Source: a virus. From it: a stretch of DNA of 64,000 bases. Of the stretch, positions 1 to 64,000 are shown piece after piece. How positions within the stretch are numbered: position 1 is the first letter of the stretch; each line of letters starts with the position of its first letter. The stretch is from positions 1 through 64,000 of the IMG/VR virus record IMGVR_UViG_3300020437_000005; one strand, given 5' to 3'. Under the pieces are notes generated by a model. The model was given only the letters and a program-made list of their open reading frames with translations. It ran no database searches and was not told the DNA's origin. The translations under genes and the position numbers were made by a program.

Positions 1-2
1 AT

Positions 3-2435
3 GTCGATAGTGATATCGCCAATAATGGCGGAGTTTGGGATGCCGGCGGCGAAACTTATATTTACGTGGCAATTGGAAATGGAGAAGTGGATATTACTAC
101 TCAATCAACTGCATCAGGAACAGTATCAGCATCTACAGGCAATACAATTACTCTGTCAGATGCATCTGGCACATGGTCAACTGGAATGAAGGTTCAGGGT
201 ACAGATTCTGACACTAAAGATAATCCAGATCCAATTAACCCATCTGAATTATCACTCACTTCTTCAGAACCAGCAACGACTCAAGGTTCAATTACAACTT
301 GGGGTAATGCTCAGTGGCAAATTGCAGAAGACTCTGGATTTACAACAAATCTTCAGTCTCTTACCTCTGCATTAACTTCTTCTGGAACTCAGACTGGTCC
401 AACTGGATTTACTCTGGATTACGATAAGAACTATTATGTACGTACTAAGTACGGTTCTTCCAATCCAGCAGGAATATTCTCTAACTGGTCAGTTGCAAAT
501 CTGTTTAAGACTAAGTCGGAACCACTTTATGCCGATGATTTGTTCAGTACTTATTTGTATACAGGAAACGGCAGTACACAAACAATTGCGAATGGAATTG
601 ATTTAGCGGGTGAAGGTGGATTAGTTTGGATTAAAAATAGAGAAAAGGGTGGTAGCCCCATGGCATGGGCATCAAATTATCTGTTTGATACAGGAAGAAA
701 CCCAGACAATTCTGGTAGTATGGAATACTTTATAACTAGCCGGACGAGTGGCAGTGGTCCTACTAATTCAGTAGTTGGATATGATTTTGGGGGTTGGGCG
801 TCAAACGGATTTTTACTTGGACAACCCTATTCTATGGGAGCAGATGCTTTAAATGGTTCTGGAGATAATTTTGTTTCTTGGACTTTCCGCAAACAACCAG
901 GATTTTTTGATATAGTAACTTATACTGGAACTGGCTCAGCACATGACATCGCTCATAATCTGGGCAGTGTTCCGGGGATGATCATTGTTAAACAAATAGA
1001 TACCGAAAGGCAATGGTTTGTTTACCATAGAGGCATGGGAGCACATAACAATATTAATCTAGATTCAGTTTATGGACGACAGGGTGGAAGTACTGTATGG
1101 AATGACACAGAGCCGACATCCACTCATTTCACAGTTGGAACAGGTCCTGGAGTCAATAACAATGGCGGGCAATATATTGCTTACATCTTCGCCCACGACG
1201 ATCAATCGTTCGGTGCAAATGGTGATGAAAGTATTATTAAGTGTGGCACTTATACGGGAGGTACTGATGGGAATGAGATTGATTTGGGATGGGAACCCCA
1301 ATTTATTTTACTGAAGGCCTATACTAACAATTCCCGCGATTGGATCATGGTAGACTCCATGCGTGGTTTGACTGCTGATGGCAATTATAAATGGCTTGAG
1401 CCCAGCACAACAGATCCTGAAGGATCTAATAATGCAATAGCACCTACTTCTACAGGATTTAAATTATTTGACACAGCTGCATTAAATCTTACTGGTGTCA
1501 GTTACATCTACATGGCAATCCGTCGTCCACATAAACCTGCAACTGTTGCGACTGATGTATTTACATCAATAGCAAACGTTCCTATTAGCACAGTTTTCTC
1601 AACTGGATTTGATGTAGATTTGGCTATTATGGCAGGTAGAGATGGAAGCATGAATTATTGGGGATCACGACTGCGAGGAAATGTCACATTCCACAATTCA
1701 ATTGACACGAATGATGAAGGTAATTACAATGGTTGGGACTTCGAACATAGCGATTCCTTCTATCAAGACCAAATGAGTGGCAATAATGTCGGTTGGTTCT
1801 TTAAACGTGCCGAAGGATTCTTTGATGTGGTGACTTATACGGGAGGGGTTACTAATCAATCCATTACTCATAATCTTGGTGTTAAGCCCGAATTTATTAT
1901 TACAAAGGCACTAAACACCAATGGCATTAACACGATTTGTTACCATTCATTCTTGACTGCCAACAATTTTATTAGACTTAATACAAATCAAGACCGAAGT
2001 ACAAGTGGAAGCCTTGCGTGGAATGAAACTGAACCAACTTCAACTCAGTTCACTTTGGGTAATTCTGCTTGGGATGGTACAAACTACAATGGAACCGACT
2101 ACGTAGCTTACCTCTTCGCTAGCCAACCCGGCATAAGTAAAGTTGGTAGCTTCACAGGCACAGGTGATAATATTGATATTGATTGTGGATTTGCTGCAGG
2201 TGCTCGCTTTGTCTTAATCAAGCGCACAGACAGCAATGGTGATTGGTATGCTTGGGATGCAGAGCGTGGCATCACAAGTGGCAATGACCCATACTTGAAG
2301 ATTAACACCGCAGATGCAGAAGTTACTAACACTGACTACATTGACCCATTCGATGCAGGATTTACAGTAACTTCATCAGCCCCTGATGAGCTCAATGTCA
2401 GTGGTGGCACCTACATCTTCCTTGCGATTGCATAA
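3..2435 (+). CDS. Tail fibre / virion structural protein, 5'-truncated by the window edge
   Basis: Frame is open from position 3 (VDSDIANNGG...) upstream of the ORF-track start at 66. Repeated 'FFDIVTYTG..HNLGSVPGMIIVK..YIAYIFA' modules typical of cyanomyophage fibre proteins. Paralogous to 30413-35794. Confidence 0.75.
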   Translation, partial: VDSDIANNGGVWDAGGETYIYVAIGNGEVDITTQSTASGTVSASTGNTITLSDASGTWSTGMKVQGTDSDTKDNPDPINPSELSLTSSEPATTQGSITTWGNAQWQIAEDSGFTTNLQSLTSALTSSGTQTGPTGFTLDYDKNYYVRTKYGSSNPAGIFSNWSVANLFKTKSEPLYADDLFSTYLYTGNGSTQTIANGIDLAGEGGLVWIKNREKGGSPMAWASNYLFDTGRNPDNSGSMEYFITSRTSGSGPTNSVVGYDFGGWASNGFLLGQPYSMGADALNGSGDNFVSWTFRKQPGFFDIVTYTGTGSAHDIAHNLGSVPGMIIVKQIDTERQWFVYHRGMGAHNNINLDSVYGRQGGSTVWNDTEPTSTHFTVGTGPGVNNNGGQYIAYIFAHDDQSFGANGDESIIKCGTYTGGTDGNEIDLGWEPQFILLKAYTNNSRDWIMVDSMRGLTADGNYKWLEPSTTDPEGSNNAIAPTSTGFKLFDTAALNLTGVSYIYMAIRRPHKPATVATDVFTSIANVPISTVFSTGFDVDLAIMAGRDGSMNYWGSRLRGNVTFHNSIDTNDEGNYNGWDFEHSDSFYQDQMSGNNVGWFFKRAEGFFDVVTYTGGVTNQSITHNLGVKPEFIITKALNTNGINTICYHSFLTANNFIRLNTNQDRSTSGSLAWNETEPTSTQFTLGNSAWDGTNYNGTDYVAYLFASQPGISKVGSFTGTGDNIDIDCGFAAGARFVLIKRTDSNGDWYAWDAERGITSGNDPYLKINTADAEVTNTDYIDPFDAGFTVTSSAPDELNVSGGTYIFLAIA

Positions 2436-2447
2436 ACCTCTACCAAA

Positions 2448-2475
2448 TCCGACTTTTTATTTCAAAAAAGTCGGA
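2448..2475. repeat. Intergenic inverted repeat TCCGACTTTTT/AAAAAGTCGGA followed by A-tracts
   Basis: 11-bp perfect stem directly after the stop at 2435. Confidence 0.6.
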
Positions 2476-2518
2476 AAAATTTCTCCGGGAAAAAATAGGT
2501 CCCCAGACCTCTCATATT

Positions 2519-2525
2519 CTAAATA
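2519..2525 (+). promoter_or_regulatory. T4-like late promoter (CTAAATA)
   Basis: TAAATA box ~40 nt upstream of ATG 2565. The same box precedes most structural genes in the window. Confidence 0.7.
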
Positions 2526-2564
2526 ATACAAGGAAACAAAGTTAACCTATTACAGAAAAGAAAG

Positions 2565-4559
2565 ATGTCAAAACTCAGATCTGATGAACTCGTAAATATG
2601 GAAGGTGATGGAGCACCCAGTTTTCCGCAGGGCGCTACAACCATCGAGCCAACTGCAGATAATCAGGTAGCGACCAAGTTATACGTTGATAGTGTTTTAG
2701 CTGCTGCTAGTGGAAATTCGGTTTCAGCGACTGCTCCAACAAATCCTGCGCTTGGGTCTTTCTGGACTGATACTTCAGTTGCTCCAAGCATACTTAAAAC
2801 TTGGAATGGAAGTATGTGGATAGAATTTGCCGGAGAGGGCGTTCCATATACAGGTTTTCTTGGTTCTCCTGTAGAAGTTCTGACACCTCTTGATGGTGCT
2901 GGTGTTGGCGGCGCAATTAATTACACCGCTAGAACTGATGACATCGAATCATCGACTGCATATATGAAGAAGGGTGCTGTTAGTAAAGAAGAACTGGGAT
3001 TTAGTTCTAATCTGCCCGGACCCATGCCAGTTGTGGAAGGCCCCGATGGCCGCATTGTTGCCATGTGTCTTGAAAACGGTATTACCTATAGTGATGACAA
3101 AGGAAGAACTTGGACTAAAGCCGTTACCGCAGTGACTACAGCCTTTGGAGATCTAACTTATGATTCGGTCCACAATAAATACATCCTTGTTGGCGAATGG
3201 ACTGCAATGTATTCTTCGGACGGTGTAGCTTGGCAAACTGCTTCCACCTATCCAAATGTAAACAGAATGTACAGTGTTGCTTGTGATCCTGCTACAGGTA
3301 GGTGTGTAGCCTCAGGTGTTGCAAGTTCATCATCCACTTCTCCTCGCATTTATAGTGATGATGGTGGAGTAACATGGAGTTACTGCAATAAAACAAATCA
3401 AGACTCTAACTATGCTCAACAACGTCCTTATATTGCATTTGGTAATGGTCGTTGGGTGACTGCTGGTAATTGGTCGAGCGGCGGTGGCCGGTATGAGTGG
3501 TACGCTGAATATTCAACTGACGGTGTAAATTGGTATATGTCAAACGATGGCGATAGTCATGGATGTACGCCTTATGCTATAGTTTATGCTGAGGAAATGA
3601 ACCTGTTTGTTGTGCTCGGCGCTGTATATAATAACACATATATCCTAACCACTAGTGATGGTAATAGCTGGGCTACGCGCACAATTGCCACCACTGATGA
3701 GAACAAGCCGTACTCAAACGGACAAAAAAACCTCGTTTATGGTAATGGAGTATTCATGTACGGAACACCCAATTACTCTGGATATGGATTTATGGCTTCG
3801 ACGAATCTAGATAACTGGGAACGCCGCTATATTAATCAAGCAGCGCAACCAGGTGGAAACTCTCTAACACATAGAATTAGTGGTGGTACGTTCGTTAATA
3901 ACAGATACTATCTTACGGACCAATATACTGGATATTTGTTCATGACAGATCCAGATGAGCTAAATGACTATGGCACAATGATTGGCAATAATAATGTTAC
4001 AGGACCAGACACAATCTATACAGACATCACCTTCGTCAGTGATACTGTTTTCAACAATGCTGATGGATCAGTCGTAGACGAAGACTTTGCAGAAATATTC
4101 GATAGAAGTTTACAATACTTGGGATCTGGATCAAATAATATCATGTCCCCAGTTTCAATATCTGGCAGGACAATCACTGTATCTAATAATAATCATTCCT
4201 ACTCTGCTGGTCCGTATGGATTTGTAACCGCGAGTGATGTTACTCAATATGGACCTAGTCCTACTGATATTGTGTTTACATCGCAGAATGCTGGTACTGC
4301 ACCCGTAAGTGCTACTGATGCAACTGTAGCGTTCCGTAAGTGGACATTAGAGACCAGAGCAAGTTCTTCAGATCCTTGGACTTTAGTGACTGAATCAGAT
4401 GATTATGATATTGCTGCTAGTCAAGATGGTGCGACTCCTTGGTCAGCATCACCAACCTTGCAGCCAAACACGTCGTATCGAGTTAAGGTTTCTTATCATT
4501 CAGCTAACGCAGAAACAATTGAGTCCGTATATAGCACGTTTGAAACTGGACCTTCCTGA
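2565..4559 (+). CDS. Virion structural/receptor-binding protein with BNR/Asp-box beta-propeller
   Basis: Repeated 'YSDDKGRTW', 'YSSDGVAW', 'YSDDGGVTW', 'YSTDGVNW' motifs; 'VATKLYVD' fibre motif; late promoter upstream. Confidence 0.65.
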   Translation: MSKLRSDELVNMEGDGAPSFPQGATTIEPTADNQVATKLYVDSVLAAASGNSVSATAPTNPALGSFWTDTSVAPSILKTWNGSMWIEFAGEGVPYTGFLGSPVEVLTPLDGAGVGGAINYTARTDDIESSTAYMKKGAVSKEELGFSSNLPGPMPVVEGPDGRIVAMCLENGITYSDDKGRTWTKAVTAVTTAFGDLTYDSVHNKYILVGEWTAMYSSDGVAWQTASTYPNVNRMYSVACDPATGRCVASGVASSSSTSPRIYSDDGGVTWSYCNKTNQDSNYAQQRPYIAFGNGRWVTAGNWSSGGGRYEWYAEYSTDGVNWYMSNDGDSHGCTPYAIVYAEEMNLFVVLGAVYNNTYILTTSDGNSWATRTIATTDENKPYSNGQKNLVYGNGVFMYGTPNYSGYGFMASTNLDNWERRYINQAAQPGGNSLTHRISGGTFVNNRYYLTDQYTGYLFMTDPDELNDYGTMIGNNNVTGPDTIYTDITFVSDTVFNNADGSVVDEDFAEIFDRSLQYLGSGSNNIMSPVSISGRTITVSNNNHSYSAGPYGFVTASDVTQYGPSPTDIVFTSQNAGTAPVSATDATVAFRKWTLETRASSSDPWTLVTESDDYDIAASQDGATPWSASPTLQPNTSYRVKVSYHSANAETIESVYSTFETGPS

Positions 4560-4587
4560 TAATTGTTCAATTTTATAATCAATTGAC

Positions 4588-4617
4588 AGACCTCCACAAT
4601 TGTGGGGGTCTTTTTTT
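4588..4617 (+). terminator. Rho-independent terminator
   Basis: AGACCTCCACA-AT-TGTGGGGGTCT stem followed by a T-run. Confidence 0.8.
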
Positions 4618-4623
4618 ATGTTG

Positions 4624-4630
4624 ATAAATA
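4624..4630 (+). promoter_or_regulatory. T4-like late promoter (ATAAATA)
   Basis: Located between the terminator and ATG 4652. Confidence 0.7.
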
Positions 4631-4651
4631 GTCAAAAGTATTTTTAGATAG

Positions 4652-4984
4652 ATGGCAGTACCAGTCGTCAATATAGTCATTGAACAAGGAGCGGACTATT
4701 CGTCTTCATTTACGATTACCAATCCCGATGGAAGTCCCTACACAATTTTTAATAACTCAGCTGCTGCTACATTAAAGAAGCACTCTGCATCAGAGACCTC
4801 ATATGCATTTACATCAGAAATTGATCCTGATGACGGTCAGATTCTATTGAGTATGAGCAATACGTTAACATCAACAATTCCGCCTGGAAGATATTTTTAT
4901 GATATTGTAATTACTAATATCAACGATGGTTATAAGAGTCGTGTAATTGAAGGAATGGCAATGGTTACTCCGGGTATAACCTAA
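4652..4984 (+). CDS. Conserved small virion structural protein
   Basis: 'NIVIEQGADY...GRYFYDIVI...RVIEG..MVTPG' pattern common in T4-like cyanophage tail regions. Confidence 0.6.
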   Translation: MAVPVVNIVIEQGADYSSSFTITNPDGSPYTIFNNSAAATLKKHSASETSYAFTSEIDPDDGQILLSMSNTLTSTIPPGRYFYDIVITNINDGYKSRVIEGMAMVTPGIT

Positions 4985-5010
4985 ATACTTAAAAGACTTT
5001 CTTCCAAGAC

Positions 5011-5292
5011 ATGGCAGATTATCGAGTTAAAATGAATTCGTATAATGTGAGGTTGAACCAAAATCAACCTCACATCGCTGCACAACAAAGAAAAACTGGA
5101 CCTTCAGCTCTCTCAAACTTGTCTGATGTTGATGTTGAAGATTTGGATCAAAGTGATGATCATGTTTTGGCTTACGATGCGGATACTGGAAAATATAGAT
5201 TAGTATCTCCTGAAGAACTTGTAGCGACGGACCAAGTTGTTCAGATTGTTCAAAATAACTTGGACAGAGACATAGATGGGGGTCTATTCTAA
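5011..5292 (+). CDS. Small structural protein
   Basis: 'LSNLSDVD..VLAYD..DIDGGLF' fibre-associated motifs; CTAAATA at 4981-4987. Confidence 0.55.
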   Translation: MADYRVKMNSYNVRLNQNQPHIAAQQRKTGPSALSNLSDVDVEDLDQSDDHVLAYDADTGKYRLVSPEELVATDQVVQIVQNNLDRDIDGGLF

Positions 5293-5345
5293 AATATAGA
5301 TTTATTTTAAATGATAAATATATTTGATTCATGATTTGAGGACAT

Positions 5346-8276
5346 ATGACGGCACCGATTATTCAGTTTAAGAGGGGTGCTAAGATTAATCTTCCCGGTC
5401 TTCGGGCAGGTGAACCCGGTTTTACAACTGACAAATATGATCTTTATGTTGGTTTAAATTCAACTACAGAAAGTAATCAGTTTTTTGGTTCAGGTAGATA
5501 TTGGGAGAGAGAAGATGGAAACGAAGCTCTTGCTCTCCGATTAGTCGATAAAGACGGATCAAACAGCATCAATCTAAAAGGACCTGACAGTTTAACAGGA
5601 ATTACAACTTATACCTTCCCGGCAACTCCGGAGTCAAATAAGTTTCTAATCACAGACGATGATGGAAACCTTTCTTGGGGAGATGGTTTAGAAAGTCTGA
5701 ATATTTCTGGTATCATAACTGCAACTGGAGGATTTAATTTAGGAATTAGTTCTGCAGGAAATGCGGTCACAACAGGACCAGTCAAGGCACTAAATTTTGT
5801 TGGAGTAGGAAATACATTTGCATATAATCCAGACACCGATACGATTGACATCTCGATCGCTGGTGGTGGGGGAGGATCAGTTGGAAGTGGAGAAGATATT
5901 CCACTTGGTTCTCCAACAGATGGTTCATATAGTCCTGGTGCATTAGATACTCTTAACAGCACAACAACAGTTGTTGATAGTATTGATGACCTGAATGAAC
6001 TTGCATTGAATATGCTGAAGGGAACTGCGGTTTCTGAAGTTGATTTCGTTGCAGATAAAACAGCAGGTGGTTCTCCACTTAGTATTACTCTCACACCAAC
6101 ATTTGCTGGAAATGCAGATCGATTTGATGTTGACTGGGGTGATGGAGGTAATGTTGAACTAGATCTAACACTTGCACAACTTAATCATACATATAACGAA
6201 TCTGCGGGTGGTCTATTCTCAATCACTTTGAATGCAAAGAATGACAGTGGTACTGGTGCAGGAAGTGAATTTGCGGTAGCAAAAAACGATTATATTACGG
6301 TTTATACGCCAGATCCAGAGGTTAGATTTAATCTTTACCGTAATCCAACTGGTGGGTCATTACTCAGTGGAAATGATCTATATGTAGTTGAGGGTCAATC
6401 TTTATATCTTAAGAATACCACAACAAATACGACAGGTTTTGATGTTGATTACACAGTAACCTGGGGAGACGGAAATACTGATTCGGTTGCTGATGATGCA
6501 TCTGATGGTGGTGTTGGTGGATCAAGACTCGAACATACTTGGGTAGATGGAACAAATAGTGGTGCAGGATTTGATACTCTGATTGTTTCTCTCGATTCTC
6601 ATAACGGTTCCGATCCAAGTGTAATTCCAACTACAAAAGAAATCTCAATAAAGGTTTATGATGATTCTCCTTCTCAACCTGGTGGATTGTCTACGAAATC
6701 ACTGACAGATATCCCAAGCACAGGAAATTCTCCTAGACTTGCAAGTGGAGCAACAGATAATACTGGTGCAGCACTATTATCAGATGGTGATGTTGTCGAT
6801 CGTGTTGTAAGCGGGTCCGTTGAGTCATCGATGACCGATTCTTTTGCATATAATGCAGATTCTGGATCACTTACCGCAAATGTAAGTGGATCTGCAGATG
6901 GTTCTGTTACATTTACTTTTGCAGGTGATGAGTCTGGGACATATGATAGTCTGGTTGTCACAGAAGAGAGTGACTATCAATTATTAGACTCTAGCGGATC
7001 TTCAATCACATTCCAATCCAGTATTTACTATCCTGGACTATATAAAGGATTTAAGGCAAGAATCTCAAAATCGGTTTCTGATCTTGCAGTCGGTGCAAAT
7101 AGTTTTCAACTTCAACATAGTGAAACTGGAAATACAAATACTGTTTCATTTGTGAAAGATGATCTTACAACAGATCCAACCACAAACGTGGCTTCTGCAA
7201 CAGTCTCTGAAAATGTGAGTGGTGTTTATCGTTATATCTCTGGAGTTCCTTATTACGACTCCGGTTCACCAAGTTTAACATTATCTGGTGTAACTATTGA
7301 AGACTTGGTTGGTCAGTGTTATACTAATCAAAATGATATTGTAGAAGTCAATGACGGAGTTTCTACTACAGATTATAGTTACTCTGACATTGATGGATCT
7401 ACAACAATGTTGACAGGTGGTATTCCAAATGCAAATGTTGGAACTGCTGCACCATATGCAATCGGTGACCTAGTAGTTCCGATTACAACATCAAATGTGA
7501 GAACTGAGAGTCAAATCAAAGTTCGTGCAAAGAATGTGAATGGTGTTGGCAATTACAGCAGTGAGATTCCAACCAAGATTCAGATTCATACTTCAGAACA
7601 GTATGGTATCAGTGAGATTGCAATTCCTGTTGAGGATGTTCTTGGTAATGGATCACATACGGATGATGGAATCCGAATTTTTGATTTTAGTGGGGATGTA
7701 GATGACACTCCTGCATTTAATAATACAACAAATTTCTATATTAATAATCCTTATACCGAACTTCTTGATCCTGGTATTCAGGGAACTCAAGAGGCAATGA
7801 TTCGTGATGGTCAAATCCAACACGATACTTCAGATTACTCTACGGGATATCTTCCTTCTGGAGGTCCTGATCGCAGTGGCGACACTGGAACTCAATACTT
7901 TACGTTTGCATTCCGTCGTCAGGTAGTTGCAAACTTTGACATTAATATTGATAGTTCCGGTGTTTCTGGTCTCTGGATCGCACTGCCAGGAACTGCAATT
8001 GACACAACCAGTGGTCTGAATGGTTGGTTGAGATCTGATTCTGCATATTCTGGTGCTGGAGTTCCAGGAACAGAAACTGGTGGTAATGGTAGTAATGGTT
8101 GTGCATTTAACAACTCCGACTTGATTCTGCCAAATACTTCGTTAAGTGGTGGTTATACGATGACTCTAGGTGAAGAGAATATGAGTAACGCTACGGGCAA
8201 TGTTGTTCTTGTTCGTATCGCTTTAACATCTGGACAATCTATTTCATCGCTTAGCATTACGGAGGCATCAGTATAA
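5346..8276 (+). CDS. Tail fibre-like protein with PKD-like domains
   Basis: N-terminal 'IQFKRG..L..GEPGFTTD' fibre head motif; two 'WGDG' PKD-like motifs; ATAAATA at 5314-5320. Confidence 0.65.
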   Translation: MTAPIIQFKRGAKINLPGLRAGEPGFTTDKYDLYVGLNSTTESNQFFGSGRYWEREDGNEALALRLVDKDGSNSINLKGPDSLTGITTYTFPATPESNKFLITDDDGNLSWGDGLESLNISGIITATGGFNLGISSAGNAVTTGPVKALNFVGVGNTFAYNPDTDTIDISIAGGGGGSVGSGEDIPLGSPTDGSYSPGALDTLNSTTTVVDSIDDLNELALNMLKGTAVSEVDFVADKTAGGSPLSITLTPTFAGNADRFDVDWGDGGNVELDLTLAQLNHTYNESAGGLFSITLNAKNDSGTGAGSEFAVAKNDYITVYTPDPEVRFNLYRNPTGGSLLSGNDLYVVEGQSLYLKNTTTNTTGFDVDYTVTWGDGNTDSVADDASDGGVGGSRLEHTWVDGTNSGAGFDTLIVSLDSHNGSDPSVIPTTKEISIKVYDDSPSQPGGLSTKSLTDIPSTGNSPRLASGATDNTGAALLSDGDVVDRVVSGSVESSMTDSFAYNADSGSLTANVSGSADGSVTFTFAGDESGTYDSLVVTEESDYQLLDSSGSSITFQSSIYYPGLYKGFKARISKSVSDLAVGANSFQLQHSETGNTNTVSFVKDDLTTDPTTNVASATVSENVSGVYRYISGVPYYDSGSPSLTLSGVTIEDLVGQCYTNQNDIVEVNDGVSTTDYSYSDIDGSTTMLTGGIPNANVGTAAPYAIGDLVVPITTSNVRTESQIKVRAKNVNGVGNYSSEIPTKIQIHTSEQYGISEIAIPVEDVLGNGSHTDDGIRIFDFSGDVDDTPAFNNTTNFYINNPYTELLDPGIQGTQEAMIRDGQIQHDTSDYSTGYLPSGGPDRSGDTGTQYFTFAFRRQVVANFDINIDSSGVSGLWIALPGTAIDTTSGLNGWLRSDSAYSGAGVPGTETGGNGSNGCAFNNSDLILPNTSLSGGYTMTLGEENMSNATGNVVLVRIALTSGQSISSLSITEASV

Positions 8277-9586
8277 TGGCTATTCTAGAATCTCAAAAGG
8301 TTGATTATCTCTGGAAAAAGCTAGGATACGGCCGTACTAAAACAGATACAAATGCAAATAAAAAGGCATTTAACGAATCAATTCCAAGTCCTCTGTTGCT
8401 GCGTGGTGATAAGATTTGGGCACAATCAGATCTGATTCCCGCTACAATTCCTGCTGCAACACCATCAGGAGGAGTTGTCACTGTATATGCAGATCCAGTT
8501 GAGACTGTTCCTGATATAACTGCAGCGACTAATTGTACATGGAAAACAAATATAACGGACTGGATTCCTCCAGAGATTGGTTCTACCTATCTGGTTAAGG
8601 TTTATATTCATGATTCTGGTGATGCTGCAAATGCTATCGCAAATGGAACACAGGTTCTTGCTGCAGGTTCTGGTAACGATGACGAATGGTTCTTTGATTA
8701 TCAATCTGGTGTTCTATGTTTTGTTGGGGTCAATCTTCCATTTGGTATAGATTTCACAGGTAAGAGTGTTTATATTACCGGTGCGGTATATAGTGGAACC
8801 TTTGGTGTAGGGTCCAGTGGGGTATCTACATCTACCTTTGGTCCAACCGACTCTATTAACACTACTGGTATTATCACTGCAAGTTCATTTGTTGGTGATG
8901 GTTCTGGATTGACTGGAGTTATCACGGGTCTGACTGCTGGCGCAAATATTGAGATCGTTGAATCTGGAACAGGTAATTTCATTATCACCGCAACAAATGC
9001 AGATGGTTCTTCTGGTTTGGTGGAGGATACAACTCCCGAATTGGGTGGAGATCTCAACCTGAATGGACAGACCGTCTTCGGATTAGGTAATTTTGATGTT
9101 GCTGGCATCGTGACTGCCACAGCATTTAGTGGGAGTGGTGCAAGTCTAACCGGAATTGTTACATCAATTACTGCAGGTAGTAATATAAACATTGTAGAAT
9201 CTGATGGTGATGTCACCATCGAATTAGATACTGTTGATTTTGCAGTAGAAGATAGAACAATTGAACTTGGTATTGTTGACGGAAATGCTCCAACAACTAC
9301 AACAACCTGGGATCTTGGTGTTCTCTTCAACTATCATGATGGTACCGATGCCAAGAAATCTGCAGTTGCATGGGAACAGTCAAGAGAGAGATTTGTTTTC
9401 GCTCAGGATGCTGATGATGGTGGTGGAATCGGTGTTGACAATCCACAACTAACTTTCAATTCTTATGCTACAATTGAAGTTGGTTCTATTTGGGTTAATG
9501 ATTGTGCAGGACAGTCTGAACTGATTGCCTGTGACAATGGAGAAAGAACTCTAAATAATATCACTATCGACGCGGGATATTTTTAA
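8276..9586 (+). CDS. Virion structural protein
   Basis: Translationally coupled (TAATG); 'TGIITASSFVGDGSGLTG' fibre repeats; C-terminal 'IDAGYF'. Confidence 0.6.
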   Translation: MAILESQKVDYLWKKLGYGRTKTDTNANKKAFNESIPSPLLLRGDKIWAQSDLIPATIPAATPSGGVVTVYADPVETVPDITAATNCTWKTNITDWIPPEIGSTYLVKVYIHDSGDAANAIANGTQVLAAGSGNDDEWFFDYQSGVLCFVGVNLPFGIDFTGKSVYITGAVYSGTFGVGSSGVSTSTFGPTDSINTTGIITASSFVGDGSGLTGVITGLTAGANIEIVESGTGNFIITATNADGSSGLVEDTTPELGGDLNLNGQTVFGLGNFDVAGIVTATAFSGSGASLTGIVTSITAGSNINIVESDGDVTIELDTVDFAVEDRTIELGIVDGNAPTTTTTWDLGVLFNYHDGTDAKKSAVAWEQSRERFVFAQDADDGGGIGVDNPQLTFNSYATIEVGSIWVNDCAGQSELIACDNGERTLNNITIDAGYF

Positions 9587-9589
9587 CGC

Positions 9590-9760
9590 ATGAATGAAAC
9601 AGAATACCAGGCCGTGATTTCTACATATCAACAAAAGGCCTTTGAACTTTTTAATCAAAATATTGTGTATCAGACTCAGATCAATACTCTTCAACAAGAG
9701 ATCGGCGCCTTAAGAAAGGAAATTGAACAACTCAGATTACCAGAACATCATCATGGATAA
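9590..9760 (+). CDS. Small coiled-coil protein (56 aa), possible fibre assembly chaperone
   Basis: Translated manually (MNETEYQAVI...PEHHHG); heptad-like pattern; below the ORF-track cutoff. Confidence 0.55.
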   Translation: MNETEYQAVISTYQQKAFELFNQNIVYQTQINTLQQEIGALRKEIEQLRLPEHHHG

Positions 9761-9884
9761 TGATTTTTATTATGTAAAATACTTGCAGTTAGACTCTGAG
9801 TTAGAAATTGCTCGCGCAAGAATCAGAAATTTAGAGAAGGAAATTCAAGAACTCAAGACAAAAGTCTCATTATCGGAAAAGTAG
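9753..9884 (+). CDS. Small coiled-coil protein (43 aa)
   Basis: Translated manually (MDNDFYYVKY...SEK); overlaps the upstream stop. Confidence 0.5.
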   Translation: MDNDFYYVKYLQLDSELEIARARIRNLEKEIQELKTKVSLSEK

Positions 9885-9971
9885 AGACTTGAAAAACTCA
9901 TAAATAAATCAAAATCCAATATATATTGGTTTTTGAATTAAGAGTATATACTCATACATGGGGTTCTTTGA

Positions 9972-11615
9972 ATGACAGCACCGAATATTAGGTTTAAGCG
10001 TTCCGCTGTTGCAGGAAAGCGACCTACAAGCTCCCAGTTGCCTTTGGGTGAACTGGCTTTAAACACATATGATGGACAACTTTTTACTCAGGTAGATACC
10101 GGTGGAGTTGGAATTGGCACAACAGTAATCTCACTGACTCCTTGGAAAGAAATTTTCGGGACTGGTGCAGTCTTTTACGAACATAATGTAGGTATTGGAT
10201 CTAATAATCCGGCAGAAAAGTTGTCGGTTGAGGGAGACGCACGAGTTAGTAATGATCTCATTGTAGATGGGAGAATAAATGCTACCGGAGATTTATATAC
10301 TGATACAATAAGAAGATATACAGATAATAATACTAGCACAAAGATTACTTTAGAAAGCGACAAGATGCGCTTCTTTGTGACTAATGGGGTTACCCCAAAA
10401 CTTTCTATTCAAAGTGGTGTTACAGTCAATAGCAACTTAAATGTTGTTGGATTTTCAACTCTTGGAAGTACAGAAATTTCTGGAAACTTAGAAGTTGATG
10501 GTAGTGCTGAAATTGATGGACAGTTTCAGGTTGATGGTTTTGCAGATTTTCATGAAGATGTCCGAATTCTGGGCAAACTTGAGATTCTAAATGAGGTTGA
10601 AGTTGGTAGTATTATTGGTGACGGATCTGGATTATCTGGTATCGTTACTGGACTCACCGCCGGAAGTGGTATTTCAATCACTAATACGGGTGGAATTTAT
10701 GAGATTGCATCAACTGGTTCTGGATCTGGTATAGGTACGGGAATACTATCTGAAACTGATACCTTGGACAGTGTCACCGATAGGGGAAATCATACTACCA
10801 ATACAGTTACTGTAGGTGGACTCAATGTCTTTGGTATTAGTAGTTTCAATGATAAGGTCTATGTTCAGGGGCCTCTTCATGCAGGAAACACTTCGAGTGG
10901 ATCGGTTGGGACAATTAATCAGGTTTTAGTTTCAACTGGAATTGGTGTTACTTGGAAAAACATTGCGGGACTAACTAACCCACCACCAAATAGTGGAGCA
11001 ACAGAGGCAGGAGCATTTCGTGAAACTCATAAACATGTAGCTTTACCTCAACAGAGATACATTTTTGTAGATTATATGCCAAATTACCTTGACATTTTTG
11101 TCAATGGCGTCAAATTGGCAGATGGAGAATATACAGCAGACAACGGCAGTTCCATTTATTTTGCAGAGGAACTTTTTGGAGGAGATACTGTTGAAATACA
11201 TGCGTATAGTCCCATATCAAATTGGATTGAAAGTATTAATAATAAAGATCTGACGATATTAAGAGACAATTATTCATTCGTCGCAACACAATCCATGACA
11301 ACATACGACGTTACACATAACGATGGATTCATTGACATCTTTGTCAATGGTGTGAGATTAAATTCAACAGAATATAGTTCAGTTAATGATCAAACCATCG
11401 TTTTTAACGAGAGATTCTTTGGTGGGGAGAGAGTTGACATACATGTTTACAACCGATATTCATCTTTGATATCATCATCTTCGAAGATGATTGATACTCC
11501 ACCATCAAGTTCGAGTGATGTGGGTATACCAGGTCAGACAGCTTATGATGAAAACTATCTTTATGTTTGCACTGCTTCAAATACTTGGAAGAGAACCGTA
11601 TTGGAAGACTGGTAA
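9972..11615 (+). CDS. Tail fibre-like structural protein
   Basis: N-terminal 'IRFKRS..GELALNT.DG' motif; two 'DIFVNGV.L..EY' domains; C-terminal 'GQTAYDENYLYVC...WKR'. Confidence 0.65.
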   Translation: MTAPNIRFKRSAVAGKRPTSSQLPLGELALNTYDGQLFTQVDTGGVGIGTTVISLTPWKEIFGTGAVFYEHNVGIGSNNPAEKLSVEGDARVSNDLIVDGRINATGDLYTDTIRRYTDNNTSTKITLESDKMRFFVTNGVTPKLSIQSGVTVNSNLNVVGFSTLGSTEISGNLEVDGSAEIDGQFQVDGFADFHEDVRILGKLEILNEVEVGSIIGDGSGLSGIVTGLTAGSGISITNTGGIYEIASTGSGSGIGTGILSETDTLDSVTDRGNHTTNTVTVGGLNVFGISSFNDKVYVQGPLHAGNTSSGSVGTINQVLVSTGIGVTWKNIAGLTNPPPNSGATEAGAFRETHKHVALPQQRYIFVDYMPNYLDIFVNGVKLADGEYTADNGSSIYFAEELFGGDTVEIHAYSPISNWIESINNKDLTILRDNYSFVATQSMTTYDVTHNDGFIDIFVNGVRLNSTEYSSVNDQTIVFNERFFGGERVDIHVYNRYSSLISSSSKMIDTPPSSSSDVGIPGQTAYDENYLYVCTASNTWKRTVLEDW

Positions 11616-11621
11616 ACATTT

Positions 11622-11628
11622 CTAAATA
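11622..11628 (+). promoter_or_regulatory. T4-like late promoter (CTAAATA)
   Basis: ~100 nt upstream of the giant fibre gene, which has an AAGGAG SD before ATG 11732. Confidence 0.7.
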
Positions 11629-11731
11629 AACATAGCGAGTCCTAGCACTTGGGGTGATATTTCCATGCGAAGACGGCTAAGTTGTTATTTTAAGATCTTA
11701 ATTTAACCCCTAACAAGGAGAAAATAAACAC

Positions 11732-14700
11732 ATGGCATTTAATAGAGAACTTTCGCAATTTGCGAATTATCTCGTCCTGGATGCTGGCGGTAACTATATC
11801 GGTATTTCCACTGCGGAATCAGACGCAAATGTGGGTATCGGTTCTGCAACACCTGAGTCAAAACTGACTGTTGATGGTGACGCAAAAGTTAGCGGCATGA
11901 TGACTGCGACGGGAGGATTCAGCGGAGACCTATTTGGTACTGCTGATTTCGCAAAGCAAGCGCATAGTTTGACCACAGCAAGAAATATTTCACTTGCTGG
12001 TGACATTAACGGTACTGTTTCTTTTGACGGTACTGAAGATGTTACAATTCAAACTGTAATTCAAAACAATAGTATTGTCCTTGGCGACGATACCGAAGGT
12101 AATTATGTACAAGATATTTCTGCTGGTTCAGCAAATATCGAAGTCACTGGTTCCGGAACAGAGACTGCTTCCGTAACTATCGATCTGTCTGATACAACTG
12201 TATCTGCGGGTTCATATGGTTCAATCAGTGAAGTTCCTGTTCTGGAGATCGATCCAAAGGGTCGTATCACAAATGCATCTACAGTTACAGTTGCAACAGA
12301 TCTGAATATTGCTGGTGATACTGGTTCTGATGCAGTTGATCTGCTGAATGGAACTTTCTCAGTCACTGGTGGCACATATGTTGACACTGACGCTGCAAAT
12401 GATGGCGTTAACATCACTGTAAGAGGTACTTCACAGAACACTCCAGATTATCTGGTTGCTCGTGATGCTTCTGGTAACTTCTCTGCGGGTATGATTACCG
12501 CAGATCTGACAGGTAATCTGACTGGTACTGCACAGTTCGCGACTGATGCACACGGTCTGACAACCTCACATACATTCAAAGTTTCCGGAGATGGTACTGC
12601 TCCTGCTATTACATTTGATGGTACGCAAGATGTTGACCTGAACCTGACACTGGAGAATACTGGTGTTGCTTCTGGTGATTATGGTTCAACAACCACAATC
12701 CCAACATTCACAGTTGACTCAAAGGGTCGTCTGACTGCAGCAGCAAATGTTCAATTAGATACAACTCTGAATGTTTCTTCAGATTCTGGTGCAATCGCAA
12801 TCGATCAGCAGACTGAAACTCTGGCGATCGAAGGTGTTGATGGAGAAATCGACGGCGTTGCTTCTGGCAACAAAGTAGAACTGAGCCTGGTTGATACAGG
12901 AGTATCTGCTGGTGCATATGGCAACAAGACAACAATTCCTACATTCACAGTTGATGCGAAAGGTCGTATCACTGGTGCAGGAACAACTCACGTCTATACA
13001 ACTCTGAATGTTGCTTCTGATTCGGGCAACATTGCAATTGAACAACAGATTGAAACTCTGACAATCGAAGGTGCAAACGGACAGATTGATGGTGTTGCTT
13101 CAGGTAACGGCATTGAACTGAGTCTGGTTGATACTGGTGTAACTGCTGGAGATTATGGTTCAGGTTCTTTCGTTCCTGTAATCAGCGTTGATGCAAAAGG
13201 TCGCATTACATCTGCTTCAACAACTGAAATCGGTACCAACCTGAGTGTTGCTGCTGATTCTGGTTCAGAAACAGTTGATCTTCTGACCGATACTCTGACA
13301 GTAACTGGTGGAACTAACGTAACCACACAGCTTCTGAACGACGAAGTCACAGTCAATCTGGATGCAGACATTGCTCTGACAAGTATTGACCTGTCAGGAA
13401 CTCTGGATGTTGATGGAACATCAACTCTTGGCGTACTGGAAGCTGGTGCTTCTACATTGGCTTCTGCTGATGTAACTGGTGCTGCTTCAGTTGGAGGAAC
13501 ACTCGACGTAACTGGCGCTACAACCGTTGACGCATTTACTGCTGGTGCTTCTACAATTGCATCTGCTTCAATCACAGGCGCTGCTACAGTTGGAACAACT
13601 CTGGGCGTAACCGGAACTTCAACTCTGGGCGTGTTGGTTGCTGGTGCTTCAACACTGGATTCAGCTTCTGTCACTAACAATACCACCATCGGTGGCACAC
13701 TTGGTGTAACAGGAACTTCAACTCTTGGTGTACTGAATGCTGGTGCAACATCAGTTGATAGTCTGACTACAACTGGCATTGCTGCTGTTGGTACAAATCT
13801 GACTGTTGGTGGTACTGCAATCATCGATGGTACAACACAACTCAAATCTGGCGCACAACTTGATTCCACACTTTCTGTCGCAGGTGCAACCACACTTGCT
13901 TCTACACTGGGTGTATCTGGTGCAACTACACTCGCAGGTCTGACTGCTGGTGATTCTACTCTGGCATCCGCTAGTGTAACTGGTGCTGCTACAGTTGGCG
14001 CATCCCTAAACGTAAATGGCGCAACTTCACTTGCTGGATTAACTGCTGCTGCAACTTCAGTTGATTCTCTTGGAGTTGTTGGAGCTGCAACAGTTGGAAC
14101 AACTCTGGACGTAACCGGTAAGTCAACTCTTGGCGTACTTGAAACAACTGCAAATGCAAAGGTTGAGTCACTGGAAGTTACAAATGCTGCTGACCTCAAG
14201 TCAACTCTTGATGTAACTGGAGACACAACACTTGCTGGACTGACTGCTGGTGCTTCAACACTGGATTCAGCTACAATCACAAATGACGCCGTCATCGGTG
14301 GAGACGCAACTGCAACTTCATTCAAGACTGGTGCTCTTGGATCTGCAATTATCGTTAACAACGATTCAATTACTGGTCCTTCTTCAATCACTATTGATCC
14401 TGGTGCTGATCAAACTGGTGATGGTACTCTGTACGTTCTGGGTAACCTGCAAGTCAAGGGTACACAAACTGTTATTGATTCAACAGTCGTTTCTGTTGAA
14501 GATCTGAACATCGTTGTTGCTAAGAACGCTGCAAATGATGCTGCTGCTGATGGTGGTGGTTTCACTGTTGAGTCTGGCGATGGCAATAAGACCTTCCAAT
14601 ACGAAGGTGATGCACTTGAGCAGAACTTCGGTTCCTCTGAGAATCTGAATCTTGCTCTGGGTAAAGTTTATAAGATCAATAACGTCGAAATCCTGAGTGC

Positions 14701-17700
14701 AACTACTCTGGGTGGTTCTGTTATCAACTCTTCACTGACATCTGTCGGTACTCTGGTTGATCTGGATGTTGCTGGTGCAACTACACTTGGCGACACTCTT
14801 GATGTTGCTGGTGATACTACACTTGCTGGTCTGACTGCTGGTGCTTCTACATTAGCTTCTGCTACTGTAACTGGTGCTGCTACCGTTGGAACAACTCTGG
14901 GTGTAACTGGTGCTGCTACCGTTGGTGGAACTCTGGGTGTATCTGGTGCAACCACACTTGCTGGACTGACTGCTGGTTCTTCAACACTTGCATCTGCTGA
15001 TGTAACTGGTGACACTTCAGTTGGCGGCAACATTGTCGTTGATGGAACATCACAGGTTAAGTCTGCTGCACAGTTTGATTCTACAATCAACGTAACTGGC
15101 GCAACTACACTTGGTTCTACACTTGGTGTAACTGGTGCTACTACACTTGCTGGACTGACTGCTGGCGATTCAACACTGTCTTCTGCTGATGTTACTAACA
15201 ACGCAACTGTTGGTGGTACTTTAGGAGTAACTGGTGCAACTACACTTGCTGGTCTGACTGCGGGAACAACTTCAGTTGATTCTCTTGGTGTTGCTACAAA
15301 TGCAACTGTTGATGGTAACTTCGTTGTTGAAGGAACAGGAACAGTTGGCGGAGCATTCCATGCTCAAGGTTCTGCACAGTTTGACACAACTATTGACGTA
15401 ACTGGAGCTGCTACACTTGCTTCTACATTGGACGTTGCTGGTACATCAACTCTTGGCGTACTGACTGCTGGTGCATCTACATTCGCAACTGCTGATGTAA
15501 CTTCAAATGCAACAGTTGGTGGTACATTTGCTGTTACTGGAACATCTACACTGGCTGCTGTTAATGCTGCTGCAACTTCAGTAACTACATTGACAACAAG
15601 TGGTGCTGCTTCTGTTGGTACAAATCTGACTGTTGGTGGAACTGCAACTGTTGATGGTGCATTCCGCGCTAAGGATACTGCACAGTTTGATTCTAGCGTT
15701 GCTGTAACAGGAACTACAACTCTGAGTGATACTCTGGATGTTCTCGGTGCTACAACACTGACTAACACTCTGGATGTAACTGGTGCTTCTACCCTCTCAA
15801 CTGTTGATGTAACTGGTGCTGCTACCGTTGGTTCAACCCTGGACGTAACTGGTGCAACTACACTCACATCACTGACTGCTGGTGCTTCAACACTCGCATC
15901 TGCTGCTGTTACTAACAATGCAACTGTTGGTGGTTCACTGGGCGTAACTGGAGCAACAACTCTGAGTGATACTCTGGATGTATCTGGTGTAACTACACTT
16001 GCTGGTCTGACTGCTGGTGCAACTACACTTGCTTCCTCATCCGTAACAGGCAACTCTAATGTTGGTGGAAACTTCGGTGTCGTTGGTCACACTGCGCTTG
16101 ATACTGTAACTGCTGGTATTTCCACAGTTTCTACAATCGACATAACTGGTGCTGCTGCTGTAGGTGCAAACCTGACTGTTGCTGGTACTTCAACCGTTGA
16201 TGGCGTATTTACTGCAAATGCTGCTGCACAGTTTAATACAACCGCAGACGTAACTGGCGATCTAACTGTTGGCGGAGCAACTGCTCTGACATCAACTCTG
16301 GACGTAACTGGTGCTACTACACTTACAGGTCTTCTGACCGCTAATGGTGGTGCTGTTATCTCAGCTGCTCAGATCAATGGAATCATGGCAGTTAGTGGTG
16401 CAGCTGCACTGAATGGTCCAGTTTCTACTGGAGATACTCTGGACGTAACTGGTGCTGCTACACTTGATAGCACTCTGGATGTAACTGGCAACACAACACT
16501 TTCTACACTTAATGTAACTGGCCTTGCAACTCTTGATTCTTCACTCGATCTGACTGGAGACCTTACAATCAATGGTACTAAGTTCAGTATTGCTGCTGCA
16601 ACTGGTAACGCAACCGTTGGTGGTAGTATTAATGCTGACGATACCGTTACTGCTCCAGAATTTAGTGGAGAACTGAGTGGTGCTGCTGTTTCTACAAGTG
16701 CTGATGGTCTGGTTAACACCGGAATCACAACTGTTACAAACACAATTGAAGTTAAGTCTGATGATGGTTCTGTTGCTGGAATCGACCTGTTCGATGATGT
16801 CAACAATACCTACTATTCAAGACTGCAGTCTGCAACTAATGCTCAGTTGACGGATAACGTTGAAGTTACAATGCCTACCGTCAGTGGTAACATGCTGGTT
16901 GGTGATGCAAATATCTCCAACAGTGTTAACACCTCTGGTATCATTACTGCAACTTCATTCGTTGGTCCTCTGACTGGCAATGCTGATACAGTAACTGCAC
17001 TGCAAACTGCAAGAGAGTTCAGCATCATTGGTGATGTAGACGCACCTGCAGTATCTTTCGATGCAACTGGTAACGTTGTTCTGAACACAACTCTTGATTC
17101 AACTGGTGTAACTGCTGGTGACTATGGTTCATCTACACAGATTCCAACATTCACTGTTGATGAGAAAGGTCGTCTGACTGCTGCAGGTGGTGTAGATATC
17201 TCTACCGACCTGAATATCGATGCTGATGCTGGTTCAGTAGATATCAATCTTCTGACCGAGACTCTGTCAATCACTGGTTCCACATACGTCAATACTTCAG
17301 TTGATACTAACGAAGTTATTGTCAACGTTGAAGCTGGTTCTGCAAACGTAGTCAGCACACTGGTTGCAAGAGATGCATCTGGTAACTTCGCTGCTGGCGA
17401 AATCACTGCAACTCGCTTTATCGGTCTTGCCGATCGCGCAACTCAGTTAGAGAACACCCGTACATTTGCTGCTTCTGGCGATGCAACTGCACCTGCTGTT
17501 GACTTCAACGGAACACAGAGTCCTGTTCTGAACTTGACTCTGAACAATGTTAATACTAACGTTGGAACATTTGGTTCACCAAGTCAGATTGCACAGGTCA
17601 CAGTTAATGCTAAGGGTCTTGTAACTGGCGTAACTAACGTTGCTATCTCCACTTCACTGTCAATCGGCGACGGTTCAGGATCTGGTTCCGTTGAACTGAT

Positions 17701-20700
17701 GGATGGTAATCTGAGCCTTCTGGGTAGTGATTATATTGAAACTTCAGTTTCTGGAACTGACTTCACAATCTCCCTGAAAGGAGATTCTGCGAATGTTGCA
17801 GATAAGGCTGTCGTAAGAGATGAAAATGGCAACTTCGCTGCTGGAACAATTACTGCTGACCTGACTGGTAGAGCACTGATTGCAACAACTGCTGACGAAC
17901 TTGAGACCACAAGAAACATCTCAATTGATGGTCCTGTCGTAGGTAATGTTGACTTCAATGGTGGTTCTGATGTTACTATCAGTGTAACTCAACAACCAGA
18001 TTCCGTTGAACTGAGAACACACACAACTGGCGACTATGTTGAGTCTGTTGCTGATTCTGGTCTGAGCGATATCACAATTGCTGGTAACGGCGAAGGTGGT
18101 GCTGTACAGGTTGGTCTGACAACAACTGGCGTAAGTGCTGGAACATATGGTGCAACTGGTTCACTGCCTATCTTCACTGTAGATAGCAGAGGTCGTATCA
18201 CATCCGCAACAACAACTTCAGTTTCTACTGAACTCTCAATCACTGGTGACAGTGGTAGCGATTCTGTTGATCTGCTGAACGATACACTCGACTTCGAAGG
18301 TGATTCAAACCTGACAACTGAAGTTACCGATAACAAGGTTTCTGTTTCACTGAATCAGAACGTTGCTGTATCCGGTAACATGGATGCTGCTTCATTCAGA
18401 ACAGGTAACGAAGGCGATTCCATCATCGTTACAGGAACATCCATTACTGGTCCTTCTTCAATCACAATCGATCCTGCCGGTATCGGCGACAATACAGGCG
18501 AACTGTATGTCATGGGCGATCTGATTGTTAAGGGTACAACTACAACCGTTAACTCCGTTGAGTTGGCTGTTGCTGATAAGAACATCACTCTGGCAGACGG
18601 TGCTACAAGCAACGCTGTTGCAAATGGTGGTGGTCTTACAATCGAGGCTGGTGCTGATGGCGCTAAGACCTTCCAATTCGAAGAGATTGGTCTGAACTTC
18701 GGTTCATCCGAGAACATGAATCTTGCTGTAAGTAAGGTTTATAAGATTGACAATACTTCAGTTCTGAGTGCTACAACACTGGGTACTGCCGTTGTTAACT
18801 CTTCCCTGGAAGTTGTTGGAACAATCAACACTGGTGTATGGCAGGGCACTGCAATCAATGATGACTACATTGACTTCATTGATAATGCAAACAAGGTCAA
18901 GATTTCTGCTCTTGACATCGATGCTGTTGCTGAAATCGGCACACCAATCGCTGATGGCGATCTGATGATCATCGACGATGGTGCTGATGGAACTAACCGC
19001 AGCATGACAGTTGATCGTATGCCTGTTTATACCTTCAGTAAGGTATCTGGAGACATTCTGATCGATTCTACTGGTGTCGCAACAATCCAGCCAAACTCTG
19101 TTGATCTTGCAACAGATACAACTGGTAACTATGTTGCTACAATTACCGCTACAAACATTGATGTTACCAACTCCGGTACAGAAGATGCTGCTGTAACCCT
19201 GGATCTTTCCGATACAACAGTAACTGCTGGTTCATACGGTTCTACAACTGCAATTCCTACATTTACAGTTGACGAGAAAGGTCGTCTGACCGCAGCTGGT
19301 ACAGTTCAAGTTGACACAACACTGGATGTTTCATCTGATGTTGGTTCAATTGATATTGATCAACAGACTGAAACTCTGGCAATCGAAGGTGTTGACGGAG
19401 AAATCAGCGGTACTGCAACTGGAACCAAGGTTGAGCTTGGACTGGTTGACACTGGTGTTGCTGCTGGATCTTATGGTTCTGCAACTGCAATCCCAACATT
19501 CACAGTTGATGCAAAGGGTCGCCTGAGCGAGTCTTCAACTGTTGCAATCGGAACTGCTATGACCCTTGCTGGTGATACAGGTTCTGAAGTCATTGAGTTC
19601 CTCAATGATACTATGACAATTGCTGGTGATACTCACGTATCAACAGACGCTTCTAATGATGTGTTGACAATCAGCGTTGACGCAACAAGTGCTGCTACAC
19701 CAAGTACAATGGTTGCTCGTGATGCAGACGGTAGTTTCTCTGCCCATGTAATCACTGCCAATGTATTTGATGGAGACCTCAATTCCACCGGTATTTCAAC
19801 ATTCTCAAATGATCTTCAGATCGGTAAGAGACTGATTGACGCTGGCGGTAGTAGTGGTGGAGAAAAACAGACCATTGGTGTTAACACGACAACTGGTTAT
19901 CTTGAGTGGCAAGATCTGACTGACATTCTTCCACAAACAAGAACAACTCAATCACAAGTCGCAGCTGAAGGCGATACACAATTCTTCTTCGATTATAATG
20001 CAAACTTCCTTGACGTATTCGTTAATGGTGTTAAGTTAAACCTCAACGAGTATACAGCAACCGACGAGACTTCAATCACACTCGTAGAACCTCTGTTCGA
20101 AGGTGATGTTGTTGAATTCCACTCATATGCTGTTGCTGGTGGTGGACTTGGTGTTGTTGAATTCATGGGAGACCTGAAAGATGTAACACTTGGTGCTCTT
20201 GCACAGAATGATGTTCTGGTCTACAACGGTGCAGGATTCGTTAACCAACAGTCTATAAGTCTGTCTGGTGGTATTACAGGTGCAAGCATTGATGCTGGCT
20301 CCGCTACTATTACTGGTGCAATTTCTGCAGATTCTGCTGCAATCACTGGTAACATTTCTGTTGGAAGTCTGACCCTGAACGGTAATGCTGCTGTTTCCGG
20401 TTCAATCATTCCATCTGCAACCAATACATACGATCTGGGTTCACCTGATAGAACTTGGAGAGATCTTTATCTTGCCGATGCTTCACTGTATATCGACGGT
20501 CAGAAGGTTCTGCATTCCGATAACGATACAATCGTTGTTTCTGCTGATCCTAACCAGAACCTGTCTGTTCAGACAACTGGAACTGGTGATATCGAACTTT
20601 CACCTGCATCTGATGTTGGTGGATCAGGAAGCGTACAACTGAAGGGTAATCTGGTTGTTAATACTGGATTTGAGATCACATCTACTGCTGGTGCTGTTAA

Positions 20701-23700
20701 GTTCAATAGCAACCTTGCTGCAGATGTTATCGAGTCTAAGACTGATGATACAAACCTCACACTGCGTGGTAACGGTGCTGGCGCTGTTGCTGTTAACGAT
20801 GACCTGACCGTTATCGGAGACATCACTGCACAGAATCTGACTGCAGATATCGATGCTTCTAACATCACATCTGGTACAGTCTCTACTGCACGTTTGGGTG
20901 CTGGAACTGCTGATGGTACTACATTCCTGAGTGGAGATGGTACTTGGAAGGAAGTTGATTCAACCGCACTGAAGGATGAAAACGGACAAATCAAGGCACA
21001 GGCATCTGCTGCTGGTCTCACTGTTAGTGGAACTCTTGCTGCTGATACTCTTGTCGGCGATCTGGATGTTGCTAACCTCTCCGGTATTGTTGATCCTGCA
21101 AACCTGGGTACAGGAACTGCAGATGCAACTACATTCCTCAGAGGCGACGGTTCATATGCTGTTGTTGATTCCACCAAACTGATTGACAGTCTGGGTGCTG
21201 ATAGAATCAATGCAACAACATCTGGCGTAACTGTTACAGGCACTGCAACTGCGGATTCATTCGTAACTGCTGGTGGTCTGGAAATGACCGGTGCTAAGTT
21301 GTCTGGTCCTGCTGAGATCGTTCTCGATCCTGCTGGTGACGATGACGTTGCTGGAACACTGAGAATCAAGGGTGATCTGATCGTTGATGGTACAACCACA
21401 ACAATCAACACTGCAACATTAGATGTAACCGATGCAAACATCACAGTCGCTAAGGGTGCAACTCTTGCTTCTGCTGTTGATGGTGCTGGTCTTACAATCG
21501 ATGGTGCAAACGCAACATTCGTATATGACTTTGCTAACTCTGCACTGAAGTCAAGTGAGAACATCAACATTGCTGCTGGTAAGGTTTATCAGGTTAACGG
21601 CAACGAAGTTCTGACTGCAACTACAGTTCTTGGTAAGTCAATGCCTACAGGTGATGTTGTTGGTTCATCCGACGCACAGACCCTGACAGCTAAGACAATC
21701 AGTGGTTCTACAAACGCATTGACCAATATTGCTAATGCTTCACTGGTTAACTCAACAGTTTCCTTCGGTGGTATCGAACTCGCACTGGGTGCATCTGATG
21801 CAACTCCTGCTTTCGATCTTGCTGACGCAACAAACCTGCCTACCACAGCACTGACTGGTACAATCACCAATGCACAACTTGCTGGTGCGATTGCTAACGA
21901 TAAACTGGCTAATCAGTCCGTTTCCTTCGGTGGTATCTCACTGAATCTTGGCGAGACCGATGCAACTCCTGCATTCGATCTGGTTGATGCAACTGGTTAC
22001 AAGACTGAGTCACTGGTTGGCACAATTGCTAACGCACAACTCGCAGGTTCTATTCCTAACGATAAACTTGCAAACAGCACAATTTCTGGACATGCACTGG
22101 GTACATCACTCAGCACATTGTCAATGTCCACTGATACACACCTCTCTGGTAGTGCAACCTATAATGGTTCTGGCGCTGCAACATTCGAGGTTAGTATTGA
22201 TGCAACCGCAACCAACACTGCAAGCACAGTTGTTGCACGCGATGCAAACGGAAACTTCGCTGCTGGTACAATTACTGCAGACCTGGCTGGTAATGCACTT
22301 ACCGCTGATCATGCAGACGATGCTGATGAAGCAATCAACTCACAGAATGTAAGAATTGATGGCGCTGCTGATGCAGACGCTACACACTACCTGATGATGT
22401 CCTCTACCGCATCCGGTCAATCCCGTGCGAAGAGTGATGGCAACCTCGTCTACAATCCATCCTCAAATACCCTGTCTACAGGTGCATTTGTTGGTAATCT
22501 GACAGGTAACGTAACAGGTAATGCTGATACAGCAACACTTGCTGCTGATTCCTCACTGCTCGGTGGAGAGTCTAAGGCATACTACGCAACCGCTGCTGAT
22601 TTGTCTGCTCTGACAACAACAGTTGGCATCGTAACATTCTCCGGTGCATATGGAGATCTCACTGGCGTTCCTACCAGCATCTCAGAGTTTGCTAATGATG
22701 CAAACTACTTGACATCTGCTGATCTCATCAGTAGTGCAAGTGAGGCTGCAACAATTGACGTTCAGTCCGATAACATCACTGATACTGAGAGATTCCTGAC
22801 ATTCGTACAAAACGGAACAGGATTCCAGAACGTTGCTACAGATTCCGATCTGAAGTACAACCCTGCTCTTAACAGACTGACCGCTGACTTGTTCAGAGGT
22901 GCTGTTGAAGGTGACGTAACTGGTGACCTGACTGGTAATGCTGATACAGCAACAACTGCAACTAACCTTGCAAATGCTGCTAACATCAACGCTGGTCTGA
23001 TCAATCAGGACAGAATCCCTGCAACACTGAATAAGGATATCAGTGGAACTGCTGCTGAAGCAACTAGACTGGGTGGACAACTTCCTTCCTACTATGCTGT
23101 TGCTGCAGATCTGAATGCCGAGACCGCCGCAAGAACATCTGCTGTTTCTGATGAAGAAACTGCAAGAATTTCTGCAGATGGTGTACTGGATGGTAAGATC
23201 GATGATGAGATTGCAAACAGAACTGCTGCGATTTCCGCAGAAGTAACTGCAAGAAATAATGCAATCACAAATGCAGTCGATGCTGCTACAGCACTGTATG
23301 AAGCGGCTGACACTACACTCCAGACCAACATTGATAATGAGGCATCAACTCGTGCCAACGCTGATACTGCTCTGTCTGGTAGATTGGATACCCTTGAGGC
23401 TGATCCAACAACTGCAACTGCATTGAGTACAGAAACAATTGCTAGAACAAATGCTGACACAGCATTGTCTGCAAGACTTGATACTCTTGAAGCTGATCCA
23501 ACATCTGCAACTGCTCTGAGTTCTGAGTCTGCTGCTAGAACAAATGCTGACACAGCATTGTCTGCAAGACTTGATACTCTTGAAGCTGATCCAACAACCG
23601 CAGCTGCTCTGAGTTCAGAAGCATCAACCCGTGCAAATGCTGACACTGCTCTGTCCGGTAGACTTGATACATTAGAAGCTGATCCTACAACTGGTGCTGC

Positions 23701-26700
23701 TCTGACTGCAGAAACTAATGCTAGAATCTCTGCTGATGCCCTCAAGTATGATAAGGCAGGTGGTAACATCTCTGGTGAGGTAACAATCGCCACAGATAAG
23801 ATCGTTCTGAGTGCAAATGGTGACGCATCCTTCGCAGGAAACGTTAGCGTTGGTACCACAGCGACTGCAGACGTACATCTTGCGAACAAGAAGTATGTTG
23901 ATGACAGAATTGCTTCTGTCGTTGATAATGCTCCAGAAGCTCTGAACACACTGTCAGAAATTGCAACAGCAATGTCTGATGGAAACGACGTTGCAACATC
24001 ACTGGTTACTCAGATTTCTGATGAATCGACTGCAAGAGCAAATGCTGATGCTGATGAAGCAACTGCAAGAACAAATGCTGACGATGCACTGTCCGGTAGA
24101 TTGGATACCCTTGAGGCTGATCCAACTACAGGCGCTGCTCTGACTGCCGAGGCAACCGCCCGTGCAGATGCAGATTCTGCTGAAGCTATAGCTCGTGCTA
24201 ATGCTGACAACGCTCTGTCTGGAAGACTTGATACTCTGGAAGCAGATCCTACTACAGGTGCTGCCCTGAGTGCTGAGGCAACCACAAGACTGAACGCTGA
24301 TAACGCTCTGTCTAGTAGACTGGATACTCTTGAAGCTGATCCAACAACCGCAACTGCTCTGAGTTCAGAAGCATCAACCCGTGCAAATGCTGATACAGCA
24401 CTTTCTGGCAGACTGGATGCACTGGAAGTTGATCCTACAACTGCAACTGCGCTTTCCTCAGAAGCAACTACTCGCGCAAATGCTGATATAGCATTGTCCG
24501 GTAGACTGGATACTCTGGAGTCTGATCCAACAACCGCAACTGCACTTACCAACGCAATTGATGCTGAGGTAATCGCAAGAGATGCTGCAATCGCTACTGC
24601 GAAGAGTGAACTCCAAGCAGAAATCGATCAAGACATCGCTGCAATCCCTGCATTCGATGATTCACATCTGATGCCTAAGTCCGGTAACACAACTGTTACA
24701 GGCGAACTCACCGCTAACAAGTTTATCGGTGCTGTTGATGGTGAAGTTGGTGGCGCTGGTTCCACACCTGCACCTGTAACTGGTACAACTATTACTGCTA
24801 ACACCAAGTTTGTTGGTGCCCTGGAAGGTAATGCTGATACCGCTACATTGGCTGCAACTGCAACCTATGCAATCAACGCTGGAATCGCAACAACTGCTGA
24901 TCGTCTGACAACTGCTGTCAACGTTGGTGGTGTACTGTTCGATGGTTCTGCTCCAATCAACCTCCCTGGTGTAAACATCGCTGGTAATCAGAATACCTCC
25001 GGTAATGCTGCTACAGCATCTGCCTTGGCATCTGTAATCAACGTCGGTGGTGTTGCATTTGATGGTGGTTCATCAATCGACCTGCCAGGTGTAAACCTCC
25101 CAGGTACTCAGGATACTTCAGGTAACGCTGCAACTGCAACATTCGCAACTAATGCAAGTGCTTCGACAACTGCAACCAAACTTGCTGTTCCTGTCAACAT
25201 TGGTGGCGTATCATTCGATGGTTCTGCATCAATCACTCTGCCAGGTGTTAATGCAACAGGTAATCAGAATACAACAGGTAATGCTGATTCTGCTACTGTT
25301 CTCGCAACTGCAAGAACAATCGGTGGTGTATCCTTCGACGGATCTGCATCAATCGATCTGCCTGGTGTAAACGTTGCTGGTAACCAGAATACATCTGGAA
25401 ATGCTGCAACTGCAACAAAACTGCAAAATGGACGTACACTCGGTGGAGTCTACTTTGATGGAACTTATTCAATCGATCTGCCTGGTGTAAGTATCGCTGG
25501 TACCCAAGATACATCTGGTAACGCTGCTACAGCAACCAATGCATCCCAACTCGATGGAAACACTGGTGCATACTATCTGAACTATGCAAACTTCACTAAC
25601 GTACCTGCTCTGGTCGATAGTTTGGGTCAAGGAACTCTCGTAGTTTCTGATCTTGCTAACGATGCAGGATATGCAACCACTTCATTCGTCACAACTCAGA
25701 TTAACAACATCGATAATCTTGAGACTGCTGGCGGTTCAATGTCCGGATTCCTGTCACTGCACGCTGATCCAGCTCTGGATCTGCACGCTGCGACAAAGCG
25801 TTATGTTGACAACCAAGATGACCTGCTGGTCAGCAAGTCTGGTGCCGTCATGACCGGTGATCTGGTACTGAATGGTGCTCCTAGCGTAGACAATCAGGCT
25901 GCTACTAAGAAGTACACTGATGACAACATCGCAACAAGACTGCCTCTCGCAGGTGGTACACTGACAGGATCCCTGGTACTCGCAGGTGCTCCTAACGCTG
26001 ACTTCCACGCGGCCAATAAGGGCTACGTTGATAGTGCAATTGCTGCAAGTAGTGCAGGTACAGGCAACTTCGCTGGTATCGTCACTGCAACAACATTTGC
26101 AACTGGCGATCTCGGACAGTCAATCATCGTCTCTGGAACATCCATTACTGGACCTTCCTCAATCACAATCGATCCTTCAGGAATCGGTGATAACACTGGC
26201 GATGTTTACATTCTGGGTAACCTTGAAGTCAAGGGTACAACAACCACAATCAACTCAACTTCCGTTGAGATTGACGACGTTAACCTCACACTCGCAGGCA
26301 ATGCAGCAAATGCTTCACAGGCAGATGGTGCTGGTCTGACAGTTGCTGGTGCTAACGCAACCTTCACATACGATTCTTCTGACGACAGATGGGTCGCTAA
26401 CAAGGCAATGCAAGCATCCGAATTCGTTGGTAACGTAACTGGTAACGTAACTGGTGATGTAACTGGTGCTAGTGTAATCTCTGGCACAAACGTCACAAGT
26501 ACAACTGCTGAACTGGGTCCTCTGAAGGTTGGTACGGGTACGACATATACTTCCGACGTTGTTGTCGAAGGTACAATGCGTGTCACAGGTCAACTGGACA
26601 TCGGTACTGGAACGATCACCATCAATCCAGAAACTGACGAGATCGATCTGAACGGTACTGTCATGACCAAGGCTGGTGATGGCGAGATCGAATTTAAGGA

Positions 26701-28420
26701 TCGTCTGGGTAACAGAAAGAGAGTTAAGACAGTTGCTACTTCTCTTCTCACTAATGATGATGACGTAACTTCTAAGAAGTTCGTTGACGATCAAATCGCT
26801 GCTGTTAATGCTGCCAAACTGAGTAAGGATGGTGGTACACTGACTGGTGATCTGATTCTTAATGGTATGCCTACTCAGGACAACCAAGCTTCAACCAAGA
26901 AGTACGTTGATGACGTTGCACAAGGTAAGGCGGATGTTTCATTCGTCAATACTCAACTGGCTGATAAGGCAGATACAACCTACGTCAATGCACAAGTTGC
27001 GACTAAGGTTGATGCTGAACATGTTGCTGCACAAATTGCTGCCATTGATAACTCCGGTCTCCTCGCGAAGACTGGTGGAACAATGACAGGAACACTGACA
27101 CTTGCCAGTGATCCTCAGACTAACATGGAGGCTGCAACCAAGCAGTATGTTGACAGTGCAACACCTGATATGTCCAGTCGCCTTGAGGTAACTGGTGGAA
27201 CAATGTCTGGCGACATTGTTATGAGTCAACCAGTCACAACGACTGATTATACAGCAACTCGTGAGGTTGCGGGTGGCCAGAACTTGGGATGGATCACCGT
27301 ATTTAGTGGTCAAGGAACTCTTACACAAATCACCTTCCAAAAACCTGGCTCCTACGTATTTGCATCTGCTATTGAGGTTGATGGTCTCCCTGTAACAGGT
27401 GGTACTGTTACATCCGACAGTGGATGGTTAGCATCTACCAGAGAAGGCGAGAAGTTGAAAGATGGCATAACTTACACTTATGCGGTTCCAGGTGCTGCCG
27501 ATGGTATAATTACATTTGTACCTGAAGCACCAATTTCTGTCACATCAGAAGTTCGCGTCCGTGTCAATGGTTATTCCAATACAGCTCATTTAAATGATGG
27601 TAAGATTAGTACAGCAGTTGCAACAATTCAATCTGCTGGTAGTGGTGATACTACAACTATTGGTGTTGATGGTACTGCTACTTTCGGTGGAAACGTAACT
27701 GCTGCAACTCTGCCAACTGACGCGGCTCATCTGGCTAACAAGTCATATGTTGACGCTCAGGTTGCAAGTGCTTCACCTGATCTGTCAAGTCGTCTCGCGA
27801 CAACTGGCGGAACAATGACAGGCGATCTGGATATGGGATCTAACAAGATTACATATTCTAACCTCTATATGACCGAGGCAGATCTGCCAAGCGCATCTAC
27901 ATATCACGGTATGTTCGCGCACGTCCACACAACCGGTGCGGCTTATTACTCACATGCTGGTCAGTGGATCAAACTGCAGAATGAAGGTGCAAGAGTCATT
28001 CTTCCTTCCGGAAGTAATGGAACTCCTGAACTGTCATTTGCTGCTGATCCAGATACAGGGTTCAGATGCCCATCAGATGGTGAAGTATCTGTAGTCTGTA
28101 ATGGTGCTCAGGCTGCGAAGATTAATAGCGCAGGTGTTGAAGCACAAAACTTCAACGCAACATCTGACATCACACTCAAGCAGGACATTTCCATCATCGA
28201 CAACGCGATGGAAATGATCCAGAACCTTGAGGGTATCAACTGGAATTGGAAGAACAACGGCAAGGCAGCAATGGGCGTTTCCGCTCAGAATGTCGAGCAA
28301 GTTGCTCCACAACTGGTTGGTCAAGGTGAGTACAAGTCCGTTAACTATAACGGTCTGGTCGGTATCTTGATCGAGGCTGTCAAGTCTCTGAAGGAAGAAA
28401 TCGACGAACTCAAGAAGTGA
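11732..28420 (+). CDS. Giant long tail fibre (5562 aa) with C-terminal peptidase S74-like intramolecular chaperone
   Basis: Gly/Ala/Thr/Val-rich repeat blocks; C-terminus 'SDITLKQDI...GVSAQNVEQVAPQLV...VNYNGLVGILIEAVKSL' matches the S74 chaperone pattern. Confidence 0.85.
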   Translation: MAFNRELSQFANYLVLDAGGNYIGISTAESDANVGIGSATPESKLTVDGDAKVSGMMTATGGFSGDLFGTADFAKQAHSLTTARNISLAGDINGTVSFDGTEDVTIQTVIQNNSIVLGDDTEGNYVQDISAGSANIEVTGSGTETASVTIDLSDTTVSAGSYGSISEVPVLEIDPKGRITNASTVTVATDLNIAGDTGSDAVDLLNGTFSVTGGTYVDTDAANDGVNITVRGTSQNTPDYLVARDASGNFSAGMITADLTGNLTGTAQFATDAHGLTTSHTFKVSGDGTAPAITFDGTQDVDLNLTLENTGVASGDYGSTTTIPTFTVDSKGRLTAAANVQLDTTLNVSSDSGAIAIDQQTETLAIEGVDGEIDGVASGNKVELSLVDTGVSAGAYGNKTTIPTFTVDAKGRITGAGTTHVYTTLNVASDSGNIAIEQQIETLTIEGANGQIDGVASGNGIELSLVDTGVTAGDYGSGSFVPVISVDAKGRITSASTTEIGTNLSVAADSGSETVDLLTDTLTVTGGTNVTTQLLNDEVTVNLDADIALTSIDLSGTLDVDGTSTLGVLEAGASTLASADVTGAASVGGTLDVTGATTVDAFTAGASTIASASITGAATVGTTLGVTGTSTLGVLVAGASTLDSASVTNNTTIGGTLGVTGTSTLGVLNAGATSVDSLTTTGIAAVGTNLTVGGTAIIDGTTQLKSGAQLDSTLSVAGATTLASTLGVSGATTLAGLTAGDSTLASASVTGAATVGASLNVNGATSLAGLTAAATSVDSLGVVGAATVGTTLDVTGKSTLGVLETTANAKVESLEVTNAADLKSTLDVTGDTTLAGLTAGASTLDSATITNDAVIGGDATATSFKTGALGSAIIVNNDSITGPSSITIDPGADQTGDGTLYVLGNLQVKGTQTVIDSTVVSVEDLNIVVAKNAANDAAADGGGFTVESGDGNKTFQYEGDALEQNFGSSENLNLALGKVYKINNVEILSATTLGGSVINSSLTSVGTLVDLDVAGATTLGDTLDVAGDTTLAGLTAGASTLASATVTGAATVGTTLGVTGAATVGGTLGVSGATTLAGLTAGSSTLASADVTGDTSVGGNIVVDGTSQVKSAAQFDSTINVTGATTLGSTLGVTGATTLAGLTAGDSTLSSADVTNNATVGGTLGVTGATTLAGLTAGTTSVDSLGVATNATVDGNFVVEGTGTVGGAFHAQGSAQFDTTIDVTGAATLASTLDVAGTSTLGVLTAGASTFATADVTSNATVGGTFAVTGTSTLAAVNAAATSVTTLTTSGAASVGTNLTVGGTATVDGAFRAKDTAQFDSSVAVTGTTTLSDTLDVLGATTLTNTLDVTGASTLSTVDVTGAATVGSTLDVTGATTLTSLTAGASTLASAAVTNNATVGGSLGVTGATTLSDTLDVSGVTTLAGLTAGATTLASSSVTGNSNVGGNFGVVGHTALDTVTAGISTVSTIDITGAAAVGANLTVAGTSTVDGVFTANAAAQFNTTADVTGDLTVGGATALTSTLDVTGATTLTGLLTANGGAVISAAQINGIMAVSGAAALNGPVSTGDTLDVTGAATLDSTLDVTGNTTLSTLNVTGLATLDSSLDLTGDLTINGTKFSIAAATGNATVGGSINADDTVTAPEFSGELSGAAVSTSADGLVNTGITTVTNTIEVKSDDGSVAGIDLFDDVNNTYYSRLQSATNAQLTDNVEVTMPTVSGNMLVGDANISNSVNTSGIITATSFVGPLTGNADTVTALQTAREFSIIGDVDAPAVSFDATGNVVLNTTLDSTGVTAGDYGSSTQIPTFTVDEKGRLTAAGGVDISTDLNIDADAGSVDINLLTETLSITGSTYVNTSVDTNEVIVNVEAGSANVVSTLVARDASGNFAAGEITATRFIGLADRATQLENTRTFAASGDATAPAVDFNGTQSPVLNLTLNNVNTNVGTFGSPSQIAQVTVNAKGLVTGVTNVAISTSLSIGDGSGSGSVELMDGNLSLLGSDYIETSVSGTDFTISLKGDSANVADKAVVRDENGNFAAGTITADLTGRALIATTADELETTRNISIDGPVVGNVDFNGGSDVTISVTQQPDSVELRTHTTGDYVESVADSGLSDITIAGNGEGGAVQVGLTTTGVSAGTYGATGSLPIFTVDSRGRITSATTTSVSTELSITGDSGSDSVDLLNDTLDFEGDSNLTTEVTDNKVSVSLNQNVAVSGNMDAASFRTGNEGDSIIVTGTSITGPSSITIDPAGIGDNTGELYVMGDLIVKGTTTTVNSVELAVADKNITLADGATSNAVANGGGLTIEAGADGAKTFQFEEIGLNFGSSENMNLAVSKVYKIDNTSVLSATTLGTAVVNSSLEVVGTINTGVWQGTAINDDYIDFIDNANKVKISALDIDAVAEIGTPIADGDLMIIDDGADGTNRSMTVDRMPVYTFSKVSGDILIDSTGVATIQPNSVDLATDTTGNYVATITATNIDVTNSGTEDAAVTLDLSDTTVTAGSYGSTTAIPTFTVDEKGRLTAAGTVQVDTTLDVSSDVGSIDIDQQTETLAIEGVDGEISGTATGTKVELGLVDTGVAAGSYGSATAIPTFTVDAKGRLSESSTVAIGTAMTLAGDTGSEVIEFLNDTMTIAGDTHVSTDASNDVLTISVDATSAATPSTMVARDADGSFSAHVITANVFDGDLNSTGISTFSNDLQIGKRLIDAGGSSGGEKQTIGVNTTTGYLEWQDLTDILPQTRTTQSQVAAEGDTQFFFDYNANFLDVFVNGVKLNLNEYTATDETSITLVEPLFEGDVVEFHSYAVAGGGLGVVEFMGDLKDVTLGALAQNDVLVYNGAGFVNQQSISLSGGITGASIDAGSATITGAISADSAAITGNISVGSLTLNGNAAVSGSIIPSATNTYDLGSPDRTWRDLYLADASLYIDGQKVLHSDNDTIVVSADPNQNLSVQTTGTGDIELSPASDVGGSGSVQLKGNLVVNTGFEITSTAGAVKFNSNLAADVIESKTDDTNLTLRGNGAGAVAVNDDLTVIGDITAQNLTADIDASNITSGTVSTARLGAGTADGTTFLSGDGTWKEVDSTALKDENGQIKAQASAAGLTVSGTLAADTLVGDLDVANLSGIVDPANLGTGTADATTFLRGDGSYAVVDSTKLIDSLGADRINATTSGVTVTGTATADSFVTAGGLEMTGAKLSGPAEIVLDPAGDDDVAGTLRIKGDLIVDGTTTTINTATLDVTDANITVAKGATLASAVDGAGLTIDGANATFVYDFANSALKSSENINIAAGKVYQVNGNEVLTATTVLGKSMPTGDVVGSSDAQTLTAKTISGSTNALTNIANASLVNSTVSFGGIELALGASDATPAFDLADATNLPTTALTGTITNAQLAGAIANDKLANQSVSFGGISLNLGETDATPAFDLVDATGYKTESLVGTIANAQLAGSIPNDKLANSTISGHALGTSLSTLSMSTDTHLSGSATYNGSGAATFEVSIDATATNTASTVVARDANGNFAAGTITADLAGNALTADHADDADEAINSQNVRIDGAADADATHYLMMSSTASGQSRAKSDGNLVYNPSSNTLSTGAFVGNLTGNVTGNADTATLAADSSLLGGESKAYYATAADLSALTTTVGIVTFSGAYGDLTGVPTSISEFANDANYLTSADLISSASEAATIDVQSDNITDTERFLTFVQNGTGFQNVATDSDLKYNPALNRLTADLFRGAVEGDVTGDLTGNADTATTATNLANAANINAGLINQDRIPATLNKDISGTAAEATRLGGQLPSYYAVAADLNAETAARTSAVSDEETARISADGVLDGKIDDEIANRTAAISAEVTARNNAITNAVDAATALYEAADTTLQTNIDNEASTRANADTALSGRLDTLEADPTTATALSTETIARTNADTALSARLDTLEADPTSATALSSESAARTNADTALSARLDTLEADPTTAAALSSEASTRANADTALSGRLDTLEADPTTGAALTAETNARISADALKYDKAGGNISGEVTIATDKIVLSANGDASFAGNVSVGTTATADVHLANKKYVDDRIASVVDNAPEALNTLSEIATAMSDGNDVATSLVTQISDESTARANADADEATARTNADDALSGRLDTLEADPTTGAALTAEATARADADSAEAIARANADNALSGRLDTLEADPTTGAALSAEATTRLNADNALSSRLDTLEADPTTATALSSEASTRANADTALSGRLDALEVDPTTATALSSEATTRANADIALSGRLDTLESDPTTATALTNAIDAEVIARDAAIATAKSELQAEIDQDIAAIPAFDDSHLMPKSGNTTVTGELTANKFIGAVDGEVGGAGSTPAPVTGTTITANTKFVGALEGNADTATLAATATYAINAGIATTADRLTTAVNVGGVLFDGSAPINLPGVNIAGNQNTSGNAATASALASVINVGGVAFDGGSSIDLPGVNLPGTQDTSGNAATATFATNASASTTATKLAVPVNIGGVSFDGSASITLPGVNATGNQNTTGNADSATVLATARTIGGVSFDGSASIDLPGVNVAGNQNTSGNAATATKLQNGRTLGGVYFDGTYSIDLPGVSIAGTQDTSGNAATATNASQLDGNTGAYYLNYANFTNVPALVDSLGQGTLVVSDLANDAGYATTSFVTTQINNIDNLETAGGSMSGFLSLHADPALDLHAATKRYVDNQDDLLVSKSGAVMTGDLVLNGAPSVDNQAATKKYTDDNIATRLPLAGGTLTGSLVLAGAPNADFHAANKGYVDSAIAASSAGTGNFAGIVTATTFATGDLGQSIIVSGTSITGPSSITIDPSGIGDNTGDVYILGNLEVKGTTTTINSTSVEIDDVNLTLAGNAANASQADGAGLTVAGANATFTYDSSDDRWVANKAMQASEFVGNVTGNVTGDVTGASVISGTNVTSTTAELGPLKVGTGTTYTSDVVVEGTMRVTGQLDIGTGTITINPETDEIDLNGTVMTKAGDGEIEFKDRLGNRKRVKTVATSLLTNDDDVTSKKFVDDQIAAVNAAKLSKDGGTLTGDLILNGMPTQDNQASTKKYVDDVAQGKADVSFVNTQLADKADTTYVNAQVATKVDAEHVAAQIAAIDNSGLLAKTGGTMTGTLTLASDPQTNMEAATKQYVDSATPDMSSRLEVTGGTMSGDIVMSQPVTTTDYTATREVAGGQNLGWITVFSGQGTLTQITFQKPGSYVFASAIEVDGLPVTGGTVTSDSGWLASTREGEKLKDGITYTYAVPGAADGIITFVPEAPISVTSEVRVRVNGYSNTAHLNDGKISTAVATIQSAGSGDTTTIGVDGTATFGGNVTAATLPTDAAHLANKSYVDAQVASASPDLSSRLATTGGTMTGDLDMGSNKITYSNLYMTEADLPSASTYHGMFAHVHTTGAAYYSHAGQWIKLQNEGARVILPSGSNGTPELSFAADPDTGFRCPSDGEVSVVCNGAQAAKINSAGVEAQNFNATSDITLKQDISIIDNAMEMIQNLEGINWNWKNNGKAAMGVSAQNVEQVAPQLVGQGEYKSVNYNGLVGILIEAVKSLKEEIDELKK
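23340..24550 (+). repeat. Intragenic ~93-nt (31-aa) coiled-coil repeats, 9 units
   Basis: 'R.NAD.ALS.RLDTLEADPTT..AL' units; a 64-nt identical stretch at 23440 and 23533. Confidence 0.85.
24905..25540 (+). repeat. Intragenic ~40-aa repeats, 5 units
   Basis: 'GGV.FDG...I.LPGV...G.Q.T.GNA' units. Confidence 0.85.
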
Positions 28421-28447
28421 TTCTTGATCTCATCTGAATAACTTTAT

Positions 28448-28473
28448 GGGGGGACGAAAGTCCCCCTTTTTTT
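28448..28473 (+). terminator. Rho-independent terminator
   Basis: GGGGGAC-GAAA-GTCCCCC stem with GNRA loop, followed by T7. Confidence 0.9.
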
Positions 28474-28505
28474 ATGAATAAATAATCAATAAAGTTCTAA
28501 TCATA

Positions 28506-28859
28506 ATGTCTCAAACAAGAGTACAACTTATTGGTGATTCATTTGATAATGGTGCAAACTTTGCTGGAGTTGTTACCGCTACAGATTTTAAGAAATCTGA
28601 CGGTTCTACTATCGAATCTGGCGGAGGTGGAGTTGGAATTGCTCTATCATCTCATCCACAATCTGCATTAAAGCATGTATTTAAGACACCAAAAATCCTA
28701 GAAGTTCCTCCATCAGCATTTGAAACTATTGAATCTGACGAAGAGCATGGATACATTGCGTTCACTCTTGCAAAAGATATTCATGTTGGTCCAAATGCAA
28801 TTCTCACAATTGCGGATGATACTGTTATGAGAACAAATACACTTGGTATTTTTACATAA
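28506..28859 (+). CDS. Small virion structural protein
   Basis: 'GVVTATDFKKSDGS' fibre motif shared with 29568; ATAAATA at 28478-28484. Confidence 0.55.
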   Translation: MSQTRVQLIGDSFDNGANFAGVVTATDFKKSDGSTIESGGGGVGIALSSHPQSALKHVFKTPKILEVPPSAFETIESDEEHGYIAFTLAKDIHVGPNAILTIADDTVMRTNTLGIFT

Positions 28860-28885
28860 ATAGAATATAAGGAGTTTTCATACTA

Positions 28886-29527
28886 ATGTCAGAAATTAGA
28901 GTTAATAAAATAGTTGACGAACCAGGTACAGGTGCTGTTGAACTGAAAGAAGGTGCAACACTTCCTGCCGGTAAGACTCTGAGTGGAGATGGTGACATCA
29001 ACATCACTGGAAATGCTACGATTGGGGGACTCTTAACATATGAAGATGTCACCAATATTGATGCTGTTGGGTTGATTACCGCAAGAAGTGGTATTCAAGT
29101 TCTTGCGGGCATTTCAACATTTAGGGGAGCTCACTTTGATGGAGGAAACTTAATCAAAGAAACATTTAACTTCTCTGCATTAGATTTCAATACTGACAAT
29201 CAAATCGACTTAGATACTGGAATGGTTGATTATCGTAGCAATACATTAGGATCAACTACATCACTCAATTTGTATTGTGCAATGGGTGTGAATAATAAAA
29301 TGTCTGCCGGAGAGGCAATCACAGTCAATGCAATTACTGCTGTAGATAATGCAAGTTATTACATTGATGGTCTCACGATTGATGGTGGGTCCGCAGAAAC
29401 AATTAACTGGGTTAACGGTGCTCCAACTGATGGTGGATCGAGTGGCGTTGACATTTATACATTCACTATTTTGAAGACTGGAGATGCTGAATTTCTAGTC
29501 ATTGGCAATCAGACAAAAACGTCGTAA
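28886..29527 (+). CDS. Virion structural protein
   Basis: 'LTYEDVTNIDAVGLITARSG' motif; C-terminal domain paralogous to 29901; late box at 28856-28862; AAGGAG SD. Confidence 0.6.
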   Translation: MSEIRVNKIVDEPGTGAVELKEGATLPAGKTLSGDGDINITGNATIGGLLTYEDVTNIDAVGLITARSGIQVLAGISTFRGAHFDGGNLIKETFNFSALDFNTDNQIDLDTGMVDYRSNTLGSTTSLNLYCAMGVNNKMSAGEAITVNAITAVDNASYYIDGLTIDGGSAETINWVNGAPTDGGSSGVDIYTFTILKTGDAEFLVIGNQTKTS

Positions 29528-29567
29528 GACTAAATAACTTAAGGAAACCCCCTACACATTCAGAAAT

Positions 29568-29855
29568 ATGTCGTTCAAAATTTCCGATGAAGTAATCATT
29601 GATGCAAGTCGAAATCTTGCTAATGTTGGAATCATCACTGCAACAGATTTTAGAAAAGCAGATGGATCTTCCATTGGTGGTGGTCTTGCGAATGATGATG
29701 TTAGTGAAGGATATATTATCACCAATCCAAAGGTTCTTAACTCAAGTGTAACTCTTCCAGCAGGTACCAATAGTGCTCTCTATGGACCAGAAGTTACCAT
29801 TGGAGAGTCCACGGTCATCACACTCGATGATGATGCTTCTTTAATTATTACCTGA
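29568..29855 (+). CDS. Small virion structural protein
   Basis: Paralogous motif to 28506; CTAAATA at 29530-29536. Confidence 0.55.
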   Translation: MSFKISDEVIIDASRNLANVGIITATDFRKADGSSIGGGLANDDVSEGYIITNPKVLNSSVTLPAGTNSALYGPEVTIGESTVITLDDDASLIIT

Positions 29856-29900
29856 TTCAACACCCACTCTCACTCATCCACTAATAAAAGGAATATAAAA

Positions 29901-30395
29901 ATGTCACAGTTAAATGTAAATTTAATTAAGAATAAAGCCGGTAATGGTGGTCCAACACTTGAAGCACTGACTGTTACGAATGACTCAGTTCTTTCTGGCG
30001 TTCGTTTTACTGCTGGTCAACTTTGTGAGAGTGTTAATATTGTTGCGGGAACGCTTGGTTCTGCTTCTGACATCGATCTTTCCAATGGAATGATTCATTA
30101 TTTCACGACACAAGAAGCTGCGCAAGCAATTCCAAACTTATCAGTATCTGGTAAGAGTGTGAATCAAATCATGGCAGTTGGAGAAGCAATCTCAGTTGTC
30201 ATCATGGTAACAGCGTCAACATCTGGGTATATGTCATCAATGACAATCGACGGCGCATCAGTTACACCGATGTGGAGTGGCGGTATTGCTCCATCAGAAG
30301 GTGGTGCATCAGGTATCGATGTTTATACACTGCAAGTAATCAAGACAGCGGACAGCACATATACAGTTCTCGCAAATTCATCCAACTTCGCTTGA
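29901..30395 (+). CDS. Virion structural protein
   Basis: C-terminal 'WSGGIAP..GG.SGIDVYT..IKT' shared with 28886. Confidence 0.6.
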   Translation: MSQLNVNLIKNKAGNGGPTLEALTVTNDSVLSGVRFTAGQLCESVNIVAGTLGSASDIDLSNGMIHYFTTQEAAQAIPNLSVSGKSVNQIMAVGEAISVVIMVTASTSGYMSSMTIDGASVTPMWSGGIAPSEGGASGIDVYTLQVIKTADSTYTVLANSSNFA

Positions 30396-30412
30396 TATAG
30401 GAGATAAAAAAC

Positions 30413-33400
30413 ATGTTCGATAATAAATGGCAAAAGAAAGAAATGCCACTGGTTAGTCTCATTGGAATGGGTGGTGGTATTGCATCACCTGCTTTTTTAG
30501 CTTCTATCGTTCTGAATATACTCAAACCAACAGTATTCTCTCCTGCAGATGATACCGGAGTTCCTGATTTTGATTATAATGCAGAATCAAGTGCGATTAC
30601 AAATGTTGGCACCGGTAGTATTACTTTAACTGGTACAAGCGGATCCTTTATTCCTGGTTCTTACATAAAAGATGCAAACTCTACAATCATACCTTCTGAT
30701 ATTGCATCAGTAGATGGATCTACAATTAGTTTTTCATCTGCAGTAGATTTAACAAGTATTACTGCTCCTCTGGAGATGGTTGATGCTAGTGGTAATATAA
30801 TAACACCTACAACATCTAATGTAACCACAACGACACCTATCGCTGGATCTAGTTTAGTTACAAACTATACGTTTACATATCCCAATGGCACTAGCGTTGG
30901 CTCGCCCAAACTTATTAATTCTGCAGCTAATATGCATCCTAGCAATAGTATGCCATTAGGGGATCGCATGTTGTGGATTAAAACAAATAATAATAGCAAT
31001 AATGCTATCAGTGATAGTGTAGTTCTTAATGGACGGACTTTATTTACAGATGCTGCTGATAACTCCAATTTGTTTAGTGGTGGCGTAGAGTTTGGGGAAG
31101 GATTTACTCGGTTACCCTACGATATTGCATCCCTAGGAACTGAAGTAGGGAACGGAAAAGCCTACGCTACGGAAATTGGTGTATCGCCCGGCTTATTGGA
31201 TATTGTGACTTGGAACGGTACGGGCACAGCCAGCACCGATCGTCGCATTCCACACTCATTGGGCAGTGTTCCTGGAATGATTATCGTAAAAAGAGTTGAT
31301 GGTAACCAAGACTGGTATGTTTTCCATACTTACAAAGGGGTTCAGTATTATGCAAATCTCAACAATAGTAATAGATGGGAGTGGACTCCTGCGGCGACAC
31401 CCGCGTGGGGATCAGCTCCCACAACAACAGATTTTGGAATAAACGAAAATACTTTAAGTACCCAAACTGGTGAGTATGTTGCTTATGTCTTTGCCGAAGA
31501 TACTCCTGGTAAAGTAAAGTGTGGTACGTATACTGGCAACGGTCACGATAATTTTGTAAACGACATAGGTTTCGCACCCCATTTTGTACTTATTAAAGAA
31601 GCTCATAACAGTGGCGGAATAACAAATAATGGTCGTAACTGGCTTGCCGCAAATACTTTTATGATGGGTGAGCAAAGATTCTGGAGACCTGCTGATGCTA
31701 CTCATTTAGATGGTAGTAATTCCGAATATATTAATAACAATTCCACTGGCATTCACGTTAAAGGTAGTGATACCCATATAAACCAAGCCGGAAGCACATA
31801 TATCTATTTGGCTGTTGCGGGAAATGACGCAAATGGTCTTCCAGTTCTGTCTCCAGACACAACTCAACTTACATTCCAAGATAATACCAATCTTGATCAA
31901 TTAACATCTGGAATGACGATTAGTTCAGATATTCCACAAACATTAGTATCTACATTTAGTGTAGATACTTATACTGGCAATAGTAGCACACAGGCAATCA
32001 ATAATGGAATTGATTTAGCAGGTCAAGGTGGATTAGTTTGGTTAAAAAAACGAAGTGCTGATGGCAATCATTGGTTATTTGACACAGAGAGGGGAGCTAA
32101 CTCAAGATTGCTCACCAATACGTCTGGTGATGCCTTTACAGCCGTAGAAGGTCTTTCATTTAATAGTGACGGTTTTACTGTTAATAATGACAACTCGATT
32201 AATGCTAGTGGTGCAGACCATGTTATGTGGAGCTTCCGCAAAGCGCCGGGGTTCTTTGACATTGTGACTTGGTCGGGTGATGGATCTGGAACACGAAATA
32301 TAAGCCACTCCCTTGGAAGCTCACCTGCAGTAATGATTTGGAAGAAACTAAATACTAGTTCAGATTGGTCTGTATACCACAAAGACGCGGGAACTGGATA
32401 TAATCTCTATCTAAATACAACCGATTCTAGATTAGACACTTCATTGTGGGGCACTGGACCAACGACTACAAATTTCCCTGCTCATCCAGCTTTTAACCTT
32501 ACTGGTGAAGAGTATGTAGCCTACCTGTTTGCAGATAATCCTTCTAATGAAATCAAGTGTGGAAGTTATACAGGATCAGGCGTAGGTACGTCAGTTAATG
32601 TTGGTTTTAGACCCCATTGGGTACTTATTAAGTCTTCTACTTATGATGAAACTAATTGGGTAATTGCTGATTCATCACGTCCTGGTGAATTGATCTGGCC
32701 CAATAAATGGGACGCAGGTTATCCAATGACTGTTAGTTTCAGTGATTCGGGATTTAGTTTAGATAGTAATAGTTCATATTTGAATTCATCTGGATACACT
32801 TATACTTATGTGGCAATCGGAAGTCCGACTGGTTTGTCAGGTGCTCCAACTGCAAAACTGACAGCTGATGCGGATCCTTCGACCAATACAGCTATCATTG
32901 ATGCAAGCTCCTGGACTACTGGTTATTCTGTAACTGGCCCAGCTTTCATTGCAACCGCATCAGGATTTGACGAAGATACAATAAACCTAACTCTCACGGA
33001 CACTACAGTATCAAAAGTATCTGATGGAAGTTTAGTAGGAGTAACAATTGATCAAGCTTTGACTATTGGTGAGACAGTTCAAGCTGATACTGCTGTTACT
33101 GGTACAGTTACTGCTCCGGTGTTTACTACGACTCTTTGGAGTGGTACAGGTTCAGCTCACGAAATTGTGACAGGAATTGATAATACAGCAAATACTTTAA
33201 TTTGGACTAAATCTAGAAATTACTCAAATAGTCACAGGTTATATACTCCTGCTGTAGATAACATTATCGGGAATCCAAGCATTTTGTTTTCCAACGTTAG
33301 TAACAGTGTTGGATCATATGGGGTTGGAGACTTTAGTGGATTTACTGCAAATGGTTTTACAGTTTCTGCTGATTCAAACGCCAATACTGGCCCCATGAAC

Positions 33401-35794
33401 TCCACAAACCTTAATTATGTTGCCTGGAACTTCCGTGCAGCACCCGGATTTTTGGACATTGTGACTTATACCTCTCAAAGTGGTGTCAGTGCAATTGATC
33501 ACAACCTAGGTTCAGTTCCTGGATGTATAATAGTTAAAAAACTGAATGGTGGTACTTCTTGGCAGGTCTATCATAAAGATTTAGATTCTGGTAAACTTCT
33601 AGAATTGGACGGATATCAGGATCAAGCCACTCGCAATGGTTTCCCATCAGCACCCACTTCTACTCAGTTTTTTATTGATCCAATTTCTCATAACACTTTC
33701 GGAAATGTAGGCGATCAATTTGTCGCTTATCTCTTCGCAGAGGATACACCTGGTCTGATTAAGTGTGGCCTATACACTGGCAATGGTAGCAGTTCACAAA
33801 CAATTAATCTTGGATTTGAAACAGGATTATTGATAACAAAACCTAAAAACCTAGATCAAGGTTGGATGATTATAGATTCAGAAAGAAAAACTGATTCGGG
33901 TACTCATAATGCATTCTCACAACCTAATGAACTTAGCCCAGATAATTCCTTTAATGAGTTTCATTCATTAACAAGTACTGGATTTACAGCAGGTAGTTCG
34001 GCCAACGCAAGTAATAGACAAACCATCTACATCGCTATTGCAAAAAATCCAGAAATGGATATTACATCAGACATTTATGCATCAGGAACAGTATCATCAT
34101 CTTCAGGTAATACGATTGCTCTGTCAAATACAACTGGTACATGGTCAACCGGAATGAAGATTCAGGGTACAGATTCTGACACTAAAGATAATCCAGATGC
34201 AATAAGAGCCGAGAATATTGTATTGACATCTTCTGCACCGTCTGCAGAAAAACCTGTTAGCACTTGGGGCAATGCAATATGGGAGATTGCGACTGATGAG
34301 AACTTCACACAAAATGTACAGACCGCAACCACTGCACTTTCAGCAACTGGTACACAAGCAGGTCCAAGTTTCGTCTTTGAAAGAGAAACTGGATATTATA
34401 CTAGAACTAAGTACACCGCACTGGGTCAAGAATCCGAGTGGTCTGATGTTACTTATTTTGTAACTAGAGCACTTTATGTTGATTCATTCTGGATTGATTT
34501 ATTTAACACTAATGGATGGGACTATGAATATGCAGAAGGTATAGACAGTGATGATAATGGAAATATATACGTTATATCAATTAGATATAGTGCTGGTGGC
34601 AGTGGATACAAGGGAATGTCATTGGTTAAATTAGATTCAAATGGTGTTATCAAATGGCAAAAGTATATGACATATAATATTCCAGGCGATAGAACTTACC
34701 CACTTGAAAGTAGAACTGTTTCCGTTACCCCAGATGGATCTGAAATATTTGTAACAGCACAGGGTGATTTGGGAATGCTTGTCTCCAAATTTAATTCTGA
34801 TGGAATTCTTCAATGGAGCAAAAAGTTGGGTGTATCAAATTCAAATAATTACTCATATGGAACTACTTTAACATCTTCTGGTGAATTGGTAATGTTTGGT
34901 AAAGACGACCAAAATTCTGGGTCACATACATTTGTAACTCAAATTTCTAGTAATGGATCACAAACTTTTTATTCATCAATTGGAAGAACAAGTGGTGATA
35001 CAACAACGTTGGCTTTTGAATGTGAACCTTTTACAGACAGTGATGATAATATCCACTTTGTTATCAACTCTTGGAATGGATCGAAGCGCACACCTGGCGT
35101 TGTAAAGTATAATTCATCTGGCGTATTACAAAGTGTCAGTGACTTCAACAGCAGTGTTGATAATAGTATTGCTGATGAAGACCATTTCGGCGATATAGCT
35201 GTTGACGGTTCTGGTAATAAATACATTACTTATAGACGTGATGTATCTGGGATGAGAAGTGGTTTACTTAAATTAAATTCTTCTGACGAAATTCAGTGGC
35301 AAAGTGAAATTAGTAGTAACAACCCACATTATCCACTGCAGGTTAATATTGATTCTTCTGGAAATATAGTCAGCGCCTTCCAGGATAGAAGAACTAATAG
35401 TGGTATTATTATTACCAAACATACATCAGATGGAACACTGGTGTGGAAGAGATCATTTAGACATTCCAATACAGAAATCAATCCTAATGCTGAAGTAAGA
35501 CTCAATAGAAATGATAATATCATACTCTATTCTTACACTTATGGTGATGTAAAAACTATTGTATGTCAACTTCCTTCAACTGGAGGTTTGACGGGCACTT
35601 ATAATACTTCTTATGGTAATTTTATTTGGGAAGATGCGACTCATGTTACTGTGTCTAGTTCCACCGCATATTTCAAAAATGGATCCTCTATCTATAGTGC
35701 CAAGAGCACATCTATGTCCATGTCATCCTTCACAAATACAGATGTAGGAAGTAATATTCTTTCTGCAAATAAAACTGACATACCAACTCCTTGA
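30413..35794 (+). CDS. Tail fibre / receptor-binding protein (1793 aa) with C-terminal beta-propeller
   Basis: Three 'DIVT...H.LGS.P..II.K' modules as in 3-2435; C-terminal 'D..GNIY', 'K..S.G..QW' propeller repeats; AGGAG SD. Confidence 0.75.
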   Translation: MFDNKWQKKEMPLVSLIGMGGGIASPAFLASIVLNILKPTVFSPADDTGVPDFDYNAESSAITNVGTGSITLTGTSGSFIPGSYIKDANSTIIPSDIASVDGSTISFSSAVDLTSITAPLEMVDASGNIITPTTSNVTTTTPIAGSSLVTNYTFTYPNGTSVGSPKLINSAANMHPSNSMPLGDRMLWIKTNNNSNNAISDSVVLNGRTLFTDAADNSNLFSGGVEFGEGFTRLPYDIASLGTEVGNGKAYATEIGVSPGLLDIVTWNGTGTASTDRRIPHSLGSVPGMIIVKRVDGNQDWYVFHTYKGVQYYANLNNSNRWEWTPAATPAWGSAPTTTDFGINENTLSTQTGEYVAYVFAEDTPGKVKCGTYTGNGHDNFVNDIGFAPHFVLIKEAHNSGGITNNGRNWLAANTFMMGEQRFWRPADATHLDGSNSEYINNNSTGIHVKGSDTHINQAGSTYIYLAVAGNDANGLPVLSPDTTQLTFQDNTNLDQLTSGMTISSDIPQTLVSTFSVDTYTGNSSTQAINNGIDLAGQGGLVWLKKRSADGNHWLFDTERGANSRLLTNTSGDAFTAVEGLSFNSDGFTVNNDNSINASGADHVMWSFRKAPGFFDIVTWSGDGSGTRNISHSLGSSPAVMIWKKLNTSSDWSVYHKDAGTGYNLYLNTTDSRLDTSLWGTGPTTTNFPAHPAFNLTGEEYVAYLFADNPSNEIKCGSYTGSGVGTSVNVGFRPHWVLIKSSTYDETNWVIADSSRPGELIWPNKWDAGYPMTVSFSDSGFSLDSNSSYLNSSGYTYTYVAIGSPTGLSGAPTAKLTADADPSTNTAIIDASSWTTGYSVTGPAFIATASGFDEDTINLTLTDTTVSKVSDGSLVGVTIDQALTIGETVQADTAVTGTVTAPVFTTTLWSGTGSAHEIVTGIDNTANTLIWTKSRNYSNSHRLYTPAVDNIIGNPSILFSNVSNSVGSYGVGDFSGFTANGFTVSADSNANTGPMNSTNLNYVAWNFRAAPGFLDIVTYTSQSGVSAIDHNLGSVPGCIIVKKLNGGTSWQVYHKDLDSGKLLELDGYQDQATRNGFPSAPTSTQFFIDPISHNTFGNVGDQFVAYLFAEDTPGLIKCGLYTGNGSSSQTINLGFETGLLITKPKNLDQGWMIIDSERKTDSGTHNAFSQPNELSPDNSFNEFHSLTSTGFTAGSSANASNRQTIYIAIAKNPEMDITSDIYASGTVSSSSGNTIALSNTTGTWSTGMKIQGTDSDTKDNPDAIRAENIVLTSSAPSAEKPVSTWGNAIWEIATDENFTQNVQTATTALSATGTQAGPSFVFERETGYYTRTKYTALGQESEWSDVTYFVTRALYVDSFWIDLFNTNGWDYEYAEGIDSDDNGNIYVISIRYSAGGSGYKGMSLVKLDSNGVIKWQKYMTYNIPGDRTYPLESRTVSVTPDGSEIFVTAQGDLGMLVSKFNSDGILQWSKKLGVSNSNNYSYGTTLTSSGELVMFGKDDQNSGSHTFVTQISSNGSQTFYSSIGRTSGDTTTLAFECEPFTDSDDNIHFVINSWNGSKRTPGVVKYNSSGVLQSVSDFNSSVDNSIADEDHFGDIAVDGSGNKYITYRRDVSGMRSGLLKLNSSDEIQWQSEISSNNPHYPLQVNIDSSGNIVSAFQDRRTNSGIIITKHTSDGTLVWKRSFRHSNTEINPNAEVRLNRNDNIILYSYTYGDVKTIVCQLPSTGGLTGTYNTSYGNFIWEDATHVTVSSSTAYFKNGSSIYSAKSTSMSMSSFTNTDVGSNILSANKTDIPTP

Positions 35795-35823
35795 TCTATA
35801 TTATTACATAAAAACCACCCAAA

Positions 35824-35870
35824 AAAGTGGCACACAAGACCTCTACCAGTTCTGGTGGGGGTCTTATTAT
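35824..35870 (+). promoter_or_regulatory. Putative early promoter: AAAGTGGCACAC box + hairpin + TATTAT -10
   Basis: Sits at the boundary between the structural block and the small-ORF block. Stem AAGACCTCTACCAG/CTGGTGGGGGTCTT (35836-35865) may also terminate late transcripts. Confidence 0.55.
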
Positions 35871-35893
35871 ATCTGGACATAAACGACACGTCA

Positions 35894-35992
35894 ATGACCG
35901 CCACTGAGAAACTGATCTTTATTGCCTCATTTGTATGGATGCTCAACTGGGGTACAAGAGTCACCTCTGTTGCAATTCAAGCACTCTCTTGA
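35894..35992 (+). CDS. Small membrane peptide (32 aa)
   Basis: MTATEKLIFIASFVWMLNWGTRVTSVAIQALS, hydrophobic; translated manually. Confidence 0.5.
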   Translation: MTATEKLIFIASFVWMLNWGTRVTSVAIQALS

Positions 35993-36017
35993 CACCCCTT
36001 TACTTTCCTGATACAAT
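35989..36017 (+). promoter_or_regulatory. sigma70-type promoter
   Basis: TTGACA-17 nt-TACAAT with extended TG. Confidence 0.8.
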
Positions 36018-36043
36018 AACCTTTGTGGAGGTTCAATGACATT

Positions 36044-36241
36044 ATGGCTAAAACTGAGATTCTCTTTGTAAAACCAAAGTCCCGTAAAGCTAAGAATCGA
36101 TTTGCTAATGAGATGTGTTCTTTACATGGATGTCGTGTAGAGAAACGTGAGAGTGGTAAAATCTTTCTTGCATCTATTAGTGGTAAATACTTCTTTTGGA
36201 TGAATGAAAGTGCTGACGATCATTGGGATCTTGTCAAATGA
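36044..36241 (+). CDS. Hypothetical phage protein
   Basis: ORF with upstream GGAGG; ATG 36044 preferred over the track start at 36023. Confidence 0.6.
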   Translation: MAKTEILFVKPKSRKAKNRFANEMCSLHGCRVEKRESGKIFLASISGKYFFWMNESADDHWDLVK

Positions 36242-36278
36242 TTTTCCATCCAAAATGTAAACCCAAAAATAGAAACAA

Positions 36279-36476
36279 ATGAAAGATCAGTACCCCATTG
36301 AAGACAATGAATCAAAACAAGAGAAATGGAATCGTGGACTTGATTTGTTCATTGAATCAGTTCTGAAACCAGACCCTGCACTACGTCAATGTGCTCATAA
36401 TCAACGATGTTATCATGAATTAATGGATGTAAGGGCTGATGTCCTTGAATATCTTAAATCTAAACGTTGGTATTAA
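36279..36476 (+). CDS. Hypothetical phage protein
   Basis: ORF in a tightly packed + strand array. Confidence 0.6.
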   Translation: MKDQYPIEDNESKQEKWNRGLDLFIESVLKPDPALRQCAHNQRCYHELMDVRADVLEYLKSKRWY

Positions 36477-36489
36477 TTCACAATTTCAC

Positions 36490-36648
36490 ATGAATTTATC
36501 ACTTCAAGAAGTGGATCATCTTATTAAGTCATTGGAAACAATGTCTCAACATGATGTGGCGAGAGCAAGAGAAATGATTGCACCTGGTGTGACAAATCAT
36601 TCACAACTGATTCAAAGACTTAAAGATTATCGTTTTCGTTTGACCTGA
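36490..36648 (+). CDS. Hypothetical phage protein
   Basis: ORF; ATG start avoids overlap with the upstream gene. Confidence 0.55.
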   Translation: MNLSLQEVDHLIKSLETMSQHDVARAREMIAPGVTNHSQLIQRLKDYRFRLT

Positions 36649-36649
36649 C

Positions 36650-37111
36650 ATGAAGGAATTTGATTATGAACTCGATTACAAAACACTTGACTTCACAGAT
36701 GCAGAAACTCGCAAACTTTATCGCATTGGAAGGGGAGAACAAGGAGTGTTATTGGTACGGCCTTACACTAACGACATTTGCGCTCATTGGAGGTTTGTAG
36801 ATGAGACTACCGCTCGCAAATCTTCTGCTAAGATATACTCCATGTTCTGTGAGTATAGAGACGCTGGAGACTTCATTGGTATGGACATGGCACGGAAATT
36901 CCTTGAAATGGGTTTTACACGCGCCCGCAGGTATGCAAATCATTCTAGTGGAAAAAAGTATTCTAAAGACGGTACCATTAGACCCCAGGAGACAGATGCA
37001 CTACACAATATCAAGGCGAAGGCTGCAAGAATCTTCAAAGAAGTAAGAGATAAAGCAGCATATGACTCTCAGTATCAACAAATGCGTAAACAATGGAGGT
37101 CCGCAGAATGA
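36650..37111 (+). CDS. DUF4385-like conserved protein
   Basis: 'YRIGRGEQGVL..PY', 'F.GMDMARKFLEMG.TRARRYANH' motifs recognised from memory. Confidence 0.7.
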   Translation: MKEFDYELDYKTLDFTDAETRKLYRIGRGEQGVLLVRPYTNDICAHWRFVDETTARKSSAKIYSMFCEYRDAGDFIGMDMARKFLEMGFTRARRYANHSSGKKYSKDGTIRPQETDALHNIKAKAARIFKEVRDKAAYDSQYQQMRKQWRSAE

Positions 37112-37338
37112 CTAAGTTAATCAAACCATCAGACTCACGATATTTCAAACAAACATCAGATGAACCTTATGATCGACACACCTATGAGTTAATTCTTCCC
37201 ACAGGTAGAACATTAGTCTTTCAAGATTATGAGCATCTTCGTGCAGTATGGTTCGAAGCTGCAAGAAACTGGTCAGGTTGTATTGTAAATGTGTTAGGCG
37301 ATGTTAAAGATGATGAGACCAAACCTTCTCAATCCTAG
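37108..37338 (+). CDS. Hypothetical phage protein
   Basis: ATGA overlap with the upstream stop; GGAGG SD. Confidence 0.6.
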   Translation: MTKLIKPSDSRYFKQTSDEPYDRHTYELILPTGRTLVFQDYEHLRAVWFEAARNWSGCIVNVLGDVKDDETKPSQS

Positions 37339-37345
37339 AGGATCT

Positions 37346-37537
37346 ATGAAATTTCCACATGCATCATTTCCATGGCGATTAGAATGTTCTAATTCAGACA
37401 TAATCTGCCATTTTCAGTGCGAAGATCATTTACAAAAACATATAGATAGGTATAATTTAAAGCCAAGAAATATTAAAGTAGAGAATTGTGATGGAAAACC
37501 CTTTATCTTACGTAAAAAATACAAGAGAAAAGTTTGA
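37346..37537 (+). CDS. Hypothetical phage protein
   Basis: ORF with GAGGA SD. Confidence 0.55.
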   Translation: MKFPHASFPWRLECSNSDIICHFQCEDHLQKHIDRYNLKPRNIKVENCDGKPFILRKKYKRKV

Positions 37538-37670
37538 TAGATTTCATCAAGTTATTGTAACTGAGGTACAGGTACAGTTTGATGATGAAGAACCTGCATG
37601 GATTCCTTTCTCCACTTTATTGGGTATTCAGAAGTTGGTAAATAGTAATAGAATGAGCAATACCTTATGA
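37491..37670 (+). CDS. Hypothetical phage protein
   Basis: ORF 'TEVQVQF.DEEPAWIP'. Confidence 0.5.
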   Translation: MENPLSYVKNTREKFDRFHQVIVTEVQVQFDDEEPAWIPFSTLLGIQKLVNSNRMSNTL

Positions 37671-37888
37671 TTAAGTTTATTCAGAGATTCTTTGACCCTA
37701 GTGTAAAGATTGATGATGGAAGTTTGATAGATTTGATTTTAGAATTGGAAGACCGTGTAGAATACTTAGAAAGAGAAAATGATTCTCTCTCTGCATCTCT
37801 AACTGAGTTGGAAGATAGACTTGATCAACGTATTGACAGAATACAACCAGTCATTTACCACATCAAAGGAGGAGAAAAAAATGTATGA
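37667..37888 (+). CDS. Hypothetical coiled-coil protein
   Basis: ATGA overlap; heptad pattern. Confidence 0.55.
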   Translation: MIKFIQRFFDPSVKIDDGSLIDLILELEDRVEYLERENDSLSASLTELEDRLDQRIDRIQPVIYHIKGGEKNV

Positions 37889-38096
37889 TGATTTAGATGG
37901 ATTTGAGAGAGCATTATCATTTTTTGGTAATCGAGTAGAAATAATTTGTGCAATGGAACTTGGTGGTAGAATTACTGCTGAGGATGCATATCAACAAATC
38001 AAAGATGAACTCAAGGGATTGAAAAAAATTCGTAAGAAAGTTAGAAACGACAGTGACTATGGTTTCGAGTGGACACCTCTGGTAGACCGGGACTGA
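37881..38096 (+). CDS. Hypothetical phage protein
   Basis: AGGAGG SD; 'FG.RVEIICAMELGG.I..EDAYQ.IK' motif. Confidence 0.6.
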   Translation: MYDDLDGFERALSFFGNRVEIICAMELGGRITAEDAYQQIKDELKGLKKIRKKVRNDSDYGFEWTPLVDRD

Positions 38097-38123
38097 ACCA
38101 CATTAAGTAGTGTCATAGGGGCC

Positions 38124-38152
38124 TTTACAAAACAGATCAACTCATGTATGAT
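38124..38152 (+). promoter_or_regulatory. sigma70-type promoter
   Basis: TTTACA-17 nt-TATGAT. Confidence 0.65.
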
Positions 38153-38175
38153 TGGTTCATGAACAAAAATCAACG

Positions 38176-38721
38176 ATGAAACTCTCAACATTCATTCTTC
38201 CTGTTCTTCTTACCACAGCATCATTTTCTGGAGTTGCTGCTCAAGCGGAGTATCAGGTATTTCATGAACAACACTGCTACGAGAATGTAGAGCGGTATGT
38301 TCCTGGATACTACAAAGCTAATGGTCATTATGTGAGTGCAAAGGTAAAGAATAAGCGTCGTAAAGTTGGATGTGATCAAGCACAGACTGCTCCTGGAAGT
38401 GCTGCTCCCGCAAGTTATGGCGGTTCTTTTTATGGATCTTTTGGGAATGGTAATATTGCACATGGTTATCACCAACCACACTACCCTCAGCAGCAAACCA
38501 ACTATTATCAACAACAATATCCACAACAACAGCAACAACCGATTGTTATCAATCAACCACAGAATCAGTGCAATGGTAAACTCCTGCGCATGGGTATAGG
38601 TGCTCTCGGTGGTGGTTTTGCTGGTCGTTATGCTGTTGGTGGTAAAAAATCTAAAAATACTATTCTAGGCACAGTTCTGGGTGCTGGTGCAGGTAGTCTC
38701 ATTGGTCGTGCTACTTGCTGA
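38176..38721 (+). CDS. Secreted/envelope protein with signal peptide and C-terminal glycine-zipper
   Basis: MKLSTFILPVLLTTASFSGVAAQA signal-like N-terminus; Q/Y-rich linker; 'GALGGGFAG...ILGTVLGAGAGSLIG'. Confidence 0.65.
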   Translation: MKLSTFILPVLLTTASFSGVAAQAEYQVFHEQHCYENVERYVPGYYKANGHYVSAKVKNKRRKVGCDQAQTAPGSAAPASYGGSFYGSFGNGNIAHGYHQPHYPQQQTNYYQQQYPQQQQQPIVINQPQNQCNGKLLRMGIGALGGGFAGRYAVGGKKSKNTILGTVLGAGAGSLIGRATC

Positions 38722-38981
38722 TGATGAAGTGTAGAACTTGTAAACATTGGACTCCGGGCAAATTTGGATTGGGATCTTGTACTGGAATCTTTCCAAGTTT
38801 TACTATGATCAGCAAACCACCTAAAACTGATCATAAACGTGGAACAGTGCAGAAACAATCTAAGTTAATTCGTGTGCGTGATGGCATTGGTGGACTTGGT
38901 ACTTATCAACCATGTCCGTCATCTGTTGTCTCCACTTCATCTGACTGGGGTTGCAAAAATTGGACGAGGAAAAAAATATGA
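38721..38981 (+). CDS. Small Cys-containing protein
   Basis: CRTC..C...C pattern; TGATG coupling. Confidence 0.55.
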   Translation: MMKCRTCKHWTPGKFGLGSCTGIFPSFTMISKPPKTDHKRGTVQKQSKLIRVRDGIGGLGTYQPCPSSVVSTSSDWGCKNWTRKKI

Positions 38982-39166
38982 TAGACAGATCTTTTCTTGA
39001 AAAAATACCACATGAGTTAAAAGAGGCTCTTGCGGAAGATTGCGAGGATTATCTTCTACATAGAAATATACCATTGCACTCTCATTCCTATGACAACATC
39101 ATCATCCAGGCAATCAAAGAGGGATATCAAGCTAACAAGTTTGATAGACCAATCCGTTTCGATTGA
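38978..39166 (+). CDS. Hypothetical phage protein
   Basis: ATGA overlap; GAGGA SD. Confidence 0.55.
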   Translation: MIDRSFLEKIPHELKEALAEDCEDYLLHRNIPLHSHSYDNIIIQAIKEGYQANKFDRPIRFD

Positions 39167-39244
39167 ATTTTGGTCACAAGTTGCTAAGGAATCTGAACAA
39201 CTTGGAATTGATGTAGATTATTTCCTTGTGGAGTTTTATACATC

Positions 39245-39424
39245 ATGACTGACCACGATAGATTGGTGAGCGCCATTCTTCGTGTGGATGAAATCGCTTC
39301 CCTGCTCCCAGATAATAACTGTCAACAGTTTTTATACTTTAAGTTATTATCAATCAAAACTGAACTTGAAAGTCAACTCAATCAGTTGACAAGAAAACAA
39401 AATCAATCTAAAATCAAGGAGTAA
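39245..39424 (+). CDS. Hypothetical phage protein (59 aa)
   Basis: Translated manually (MTDHDRLVSA...KIKE); below the ORF-track cutoff. Confidence 0.5.
   Translation: MTDHDRLVSAILRVDEIASLLPDNNCQQFLYFKLLSIKTELESQLNQLTRKQNQSKIKE
39386..39414 (+). promoter_or_regulatory. sigma70-type promoter
   Basis: TTGACA-17 nt-TAAAAT. Confidence 0.7.
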
Positions 39425-39434
39425 TTTACTTAGA

Positions 39435-39677
39435 ATGATGACTCAGAAGTTTTTCTACATCGTGAATCACTTTGTCCCTTTTCCAACATCAGAATACGGT
39501 GGTATTTGGAATGTGGTAGCAGAGAACGATGACGAATGTTTTGACTTAATTGTTGAGCGAGATGAAGGATTTAATGAAGGGCATTACAATCGTCTTCGTG
39601 AAAATATCATGAAGGCACCAACATATGCACTGTCAGAAAATCTTGATTCTGAAATCGTAGAGGAGTTTACGACATGA
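39435..39677 (+). CDS. Hypothetical phage protein
   Basis: AAGGAG SD; 'VPFPTSEYGGIW.V.A'. Confidence 0.6.
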   Translation: MMTQKFFYIVNHFVPFPTSEYGGIWNVVAENDDECFDLIVERDEGFNEGHYNRLRENIMKAPTYALSENLDSEIVEEFTT

Positions 39678-39988
39678 TTGGCAAACTTGATCCTGAAGAA
39701 AATGTAATGGATTTTGATCTGATTACTACAAATCGAAGAGCAAAAGCTATTATTAGAAACATAACAGAAAAACTTACAAAGCAAATTGCAGAGTTAAATT
39801 GGGAGTGCTATGATGACGTTGTTGTTGAGGTTGGGGGTCGCTCTGTTAGTGGTATTGATGTGGGCGAAGATTACAATCCCAAGTGGTCATCACCCAAAGG
39901 AACCATCAAGAACAATAAAGACGCATTTATCGTAATCAAAAATAGAACTAGAACTCCATTTACACCATCAAAACCAAATGAAACCTGA
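39674..39988 (+). CDS. Hypothetical phage protein
   Basis: ATGA overlap. Confidence 0.6.
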   Translation: MIGKLDPEENVMDFDLITTNRRAKAIIRNITEKLTKQIAELNWECYDDVVVEVGGRSVSGIDVGEDYNPKWSSPKGTIKNNKDAFIVIKNRTRTPFTPSKPNET

Positions 39989-40211
39989 TGCAACCATCTC
40001 TTGGGATCAACATCTCAAAAGAGGAAACGTGTGGAGATGTGAATTAGAACTTTCCATGCAAGACACACCAGGAGATGAACCGTACATATACACTGTGGAG
40101 GTTTATGTAGTGTCACCCACACAAGCACTTGCACAGTATATTGTGACTACAATGTATCCAGAATTTGAATCCTTCTTGATCGATGATGAACCTTGTCGAA
40201 CTACCCCATGA
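39978..40211 (+). CDS. Hypothetical phage protein
   Basis: Packed ORF. Confidence 0.55.
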   Translation: MKPDATISWDQHLKRGNVWRCELELSMQDTPGDEPYIYTVEVYVVSPTQALAQYIVTTMYPEFESFLIDDEPCRTTP

Positions 40212-40506
40212 TTTCCCCCATCAACCCCCAAAAGGATATAGTTATGAAGCAACCAATTTCAAAACGAATGTGGTTGCTATTTGGTTACGGGATCATCGCA
40301 AGTATTCTTACACTTCTGATGATGTTAGGACTATTTGGGGATTCGTCAAGACAAAACGAGGAAGGAAGGGAAGCATTACGACGACTTATCATGCCCCCAT
40401 CAACTCAAATAAAGTAGGAGATGTGGTAGACATTAACAATACTCGTAACTACACTGCGATGCAACTCAATCTCAATCCGTTAGAAAGTGTTATCTACAAT
40501 GTATAA
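40183..40506 (+). CDS. Conserved hypothetical cyanophage protein
   Basis: 'FPH.PPKGYSY...TIWGF...APIN..KVG...YTAM..NLNPL'. Confidence 0.6.
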   Translation: MMNLVELPHDFPHQPPKGYSYEATNFKTNVVAIWLRDHRKYSYTSDDVRTIWGFVKTKRGRKGSITTTYHAPINSNKVGDVVDINNTRNYTAMQLNLNPLESVIYNV

Positions 40507-40747
40507 ACCAGCCCTAGATGATTACGTCATTTGGAAAGGAAACAATGTTGAAGGTTGGGTTTACTATATTGATAGTGATGATGAATATCTCACTATTGAG
40601 ATAGCAGTCACAGATAAACTTCCACATCAACTTGATGCTGGAACATATCATAGAAAAAATCATGTATTAATTGTCTGCCAAGGTTATTATTGGCATGAGT
40701 TAGAATTCATCAAATCAAGATCACACACCAAATCATTTGAGGACTAA
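40499..40747 (+). CDS. Hypothetical phage protein
   Basis: 'DDYVIW...EGWVY...Y.TIE'. Confidence 0.6.
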   Translation: MYKPALDDYVIWKGNNVEGWVYYIDSDDEYLTIEIAVTDKLPHQLDAGTYHRKNHVLIVCQGYYWHELEFIKSRSHTKSFED

Positions 40748-40749
40748 TT

Positions 40750-40977
40750 ATGTCACATCGTCGAGAGTCAAAACAGCAGCGTCGTGCTAATACTATGGAG
40801 AAACGTCGTAAGATGGATCAAGTAGCATCACAAATGATTCAAGAACGTATCGAACGTCGTCTTGCAATTATTGAGGACATCAAACAAAAGATTGCAATGA
40901 TTGAAGAACAAGAATCTGCTCCAACAGTTGATGCTACCGAAGAAGAGGTTCCAGTAAGTGAAGTTGAGGTTGTATAA
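40750..40977 (+). CDS. Hypothetical coiled-coil protein
   Basis: GAGGA SD; charged helical sequence. Confidence 0.55.
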   Translation: MSHRRESKQQRRANTMEKRRKMDQVASQMIQERIERRLAIIEDIKQKIAMIEEQESAPTVDATEEEVPVSEVEVV

Positions 40978-40989
40978 TCTGATTGAATA

Positions 40990-41024
40990 AAAGTTACTCA
41001 CCTCCTGATTGTCTTATTACTGTA
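40990..41024 (+). repeat. 35-bp intergenic repeat, copy 1
   Basis: AAAGTTACTCACCTCCTGATTGTCTTATTACTGTA. Confidence 0.95.
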
Positions 41025-41036
41025 ATCACACATCAC

Positions 41037-41174
41037 ATGAATTCTTATCTGACCGAACAACAAGTTGAAGAACTGGTAAACTTTGACCACATTGAAAAAG
41101 ATCTTGCTGATCTTATCGAAGATGAGGAAAAGTTTGACATCAAAGACTATCTCAACTCCAACATTGACTACTAA
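41037..41174 (+). CDS. Small acidic protein (45 aa)
   Basis: MNSYLTEQQV...; ATG follows repeat copy 1. Confidence 0.55.
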   Translation: MNSYLTEQQVEELVNFDHIEKDLADLIEDEEKFDIKDYLNSNIDY

Positions 41175-41175
41175 A

Positions 41176-41397
41176 ATGAATTTTCCTACCGAAACTGTCA
41201 ACGTGTTACCACATCTGAATGAACTGAAAGAAACTTGGCGTCGTCAAGACTTTCGATTCACAAAAGATCAACAACTTCAATATGATATGCTACTGCAAGC
41301 ACGTCGTGAACGAGTTAGTTTCTTTTATGAAGCAGATCGTGTGTTCAAAGGTCCACGTATTGTAAAGGAGAAGGTTGAACAACAAGAAGAGGAGTGA
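41176..41397 (+). CDS. Hypothetical phage protein
   Basis: MNFPTETVNVLPHL...; starts 1 nt after the upstream stop. Confidence 0.6.
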   Translation: MNFPTETVNVLPHLNELKETWRRQDFRFTKDQQLQYDMLLQARRERVSFFYEADRVFKGPRIVKEKVEQQEEE

Positions 41398-41494
41398 TAT
41401 AATATAAACACCGGGGTTTCCACTACTCTGACCTAGAAGCAGAGACCATGAAGTGGTGTAAAAGAAGAACTTACGTTGATGCAACACCCACTCC

Positions 41495-41530
41495 AATCTC
41501 CTACTATTCTAAATAGTAGGAGATTTTTTT
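41495..41530 (+). terminator. 14-bp hairpin + T-run with embedded late promoter (CTAAATA 41509-41515)
   Basis: AATCTCCTACTATT-CTA-AATAGTAGGAGATT followed by TTTTT. Confidence 0.75.
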
Positions 41531-41539
41531 GTAGACAGA

Positions 41540-42187
41540 ATGAAGACGTTCGTGCAGTTTATGACTGAAGTATATGACAAGGATGTCATGGGTTCTTCAC
41601 AAATTCGTAAAACTGGTGGCGAAACTATTGGTAAAGATCGTAAACAACCAGCATCAATGACTCGCAGAATGAAGGCAGTTGGCGGTGGTAAGATGGAACC
41701 TGTTAAATCACCAGCAAGACGTAAAGATGCTGGACAACAGAAACCAAAATCACAAACACAACAACAACCAACAAAAGAAAGAGGCAGTGCCGAAGTTAAA
41801 CAATCATATGCGGATAAGGTAAAGGCAGAGAGAAAGAAAGCAGCACAAGCAAGAGCGGCAGCGAGAAAGTCTGGTGGTGAGGTGAAGAAAGACACCACAT
41901 CATCAAAAGAAAAAGAGTCTGCAGCAACAAAGTTATTGTCGAAGAAGTCAACCACAGTCAAGAAAGAACCATCGAGAACTAATCGTAAATGGAAACATGA
42001 GAGCGGTGGTGGTATGACAAGGAAGGAAAGAGATTCAGCAAGAAACAAAGAAAAGGGTGCTGCACTGAAAGCAAAGAAGGCAGAATTGATCAAGGGATTT
42101 ACAGATACTCATGGAAGAGCACCGAAGGGAGCAGAGAGAACTAGACTGCTGGGATTAGCACATAAGGCAGCAAAATCTGGATCATAA
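41540..42187 (+). CDS. Lys-rich basic protein with T4-type capsid-targeting-like N-terminus (putative internal head protein)
   Basis: MKTFVQFMTE resembles the T4 internal-protein CTS MKTYQEFIAE; late promoter upstream. Confidence 0.55.
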   Translation: MKTFVQFMTEVYDKDVMGSSQIRKTGGETIGKDRKQPASMTRRMKAVGGGKMEPVKSPARRKDAGQQKPKSQTQQQPTKERGSAEVKQSYADKVKAERKKAAQARAAARKSGGEVKKDTTSSKEKESAATKLLSKKSTTVKKEPSRTNRKWKHESGGGMTRKERDSARNKEKGAALKAKKAELIKGFTDTHGRAPKGAERTRLLGLAHKAAKSGS

Positions 42188-42221
42188 AAGTTACTCACCT
42201 CTTGATCGTCTTAGTTGTACG
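42187..42221 (+). repeat. 35-bp intergenic repeat, copy 2
   Basis: AAAGTTACTCACCTCTTGATCGTCTTAGTTGTACG; overlaps the upstream TAA. Confidence 0.95.
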
Positions 42222-42238
42222 AACATCCTGAGAGGGTC

Positions 42239-42267
42239 TTGTAAGGCGCTCTAAGGTGTGTTATACT
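42239..42267 (+). promoter_or_regulatory. sigma70-type promoter for the helicase
   Basis: TTGTAA-17 nt-TATACT with extended TGn. Confidence 0.65.
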
Positions 42268-42293
42268 GTCCACAGGTATTCATCCCCTATTTC

Positions 42294-43487
42294 GTGACTG
42301 TTACCCTTCGACCGCATCAGCAACGTGTTCTGGACCGTCTTGCAGCATATGATAAGGGTCAAGTCATTGTCCCCACAGGTGGTGGTAAAACCATCTGCAT
42401 GATTCAGGATACTATCAATCAACAGAACAACAGTCAGTCTGGTATTACCACTGTTGTTGTTGCTCCTCGTATTCTTCTTGCTGAACAACTGTGCAGTGAG
42501 TTTATGGAACTTGTTGATGGTTCTTACACTCACATCATGCACGTTCATAGTGGCGAGACACATCACTTCAGTACAACTAATCCAGAAAAGATTGCACTGT
42601 TTGCCAACTGTGCTCGTACTGCTGGTGAGAACCTGATTATCTTCACCACATATAATTCTCTTGATCGTATTCGTCAGGCAGATATTGAAGTCAACGACAT
42701 ATACTTTGACGAGGCACACAACAGTGTCAAGCGTAACTTCTTCCCTGCAACTGAACACTTCAGCAATGAATCTGATCGTTGTTACTTCTTCACTGCGACA
42801 CCAAAGCACAGTCTGACTGTATCTAAACCTGGCATGAATGATGGTTCTGTCTATGGTCAGGTGCTGGTCAATGTTCCTGCTCCTGAGTTGGTTGAGGGTG
42901 GATACATTCTTCCTCCCAAAGTTGTAGTCAAGCAGTTGCCTATGATCAAAGGTCGTAAGGTCGTATTTGCTGATGACTGTGACAATCTATTGGAGACGAT
43001 TGATGACAATAATATCAGCAAGACTCTGATCTGTGCTCGTACAACTCAACAGATCATCAACCTTATCTCTCAGTCACAGTTCTGTACTGAACTCGCTCAA
43101 CGCGGTTATTCTTGGATGACAATTACATCCAAGACTGGTGCAATCGTTGATGGTGAGAAGGTTGACCGTGAAAAGTTCTTTGATACACTGAACTCTTGGG
43201 GTCGTGATCCTGATAAGAAGTTTGTCTGCATCCATCATAGTATCCTGTCTGAGGGTATCAATGTCAATGGGTTGGAGGCAGTTGTGTTTATGCGCAACAT
43301 GGACTACATTGGTATTAGTCAGTCAATCGGTCGTGTGATACGTCTGGGAGGCGATCAGAAGACGTTTGGACTGGTTTGTGTACCAACTTACGATGCTGTT
43401 GGTATTTCCACCGCTCGCAAGGTTCAGGCAGTTGTTGATGTTGTGTTCAATCAAGGTCAACCTGCTATCTCTGAGATTCGCCGCTAA
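42294..43487 (+). CDS. Superfamily 2 DNA/RNA helicase (DEAH, ResIII-like)
   Basis: Q motif 'LRPHQ', Walker A 'PTGGGKT', 'DEAH', 'TATP', 'LSEGIN', 'QSIGRVIR'. GTG 42294 preferred because the track start at 42258 lies inside the promoter. Confidence 0.9.
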   Translation: MTVTLRPHQQRVLDRLAAYDKGQVIVPTGGGKTICMIQDTINQQNNSQSGITTVVVAPRILLAEQLCSEFMELVDGSYTHIMHVHSGETHHFSTTNPEKIALFANCARTAGENLIIFTTYNSLDRIRQADIEVNDIYFDEAHNSVKRNFFPATEHFSNESDRCYFFTATPKHSLTVSKPGMNDGSVYGQVLVNVPAPELVEGGYILPPKVVVKQLPMIKGRKVVFADDCDNLLETIDDNNISKTLICARTTQQIINLISQSQFCTELAQRGYSWMTITSKTGAIVDGEKVDREKFFDTLNSWGRDPDKKFVCIHHSILSEGINVNGLEAVVFMRNMDYIGISQSIGRVIRLGGDQKTFGLVCVPTYDAVGISTARKVQAVVDVVFNQGQPAISEIRR

Positions 43488-43489
43488 TT

Positions 43490-43524
43490 AAAGTTACTCA
43501 CCTCTTGATTGTATCAATAGTGTG
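43490..43524 (+). repeat. 35-bp intergenic repeat, copy 3
   Basis: AAAGTTACTCACCTCTTGATTGTATCAATAGTGTG. Confidence 0.95.
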
Positions 43525-43558
43525 AGGCACACATCTCACAAAGTTTTTTTTTTCCTTT

Positions 43559-44164
43559 ATGTCTAAATCAATCATCACAATGCAAGGTGCGATTGATCGC
43601 ATGAATAAGATCAAAGCATCAAGTTCAAAAAAGATTGAAGTGTATGCAAAGCGTTGCTACATTGATTTCATGAATCCTGAGATTATCAGTTGGTGGAACG
43701 ATGAGAGCAAAGACACAAATGTTGGTCGCGCTATCACTCGTCCTTTCTATGATCTGGTTCACTCCTGTTCTATTCCAACTGGACTGATTACAGAGTCTGC
43801 ATTTAAGTCTGAAAAGAAAACCAAAGATCACTGCTTCCGCCCACAATTTGTCTATCGGTTTATGTTAGACAATCACGAACAATTTGAAGACTTTTCTGTC
43901 TTTCGTGAGTGGTTTGTTATGTGCTGTTCAACTATTCTCGTCACTCCAAACGAAAATGATCGTTTGAGTAGTGAAGGAACCAAGAATCATGGTGGCGAAT
44001 ATGTTATCATGAGTCCTACAGATAAACAGTATGTTCGTGCAAATCTTGACCTCTTCACTCATAGCAATGAGCGTAGTTGGGCAAAGCGTAGTCTGACTCC
44101 AGCATCGAATGTTATCAATGCTCCCAGCGCACTTCTGGAGTATGAAAAGGTCTTCATCTCTTGA
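43559..44164 (+). CDS. Hypothetical protein, possible His-Me finger (HNH-like) nuclease
   Basis: 'TKDHCFRP' ... 'ILVTPNENDRL' resembles the DH..P / xxVTxxEN pattern; weak. Confidence 0.45.
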   Translation: MSKSIITMQGAIDRMNKIKASSSKKIEVYAKRCYIDFMNPEIISWWNDESKDTNVGRAITRPFYDLVHSCSIPTGLITESAFKSEKKTKDHCFRPQFVYRFMLDNHEQFEDFSVFREWFVMCCSTILVTPNENDRLSSEGTKNHGGEYVIMSPTDKQYVRANLDLFTHSNERSWAKRSLTPASNVINAPSALLEYEKVFIS

Positions 44165-44169
44165 CTCTA

Positions 44170-44204
44170 AATGTTACTCACCTCTTAATCGTATTAGTAG
44201 TATG
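44170..44204 (+). repeat. 35-bp intergenic repeat, copy 4 (ends in the next gene's ATG)
   Basis: AATGTTACTCACCTCTTAATCGTATTAGTAGTATG. Confidence 0.9.
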
Positions 44205-45101
44205 AAGAACACTCATCTACAACATCCAGAGGACGCCATTCTCACTGGTGATCTCTCTGTTCTCGATTGGTTCGCTGCACCAGACAGTCACATCAGCACG
44301 AAAATGGATGGTGCTCCTGCTATTGTCTGGGGCACTAATCCTGCAACTGGTAACAAGTTTGTGGGAACAAAATCTGTCTTCAACAAAGTCAAAATCAAAA
44401 TCAATGAAACGCATACTGACATTGATCGGAATCATTCTGGGTCTGTTGCTGACATACTACACCATTGCCTTGATTACCTTCCTGATGTCGGTGGGATTAT
44501 TCAAGGTGATTTTATTGGGTTTGGTGGTAGTGATACTTTTTGCCCCAATACGATTACTTACACGTTCCCTGAGGTAATTCGAGAGAACATCATCATTGCT
44601 CCTCACACATATTACACTGCTGATAAAGATCTGCGTGATGCTGTTGCTCATCCCTTAAAGTTCAGAATCACTGATACGATGTATTGTAAGATCGTGCAAC
44701 CTGAGGTCAAGTTGCATCCCTACCGTGAGGATTTGTATGATATGAGTTTGTTTGCCAAGCAAATGTCCACACTATGTGAGTTTGTGGATGACAAGCAAGC
44801 AACAAAAATCAAAAAATCCATCAACGACTGCATCCGTGATGGTTATGAGGTGGACGAGAATGAAATTGCACAAAAAAACGATTGTGACATCAATCTCATT
44901 CGATTGTGGAAGTTGGTTGCAACTATGAAGGACGATCTCTTCTGGTATATCACCGAAGACGATCTGATTGACTGTAAGATTGGTGATGAAGAGTCTATGC
45001 ACGAAGGTTATGTTATCAGCAACCAATATGGTGTGTTCAAAGTTGTTGACCGACCTACATTTTCTCGTGCAAACTTCACCATTCAGAAAAGTTGGTCCTG
45101 A
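44202..45101 (+). CDS. Ligase/capping-enzyme-like covalent nucleotidyltransferase (DUF6267-like)
   Basis: Motif I 'TKMDG', 'QGDF', motif IV 'EGYVI', motif V 'FKVV'. Start at MKNTHLQHPED avoids overlap with the upstream gene. Confidence 0.6.
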   Translation: MKNTHLQHPEDAILTGDLSVLDWFAAPDSHISTKMDGAPAIVWGTNPATGNKFVGTKSVFNKVKIKINETHTDIDRNHSGSVADILHHCLDYLPDVGGIIQGDFIGFGGSDTFCPNTITYTFPEVIRENIIIAPHTYYTADKDLRDAVAHPLKFRITDTMYCKIVQPEVKLHPYREDLYDMSLFAKQMSTLCEFVDDKQATKIKKSINDCIRDGYEVDENEIAQKNDCDINLIRLWKLVATMKDDLFWYITEDDLIDCKIGDEESMHEGYVISNQYGVFKVVDRPTFSRANFTIQKSWS

Positions 45102-45102
45102 G

Positions 45103-45137
45103 AAAGTTACTCACCTTTCGATTGTACCAGTAGTGTA
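45103..45137 (+). repeat. 35-bp intergenic repeat, copy 5
   Basis: AAAGTTACTCACCTTTCGATTGTACCAGTAGTGTA. Confidence 0.95.
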
Positions 45138-45153
45138 AGAACGGAGGAAACTG

Positions 45154-45486
45154 ATGCTATTTGTATCAGGAAAATCACAACACACAAAACTCACATTCAA
45201 GGTCTACGATTTCTTCCGTGAGTTGTATGATGTCAAGTCAGATGTTGAGGTGTTTCACACTGATCTGACTGATGACAATGCCTTCGGTTTTACCGAGGAG
45301 AATGGTGATGAACAATTCATTCAGATTCACAATGATCTGAGTGAGAAAGATTTTACCATCACATTGCTGCACGAACTTGTGCATGTGATGCAGAACGAAA
45401 ATGGTATCACTGATGATAAGATACGAGAAGAAGAGGCATATATGTTTGAGGACATTCTTTACAATCAGTACCTGCAATCTGTCTGA
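45154..45486 (+). CDS. Small zincin-like metallopeptidase
   Basis: 'TLLHELVHVMQ' HExxH with downstream 'EEEA'; GGAGG SD. Confidence 0.7.
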   Translation: MLFVSGKSQHTKLTFKVYDFFRELYDVKSDVEVFHTDLTDDNAFGFTEENGDEQFIQIHNDLSEKDFTITLLHELVHVMQNENGITDDKIREEEAYMFEDILYNQYLQSV

Positions 45487-45490
45487 CCCC

Positions 45491-45525
45491 AAAGTTACTC
45501 ACCTCTTGATCGTACCAGTAGTGTA
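45491..45525 (+). repeat. 35-bp intergenic repeat, copy 6
   Basis: AAAGTTACTCACCTCTTGATCGTACCAGTAGTGTA. Confidence 0.95.
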
Positions 45526-45537
45526 AGCACTCAACCA

Positions 45538-45876
45538 ATGCAAGTTACTCAAACCAAACCCCAATTCCTGACCGAAGCACTCATCGAAGTGCTCAACAAT
45601 CAGTGGAAAGTCGATGCGATCGAATCCGGTCATTCTGTTTATACTCAACTTGAGTATGAAGTTGGTCGCAAGTACATCAAAGTTTGGTCATATCTTGTTA
45701 GTGATGGTGAGAAAATGAGAGGTCGTTCTTGCTGGATGTTCGTTGACAAGAACACTGGCGAATGTTACAAACCAGCATCATACAAAGCACCTGCTAAGTA
45801 TGTCCGCTATCTGATCACTCAGTTAGCAGATAATCCTCACATTTGTGATGCCTATGGTTCGTTCTTGTATCTCTGA
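45538..45876 (+). CDS. Conserved hypothetical phage protein
   Basis: 'GRKYIKV...FVDKNTG..YKPASYKAPAK' motif widespread in T4-like phages. Confidence 0.65.
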   Translation: MQVTQTKPQFLTEALIEVLNNQWKVDAIESGHSVYTQLEYEVGRKYIKVWSYLVSDGEKMRGRSCWMFVDKNTGECYKPASYKAPAKYVRYLITQLADNPHICDAYGSFLYL

Positions 45877-45878
45877 TT

Positions 45879-46139
45879 ATGTTCTCTGACACCAATCGTC
45901 AACTCCGCAAACTTTCTATCTACAAACCCATGCAATTCCAAGTCACACAAATTGAGTTTGATTTCACTGACGATGTGTTTCCTGATGAAGCACTGCCAGT
46001 AGAAGAACAAGAACTTATTGTTGCAGAAACTTGTAATACTATCTGGGAGGCATGTGATGAGGATGATCTCATCGAGGAGATCACATCTGCATCAGGTTGG
46101 TGCATCAAATCCGTTGATTATGTTCACGTTCTTAACTGA
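45879..46139 (+). CDS. Hypothetical acidic phage protein
   Basis: 'IEFDF...WEA.DEDDLIEEIT..SGWCI'; start may be 45930. Confidence 0.6.
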   Translation: MFSDTNRQLRKLSIYKPMQFQVTQIEFDFTDDVFPDEALPVEEQELIVAETCNTIWEACDEDDLIEEITSASGWCIKSVDYVHVLN

Positions 46140-46144
46140 AACTC

Positions 46145-46312
46145 ATGATTACTTCCAAAGCACAAATGCTCCGCATTATGAAACAATGCGATGGAGCAGA
46201 CACTCTCACTCGTGAACAAAAGTTTCAAGTTTTCTGCAATGTTTGCGATAACATGCTCAAATCTGGTAAAATGTCCAAAGCAACACACAAACGATTCACG
46301 GAGATCTGGTGA
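46145..46312 (+). CDS. Hypothetical protein (55 aa)
   Basis: Translated manually (MITSKAQMLR...FTEIW). Confidence 0.55.
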   Translation: MITSKAQMLRIMKQCDGADTLTREQKFQVFCNVCDNMLKSGKMSKATHKRFTEIW

Positions 46313-46521
46313 TGACTAAAGACGTTACAAACTCACCAAAAGATTGGGAGGATTTCTGGTACTCACCCGAGAAATATGGTTCTTGGGAGTATTACAACTC
46401 CGAGAGTGAGGGACGTGACGTTCCTGAGATTGATCCTGAAATCTTACGCTATGTCGATTATGTTTTGGGCAATTCTCCTTATCCACCATCATTTAAGAGA
46501 AACTCAAAACTCTCAGAATGA
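46309..46521 (+). CDS. Hypothetical phage protein
   Basis: Coupled to the upstream stop. Confidence 0.5.
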   Translation: MMTKDVTNSPKDWEDFWYSPEKYGSWEYYNSESEGRDVPEIDPEILRYVDYVLGNSPYPPSFKRNSKLSE

Positions 46522-46530
46522 CAGGTTTTC

Positions 46531-46565
46531 AAAGTTACTCACCTCTTGATTGTCCTATTAGTGTA
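46531..46565 (+). repeat. 35-bp intergenic repeat, copy 7
   Basis: AAAGTTACTCACCTCTTGATTGTCCTATTAGTGTA. Confidence 0.95.
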
Positions 46566-46596
46566 AGCACCACACCAAACCAATTCTTTTCTCATC

Positions 46597-46803
46597 ATGA
46601 CCAAGTTTCGTGAGTTTGCAACAGAAGCAATGTATTTTTGTGCTTGTTTCGGTACACTCTCTCTTGTGACTTTGTTCTGCACAGTCAACATGAATACGAG
46701 TTCCTCTATCATGAATCCTGTTGATGTTGAAACTGTATCAAATCCTTCTGATACTTCACCTGCTCGTGTTGACTATCTGACCAACATTCAAGAGGGTAAC
46801 TGA
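46597..46803 (+). CDS. Small membrane-anchored protein
   Basis: N-terminal hydrophobic segment. Confidence 0.55.
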   Translation: MTKFREFATEAMYFCACFGTLSLVTLFCTVNMNTSSSIMNPVDVETVSNPSDTSPARVDYLTNIQEGN

Positions 46804-46980
46804 ATGAAACCCTATCCGCTTGGAATTGACAACCCCATTCTGATTAAGCAGGTGTGGGGTTCTACTGACTGGGCATTGTATTGGAGAAAAGATCACATTA
46901 AGATCGCCACATTTTCTAATCAATTCACTGCCTACGACATGCGCCGTTCTATTCTTCGTGCTCTTGGTTACGATGCTTGA
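46804..46980 (+). CDS. Hypothetical protein (58 aa)
   Basis: Translated manually (MKPYPLGIDNP...GYDA). Confidence 0.55.
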   Translation: MKPYPLGIDNPILIKQVWGSTDWALYWRKDHIKIATFSNQFTAYDMRRSILRALGYDA

Positions 46981-47137
46981 TCTCATTCTTGCCTACGAAT
47001 CTGGTGAACTTGACAATGACCAGATTGTTGAATTGTTCCAACAGATCTATGACAACAAAGCATACCTTTGGTTGCAAGGTCATTACGATCGCACACTTGC
47101 TCATCTAATTGACTCCGGTCTCATTCACATTGATTGA
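46973..47137 (+). CDS. Conserved small phage protein (54 aa)
   Basis: 'AYESGEL...ELFQ...WLQGHY.R...LID.G' motif. Confidence 0.6.
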   Translation: MLDLILAYESGELDNDQIVELFQQIYDNKAYLWLQGHYDRTLAHLIDSGLIHID

Positions 47138-47146
47138 CACAAACTC

Positions 47147-47335
47147 ATGAACTACGATGTTGACGAACGCCAAACCTCCATTGATAACATGGAGGACACA
47201 TTATTTGAAAAGATGAAGTTTGCCTTTATTCGTGAGAATGTGGGTGATGCTGAAGCGATCAAGAATGAGTGGGTTGTTGATGAAGACGACGAACCGGATA
47301 ATTTTCTCTTTGTTCCCAATCTTACACTAGACTGA
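47147..47335 (+). CDS. Hypothetical acidic protein
   Basis: Packed ORF. Confidence 0.55.
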   Translation: MNYDVDERQTSIDNMEDTLFEKMKFAFIRENVGDAEAIKNEWVVDEDDEPDNFLFVPNLTLD

Positions 47336-47529
47336 TGACACAACTCGACTTTGATCGTTCGATGATGGAACTTAAACTGCGTAAACAGACTCTACTGGAT
47401 GAGATCGCGCAGATCAATGCTTCTATAGAGTTTCTTCAAGAACAGAAGAATAACATCGTAGGTGAACAACAGGAGAGGACAGAAGAGATCTATAATGATA
47501 TACTGGGAGATGAGTATTTCTCAGAATAA
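47335..47529 (+). CDS. Hypothetical coiled-coil protein
   Basis: TGATG coupling. Confidence 0.55.
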   Translation: MTQLDFDRSMMELKLRKQTLLDEIAQINASIEFLQEQKNNIVGEQQERTEEIYNDILGDEYFSE

Positions 47530-47592
47530 TAACATAACTCTCCGAGAGTTTCCGAGATTCGAGCGACGCGAGCGCCGATTTTTTTCATTCTC

Positions 47593-47627
47593 AAAGTTAC
47601 TCACCTTCTGATTGTACCAGTTGTATG
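47593..47627 (+). repeat. 35-bp intergenic repeat, copy 8 (ends in the next gene's ATG)
   Basis: AAAGTTACTCACCTTCTGATTGTACCAGTTGTATG. Confidence 0.95.
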
Positions 47628-47852
47628 AGAATCACTTCCACCATGGTCCCTGTCCCTGACGACATCCGCGCCGCTGCCGTTCTTGAACAGATCAAAGATT
47701 GCAAGGTTGAAGATCCCTTTGGCAACCGATACAGCATTGTCGATGTTAAGTGCTTCAACGGTAAAGTGCGATCCATTGGTCTCAAAGGCGCTGATGGTGT
47801 TGTTATGTACGCCTCGAAGAATGTCTTTCTTGAAATGACATCTATTGCTTAA
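47625..47852 (+). CDS. Hypothetical protein
   Basis: ATG embedded in repeat copy 8; no SD. Confidence 0.55.
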   Translation: MRITSTMVPVPDDIRAAAVLEQIKDCKVEDPFGNRYSIVDVKCFNGKVRSIGLKGADGVVMYASKNVFLEMTSIA

Positions 47853-47855
47853 TTC

Positions 47856-48038
47856 ATGAAACTTCGTAAAATTCACATGAAAACGATTCTGATTGTGTTA
47901 GTTGGTGTGCTGGTTTGGACGAACAACGATGCACGCACATTCACTGCAAAAGCACTCTATCGTGCTGCTGAGTTTGTATCACCCGAACCTGAATCTCGTT
48001 CGATCGGTGAAACAATCGATGAAATCTTCTCTCGTTAA
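47856..48038 (+). CDS. Small membrane protein
   Basis: 'MKTILIVLVGVLVW' hydrophobic segment; start may be 47877. Confidence 0.55.
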   Translation: MKLRKIHMKTILIVLVGVLVWTNNDARTFTAKALYRAAEFVSPEPESRSIGETIDEIFSR

Positions 48039-48046
48039 TTGACATC

Positions 48047-48247
48047 ATGCAAGAAACTAAGTTCAATCTCTATGGCGAACATATCCGTCCTAATGGTCAT
48101 CAACAGTGGGACATTCTGAGTTACATTGCTGAGACAAGAGAGGATGCGATTGCTGCATGTAGGAAGAACAATCCTTACTTTCACATTATCACAATTCAGG
48201 TAGATGATACATCACCTGAAGTCGTGAGGTTGCAATCTCTGATTTGA
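48047..48247 (+). CDS. Hypothetical phage protein
   Basis: Packed ORF. Confidence 0.55.
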   Translation: MQETKFNLYGEHIRPNGHQQWDILSYIAETREDAIAACRKNNPYFHIITIQVDDTSPEVVRLQSLI

Positions 48248-48281
48248 AAGTTACTCACCTCCTGATCGTACCAGTAGTGTA
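48247..48281 (+). repeat. 35-bp intergenic repeat, copy 9
   Basis: AAAGTTACTCACCTCCTGATCGTACCAGTAGTGTA; overlaps the upstream TGA. Confidence 0.95.
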
Positions 48282-48292
48282 AGCACTCAACC

Positions 48293-48454
48293 ATGACAGA
48301 CCAAACCTACTCCGAAATCCTCAAAGTTTGGAACGACGAAACTCCTGACGATTTTGCAATCTTCAGTGAACTCTACTACCAAATGTTCGGTGGAGAGTTT
48401 GACATTCCTTACATCACACAGTCTACCACTTCTGCATTTTTCCCCTACGATTGA
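48293..48454 (+). CDS. Small acidic protein (53 aa)
   Basis: Translated manually (MTDQTYSEIL...FPYD). Confidence 0.55.
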   Translation: MTDQTYSEILKVWNDETPDDFAIFSELYYQMFGGEFDIPYITQSTTSAFFPYD

Positions 48455-48472
48455 TCAACAGGAGTTAGTTTG

Positions 48473-48646
48473 ATGACTTATTCTGAACTTTTGGTGCAAC
48501 TGCTTCAACTTAATACAGAACAGTTGAGGCAAGACGTTACAGTCTATGATTCTGACACTGATGAACACTATCCTATGAAGGAGTTTGTGTATGCAACTGA
48601 TGCACAAAATGTTCTAGACACTGACCACCCTATTCTTTCTTTCTGA
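48473..48646 (+). CDS. Small protein (57 aa)
   Basis: AGGAG SD; MTYSELL...LDTDHPILSF. Confidence 0.55.
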   Translation: MTYSELLVQLLQLNTEQLRQDVTVYDSDTDEHYPMKEFVYATDAQNVLDTDHPILSF

Positions 48647-48649
48647 ACC

Positions 48650-49060
48650 ATGTCTACCAACGCAAGAATCGCAATTCAACTGTCAGACAAACCCGGTTAC
48701 TATGTCTCTGTTTATCATCACTGGGATGGTTATCCGCAGTGGTTGGGTAAGACTCTCGGACAACACTTTGACTCTCGTAAGTTAGCATCCGATCTGATTG
48801 ATGGTGGAGACATGTCATGCTGCTGGTCAGATACAGACTGGAACATGAAGAAACTCCCAACCAATCGTCCTCTCTATTATTCTGAGCGTGGTGAGGATTG
48901 CCCTCCTCAACTTGCAACCACTACAGACGATTTGTTCGAGCAATGTGAGAACTGTGGTGCAGAGTATGTTTACATCTACACTCCAGATCACGGTTGGGTA
49001 TCACACAGTGTCTATGATTATACTTCTGGCAAATTTCAATCAGCAACTCTCTCTAACTAA
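48650..49060 (+). CDS. Conserved hypothetical phage protein (HxDGYP family)
   Basis: 'MST.ARI...SVYHHWDGYP.WLG..L...LIDGGD.S...EY.Y.Y...GW'. Confidence 0.65.
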   Translation: MSTNARIAIQLSDKPGYYVSVYHHWDGYPQWLGKTLGQHFDSRKLASDLIDGGDMSCCWSDTDWNMKKLPTNRPLYYSERGEDCPPQLATTTDDLFEQCENCGAEYVYIYTPDHGWVSHSVYDYTSGKFQSATLSN

Positions 49061-49069
49061 CATTCAATC

Positions 49070-49291
49070 ATGACAACTTCCACTTTTCTCACTAACATGA
49101 ACGACGAGCAACTTGACAAACTCAAAGACAACTATGCCTACCTGATTGTGGATGGTATGGATATGGATTCTCTCATTACTTTCGCTGTCGAAACTGTTGC
49201 TCACAATTTAGAAACCTGGACAGAGGAAGAAATCAAGGAAGAGATTCTCGATCATTATGGTGAAGAAACTCTGAATGATCTTCTATCCTAA
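49070..49291 (+). CDS. Hypothetical acidic phage protein
   Basis: 'Y..IVDGMD..L..F' motif. Confidence 0.6.
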   Translation: MTTSTFLTNMNDEQLDKLKDNYAYLIVDGMDMDSLITFAVETVAHNLETWTEEEIKEEILDHYGEETLNDLLS

Positions 49292-49393
49292 AATCACACA
49301 AATTTAAGTATAATCACTCACAAAAATGATTCAAAATCAATTAAAAATGGTTTAATAAATATACTTTCGTTTTCTATCTCTCTTGTTACTTGA

Positions 49394-49435
49394 CAGTTAC
49401 TCCGTGGTTGTTTGACAGTATCTGCGGAGTAATTG
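49394..49435 (+). repeat. Inverted repeat/hairpin containing the GTTACTC core
   Basis: CAGTTACTCCGTGG...CTGCGGAGTAATTG, 14 bp with 3 G.U pairs on the + strand. Confidence 0.7.
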
Positions 49436-49474
49436 CACTGATAAATGTACGAACTTATAGTGATCTTGGACCTC

Positions 49475-49503
49475 ATTCTATCACCACTCCGCGAAAATGT
49501 CAA
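49475..49503 (-). promoter_or_regulatory. Strong sigma70-type promoter on the minus strand
   Basis: Reverse strand reads TTGACA-17 nt-TAGAAT with extended TGn. Confidence 0.75.
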
Positions 49504-49576
49504 GTCCCCCGCAATCAGAAATCCCACACAAAACACTTCGTAATATAAGGAGGACTCATAAATAGTCTGCGGTAGA

Positions 49577-49605
49577 TTGACAGATTCTCTCTGACGATCT
49601 ATAAT
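49577..49605 (+). promoter_or_regulatory. Consensus sigma70 promoter
   Basis: TTGACA-17 nt-TATAAT. Confidence 0.85.
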
Positions 49606-49634
49606 AACAAAGTAACACTCCCACCCTTCCAACC

Positions 49635-49808
49635 ATGCCTGCTATCTATCACCAAGCACAGAAGAGTAAGTATCGCATCACCCTGGAAATCGAAGCAATG
49701 AGTGACTTCGACCCGCATAATATCAACTGGGATCGATTGTTTAAGTTGGAAGGTTCGGAGAATTGTGATGCTTATATAGAGGACCTGAGTACACCTGACC
49801 GTTGGTAA
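49635..49808 (+). CDS. Hypothetical protein (57 aa)
   Basis: Translated manually (MPAIYHQAQK...TPDRW). Confidence 0.6.
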   Translation: MPAIYHQAQKSKYRITLEIEAMSDFDPHNINWDRLFKLEGSENCDAYIEDLSTPDRW

Positions 49809-49821
49809 TCGCAGTCGCTTT

Positions 49822-49856
49822 AAAGTTACTCACCTCTTGATCGTACCAGTGGTGTA
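49822..49856 (+). repeat. 35-bp intergenic repeat, copy 10
   Basis: AAAGTTACTCACCTCTTGATCGTACCAGTGGTGTA. Confidence 0.95.
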
Positions 49857-49880
49857 AGAAACCAACAGAAACAAACAAAC

Positions 49881-50054
49881 ATGCTCACCCGATCTGATCT
49901 TCTCACCGTTCGCGACTACTTCTCCGGAGATGAGTGGGACCTGATTGATGCTGCTCTCAGTGAGTATCAGGACCATTTTGACACTGATGAAGATGCAATC
50001 GTGTTCAACACATTGCAATCGAAACTCGCAGGATTGTTCCGTATTGTAGACTGA
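49881..50054 (+). CDS. Small acidic protein (57 aa)
   Basis: Translated manually (MLTRSDLLTV...FRIVD). Confidence 0.55.
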   Translation: MLTRSDLLTVRDYFSGDEWDLIDAALSEYQDHFDTDEDAIVFNTLQSKLAGLFRIVD

Positions 50055-50096
50055 GAATCGGTACTCTAAGTAACACTCAACTATCACTCTCACATC

Positions 50097-50411
50097 ATGC
50101 GTAAGATCGAAACTCTGATGAACAAAGCAATCGCGGACGGCAAAGATTGGTCGCTCGATAACACTAGAGTCGAGTCCTACGGTGACATCGCCCACGTCTA
50201 TCTTTACGGCAAACTTATCTCAAGAATCGGCGAAGGTTGGATACAATTATTCGACGGAGGTAAGCAATCGAAGACCACCAAATCTCGCCTGAATGCTGTA
50301 CTCGAAGCGAATGGATTGCCGGGTGAACGTGTCTTTCAACGCAATCGTCAGTGGTTCGTTAACTACAACGGACATCCAATTCCTTTCTTCTCAGGTATGC
50401 GTATGAATTGA
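50097..50411 (+). CDS. Conserved hypothetical cyanophage protein
   Basis: 'MRKIE..M..AI...W...NT.V...FDGG.QS.TTKSRLNA...VFQ...WF'. Confidence 0.65.
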   Translation: MRKIETLMNKAIADGKDWSLDNTRVESYGDIAHVYLYGKLISRIGEGWIQLFDGGKQSKTTKSRLNAVLEANGLPGERVFQRNRQWFVNYNGHPIPFFSGMRMN

Positions 50412-50495
50412 TAAAGTATCGGTAACCTGGGCACGTTAGCGTTGCATCGGTAAGTCCCAGGTCTTCATTCTTCACTAACACTTTTCTCTTTTATT

Positions 50496-50630
50496 ATGTC
50501 TCGCTCAACTGCACTCGGTCTTCTCAACATCGGCGCTGACGGTAATGAAATCCTTGCCATTCTCGATGTTATCGCTGAGATCGAATCCGAGAAGGTTATC
50601 GACGAAATCGCAGATCTCCTGTTTAATTGA
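50496..50630 (+). CDS. Small protein (44 aa)
   Basis: MSRSTALGLL..G.EIL.ILD.I; translated manually. Confidence 0.5.
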   Translation: MSRSTALGLLNIGADGNEILAILDVIAEIESEKVIDEIADLLFN

Positions 50631-50634
50631 TACG

Positions 50635-50823
50635 ATGATCACCAACGTCGCTACAGCGTCCCGTCTAGATCTTGAGATCGCTGACACTCGGGGACAGATC
50701 AAGTACACACGTTTGAAACCACAATCACCTCGTCGTTCGTTGTTAGTCTTGACACAAACTAAGGGTCTCCGAACTAACACGAATCGAGGTAAGATTAACG
50801 ACAAACACGCTACATCGATCTGA
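50635..50823 (+). CDS. Small basic protein
   Basis: ATG 4 nt after the upstream stop; the track start at 50545 overlaps the previous ORF. Confidence 0.5.
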   Translation: MITNVATASRLDLEIADTRGQIKYTRLKPQSPRRSLLVLTQTKGLRTNTNRGKINDKHATSI

Positions 50824-50839
50824 CACGATTGCAGAGGGG

Positions 50840-50868
50840 TTGACAACACTCAATCCCTCTGATATACT
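50840..50868 (+). promoter_or_regulatory. sigma70 promoter embedded in an inverted repeat
   Basis: TTGACA-17 nt-TATACT; CAGAGGGGTTGA/TCAATCCCTCTG stem at 50832-50861. Confidence 0.75.
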
Positions 50869-51016
50869 GACAGTAGGTATCGCAGTGTTGGGCGTTTATC
50901 GTCGTTCGTTGATGCGTCGCGTGTATATAAAAAAACCCAACTTCCCTAACCTACAACGGACCGAATTCGAGAGGTATATATAATTCAACTTTTGTTTTGA
51001 TGCGGAGAAAAAAATT

Positions 51017-51202
51017 TTGCCCAGAAAAATTTCGCCCCAAAAGGTTTATCACATATACGCAAAGAATGAGTGTTTATACAAGAATCTAACAGAAGGACAA
51101 TTTAAGAAGACATGGATAACCCTCAATGGTATGGTCGGAATCATGAAAACCGATTATGTGGTTGAGGATTTGTCATATGAGGAGATAATAGTATCTGATT
51201 GA
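51017..51202 (+). CDS. Conserved hypothetical cyanophage protein
   Basis: 'YHIYAK..CLY..L....F...W..L..MVG.MKTDY...DLSYEE'; TTG start. Confidence 0.55.
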   Translation: MPRKISPQKVYHIYAKNECLYKNLTEGQFKKTWITLNGMVGIMKTDYVVEDLSYEEIIVSD

Positions 51203-51227
51203 CAGTGCATATATAAACTGTTATAAT
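51199..51227 (+). promoter_or_regulatory. Consensus sigma70 promoter
   Basis: TTGACA-17 nt-TATAAT with extended TGn. Confidence 0.85.
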
Positions 51228-51250
51228 TGATATGAAGTTAATTCAAACTT

Positions 51251-52027
51251 ATGGCTAAAGGATTTACTGTTAAGGCAAATGCCCCCACAGCGCCTAAAGA
51301 GGAAGAGTGGGACTATGACGCGATTAAAGAGCGTATGAAAGGGAAGACGATTGTATTCTGTCTTCCAGGAAGAGGATGTTCGTATACCTTTCTAAAAAAC
51401 TTTGTACAGATGTGTTTTGATCTGGTACAGAATGGAATGGCTATTCAGATCAGTCAAGACTATTCATCCATGGTGAACTTCGCACGTTGTAAGTGTTTAG
51501 GTGCAAATGTTCTCCGTGGTCCTAATCAAGCACCATGGGACGGTAAACTGCAGTATGACTATCAACTGTGGATTGACAGTGATATTGTCTTTAACTCTCA
51601 GAAGTTCTGGCAACTTTGTGATCTTGCAGTTCCTGCTGAAGGTGAAGAACGTGATATCACCGCTGGTTGGTATTGCACAGAAGACGGTCAAACATCTTCT
51701 GTTGCACACTGGTTGGACGAAGAAGACTTCCGTGGTAATGGTGGTGTCATGAATCATGAAACACTGGAAACCATGGCAAATCGTCAGAAACCATTCACTG
51801 TAGATTACACAGGCTTTGGATGGGTCATGATTAAGAATGGCGTATTTGAGAATGACAAAATGGTTTATCCATGGTTTGCGCCTAAAATGCAGGTATTTGA
51901 AAGTGGTGAAGTTCAAGACATGTGCGGCGAGGATGTCTCATTCTGTCTAGATGCAAAAGAAGCAGGTTATGAAATCTGGTGCGACCCACGCATTCGTGTC
52001 GGTCATGAAAAGACTCGTGTAATTTGA
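51251..52027 (+). CDS. GT-A fold glycosyltransferase-like protein
   Basis: 'WIDSDI' DxD motif; 'TGFGW..IK.GVFE', 'GEDVSFC', 'DP.I.VGH.K'. Confidence 0.7.
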   Translation: MAKGFTVKANAPTAPKEEEWDYDAIKERMKGKTIVFCLPGRGCSYTFLKNFVQMCFDLVQNGMAIQISQDYSSMVNFARCKCLGANVLRGPNQAPWDGKLQYDYQLWIDSDIVFNSQKFWQLCDLAVPAEGEERDITAGWYCTEDGQTSSVAHWLDEEDFRGNGGVMNHETLETMANRQKPFTVDYTGFGWVMIKNGVFENDKMVYPWFAPKMQVFESGEVQDMCGEDVSFCLDAKEAGYEIWCDPRIRVGHEKTRVI

Positions 52028-52038
52028 GGTAAAGACTT

Positions 52039-52179
52039 ATGGCAATGCGTTCAAAGACCGGAGATCTGATTGTTCCAACTCCGAAAAACACTCGTCAAGG
52101 GACGGGCAAACATACCAAATATGCCGCAACGTCTCGTAATAAAGCGCGAAAGCGTTACCGTGGCCAGGGAAGAGGTTAA
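52039..52179 (+). CDS. Small basic peptide (46 aa)
   Basis: GAGGT SD; 'PK.TRQG.GKHTK...RN..RK.YRGQG'. Confidence 0.6.
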   Translation: MAMRSKTGDLIVPTPKNTRQGTGKHTKYAATSRNKARKRYRGQGRG

Positions 52180-52208
52180 ATAAGAGAAGAGTTTATAAAA
52201 TTTAATAT

Positions 52209-52865
52209 ATGTCTTGTTTAATCTCTAACTTACCTTCAGAAGAAGTATGGGTCCGAAAAGAGTATCTTACGGATCATCAGAGTGGACACGGACAATTTGT
52301 AAAGGGCGTTTGGGTATCTGTTAAGTCGATACCTGGACGCGCTTTTTATTTTGAGACATATTTGCCAGAGTATGCTGCGATGTATGATAAATTACCAATC
52401 GCCGCGTTTCTCTCGGAACCAAAGACACCAGATCCAGATATGGATCTTCCAAACTTACAATTCTGGAATTGCATGGACTACGGTGTAGTGACCGTAGATA
52501 AGAAGTTTATAGGTTCTATGGACTTTGAGTGCTACACAAGAGATCATGGACCTCAGAGGGGATCCTACGTATGTACCATAGACAATTATCATCATGATCC
52601 AGACTACGTTGACTATGCAACAAGTGAAAATCCTGCAGAACATAAATCACACAATCTAATTCAACTAGATAATGGTCAGTTTTGTTTATATCCAAATAAT
52701 AGACTAAGAATATATGACAATAGTTTAACTCCGAAGACTCCAAAAACTCCAGACTTCAAAGTGTCTACCATAGAATATCAAGTTGAACGTGGATATGATC
52801 GTTTAGGAATGGGTAATGAAGAAGAATATTTCTGGAAAACTTCGAAAGAGAGAGAAAATAAATAG
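52209..52865 (+). CDS. Conserved hypothetical T4-like cyanophage protein
   Basis: 'L..NLP...WVRKEYL.D...GHG.F...SIPGRA.YFE...EHK...LDNGQF..YPNNR'; TAAATA upstream. Confidence 0.65.
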   Translation: MSCLISNLPSEEVWVRKEYLTDHQSGHGQFVKGVWVSVKSIPGRAFYFETYLPEYAAMYDKLPIAAFLSEPKTPDPDMDLPNLQFWNCMDYGVVTVDKKFIGSMDFECYTRDHGPQRGSYVCTIDNYHHDPDYVDYATSENPAEHKSHNLIQLDNGQFCLYPNNRLRIYDNSLTPKTPKTPDFKVSTIEYQVERGYDRLGMGNEEEYFWKTSKERENK

Positions 52866-52923
52866 TTTACTGGGATAGAACCCCTAAAAAAGTTCTGATT
52901 TGTTCAAATCAGAGGAAAATCTC

Positions 52924-53058
52924 ATGGCTAACTCTCCTGTAGATAAGAGTAAAGATTTCATCAAGTCTGGCATGACACTAATTACAGAACTTGCAAGCGA
53001 TAAACATTTAAAGAAGTCAAAAAAAGTTGATAAAACTAAGATAAATAAGTCAGAATAA
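52924..53058 (+). CDS. Small basic protein (44 aa)
   Basis: GAGGA SD; MANSPVDKSK...; translated manually. Confidence 0.5.
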   Translation: MANSPVDKSKDFIKSGMTLITELASDKHLKKSKKVDKTKINKSE

Positions 53059-53067
53059 TAATATTTC

Positions 53068-53469
53068 ATGCCTCTAGAAAGGGTAAGTCAAGGTTTTAAA
53101 GACATAAGCATGTCGTTTCAGAGTAACCCTCTGAACAAAGATCTTCTTGCCATCAAAAATGAGAACGCAATTGCAAGGTCAATCAAGAATATAGTTTTCA
53201 CAGAACCCGGAGAAAAGTTTTTTAATCCAGATTTCGGGTCTAAACTCTATTCGATTCTATTCGAGAATATTGATGACATCTCAGCAATTAAAATTAAAGA
53301 CCAAATTGAACAATCTATAAGAAACTTTGAACCCAGAGTTAATTTAATTGAAGTCGAAGTGTTCCCAGATTTTGACAATAACGGTTTTGATGTGAAAATC
53401 ATTTATAGAATCATAGGAGTTGACATTGCTCCACAAGAATTACAGTTTATCTTGCAACCAACCAGGTAA
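53068..53469 (+). CDS. Baseplate wedge subunit gp25
   Basis: 'AI.RSIKN.VFT.PGE.FF.PDFGS...I.NFEPRV' GPW/gp25 pattern; ATAAATA at 53041-53047. Confidence 0.85.
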   Translation: MPLERVSQGFKDISMSFQSNPLNKDLLAIKNENAIARSIKNIVFTEPGEKFFNPDFGSKLYSILFENIDDISAIKIKDQIEQSIRNFEPRVNLIEVEVFPDFDNNGFDVKIIYRIIGVDIAPQELQFILQPTR

Positions 53470-53471
53470 AA

Positions 53472-55514
53472 ATGCCATTAGTTAACTTTTCAAACCTGGA
53501 TTTTAATCAGGTAAAGACATCTTTAAAAGATTATTTAAAGTCAAATTCAAATTTTACTGATTATGACTTTGAAGGATCAAATCTTTCGTCTATTCTTGAC
53601 GTATTAGCGTACAATACATACATTACTTCATATAATGCTAATATGGTTGCGAATGAAGTTTTCATTGATAGCGCAACTTTGAGGGAAAATGTTGTATCTT
53701 TGGCAAAAAATATTGGATATTTACCAAGATCTAGAAAATCTGCAAGTGCTGTAATAAGTTTTTTCGTAGATACAACAAATATTTCTCCACCACCCGCTTC
53801 AATTACCCTTAGAAAAGGTCCGATAGTAGCATCTTCGTCAAAATTTGGAGGAAGCTCTTTTGTTTTTTCAATAATTGAAGATATAACGGTGCCAGTTTTT
53901 GATGGAATCGCATCTTTTAATGATGTAATCATTCATGAAGGAGTCCTCTTAACTTCAAATTTTACATTTACATCAAGAAATCCAAATCAAAAGTTTATTT
54001 TACCAAATTCTGGTATAGATACGGACCTGATTAATGTTGCAGTAAAGAGTAATGAACAATCTACATCCAGAGTTAAGTACACGTTAAAGGATAATTTGCT
54101 GGAAATTGATTCAGATTCAAAGATTTTCTTCTTACAGGAGATTGAAGGTGAAAGATATGAGATTTTCTTTGGTGATGGCATCTTTGGGCACTCTTTAGAA
54201 GAAGGTAATTTTATAACAATTGACTATATTTCTTCAAATGGAGACAGTGCTAATGGTGTCAGTCAATTTTCATTCTCTGGAAGACTCTCATATAATAGAA
54301 ATGGTGTAGAATATACGGTAACAACGGGTATTTCTCTCGTAACTACCATTTCTCCATCCTCTGGAGGACAAAATATTGAAAGTGTGGAGTCGATTCGTAA
54401 GTTTGCACCAAAAATATACGCGACTCAGAACAGGGCTGTCACTTCTGATGACTATGAAACTCTAATTCCATCAAAAATTTACCCAGAAACAGAGTCAATT
54501 TCGGTTTTTGGTGGAGAAGAAGTAGTTCCTCCACAATACGGTAAGGTTTTTATCAGTATAAAACCAAGAACAGGTGATTTTTTATCAAATTTAGCAAAAG
54601 AAAACATAAAACTCAAATTAAAGAAGTATGCGGTTGCTGGAATTGTCCCAGAAATCTTAGATTTGAAGTATCTTTATGTCGAAATCAACTCAAAAGTCTA
54701 TTACAACTCAAATTTAGCTCCAAATGCATCTTATGTGTCAAGCATTGTTCAAAATAATGCAAATAAATATGCAGAATCGACAGAATTGAACAAATATGGT
54801 GCTAGATTGAAATATAGTAAGTTTTTAAAGATAATAGATGACAGTCATGAGTCGATAACATCAAATATTACGACTGTAAATATCAGAAGAGACCTTAGAG
54901 TCGCTCTCAATACGATTGCAGAGTACTCAATTGGCTTTGGTAATGAATTTTACGTTAAATTTTCGGAAGGATTCAATATTAAAACATCTTGTTTTAGAAT
55001 TAATGGATTTGCGGAAGATGTTTACATATCAGACCTCCCAAATTTTGATCGAAAAACAGGATCTCTGTTTCTTTTTACTGTGCCAACAGAAAATTCCCAA
55101 AATCCGACCATTGTAAAGAGAAATATTGGTAAAATTGATTATGTGAGAGGTGTGATAACAATAAATCCAATTAATATAGTATCTGGAAAAATCAAGGATG
55201 GTCAAACTATTGTTGAAATATCAGCTTGTCCCAAATCTAATGATGTTGTTGGATTACAGGACCTTTATTTGCAACTAGATATTAATAATAGTAACTTCGA
55301 AACCATTATTGACGATATTTCTTCAGGTTTGGACCCATCCGCCTCCAGTTACATTGTATCTTCAAGTTATCCTGATGGAAATCTTGTTAGACCTGGAGGA
55401 AAATCCAATATAACCAATACAAATACACAGGGAGGAAATATATCTCAGACAAACCAAACAATTTCGAATGTAACAATAAATACCGGATCAAGATCTTCCG
55501 GATCATCATATTAA
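53472..55514 (+). CDS. Baseplate wedge subunit gp6
   Basis: 'LDF..K..LK.YL....FTDYDFEGS.LS..LD.LAYNT...ANE.F.DSATLRENVVSLAK.IGY.P', 'QNRAVT..DYE'. Confidence 0.9.
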   Translation: MPLVNFSNLDFNQVKTSLKDYLKSNSNFTDYDFEGSNLSSILDVLAYNTYITSYNANMVANEVFIDSATLRENVVSLAKNIGYLPRSRKSASAVISFFVDTTNISPPPASITLRKGPIVASSSKFGGSSFVFSIIEDITVPVFDGIASFNDVIIHEGVLLTSNFTFTSRNPNQKFILPNSGIDTDLINVAVKSNEQSTSRVKYTLKDNLLEIDSDSKIFFLQEIEGERYEIFFGDGIFGHSLEEGNFITIDYISSNGDSANGVSQFSFSGRLSYNRNGVEYTVTTGISLVTTISPSSGGQNIESVESIRKFAPKIYATQNRAVTSDDYETLIPSKIYPETESISVFGGEEVVPPQYGKVFISIKPRTGDFLSNLAKENIKLKLKKYAVAGIVPEILDLKYLYVEINSKVYYNSNLAPNASYVSSIVQNNANKYAESTELNKYGARLKYSKFLKIIDDSHESITSNITTVNIRRDLRVALNTIAEYSIGFGNEFYVKFSEGFNIKTSCFRINGFAEDVYISDLPNFDRKTGSLFLFTVPTENSQNPTIVKRNIGKIDYVRGVITINPINIVSGKIKDGQTIVEISACPKSNDVVGLQDLYLQLDINNSNFETIIDDISSGLDPSASSYIVSSSYPDGNLVRPGGKSNITNTNTQGGNISQTNQTISNVTINTGSRSSGSSY

Positions 55515-55533
55515 AGACGGATAGATAAAAAAT

Positions 55534-58500
55534 ATGTCAGAAAAAAGAATCCAATTTAATAATATTGTTCATAATCAGTTACCAACCTATGTTAGGAACG
55601 ATTTCCCCCTAATATCGGAGTTTTTGAAGCAGTATTATATTGCTCAAGAATATCAAGGAGCACCAATCGATTTAATTCAAAATATTGACAAATATATCAA
55701 ACTTGACAATATTACGAATCTGTCTTATTCAGCAAAATTAGCATCTAACATTGATTTTGATGATACAATCATCACCGTAGATGCTACAGAATCATATACT
55801 GGAACAAATCAGTTTCCAGATTCGTATGGCCTCTTAAAAATTGGAAATGAGATCATAACATATACCGGAAAAACTGATTTTTCATTTACTGGGTGTATTA
55901 GAGGATTTAGTGGGGTAGAATCGTATAGAGGAGAGGTAAATCCTGAAGAACTTGTATTTAAATCTACAGAGGCTTCTTCTCACGAGTCTGGATCGGAAAT
56001 CGTAAACTTAAGTTGCCTTTTTCTCAAAGAATTTTTGACAAAAACAAAAATACAACTTATTCCAGGACTAGAAAATAGAGAATTTACTCAAAATCTTAAT
56101 GAAAACATTTTCATCAAAAATGCAAAGGATTTTTATCTAAGTAAGGGAACTGATAGGGGTTTTGAGGTCTTATTTAAATCATTATACAATGAAGAGGTAA
56201 AAATTATTAGGCCATCAGAGTTTTTGTCAACTCCATCAAATGCCCAGTATAAAATAACAGATAACCTTATTGTCGAACCCATAGAGGGTAATCCAAATGA
56301 CTTAAAAGATAGAACTTTATATCAAGGTAGTTATGGGAAAAATATAAATTATGCATATGCTCCTATTACTGACGTTGAGGAAGTAAGAGTTGGTGTTGGA
56401 GAAACTTATTACAAACTCAAGTTAGATGCTGGATATAATAGAGATATTGGTGTTAGAGGTGCTATATACGGCGAATTTTCAGTATATCCTAAGACTCAAG
56501 TAATAGATCGAGTATCTTCCGGATCAACTGTTATAACCGTTGATTCCACTGTTGGGTTTGATTGTCCTGGAGAATTGTACTTAACGTATGATGATGAGTC
56601 TATTGGAATAGTTTCATATACATCAAAATCTTTAAATCAATTTTTTAACTGTACAAATGTATCTGGGACTATTTTAGATAAATCTGTAGTCGGAATAAAT
56701 ACGTTTGCTTGTGCGTCATTTGATGATCAAGAAATTAAAGTTAGAATAAATTCTGTTTTAAATGAGATAAATTTTTCAGACAATTCAAGATATTATAAAA
56801 GCGGAGACGTTGCTCAAATAAAAACACTTGGCGCATCAGTTGATAACGCACTAACAAAAAATTGGTTTTACAATGTATCACCAATATATAAGGTAAAAAA
56901 TATTGTCCTTGTAGATAGTTCTGACAATACATACAGAGTTAATCTGAATGTCGATCATTACTTTAAATTAGGAGATATTGGAACAATTACTTCAAATGAT
57001 GGTATATCAAAGTATTCATCTATTATTGATATTCCATCATCTAAATCTATTGTTATTAAAGGACAAGGAAATCTTTCTTTAACCAAGAGATATACGTTTA
57101 AAAGAAATTTATTAAAGTTATCTTCTAGTTTTTTCCCAGAATCTTCTTTCTATACTACAAATGTACAAAATGTATATCAGTCGAAAGTCGATAGAGATGA
57201 GTATATTATTGCATCACCATCAATTCCTCACTATGAATCCCAACCTATAGAAACTTCAGATAGATCTGTTACATTTTCTGGAGTATTTTTTGGTGAGGAA
57301 TTAAAAATTTCTTCAGGAAAAGACCATGGATTTTATACTGGAGATGCTGTTTACTATGTACCAGAAAAGATAATAACTACAACAACTGATGATGATGGCC
57401 AAGAAGTAACAAATACTGCAATTTCTTCATCACTTTTTAATGAAGATTCTGGTGGCGAGGGATTATATTTTGTAAAAAGAATTTCTTCAACAACAATAAA
57501 ACTCTCTAGGAGTAGGACAAATATCTATAAATCAGAATTCATATCTATAGATTCTCCATTAACTGTAAGGAATAATAGTATAAAGCCATTCAAACTAAAA
57601 TCAAAAACTTTAGAATCACAAAAAATATTCAGAAAAATATTAAAACCAACAAATAATGGATCCGTATTTAAAACCGATCCTGGATTTACTGGTATTTTAA
57701 TTAATGGTGTAGAAATATTAAACTATAAGTCCAACGATTTTATTAATTATGGTAAAATCAATACTATTGATATTTTATCGTCGGGATTTGACTATGATGT
57801 CATTAACCCCCCTCCAGTAAAGATAGAAGACCCTGTAGGAGTGGGTGCTGAAGGATTTGTCTCTTTATCAGGATCTCTGAGGGAAATTAGAATTTTAGAT
57901 TCTGGTTTTGATTATGAGGAGATCCCAAAAATAAGTATAACTGGTGGAAATGGTGAAGGTGCAAAAGCTTTTGCTAATATGAAATTAATTAATCATTCAT
58001 TATCATTTGATTCACAGTCTCAAGTTAATGTAGATATTTCATCATCCACTATTGGATTTTCTACATATCATAAATTTAGAAACTCTGAGAAAGTAATTTA
58101 TACTACAAATAATCAAAATCCTATTGGTGGTTTAGTACCAAATGAATCATACTTTGTATCAGTTCAAGATAATTTTTCCGTAAAACTTCACAAAAATCTT
58201 GAAGATGCTATTTCTGGAATTAATGCATTGTCCCTTCTTTCATTTGGTGTAGGAATTCATGAGTTAAAGTCGTTTAATAAAAAATCGGTAGTAGAATCTA
58301 TCAACATAGTTTCTCCGGGATCTAAGTATCAGAATAAAAAAAGATCTATAGAGCCTGTTGGAATCAATACTTCATTGAATACTATTAATATTAAAAATCA
58401 TGACTATGATACTGGAGAAATAGTCAAATATACATGTGAAGGAAATGCCGTTGGTGGGCTATCCATTGATACTGAGTATTATCTAACGAAAGTAGACGAT

Positions 58501-61500
58501 GACTCATTCAAGTTGTCGAGGATAAACACTGAGTTGAAATCTGAGAGAGAAGATTATTTTTATAGAACTGGTCAATATGAAAATTTAACAAGTTCTGGCA
58601 TAGGAACACATGTTTTCAATTATCAAGATATTTCTGTAAAGTTAGTAGGGAAAGTCGGAATATCTCCCATCAATAATGAAACTTTCGAGGCCAAGATTGA
58701 ACCAATTTTCCGAGGAGAAGTAACATCATTATACTTATCAAATGGTGGAGTTGGTTATGGATCGTCTGAGGTCATAAACTTTGAGAGACCCCCAGAAATA
58801 AGATTAGAATCTGGATATGGGGCTCAAGTTAAACCTATTATAAGAAATGGGAGTATAGTACAGATTATAATACTGAATTCTGGTAAAAATTATACTCACT
58901 CGCCAGATTTGAATATCGTTGGTAGTGGTGTTGGTGCTGTTTTAGTGCCCATTATAGTAGATGGGAAATTATCATCTATAAAGATAAACTCGGGTGGATT
59001 TGGATATGATCAAGAAACATTTATAAACATTTTATCTTCTGGTCAAGGAGCAAGTTTTAAACCAGTACTACAATCTTGGAGAATAAATCTTTTCGAGAAA
59101 AACTTTTCAAGAGTATCTGATGACGATGGTTACATCACTGAAGGTGTGAATAAAAATCTAGGACTTCAATATTCTCACATATATGCCCCTAGAAAATTGA
59201 GGGAATCCGTATTTTCAGTTGATCAAGATGGAAAAATTTTATATGGCAAAAAAGATTTAAAACGTGTCAATAGTTTAGAAGTAAAGTCAACGGATCACTC
59301 ACCAATTATTGGATGGGCTTATGATGGAAATCCAATTTATGGTCCTTATGGATTTGCAACAAAATCTGGTGGAATTGTTCTTCAAATGAAATCTGGATAT
59401 GATATTGATTTAAAAGAATCAAGACCCCCAATATCTTTGTTCCCAGAAGGATTTTTTGTAGAAGACTATTCTTATCGTTATGTTGCAGGTGAAGATATTC
59501 TTGATGAAAATAATGGAAGATTTTGTGTCACTCCAGATTTTCCTGAAGGAACGTATGCCTATTTTGCAACTATTAACGATAGTTCTATAGATTCTTCTGG
59601 ACCATTTGCAAAATACAGAAGACCTACTTTCCCATACTTAATTGGAAATAATTATAATGACAACCCAATCGATTTTAATTTTCAGAGCGAATCGAATCAA
59701 GATTATATTGATATAAATGATGAGAATTGGTGTAGGATTATAAATCCATACAATTTAATTGAAGACGATATTCAATATGATTATCTTTACATACCAGAAA
59801 ATTTATCACAAAAATCAACTATAAATTTCACATCTAATGGAAGCATAGATTCTATAGGAATTACCAGTGCAGGAGATTTTTATCAAATCGGAGATTCGGT
59901 CTCGTTTGAGGATAAAAGTATATCTGGGAACAGAGTGTCTGCAAAGATCTCAAGAGTTGGCGGCAAACAAGTAAACAATATTAGTGTAGCTACGAGTAGT
60001 ATTGGAAATGTTGAAATATACCCATCATCAATACGAGGAGAGTACGTATTATACACTCCGAGTCCACATGAGTTTAAGAATAACGATGTCATTACAATTT
60101 CTGGAATATCCACGACAACAACTAAAATTGAGGGGACATATAAAGCAAACGTAAAGAATAATCTTTTATTCTTGGTCGGATCTGGGGAAAATATTGAAGG
60201 AATCGAATCATCAACATCAACAGGATTAGTAACATACCTTAATGTTTCTGGAGATCTGACATATCCAAATATTAGAGAAAATGATATTCTTAGCATCGGA
60301 TCTGAAAAGGTCAAAGTCTTGAATATTGATCGAAAACTATCAAGAATAAGAGTCTTAAGAGGTATTGATGACACCGTTGGATCTTCACATCCACCATTTG
60401 AAGAAATTTTAGAAGTTTCTAAAAAAATAATCATAAAATCAAAATCAAACGAGGGAGTTGATTATAAACTCAATAAAGAGTTATATTTTGATCCAAACGA
60501 ATCAATTGATTTGGGTACAAACTCAATATACATAGAAGATCATAATCTTAATACAGGGGATGTATTAACGTACTCTTCAAATACTGGAAGTCCAATAGTA
60601 GTTTCTAGAGAAGAAAACCTCTCTTCCCCAACTCCCCTTTTAGACCAACAGGAAGTTTTTGTTGCAAAAATAAACAAAGACTTTATTGGCATTTCTACAG
60701 TTAGAGTTGGTCGAGATCTTTCTGATACTTTTGTTGGTATCGCAGAAACTCATAGGGATTCCAGAACTCTATATTTCTCTGGAATTGGAACAGGAGTTTA
60801 TCATAGTTTTTCTACAAATTATAAAGTCAATACAGGAAAAATTGCAAGAAATATTGTTACAGTAGCTACTGCTCAGACGCATGGATTAATGGATGGCCAT
60901 GATGTTTTTATTGACGTTAATCCATCAACACCAACAACATTCTCTGTTAAGTATAATGATTATAATAGAAGAGTTATTATAAATCCCAAAGAATTTTCTT
61001 CTGAGGATGTCAATATAAATGATGATACTATAACCATAACAAGTCATGGATTCTCTACCGGAGAAAAGGTAATATACACCTCAACATCTCCTTCGCAAGG
61101 TCTCGAAGATAATGGTATTTACTATGTCATATCTGTGGACGATAATATTTTTAAATTAGCATCTAGTTATGAAAATTCTAAAAATATTAATCCAGTGGCT
61201 ATTAGAATATTAGAAGCATCTCCTGGATCAATCAATCCAATAAATCCACAAATAAAAGTATATAAAAATTCTACAGCAATTTTTGACTTATCTGACAGTT
61301 CATTATCATATTCAAATCTTTCAGCATTATATCCAGCTTTTGAGTTTAATGTATACTCCGATAATAGTTTTACAAAAAAATGGAATAAAGTCGAAAGTGG
61401 GACATCATTTAATATTAAAAAAATAGGATCGATAGGAGTCACTACAGACGCTAGAGTTATTTTGACTGTGAACGATCAAATCCCAGAGACTCTATATTAT

Positions 61501-64000
61501 AAATTAGATCCGGTATTCGAAAGTAATCTTCCAGAAGAAAAACAAAGTGTGGTCATAGACTTAGAAGTTACTTCTGGATCTGAAATAAAATCAGTATCTA
61601 GTCAATATAACGGTCAACATGTAATTTCTATTAAATCACCAACAGAGTTCACTTATACTCTCGATAAAACTCCAGAAAGAGTATCTTATGCGTCTTCAAT
61701 ATCAAATATTTCATATACAACAACATGTACTGATGCCTATGGTCCAATATCTGAGATAGATATAAAAAATTCTGGAGGCAACTATAGTTCTTTACCGGGG
61801 ATATCTACAATAACTTCAGCATTTGGAGTTGATGCTGTTATTGAAGCTTCTAGTAAAACAATTGGTAAAATTAAAAAGATATCAATTGACAATATTGGAT
61901 ATAACTTCCCTTCAGATAAAACACTGAGTCCGTCTGTAATGATGCCTCAGATAGTTAAAATTGATCCCCTGTATTCTATAGAATCTATAGGAATTTCTTC
62001 TGTTGGCAAGGGATATGTTAGCTCACCAGATCTAATTGTTTTAGATAATAGAACAAATACTGTAGTCTCAGACTTGGATCTTAAGTATTCTTTGGGAGAT
62101 TCTGAAGTATCAATTCTTAAAAATACTAATGGAATAAGTAACCTAATTCCAACAATAATTCCAACAAAGAATAGTAATGGTGTAGGAATTAGTTCATTAT
62201 CATACAATCTCAATAATAAAGATGTAACGGTAACATTATCATCAGGATTCAGTGATACAAATTCCTTCCCATTTAAAGTAAATGATAAGGTTCTAATTGA
62301 AAATGTCAGTATTGGTGTTGGGTCTACCGAAAGAGGATATAATTCAGAAAATTACAACTATCAGTTGTTTACCATCACTTCTACAGACGAGAATATTGGT
62401 GGTATAGGAACAGTAACTTATAGTATGTCAGAATTTTTTGAGGGAACCAATGATACCCCAGGATTATTTGATGATATTAATTCTGTAGGAAGAATTATAC
62501 CACAAAAACACTTCCCCACCTTCAATATAGTATTGAAAAATAATCAGTATTTTACTGACGAATCTGTAAGATCGGATTCAGCAACTGGACTTATAAATGG
62601 GTGGGATCCTAAAACAGGTATTCTGAGGATCTCATCAAAAGAAAACTTTGTTGTTGGAGAAATTATTGAGGGAGTAACATCGAAAACTAAAGGGATTGCA
62701 AAAAATGTAGAATATCCATATTCATACTTCAATTTAAAAAGTACCTCAACAGTGGTTGATGGTTTGCAAGTAAAATCCGGATTTTTGAATGAAAATACCC
62801 AAAGAATTCAAGATGGTGATTACTATCAAAAGTTCTCATACTCTTTAAAATCTAGAATTGATTATGATACTTGGAATGATCCTGTTTCGATATTGAATCA
62901 TAGTGTTGGATATAAGAAATTCTCAGATTATCAACTGGAATCTTCTCCAGATAATAAAACTTCTTTGGTCGTTGGACTTTCAACAGATTTAACATCATAT
63001 GAAACTATTAATGATTTGGTAGGAGTAGCCAATCTAAATTGTGTTTATGATTTTGATTTGGTGAAGGAAAATTCTTTAACCATAAATTCAAATACAATAT
63101 CTAATGAAGTTATCTTTGCAAATAGAATTATTACAGACTTTTCAGAATCTGTTGGAAATAGAGTTCTTTCAGTTGATGATGTAAGTAGCACTTTCAACAG
63201 TAAACCAAGACCAACAACATTTAGCATCATTGATAAGTTTGATTCTAGAGAAAAGAGAGCACGCAAATATATTACATATGTCAAGGATAGGAGATTTACT
63301 CAACAAAGACAATTAATGATTATCGATCTTATTAATGATCGATCATTTGGATATATGAATCAATATGGAAAGGTTGGGACATCTTACGATCAAGGATTCT
63401 TCGATTTTACTATGTCCGGAAACGAAGGTCAGGTACAATTCTTTCCCACAAAGTTCTCCATCAATGATTATGATATTACTAACATATCATACAATCTGGA
63501 TGATAACTTACTCGGCGCTGGAAATACTGTTATTGGACAATCTATTATAGAAACCAGTAGTACTGCTATTTCTTATGGACATTCATCAAGGATTGTTGGT
63601 ATTGATAGTGGATATAAATCCGCAAAAGTCCTTGTTCAAATATCACCAAACTCATATGAGGGAGATGAATTTGAATTTACTCAACTCAATATTGTTCACA
63701 ATGGAAGCGAGGTTTCTATTTTAGAATATGGCCAATTGACTACAAGTTCCAGTCCTCATGCAACATCTGGATTTGGTACTTATTTTGCATACTTGAGTGA
63801 ATCGAGTTTAAATGTAGATTTTATTCCAAATGCTGTTGGTGTCGGATCTACTGGAGTAATTAATACAATTACTGTGGGACTTGCCAACTCAACTTCAAAT
63901 CAATCAGAATCGGTAGATATGAAGCACTCTAGAATAGAATCTAGGATAACAACAATCCCATCTTCTATCTTGCCAGAAGAAAACGTAATATCAGAATATC
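55534..64000 (+). CDS. Large baseplate wedge initiator-like protein (gp7-like), 3'-truncated by the window edge
   Basis: ATG 55534 (MSEKRIQFNNIVHNQLP...); in frame at the window end (SSILPEENVISEY). Contains 'FY.SKGT', 'HSPIIGWAYDGNPIYGPYG', 'LDENNGRFC.TPDFP.GTYAYF'. Follows gp25-gp6. Spot-checked rather than read codon by codon. Confidence 0.75.
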   Translation, partial: MSEKRIQFNNIVHNQLPTYVRNDFPLISEFLKQYYIAQEYQGAPIDLIQNIDKYIKLDNITNLSYSAKLASNIDFDDTIITVDATESYTGTNQFPDSYGLLKIGNEIITYTGKTDFSFTGCIRGFSGVESYRGEVNPEELVFKSTEASSHESGSEIVNLSCLFLKEFLTKTKIQLIPGLENREFTQNLNENIFIKNAKDFYLSKGTDRGFEVLFKSLYNEEVKIIRPSEFLSTPSNAQYKITDNLIVEPIEGNPNDLKDRTLYQGSYGKNINYAYAPITDVEEVRVGVGETYYKLKLDAGYNRDIGVRGAIYGEFSVYPKTQVIDRVSSGSTVITVDSTVGFDCPGELYLTYDDESIGIVSYTSKSLNQFFNCTNVSGTILDKSVVGINTFACASFDDQEIKVRINSVLNEINFSDNSRYYKSGDVAQIKTLGASVDNALTKNWFYNVSPIYKVKNIVLVDSSDNTYRVNLNVDHYFKLGDIGTITSNDGISKYSSIIDIPSSKSIVIKGQGNLSLTKRYTFKRNLLKLSSSFFPESSFYTTNVQNVYQSKVDRDEYIIASPSIPHYESQPIETSDRSVTFSGVFFGEELKISSGKDHGFYTGDAVYYVPEKIITTTTDDDGQEVTNTAISSSLFNEDSGGEGLYFVKRISSTTIKLSRSRTNIYKSEFISIDSPLTVRNNSIKPFKLKSKTLESQKIFRKILKPTNNGSVFKTDPGFTGILINGVEILNYKSNDFINYGKINTIDILSSGFDYDVINPPPVKIEDPVGVGAEGFVSLSGSLREIRILDSGFDYEEIPKISITGGNGEGAKAFANMKLINHSLSFDSQSQVNVDISSSTIGFSTYHKFRNSEKVIYTTNNQNPIGGLVPNESYFVSVQDNFSVKLHKNLEDAISGINALSLLSFGVGIHELKSFNKKSVVESINIVSPGSKYQNKKRSIEPVGINTSLNTINIKNHDYDTGEIVKYTCEGNAVGGLSIDTEYYLTKVDDDSFKLSRINTELKSEREDYFYRTGQYENLTSSGIGTHVFNYQDISVKLVGKVGISPINNETFEAKIEPIFRGEVTSLYLSNGGVGYGSSEVINFERPPEIRLESGYGAQVKPIIRNGSIVQIIILNSGKNYTHSPDLNIVGSGVGAVLVPIIVDGKLSSIKINSGGFGYDQETFINILSSGQGASFKPVLQSWRINLFEKNFSRVSDDDGYITEGVNKNLGLQYSHIYAPRKLRESVFSVDQDGKILYGKKDLKRVNSLEVKSTDHSPIIGWAYDGNPIYGPYGFATKSGGIVLQMKSGYDIDLKESRPPISLFPEGFFVEDYSYRYVAGEDILDENNGRFCVTPDFPEGTYAYFATINDSSIDSSGPFAKYRRPTFPYLIGNNYNDNPIDFNFQSESNQDYIDINDENWCRIINPYNLIEDDIQYDYLYIPENLSQKSTINFTSNGSIDSIGITSAGDFYQIGDSVSFEDKSISGNRVSAKISRVGGKQVNNISVATSSIGNVEIYPSSIRGEYVLYTPSPHEFKNNDVITISGISTTTTKIEGTYKANVKNNLLFLVGSGENIEGIESSTSTGLVTYLNVSGDLTYPNIRENDILSIGSEKVKVLNIDRKLSRIRVLRGIDDTVGSSHPPFEEILEVSKKIIIKSKSNEGVDYKLNKELYFDPNESIDLGTNSIYIEDHNLNTGDVLTYSSNTGSPIVVSREENLSSPTPLLDQQEVFVAKINKDFIGISTVRVGRDLSDTFVGIAETHRDSRTLYFSGIGTGVYHSFSTNYKVNTGKIARNIVTVATAQTHGLMDGHDVFIDVNPSTPTTFSVKYNDYNRRVIINPKEFSSEDVNINDDTITITSHGFSTGEKVIYTSTSPSQGLEDNGIYYVISVDDNIFKLASSYENSKNINPVAIRILEASPGSINPINPQIKVYKNSTAIFDLSDSSLSYSNLSALYPAFEFNVYSDNSFTKKWNKVESGTSFNIKKIGSIGVTTDARVILTVNDQIPETLYYKLDPVFESNLPEEKQSVVIDLEVTSGSEIKSVSSQYNGQHVISIKSPTEFTYTLDKTPERVSYASSISNISYTTTCTDAYGPISEIDIKNSGGNYSSLPGISTITSAFGVDAVIEASSKTIGKIKKISIDNIGYNFPSDKTLSPSVMMPQIVKIDPLYSIESIGISSVGKGYVSSPDLIVLDNRTNTVVSDLDLKYSLGDSEVSILKNTNGISNLIPTIIPTKNSNGVGISSLSYNLNNKDVTVTLSSGFSDTNSFPFKVNDKVLIENVSIGVGSTERGYNSENYNYQLFTITSTDENIGGIGTVTYSMSEFFEGTNDTPGLFDDINSVGRIIPQKHFPTFNIVLKNNQYFTDESVRSDSATGLINGWDPKTGILRISSKENFVVGEIIEGVTSKTKGIAKNVEYPYSYFNLKSTSTVVDGLQVKSGFLNENTQRIQDGDYYQKFSYSLKSRIDYDTWNDPVSILNHSVGYKKFSDYQLESSPDNKTSLVVGLSTDLTSYETINDLVGVANLNCVYDFDLVKENSLTINSNTISNEVIFANRIITDFSESVGNRVLSVDDVSSTFNSKPRPTTFSIIDKFDSREKRARKYITYVKDRRFTQQRQLMIIDLINDRSFGYMNQYGKVGTSYDQGFFDFTMSGNEGQVQFFPTKFSINDYDITNISYNLDDNLLGAGNTVIGQSIIETSSTAISYGHSSRIVGIDSGYKSAKVLVQISPNSYEGDEFEFTQLNIVHNGSEVSILEYGQLTTSSSPHATSGFGTYFAYLSESSLNVDFIPNAVGVGSTGVINTITVGLANSTSNQSESVDMKHSRIESRITTIPSSILPEENVISEY

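Follow-up and report, generated by a model that had tools for sequence, protein, structure and literature searches.

A direct repeat that stands ten times in the window, i.e., the whole 64,000-nt stretch of DNA that was analysed (part of the 82,120-base IMG/VR record IMGVR_UViG_3300020437_000005), is probably a non-sigma70 phage promoter, each copy of which heads one of the variable small-gene units of a T4-like cyanomyophage. A repeat search of the window returned ten copies of this family, all on the + strand and all intergenic, with start-to-start spacings of 1197, 1303, 680, 933, 388, 1040, 1062, 654 and 1575 nt. They are listed here with positions counted from the first base of each copy, and with +1 denoting the predicted start of transcription.

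Copy 1, 40990..41028, + strand: predicted +1 at 41022 (G); ATG at 41037 (position 48) after a 15-nt leader; 45-aa ORF
Copy 2, 42187..42225, + strand: predicted +1 at 42219 (A); UvsW-type helicase gene 42258-43487, GTG at position 72
Copy 3, 43490..43528, + strand: predicted +1 at 43522 (G); gene 43559-44164; a hairpin with a T-run lies at 43521-43540, starting at the predicted 5′ end
Copy 4, 44170..44208, + strand: ATG at position 33 (44202) starts the DUF6267 gene 44202-45101; predicted leaderless mRNA
Copy 5, 45103..45141, + strand: predicted +1 at 45135; heads a unit of one gene, 45154-45486, for an M78/DUF6782-like peptidase
Copy 6, 45491..45529, + strand: predicted +1 at 45523; gene 45538-45876 (DUF7717), then three small ORFs
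Copy 7, 46531..46569, + strand: predicted +1 at 46563; heads a unit with some 5-6 small ORFs, the first at 46597
Copy 8, 47593..47631, + strand: ATG at position 33 (47625) opens a 75-aa ORF, 47625-47852; predicted leaderless mRNA
Copy 9, 48247..48285, + strand: predicted +1 at 48279; ATG at 48293 (position 47)
Copy 10, 49822..49860, + strand: predicted +1 at 49854; ATG at 49881 (position 60)

Sequence and placement of the repeat

The ten same-strand copies had been noticed at these starts in a first-pass annotation of the sequence, and they were reproduced by the repeat search and by two further scans. When the 11-mer GTTACTCACCT, which fills positions 4-14 and is identical in all ten copies, was sought in the window with at most one mismatch, 10 sites were found, each exact and each on the + strand, against a mean of 1.03 and a maximum of 4 in shuffled windows (0 of 100 shuffles reached 10); over the whole 82,120-base record it was found 10 times forward and 0 times in reverse. 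A 42-nt weight matrix, of the kind the annotation had suggested building, gave the ten copies 54-69 bits and the next-best sites in the contig −1.9 (+ strand) and −17 (− strand). By both scans the 82-kb contig contains no further copy on either strand, which extends to the full record what had been said of the window, and the family was recovered in related cyanomyophages (see below). In the ten-copy alignment, columns 4-14, 19-20, 22-23, 27, 29 and 32 are invariant, as previously described, and columns 1, 2 and 36 can be added to them. The repeat had been described as 35 bp long; it is real, but its conserved block, nearer to 40 nt, spans roughly positions −2 to 39.

Each copy lies 0-63 nt past a stop codon, and the next start codon is found at positions 33-72 in all ten cases. 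The ORF list agrees with the earlier description that nine of the ten copies begin within 0-13 nt of the upstream stop and that two overlap it, these being copies 2 and 9, whose first A doubles as the last base of the stop codon; the tenth, copy 8, is 63 nt downstream of the stop of ORF 47335-47529. Immediately 5′ of the repeat lie the ends of unrelated genes, without sequence conservation. The absence of sigma70 boxes and stem-loops from the repeat was also borne out, as none of the 28 sigma70-like sites between 40000 and 51000 coincides with a copy, and in 9 of the 10 the folding does not exceed that of shuffled sequences, hairpin-forming symmetry and conserved secondary structure being absent.

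Start codons and the predicted transcript start

The geometry of start codons was followed in 195 non-redundant copies, taken from contigs that hold two or more. Single-match contig strands (69 of 114 locus-strands, likely chance matches) were left out of this set, as were copies less than 10 nt from the start of their locus or less than 400 nt from its end, and 130-nt duplicates; an independent set of loci, fetched with the core pattern of the repeat, was filtered by the same rules. Position 33 is a purine in 193 of the 195 copies, and an ATG occupies positions 33-35 in 78, of which 76 open at least 40 codons. When the earliest frame-opening ATG of each copy is located, it stands at position 33 in 76 cases and within 47-57 in another 81, and positions 40-46 have none. 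In the independent core-fetched set, position 33 is a purine in 348 of 350 copies and an ATG stands there in 169 of 352, 154 of them opening a frame. The start codon is thus either at position 33 exactly or at least 14 nt beyond it, a rule that holds for the copies in the window (positions 33, 33, 47, 48, 48, 52, 60, 67, 70 and 72). The ATG at position 33 is the true start codon: in the protein translated from 44202, the first position of the DUF6267 Pfam profile falls on residue 3, and the GenBank annotation places four gene starts of S-SM2 and that of SynMITS9220M01_059 at the position-33 base. The leaders are rich in C and A (37% A and 33% C, where the background has 19% C), and this composition could in part account for the gap in ATGs at 40-46.

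From the start-codon statistics we infer that the mRNA 5′ end lies at position 33 or, at the most, a few bases upstream, and it is this geometry that led the repeat to be read as a non-sigma70 promoter of leaderless or short-leader mRNAs. The suggestion of the first-pass annotation that the repeat serves as a phage-specific expression signal is supported by the same geometry and by the lack of sigma70 boxes and stem-loops. Transcription would begin at position 33, with T at −1 and a purine at +1; the units at 44202 and 47625 would be leaderless, their first codon being supplied by the repeat, and in the other eight 14-39 nt of C/A-rich leader would precede the start codon. If +1 is position 33, the invariant 11-mer falls at about −29 to −19 and the stretch from −12 to −7 reads YGTnyy (G at −11), which matched no known sigma factor family. 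A sigma70 −10 reading (TAnnnT at 29-34, start near 41) was dropped because it conflicts with the ATG at position 33; an ECF-type reading (AAC...CGT) has the wrong spacing, and neither an NtcA box (GTA-N8-TAC) nor a MotA box is present in the motif sequence. The 11-mer also resembles the 3′ end of 16S rRNA (CACCTCC), which we take to be a coincidence.

The same data were weighed against an RNA-level signal, i.e., a long polycistronic early RNA in which the repeat is either the place of an endonuclease cut, after position 32, or an element of translation initiation by which start codons are created or exposed. Several contigs run straight across repeat copies, bridging more than one of them, in four marine RNA libraries with 5-7% of the sampled words, which are represented by assembled contigs only, are silent on transcript starts, levels and strand, and may hold carried-over DNA. 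Terminator-like sites are few across the 11-kb array (4 against 7.3 expected from shuffles, none of them preceding a copy), as would suit a long RNA, and the geometry that fixes the 5′ end is equally compatible with a primary or a processed one. However, the conserved ~35 nt all lie upstream of the predicted 5′ end, with almost no conservation downstream, which is the shape of a promoter and unlike that of a cleavage site; the repeat has no conserved secondary structure, and start codons that vary in position from 33 to 72 are ill-suited to a translation operator. A pyrimidine at −1 and a purine at +1, as found in the repeat, are typical of transcription initiation. An RNA-level signal was consequently considered improbable.

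A variable module on a common core

The promoter reading also draws on the two-part structure of the repeat, in which the 11-mer forms an upstream module and is followed by a core that is shared by the whole family: YGT at 21-23, T..T at 29-32 and then a purine at 33. All ten window copies carry G22, T23, T29, T32 and a purine at 33, and the linker at 17-20, which is AAAG or AAAC in the family, is TGAT or TAAT in the window. Per-site diversity in the window is 0 for the module and 0.26 for the core. One diversity analysis mixed in loci fetched with the module pattern and is biased to this module, whereas an analysis of 59 contigs, each with at least four copies, used core-fetched loci only; there, 302 of 360 copies are within one mismatch of their own contig's module, and the dominant modules take 31 forms. 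The orthologous promoter of DUF6267, compared at 66 sites, has the common core and the built-in ATG, yet shows 31 different 11-mers, and S-SM2 combines the same core with a different module (the 5′ half).

The greater uniformity of the module than of the core within genomes would also suit an operator, i.e., an invariant module that binds a repressor or shut-off factor and silences the units later, the promoter activity residing elsewhere or in the core alone. With +1 at position 33, the module would sit between the usual −35 and −10, which is the classical location of an operator. This reading, however, largely overlaps the promoter explanation and does not exclude a promoter, and no alternative promoter was seen upstream of the repeat, because the sequence there is made of the unconserved ends of unrelated genes. 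An operator and nothing else was regarded as distinctly unlikely.

For the promoter, the proposed mechanism is that host RNA polymerase would read the repeat, aided by a factor recognising the genome-specific module. A bolder version, put forward tentatively and somewhat against our own expectation, is that each cyanomyophage lineage may have a private promoter "address", with the module uniform over the promoter copies of a genome but replaced in concert between lineages, and the core and orthologous genes downstream kept constant. This would imply a fast-evolving specificity factor of phage origin, synthesised very early or brought in by the virion, which steers host RNA polymerase to a promoter that is not of the sigma70 type and yields leaderless mRNAs. 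The uniformity of the module within a genome could, alternatively, come from gene conversion instead of a reader protein. If the lineage-specific address were true, such a factor would be the functional counterpart of MotA/AsiA, which these phages reportedly lack, and a lineage-specific module could stop co-infecting phages from driving each other's genes.

Distribution of the family in relatives

The repeat of the window is one sequence variant of a wider family and is not unique to this genome. Repeats with core and module were found in T4-like cyanomyophages including two cultured ones, SynMITS9220M01 and S-SM2, and more than 100 IMG/VR contigs. The complete 190-kb genome of SynMITS9220M01 has 12 forward copies and 0 reverse, and an 88-kb relative contig has 10 copies inside 8 kb; in relatives, too, all copies keep to one strand and to a single region of 8-14 kb. 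They cluster around the UvsW-type helicase, between tail-fibre and baseplate genes, and the window conforms to this. The window-specific variant with the TGAT linker was found in just one other IMG/VR contig, which ends inside its array, so that comparison of the window array with a close relative was limited to two units. Syn9 gave no real match to the element of the window; Syn9 and Sf-CH5 have a different repeat in the syntenic region, and in a marine RNA-library contig the 3′ end of a Syn9-type element precedes a homologue of the 45538 gene. That homologous genes stand behind another promoter-type repeat in other phages favours the promoter reading. A host origin was rejected after the genomes of 185,579 species had been scanned with module plus linker, which returned four single matches, all of them to unrelated MAGs and not one to a cyanobacterium, a number within chance expectation (18 fixed bases, 596 Gb).

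Gain, loss and movement of units

Homology blocks between relatives were defined as HSPs no less than 85% (or 80%) identical and no shorter than 250 (or 150) nt, and ends less than 150 nt from a sequence end were dropped. Counting each pair in both directions, 39 of 132 left and 41 of 126 right internal block ends fall at the repeat. Among 29 clean indels, 11 end in a repeat on both sides, against an expected share of about 9.5%, and 17 ignore the repeat, the events not being independent because related contigs were counted more than once. The repeat-to-repeat events, which bear out the proposal that gains and losses in relatives would break at the repeat, include reciprocal ones in pairs of contigs with 95-98% identity. 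The comparisons indicate that gene blocks are gained and lost preferentially at repeats, a shuffling similar to that described for PeSLs (promoter-containing elements, see below). To account for the indel pattern, nothing more is needed than ordinary homologous recombination from one repeated promoter to another: since a direct repeat of ~40 bp sits in a recombination-proficient phage, it would act as a favoured, non-exclusive seam for the loss, gain and movement of units.

The first-pass annotation had gone further and proposed a dedicated cassette-delimiting element, i.e., a site of dedicated, site-specific recombination from which an integron-like, expandable array would be built up. Repeat-to-repeat gains and losses do occur, and the gene 45154-45486, a single-gene unit here, is placed elsewhere in relatives. 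One RNA-library contig also joins 45535 to 49869, but this was set aside as a likely misassembly, because the joint lies between two copies with 29 bases in common and the contig also "goes back 261". Against a dedicated site, no tyrosine recombinase (PF00589) was matched in the 82-kb contig, which is 38% complete (the control matched in 14 of 14 genomes), the repeat lacks the inverted-repeat or hairpin structure expected of cassette sites, the 17 indels noted above ignore it, and the backbone order of the units is conserved among relatives. Each unit has, moreover, its own promoter-like signal, whose start codon keeps to a fixed position, and both this built-in codon and the strictly kept strand speak for a role in expression. 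The integron-like array was therefore abandoned as highly improbable.

Significance

The main primary producers of the ocean have T4-like cyanophages among their most abundant viruses, and how the gene programme of these phages starts without the known regulators of T4 is understood only in part. If the promoter reading is true, many of their small genes start from a promoter unlike any host promoter class, one that would often yield leaderless mRNAs and whose lineage-specific module calls for a reader protein. For annotation, the repeat offers a simple handle by which transcription units can be recognised across thousands of uncultured contigs, and it fixes true start codons where the ATG is built into it.

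Comparison with known systems

The closest precedent is probably an early-gene regulatory element of T4-like cyanophages, which Doron et al. 2016, working with Syn9, are said to have found as a conserved, non-T4-type motif before small genes, and which is reportedly abundant in genomes and metagenomes. By this description, it shares with the present repeat the genome region and the position before small genes. The repeat of Syn9 itself differs from that of the window: it is a host-like promoter (TTG..-N17-TATTCT) with an upstream dyad and without a built-in ATG, and 116 of 130 copies of this type have their start codon 17-24 nt further on. No description of the motif was found in the collection of papers that was searched in full text; the 11-mer occurred there in seven papers, none of them on phages. 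The words "repeat", "motif" and "promoter" are absent from the SynMITS9220M01 announcement, and in those passages of Sullivan et al. 2010 that carry the search terms, promoter searches are for sigma70, T4-late, Pho and NtcA only.

An integron with its attC array has a neighbouring IntI gene and hairpin-folding sites, and neither was found here (82-kb contig, 38% complete). In T4, middle promoters combine a MotA box near −30 with a sigma70 −10 box and are read through sigma appropriation by MotA/AsiA. The present repeat resembles them in having a specific upstream box in place of a −35 that would be read by a phage factor, and differs in that its motif lacks TGCTT and that, if +1 is position 33, its −10 region is not sigma70-like. 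Middle promoters are also treated in a passage of PMC4122927, and a passage of PMC5780444 states that T4-like cyanophages lack motA/asiA. Domain searches for MotA/AsiA gave 0 matches in the contig and in two complete core-carrying genomes, and the control genomes also gave none.

The promoters of T7-type RNA polymerases, which are specific to the phage lineage, form a long contiguous conserved block that ends just past the initiating purine. The repeat is likewise one long conserved block, a longer one, from about −35 to +6; matches to T7-type RNA polymerase domains numbered 0 in the contig, SynMITS9220M01 and S-SM2, in a search in which no positive control matched. Intergenic direct repeats were shown to be promoters in the halovirus HF2 as well (PMC8707807), though these belong to an archaeal virus, have unrelated AT-rich motifs and are without a built-in start codon.

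The PeSLs of T4-type coliphages and vibriophages, as presented by Comeau et al. 2014 (PMC4122927, citing Arbiol et al. 2010), consist of a near-consensus sigma70 promoter and a stem-loop terminator; "cyano" and "Synechococcus" are absent from the text of that paper. The repeat of the window has neither the sigma70 promoter (TTGACA-N17-TATAAT-like) nor the stem-loop terminator. It is like the PeSLs in that both are repeated promoters, or here a probable one, between small ORFs of hyperplastic regions, tied to indels and exchanges between close relatives, and the idea of repeated promoters as seams for modular shuffling would thereby be extended from coliphages to marine cyanophages.

Repeat copies and their genomic setting

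A repeat search of the window bore out the ten same-strand direct copies that the first-pass annotation had described, with start-to-start spacings of 388–1575 bp, and the 11-mer GTTACTCACCT was found 10 times in the window against 1.03 expected, a count that 0 of 100 shuffles reached.

Repeat copies in the window (start, strand) and the leader predicted for each, counted from motif position 33
40990, +, copy 1, 15 nt
42187, +, copy 2, 39 nt
43490, +, copy 3, 37 nt
44170, +, copy 4, 0 nt
45103, +, copy 5, 19 nt
45491, +, copy 6, 15 nt
46531, +, copy 7, 34 nt
47593, +, copy 8, 0 nt
48247, +, copy 9, 14 nt
49822, +, copy 10, 27 nt

No further copy had been seen in the window, and this holds for both strands of the entire parent IMG/VR viral contig (82,120 bases, estimated 38% complete, with the window as its first 64 kb), in which a weight-matrix scan gave the ten copies 54–69 bits and all other sites −1.9 or less. 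The columns listed as invariant (positions 4–14, AT at 19–20, GT at 22–23, A27, T29 and T32) were confirmed, and positions 1, 2 and 36 are invariant too. Nine copies begin 0–13 nt after the upstream stop codon, as had been claimed, two of these sharing a base with it, and copy 8 follows its stop codon after a 63-nt gap. The copies are indeed not sigma70-like, and a hairpin is absent as a shared feature when the folds of the ten copies are compared with shuffles. Copy 3 is the sole copy that folds better than its shuffles (z = −2.2); here a 7-bp hairpin followed by a T-run (43521–43540) starts exactly at the predicted +1, before the gene at 43559, and is possibly an attenuator or a hairpin of the leader.

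The array, i.e., the run of gene units from one copy to the next, lies between tail-fibre and virion genes upstream, the last near 35.8 kb, and baseplate wedge genes downstream, from 53.5 kb on, and the small-gene region has an equivalent location in the cyanophages Syn9, Sf-CH5, S-SM2 and SynMITS9220M01. Nucleotide similarity of the 40.5–50.5 kb stretch to isolated phages is patchy, with 27 matching records, all Synechococcus or cyanophage, that match mostly at the UvsW-type helicase, the best isolate reaching 14% coverage at 75% identity. The structural region holds a + strand ORF of 5,562 codons (11732–28420) in one uninterrupted frame.

A predicted transcription start inside the repeat

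Copy 4 carries an ATG at positions 33–35 (44202). Translation from it gives a DUF6267 protein that matches the Pfam profile from residue 3 onward, so this ATG is the genuine start codon and has to be part of the transcript. Gene starts were tabulated for 195 non-redundant copies among the IMG/VR matches listed, counting a frame of at least 40 codons as open. In 76 copies the earliest ATG to open such a frame is the one at position 33; in the others it lies at 35–39 (9 copies), 47–57 (81), 63 or beyond (20) or upstream of 33 (5), with none at 40–46, and 4 copies lack it. Position 33 is a purine in 193 of the 195, and an ATG occupies positions 33–35 in 78, of which 76 are open. A further set was collected by the family core only, which comprises YGT at 21–23, T29 and T32 and is followed by the purine at 33, and it agrees: the matches listed have a purine at 33 in 348/350 and an ATG there in 169/352, 154 of these being open. 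A zero-leader peak, a gap and then leaders of at least 14 nt form the pattern of bacteria rich in leaderless mRNAs; this pattern, taken with T32 and the purine at 33, probably places the predicted mRNA 5′ end at position 33 or slightly upstream. Conservation spans about −35 to +6 relative to position 33 and stops there, as a promoter footprint would. The annotators of S-SM2 and SynMITS9220M01 independently put gene starts on the built-in ATG, among them those of the S-SM2 genes SSM2_041, 070, 071 and 075.

A repeat family with a common core and a genome-private module

With a 45-nt copy as the query, a single cultured phage, SynMITS9220M01, was matched at low significance, and a consensus-copy search of 50,697 phage records returned no record besides it. 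This phage has 12 copies of a sister motif on a single strand (36.3–50.0 kb of its 190-kb genome), surrounding the same helicase as in the window. A 14-base pattern matched at least 113 stretches in IMG/VR, and the matches listed include 45 locus-strands with 2–12 copies each. The common family form of positions 17–20 is AAAG or AAAC; the window has TGAT or TAAT, a linker seen in only one other IMG/VR contig. The 11-nt module at positions 4–14 plus linker, sought in the genomes of 185,579 species, gave 0 matches in cyanobacteria and 4 chance-level matches in unrelated MAGs, and scans of Syn9 and Sf-CH5 found the window's element absent.

The 10 copies of S-SM2 (locus L132, record positions 42693–57142) keep the family core and have AAGGGGGGTCG(C/T), a G-rich upstream module, in place of that of the window, and a core-only scan of IMG/VR matched at least 120 stretches. 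Among the matches listed, 59 contigs that were fetched by the core hold 4 or more copies each, and their modules were compared: 302 of 360 copies are at most one mismatch from their own contig's dominant module, the 31 dominant modules fall into about 8 groups, contigs differ from one another by 0.50 per site on average, and the module is less diverse than the core in 41 of the 59. In the window, module variation is nil and the core differs by 0.26 per site. Conserved across all modules are G8 and C12 only, position 8 being C in the window. Upstream of DUF6267 orthologues, 66 sites have the common core and built-in ATG, yet 31 different 11-mers. This uniformity within a genome and wholesale swap between genomes suggests that a reader evolves together with the module; alternatively, the uniformity could come from gene conversion among copies. 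What is possibly new, though uncertainly so, is a repeat built of two parts, one of them a module private to each genome.

Another intergenic repeat, of about 60–80 nt, occurs in the syntenic region of Syn9 and Sf-CH5.

Syn9-type repeat, positions in the locus
L125 (Syn9): 3304, 5573, 8015, 10011
L010 (Sf-CH5): 14355, 15239, 16915, 18009

It matched 98 IMG/VR stretches, and 130 non-redundant copies share a TTG..-N17-TATTCT arrangement with an upstream dyad (GTGnCAGT... / ...GTGkCmAC). The repeat carries AAGAGTCAAAGG ahead of the start codon, which lies 17–24 nt past CTATAAG in 116 of the 130. In a marine RNA-library contig, the end of a Syn9-type element precedes the homologue of the window's 45538 gene, so both repeat types hold equivalent places before homologous genes. 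Doron et al. in 2016 reportedly described a novel early-gene regulatory element in Syn9 and P-TIM40.

Gain and loss of gene units

If the repeat delimits cassettes, as the first-pass annotation proposed, indels among relatives should break inside it, and they did so in part. When 49 sequences with the repeat were each compared with all others, homology blocks had 132 internal left ends, of which 39 fell between −20 and +10 relative to position 1, and 126 internal right ends, of which 41 fell at +20 to +60. Eleven of 29 clean indels ran from repeat to repeat and left a single copy, whereas 17 had neither end at a copy and 1 had one. Within the arrays, the repeat stands before 205 out of 666 gene starts, so about 9.5% of random gene-junction indels would be expected to run repeat to repeat, against which 11/29 gives a nominal p of 4e-5 for events that are not independent. 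Two reciprocal repeat-to-repeat cases were found between contigs 95–98% identical.

Units follow one another in a conserved order (helicase, DUF6267, DUF7717 and so on), and it is relative to this backbone that insertions, losses and moves of units occur; the M78-like peptidase gene (45154–45486), for which relatives have another location, stands in the window as a separate unit, with DUF6267 before it and DUF7717 after it. A search of the 82,120-base contig, an estimated 38% complete, found no recombinase of the tyrosine type; with this, the conserved backbone and a repeat without a hairpin, the integron-like array is left unsupported. For PeSLs, the repeated promoter and stem-loop elements of T4-type phages, a passage in PMC4122927 proposes homologous recombination between repeated promoters, which would here explain gain and loss without a dedicated system. 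Of the roles first proposed, expression signal and/or recombination site, the former stands foremost, as a probable non-canonical promoter, and the latter is secondary.

An RNA-library contig passes directly from where copy 6 ends to where copy 10 ends (45535/49869), omitting 4333 nt, and afterwards turns back 261 nt; the joint is either a relative without four units or a misassembly induced by the repeat.

Probable promoter class and comparison with known systems

Near-perfect host-type promoters occur within and just after the array, so the region mixes two promoter classes.

Other signals in and near the array
49577–49605, +: host-type promoter TTGACA-17-TATAAT, 12/12, inside the array
49503–49475, −: host-type promoter TTGACA-17-TAGAAT, 11/12, inside the array, opposing the direction of all genes
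50840–50868, +: host-type promoter TTGACA-17-TATACT with TG, just past the array
42239–42267: sigma70-like TTGTAA-17-TATACT with TG, between copy 2 and the helicase start at 42258
41495–41525: 14-bp perfect hairpin and T-run inside unit 1, just 5′ of the 215-aa gene 41540–42187; resembles a terminator, midway through a unit headed by the repeat

With the predicted +1 at position 33, the repeat reads YGTnyy at −12 to −7 and has its invariant module at −29 to −19, an arrangement that none of the sigma70, ECF, MotA-type and T4-late patterns fits. Domains of MotA, AsiA and T7-type polymerases were sought in the contig and in the two complete core-bearing genomes; none turned up, and no positive control registered in these searches either. 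A passage in PMC5780444 gives motA and asiA as missing from T4-like cyanophages. A sigma70 promoter and a stem-loop are features of PeSLs and the window repeat has neither; the most likely reading is that of a non-canonical promoter, widespread among cyanomyophages and present here in a form particular to the lineage, which has its start site built in and serves secondarily as a recombination seam.
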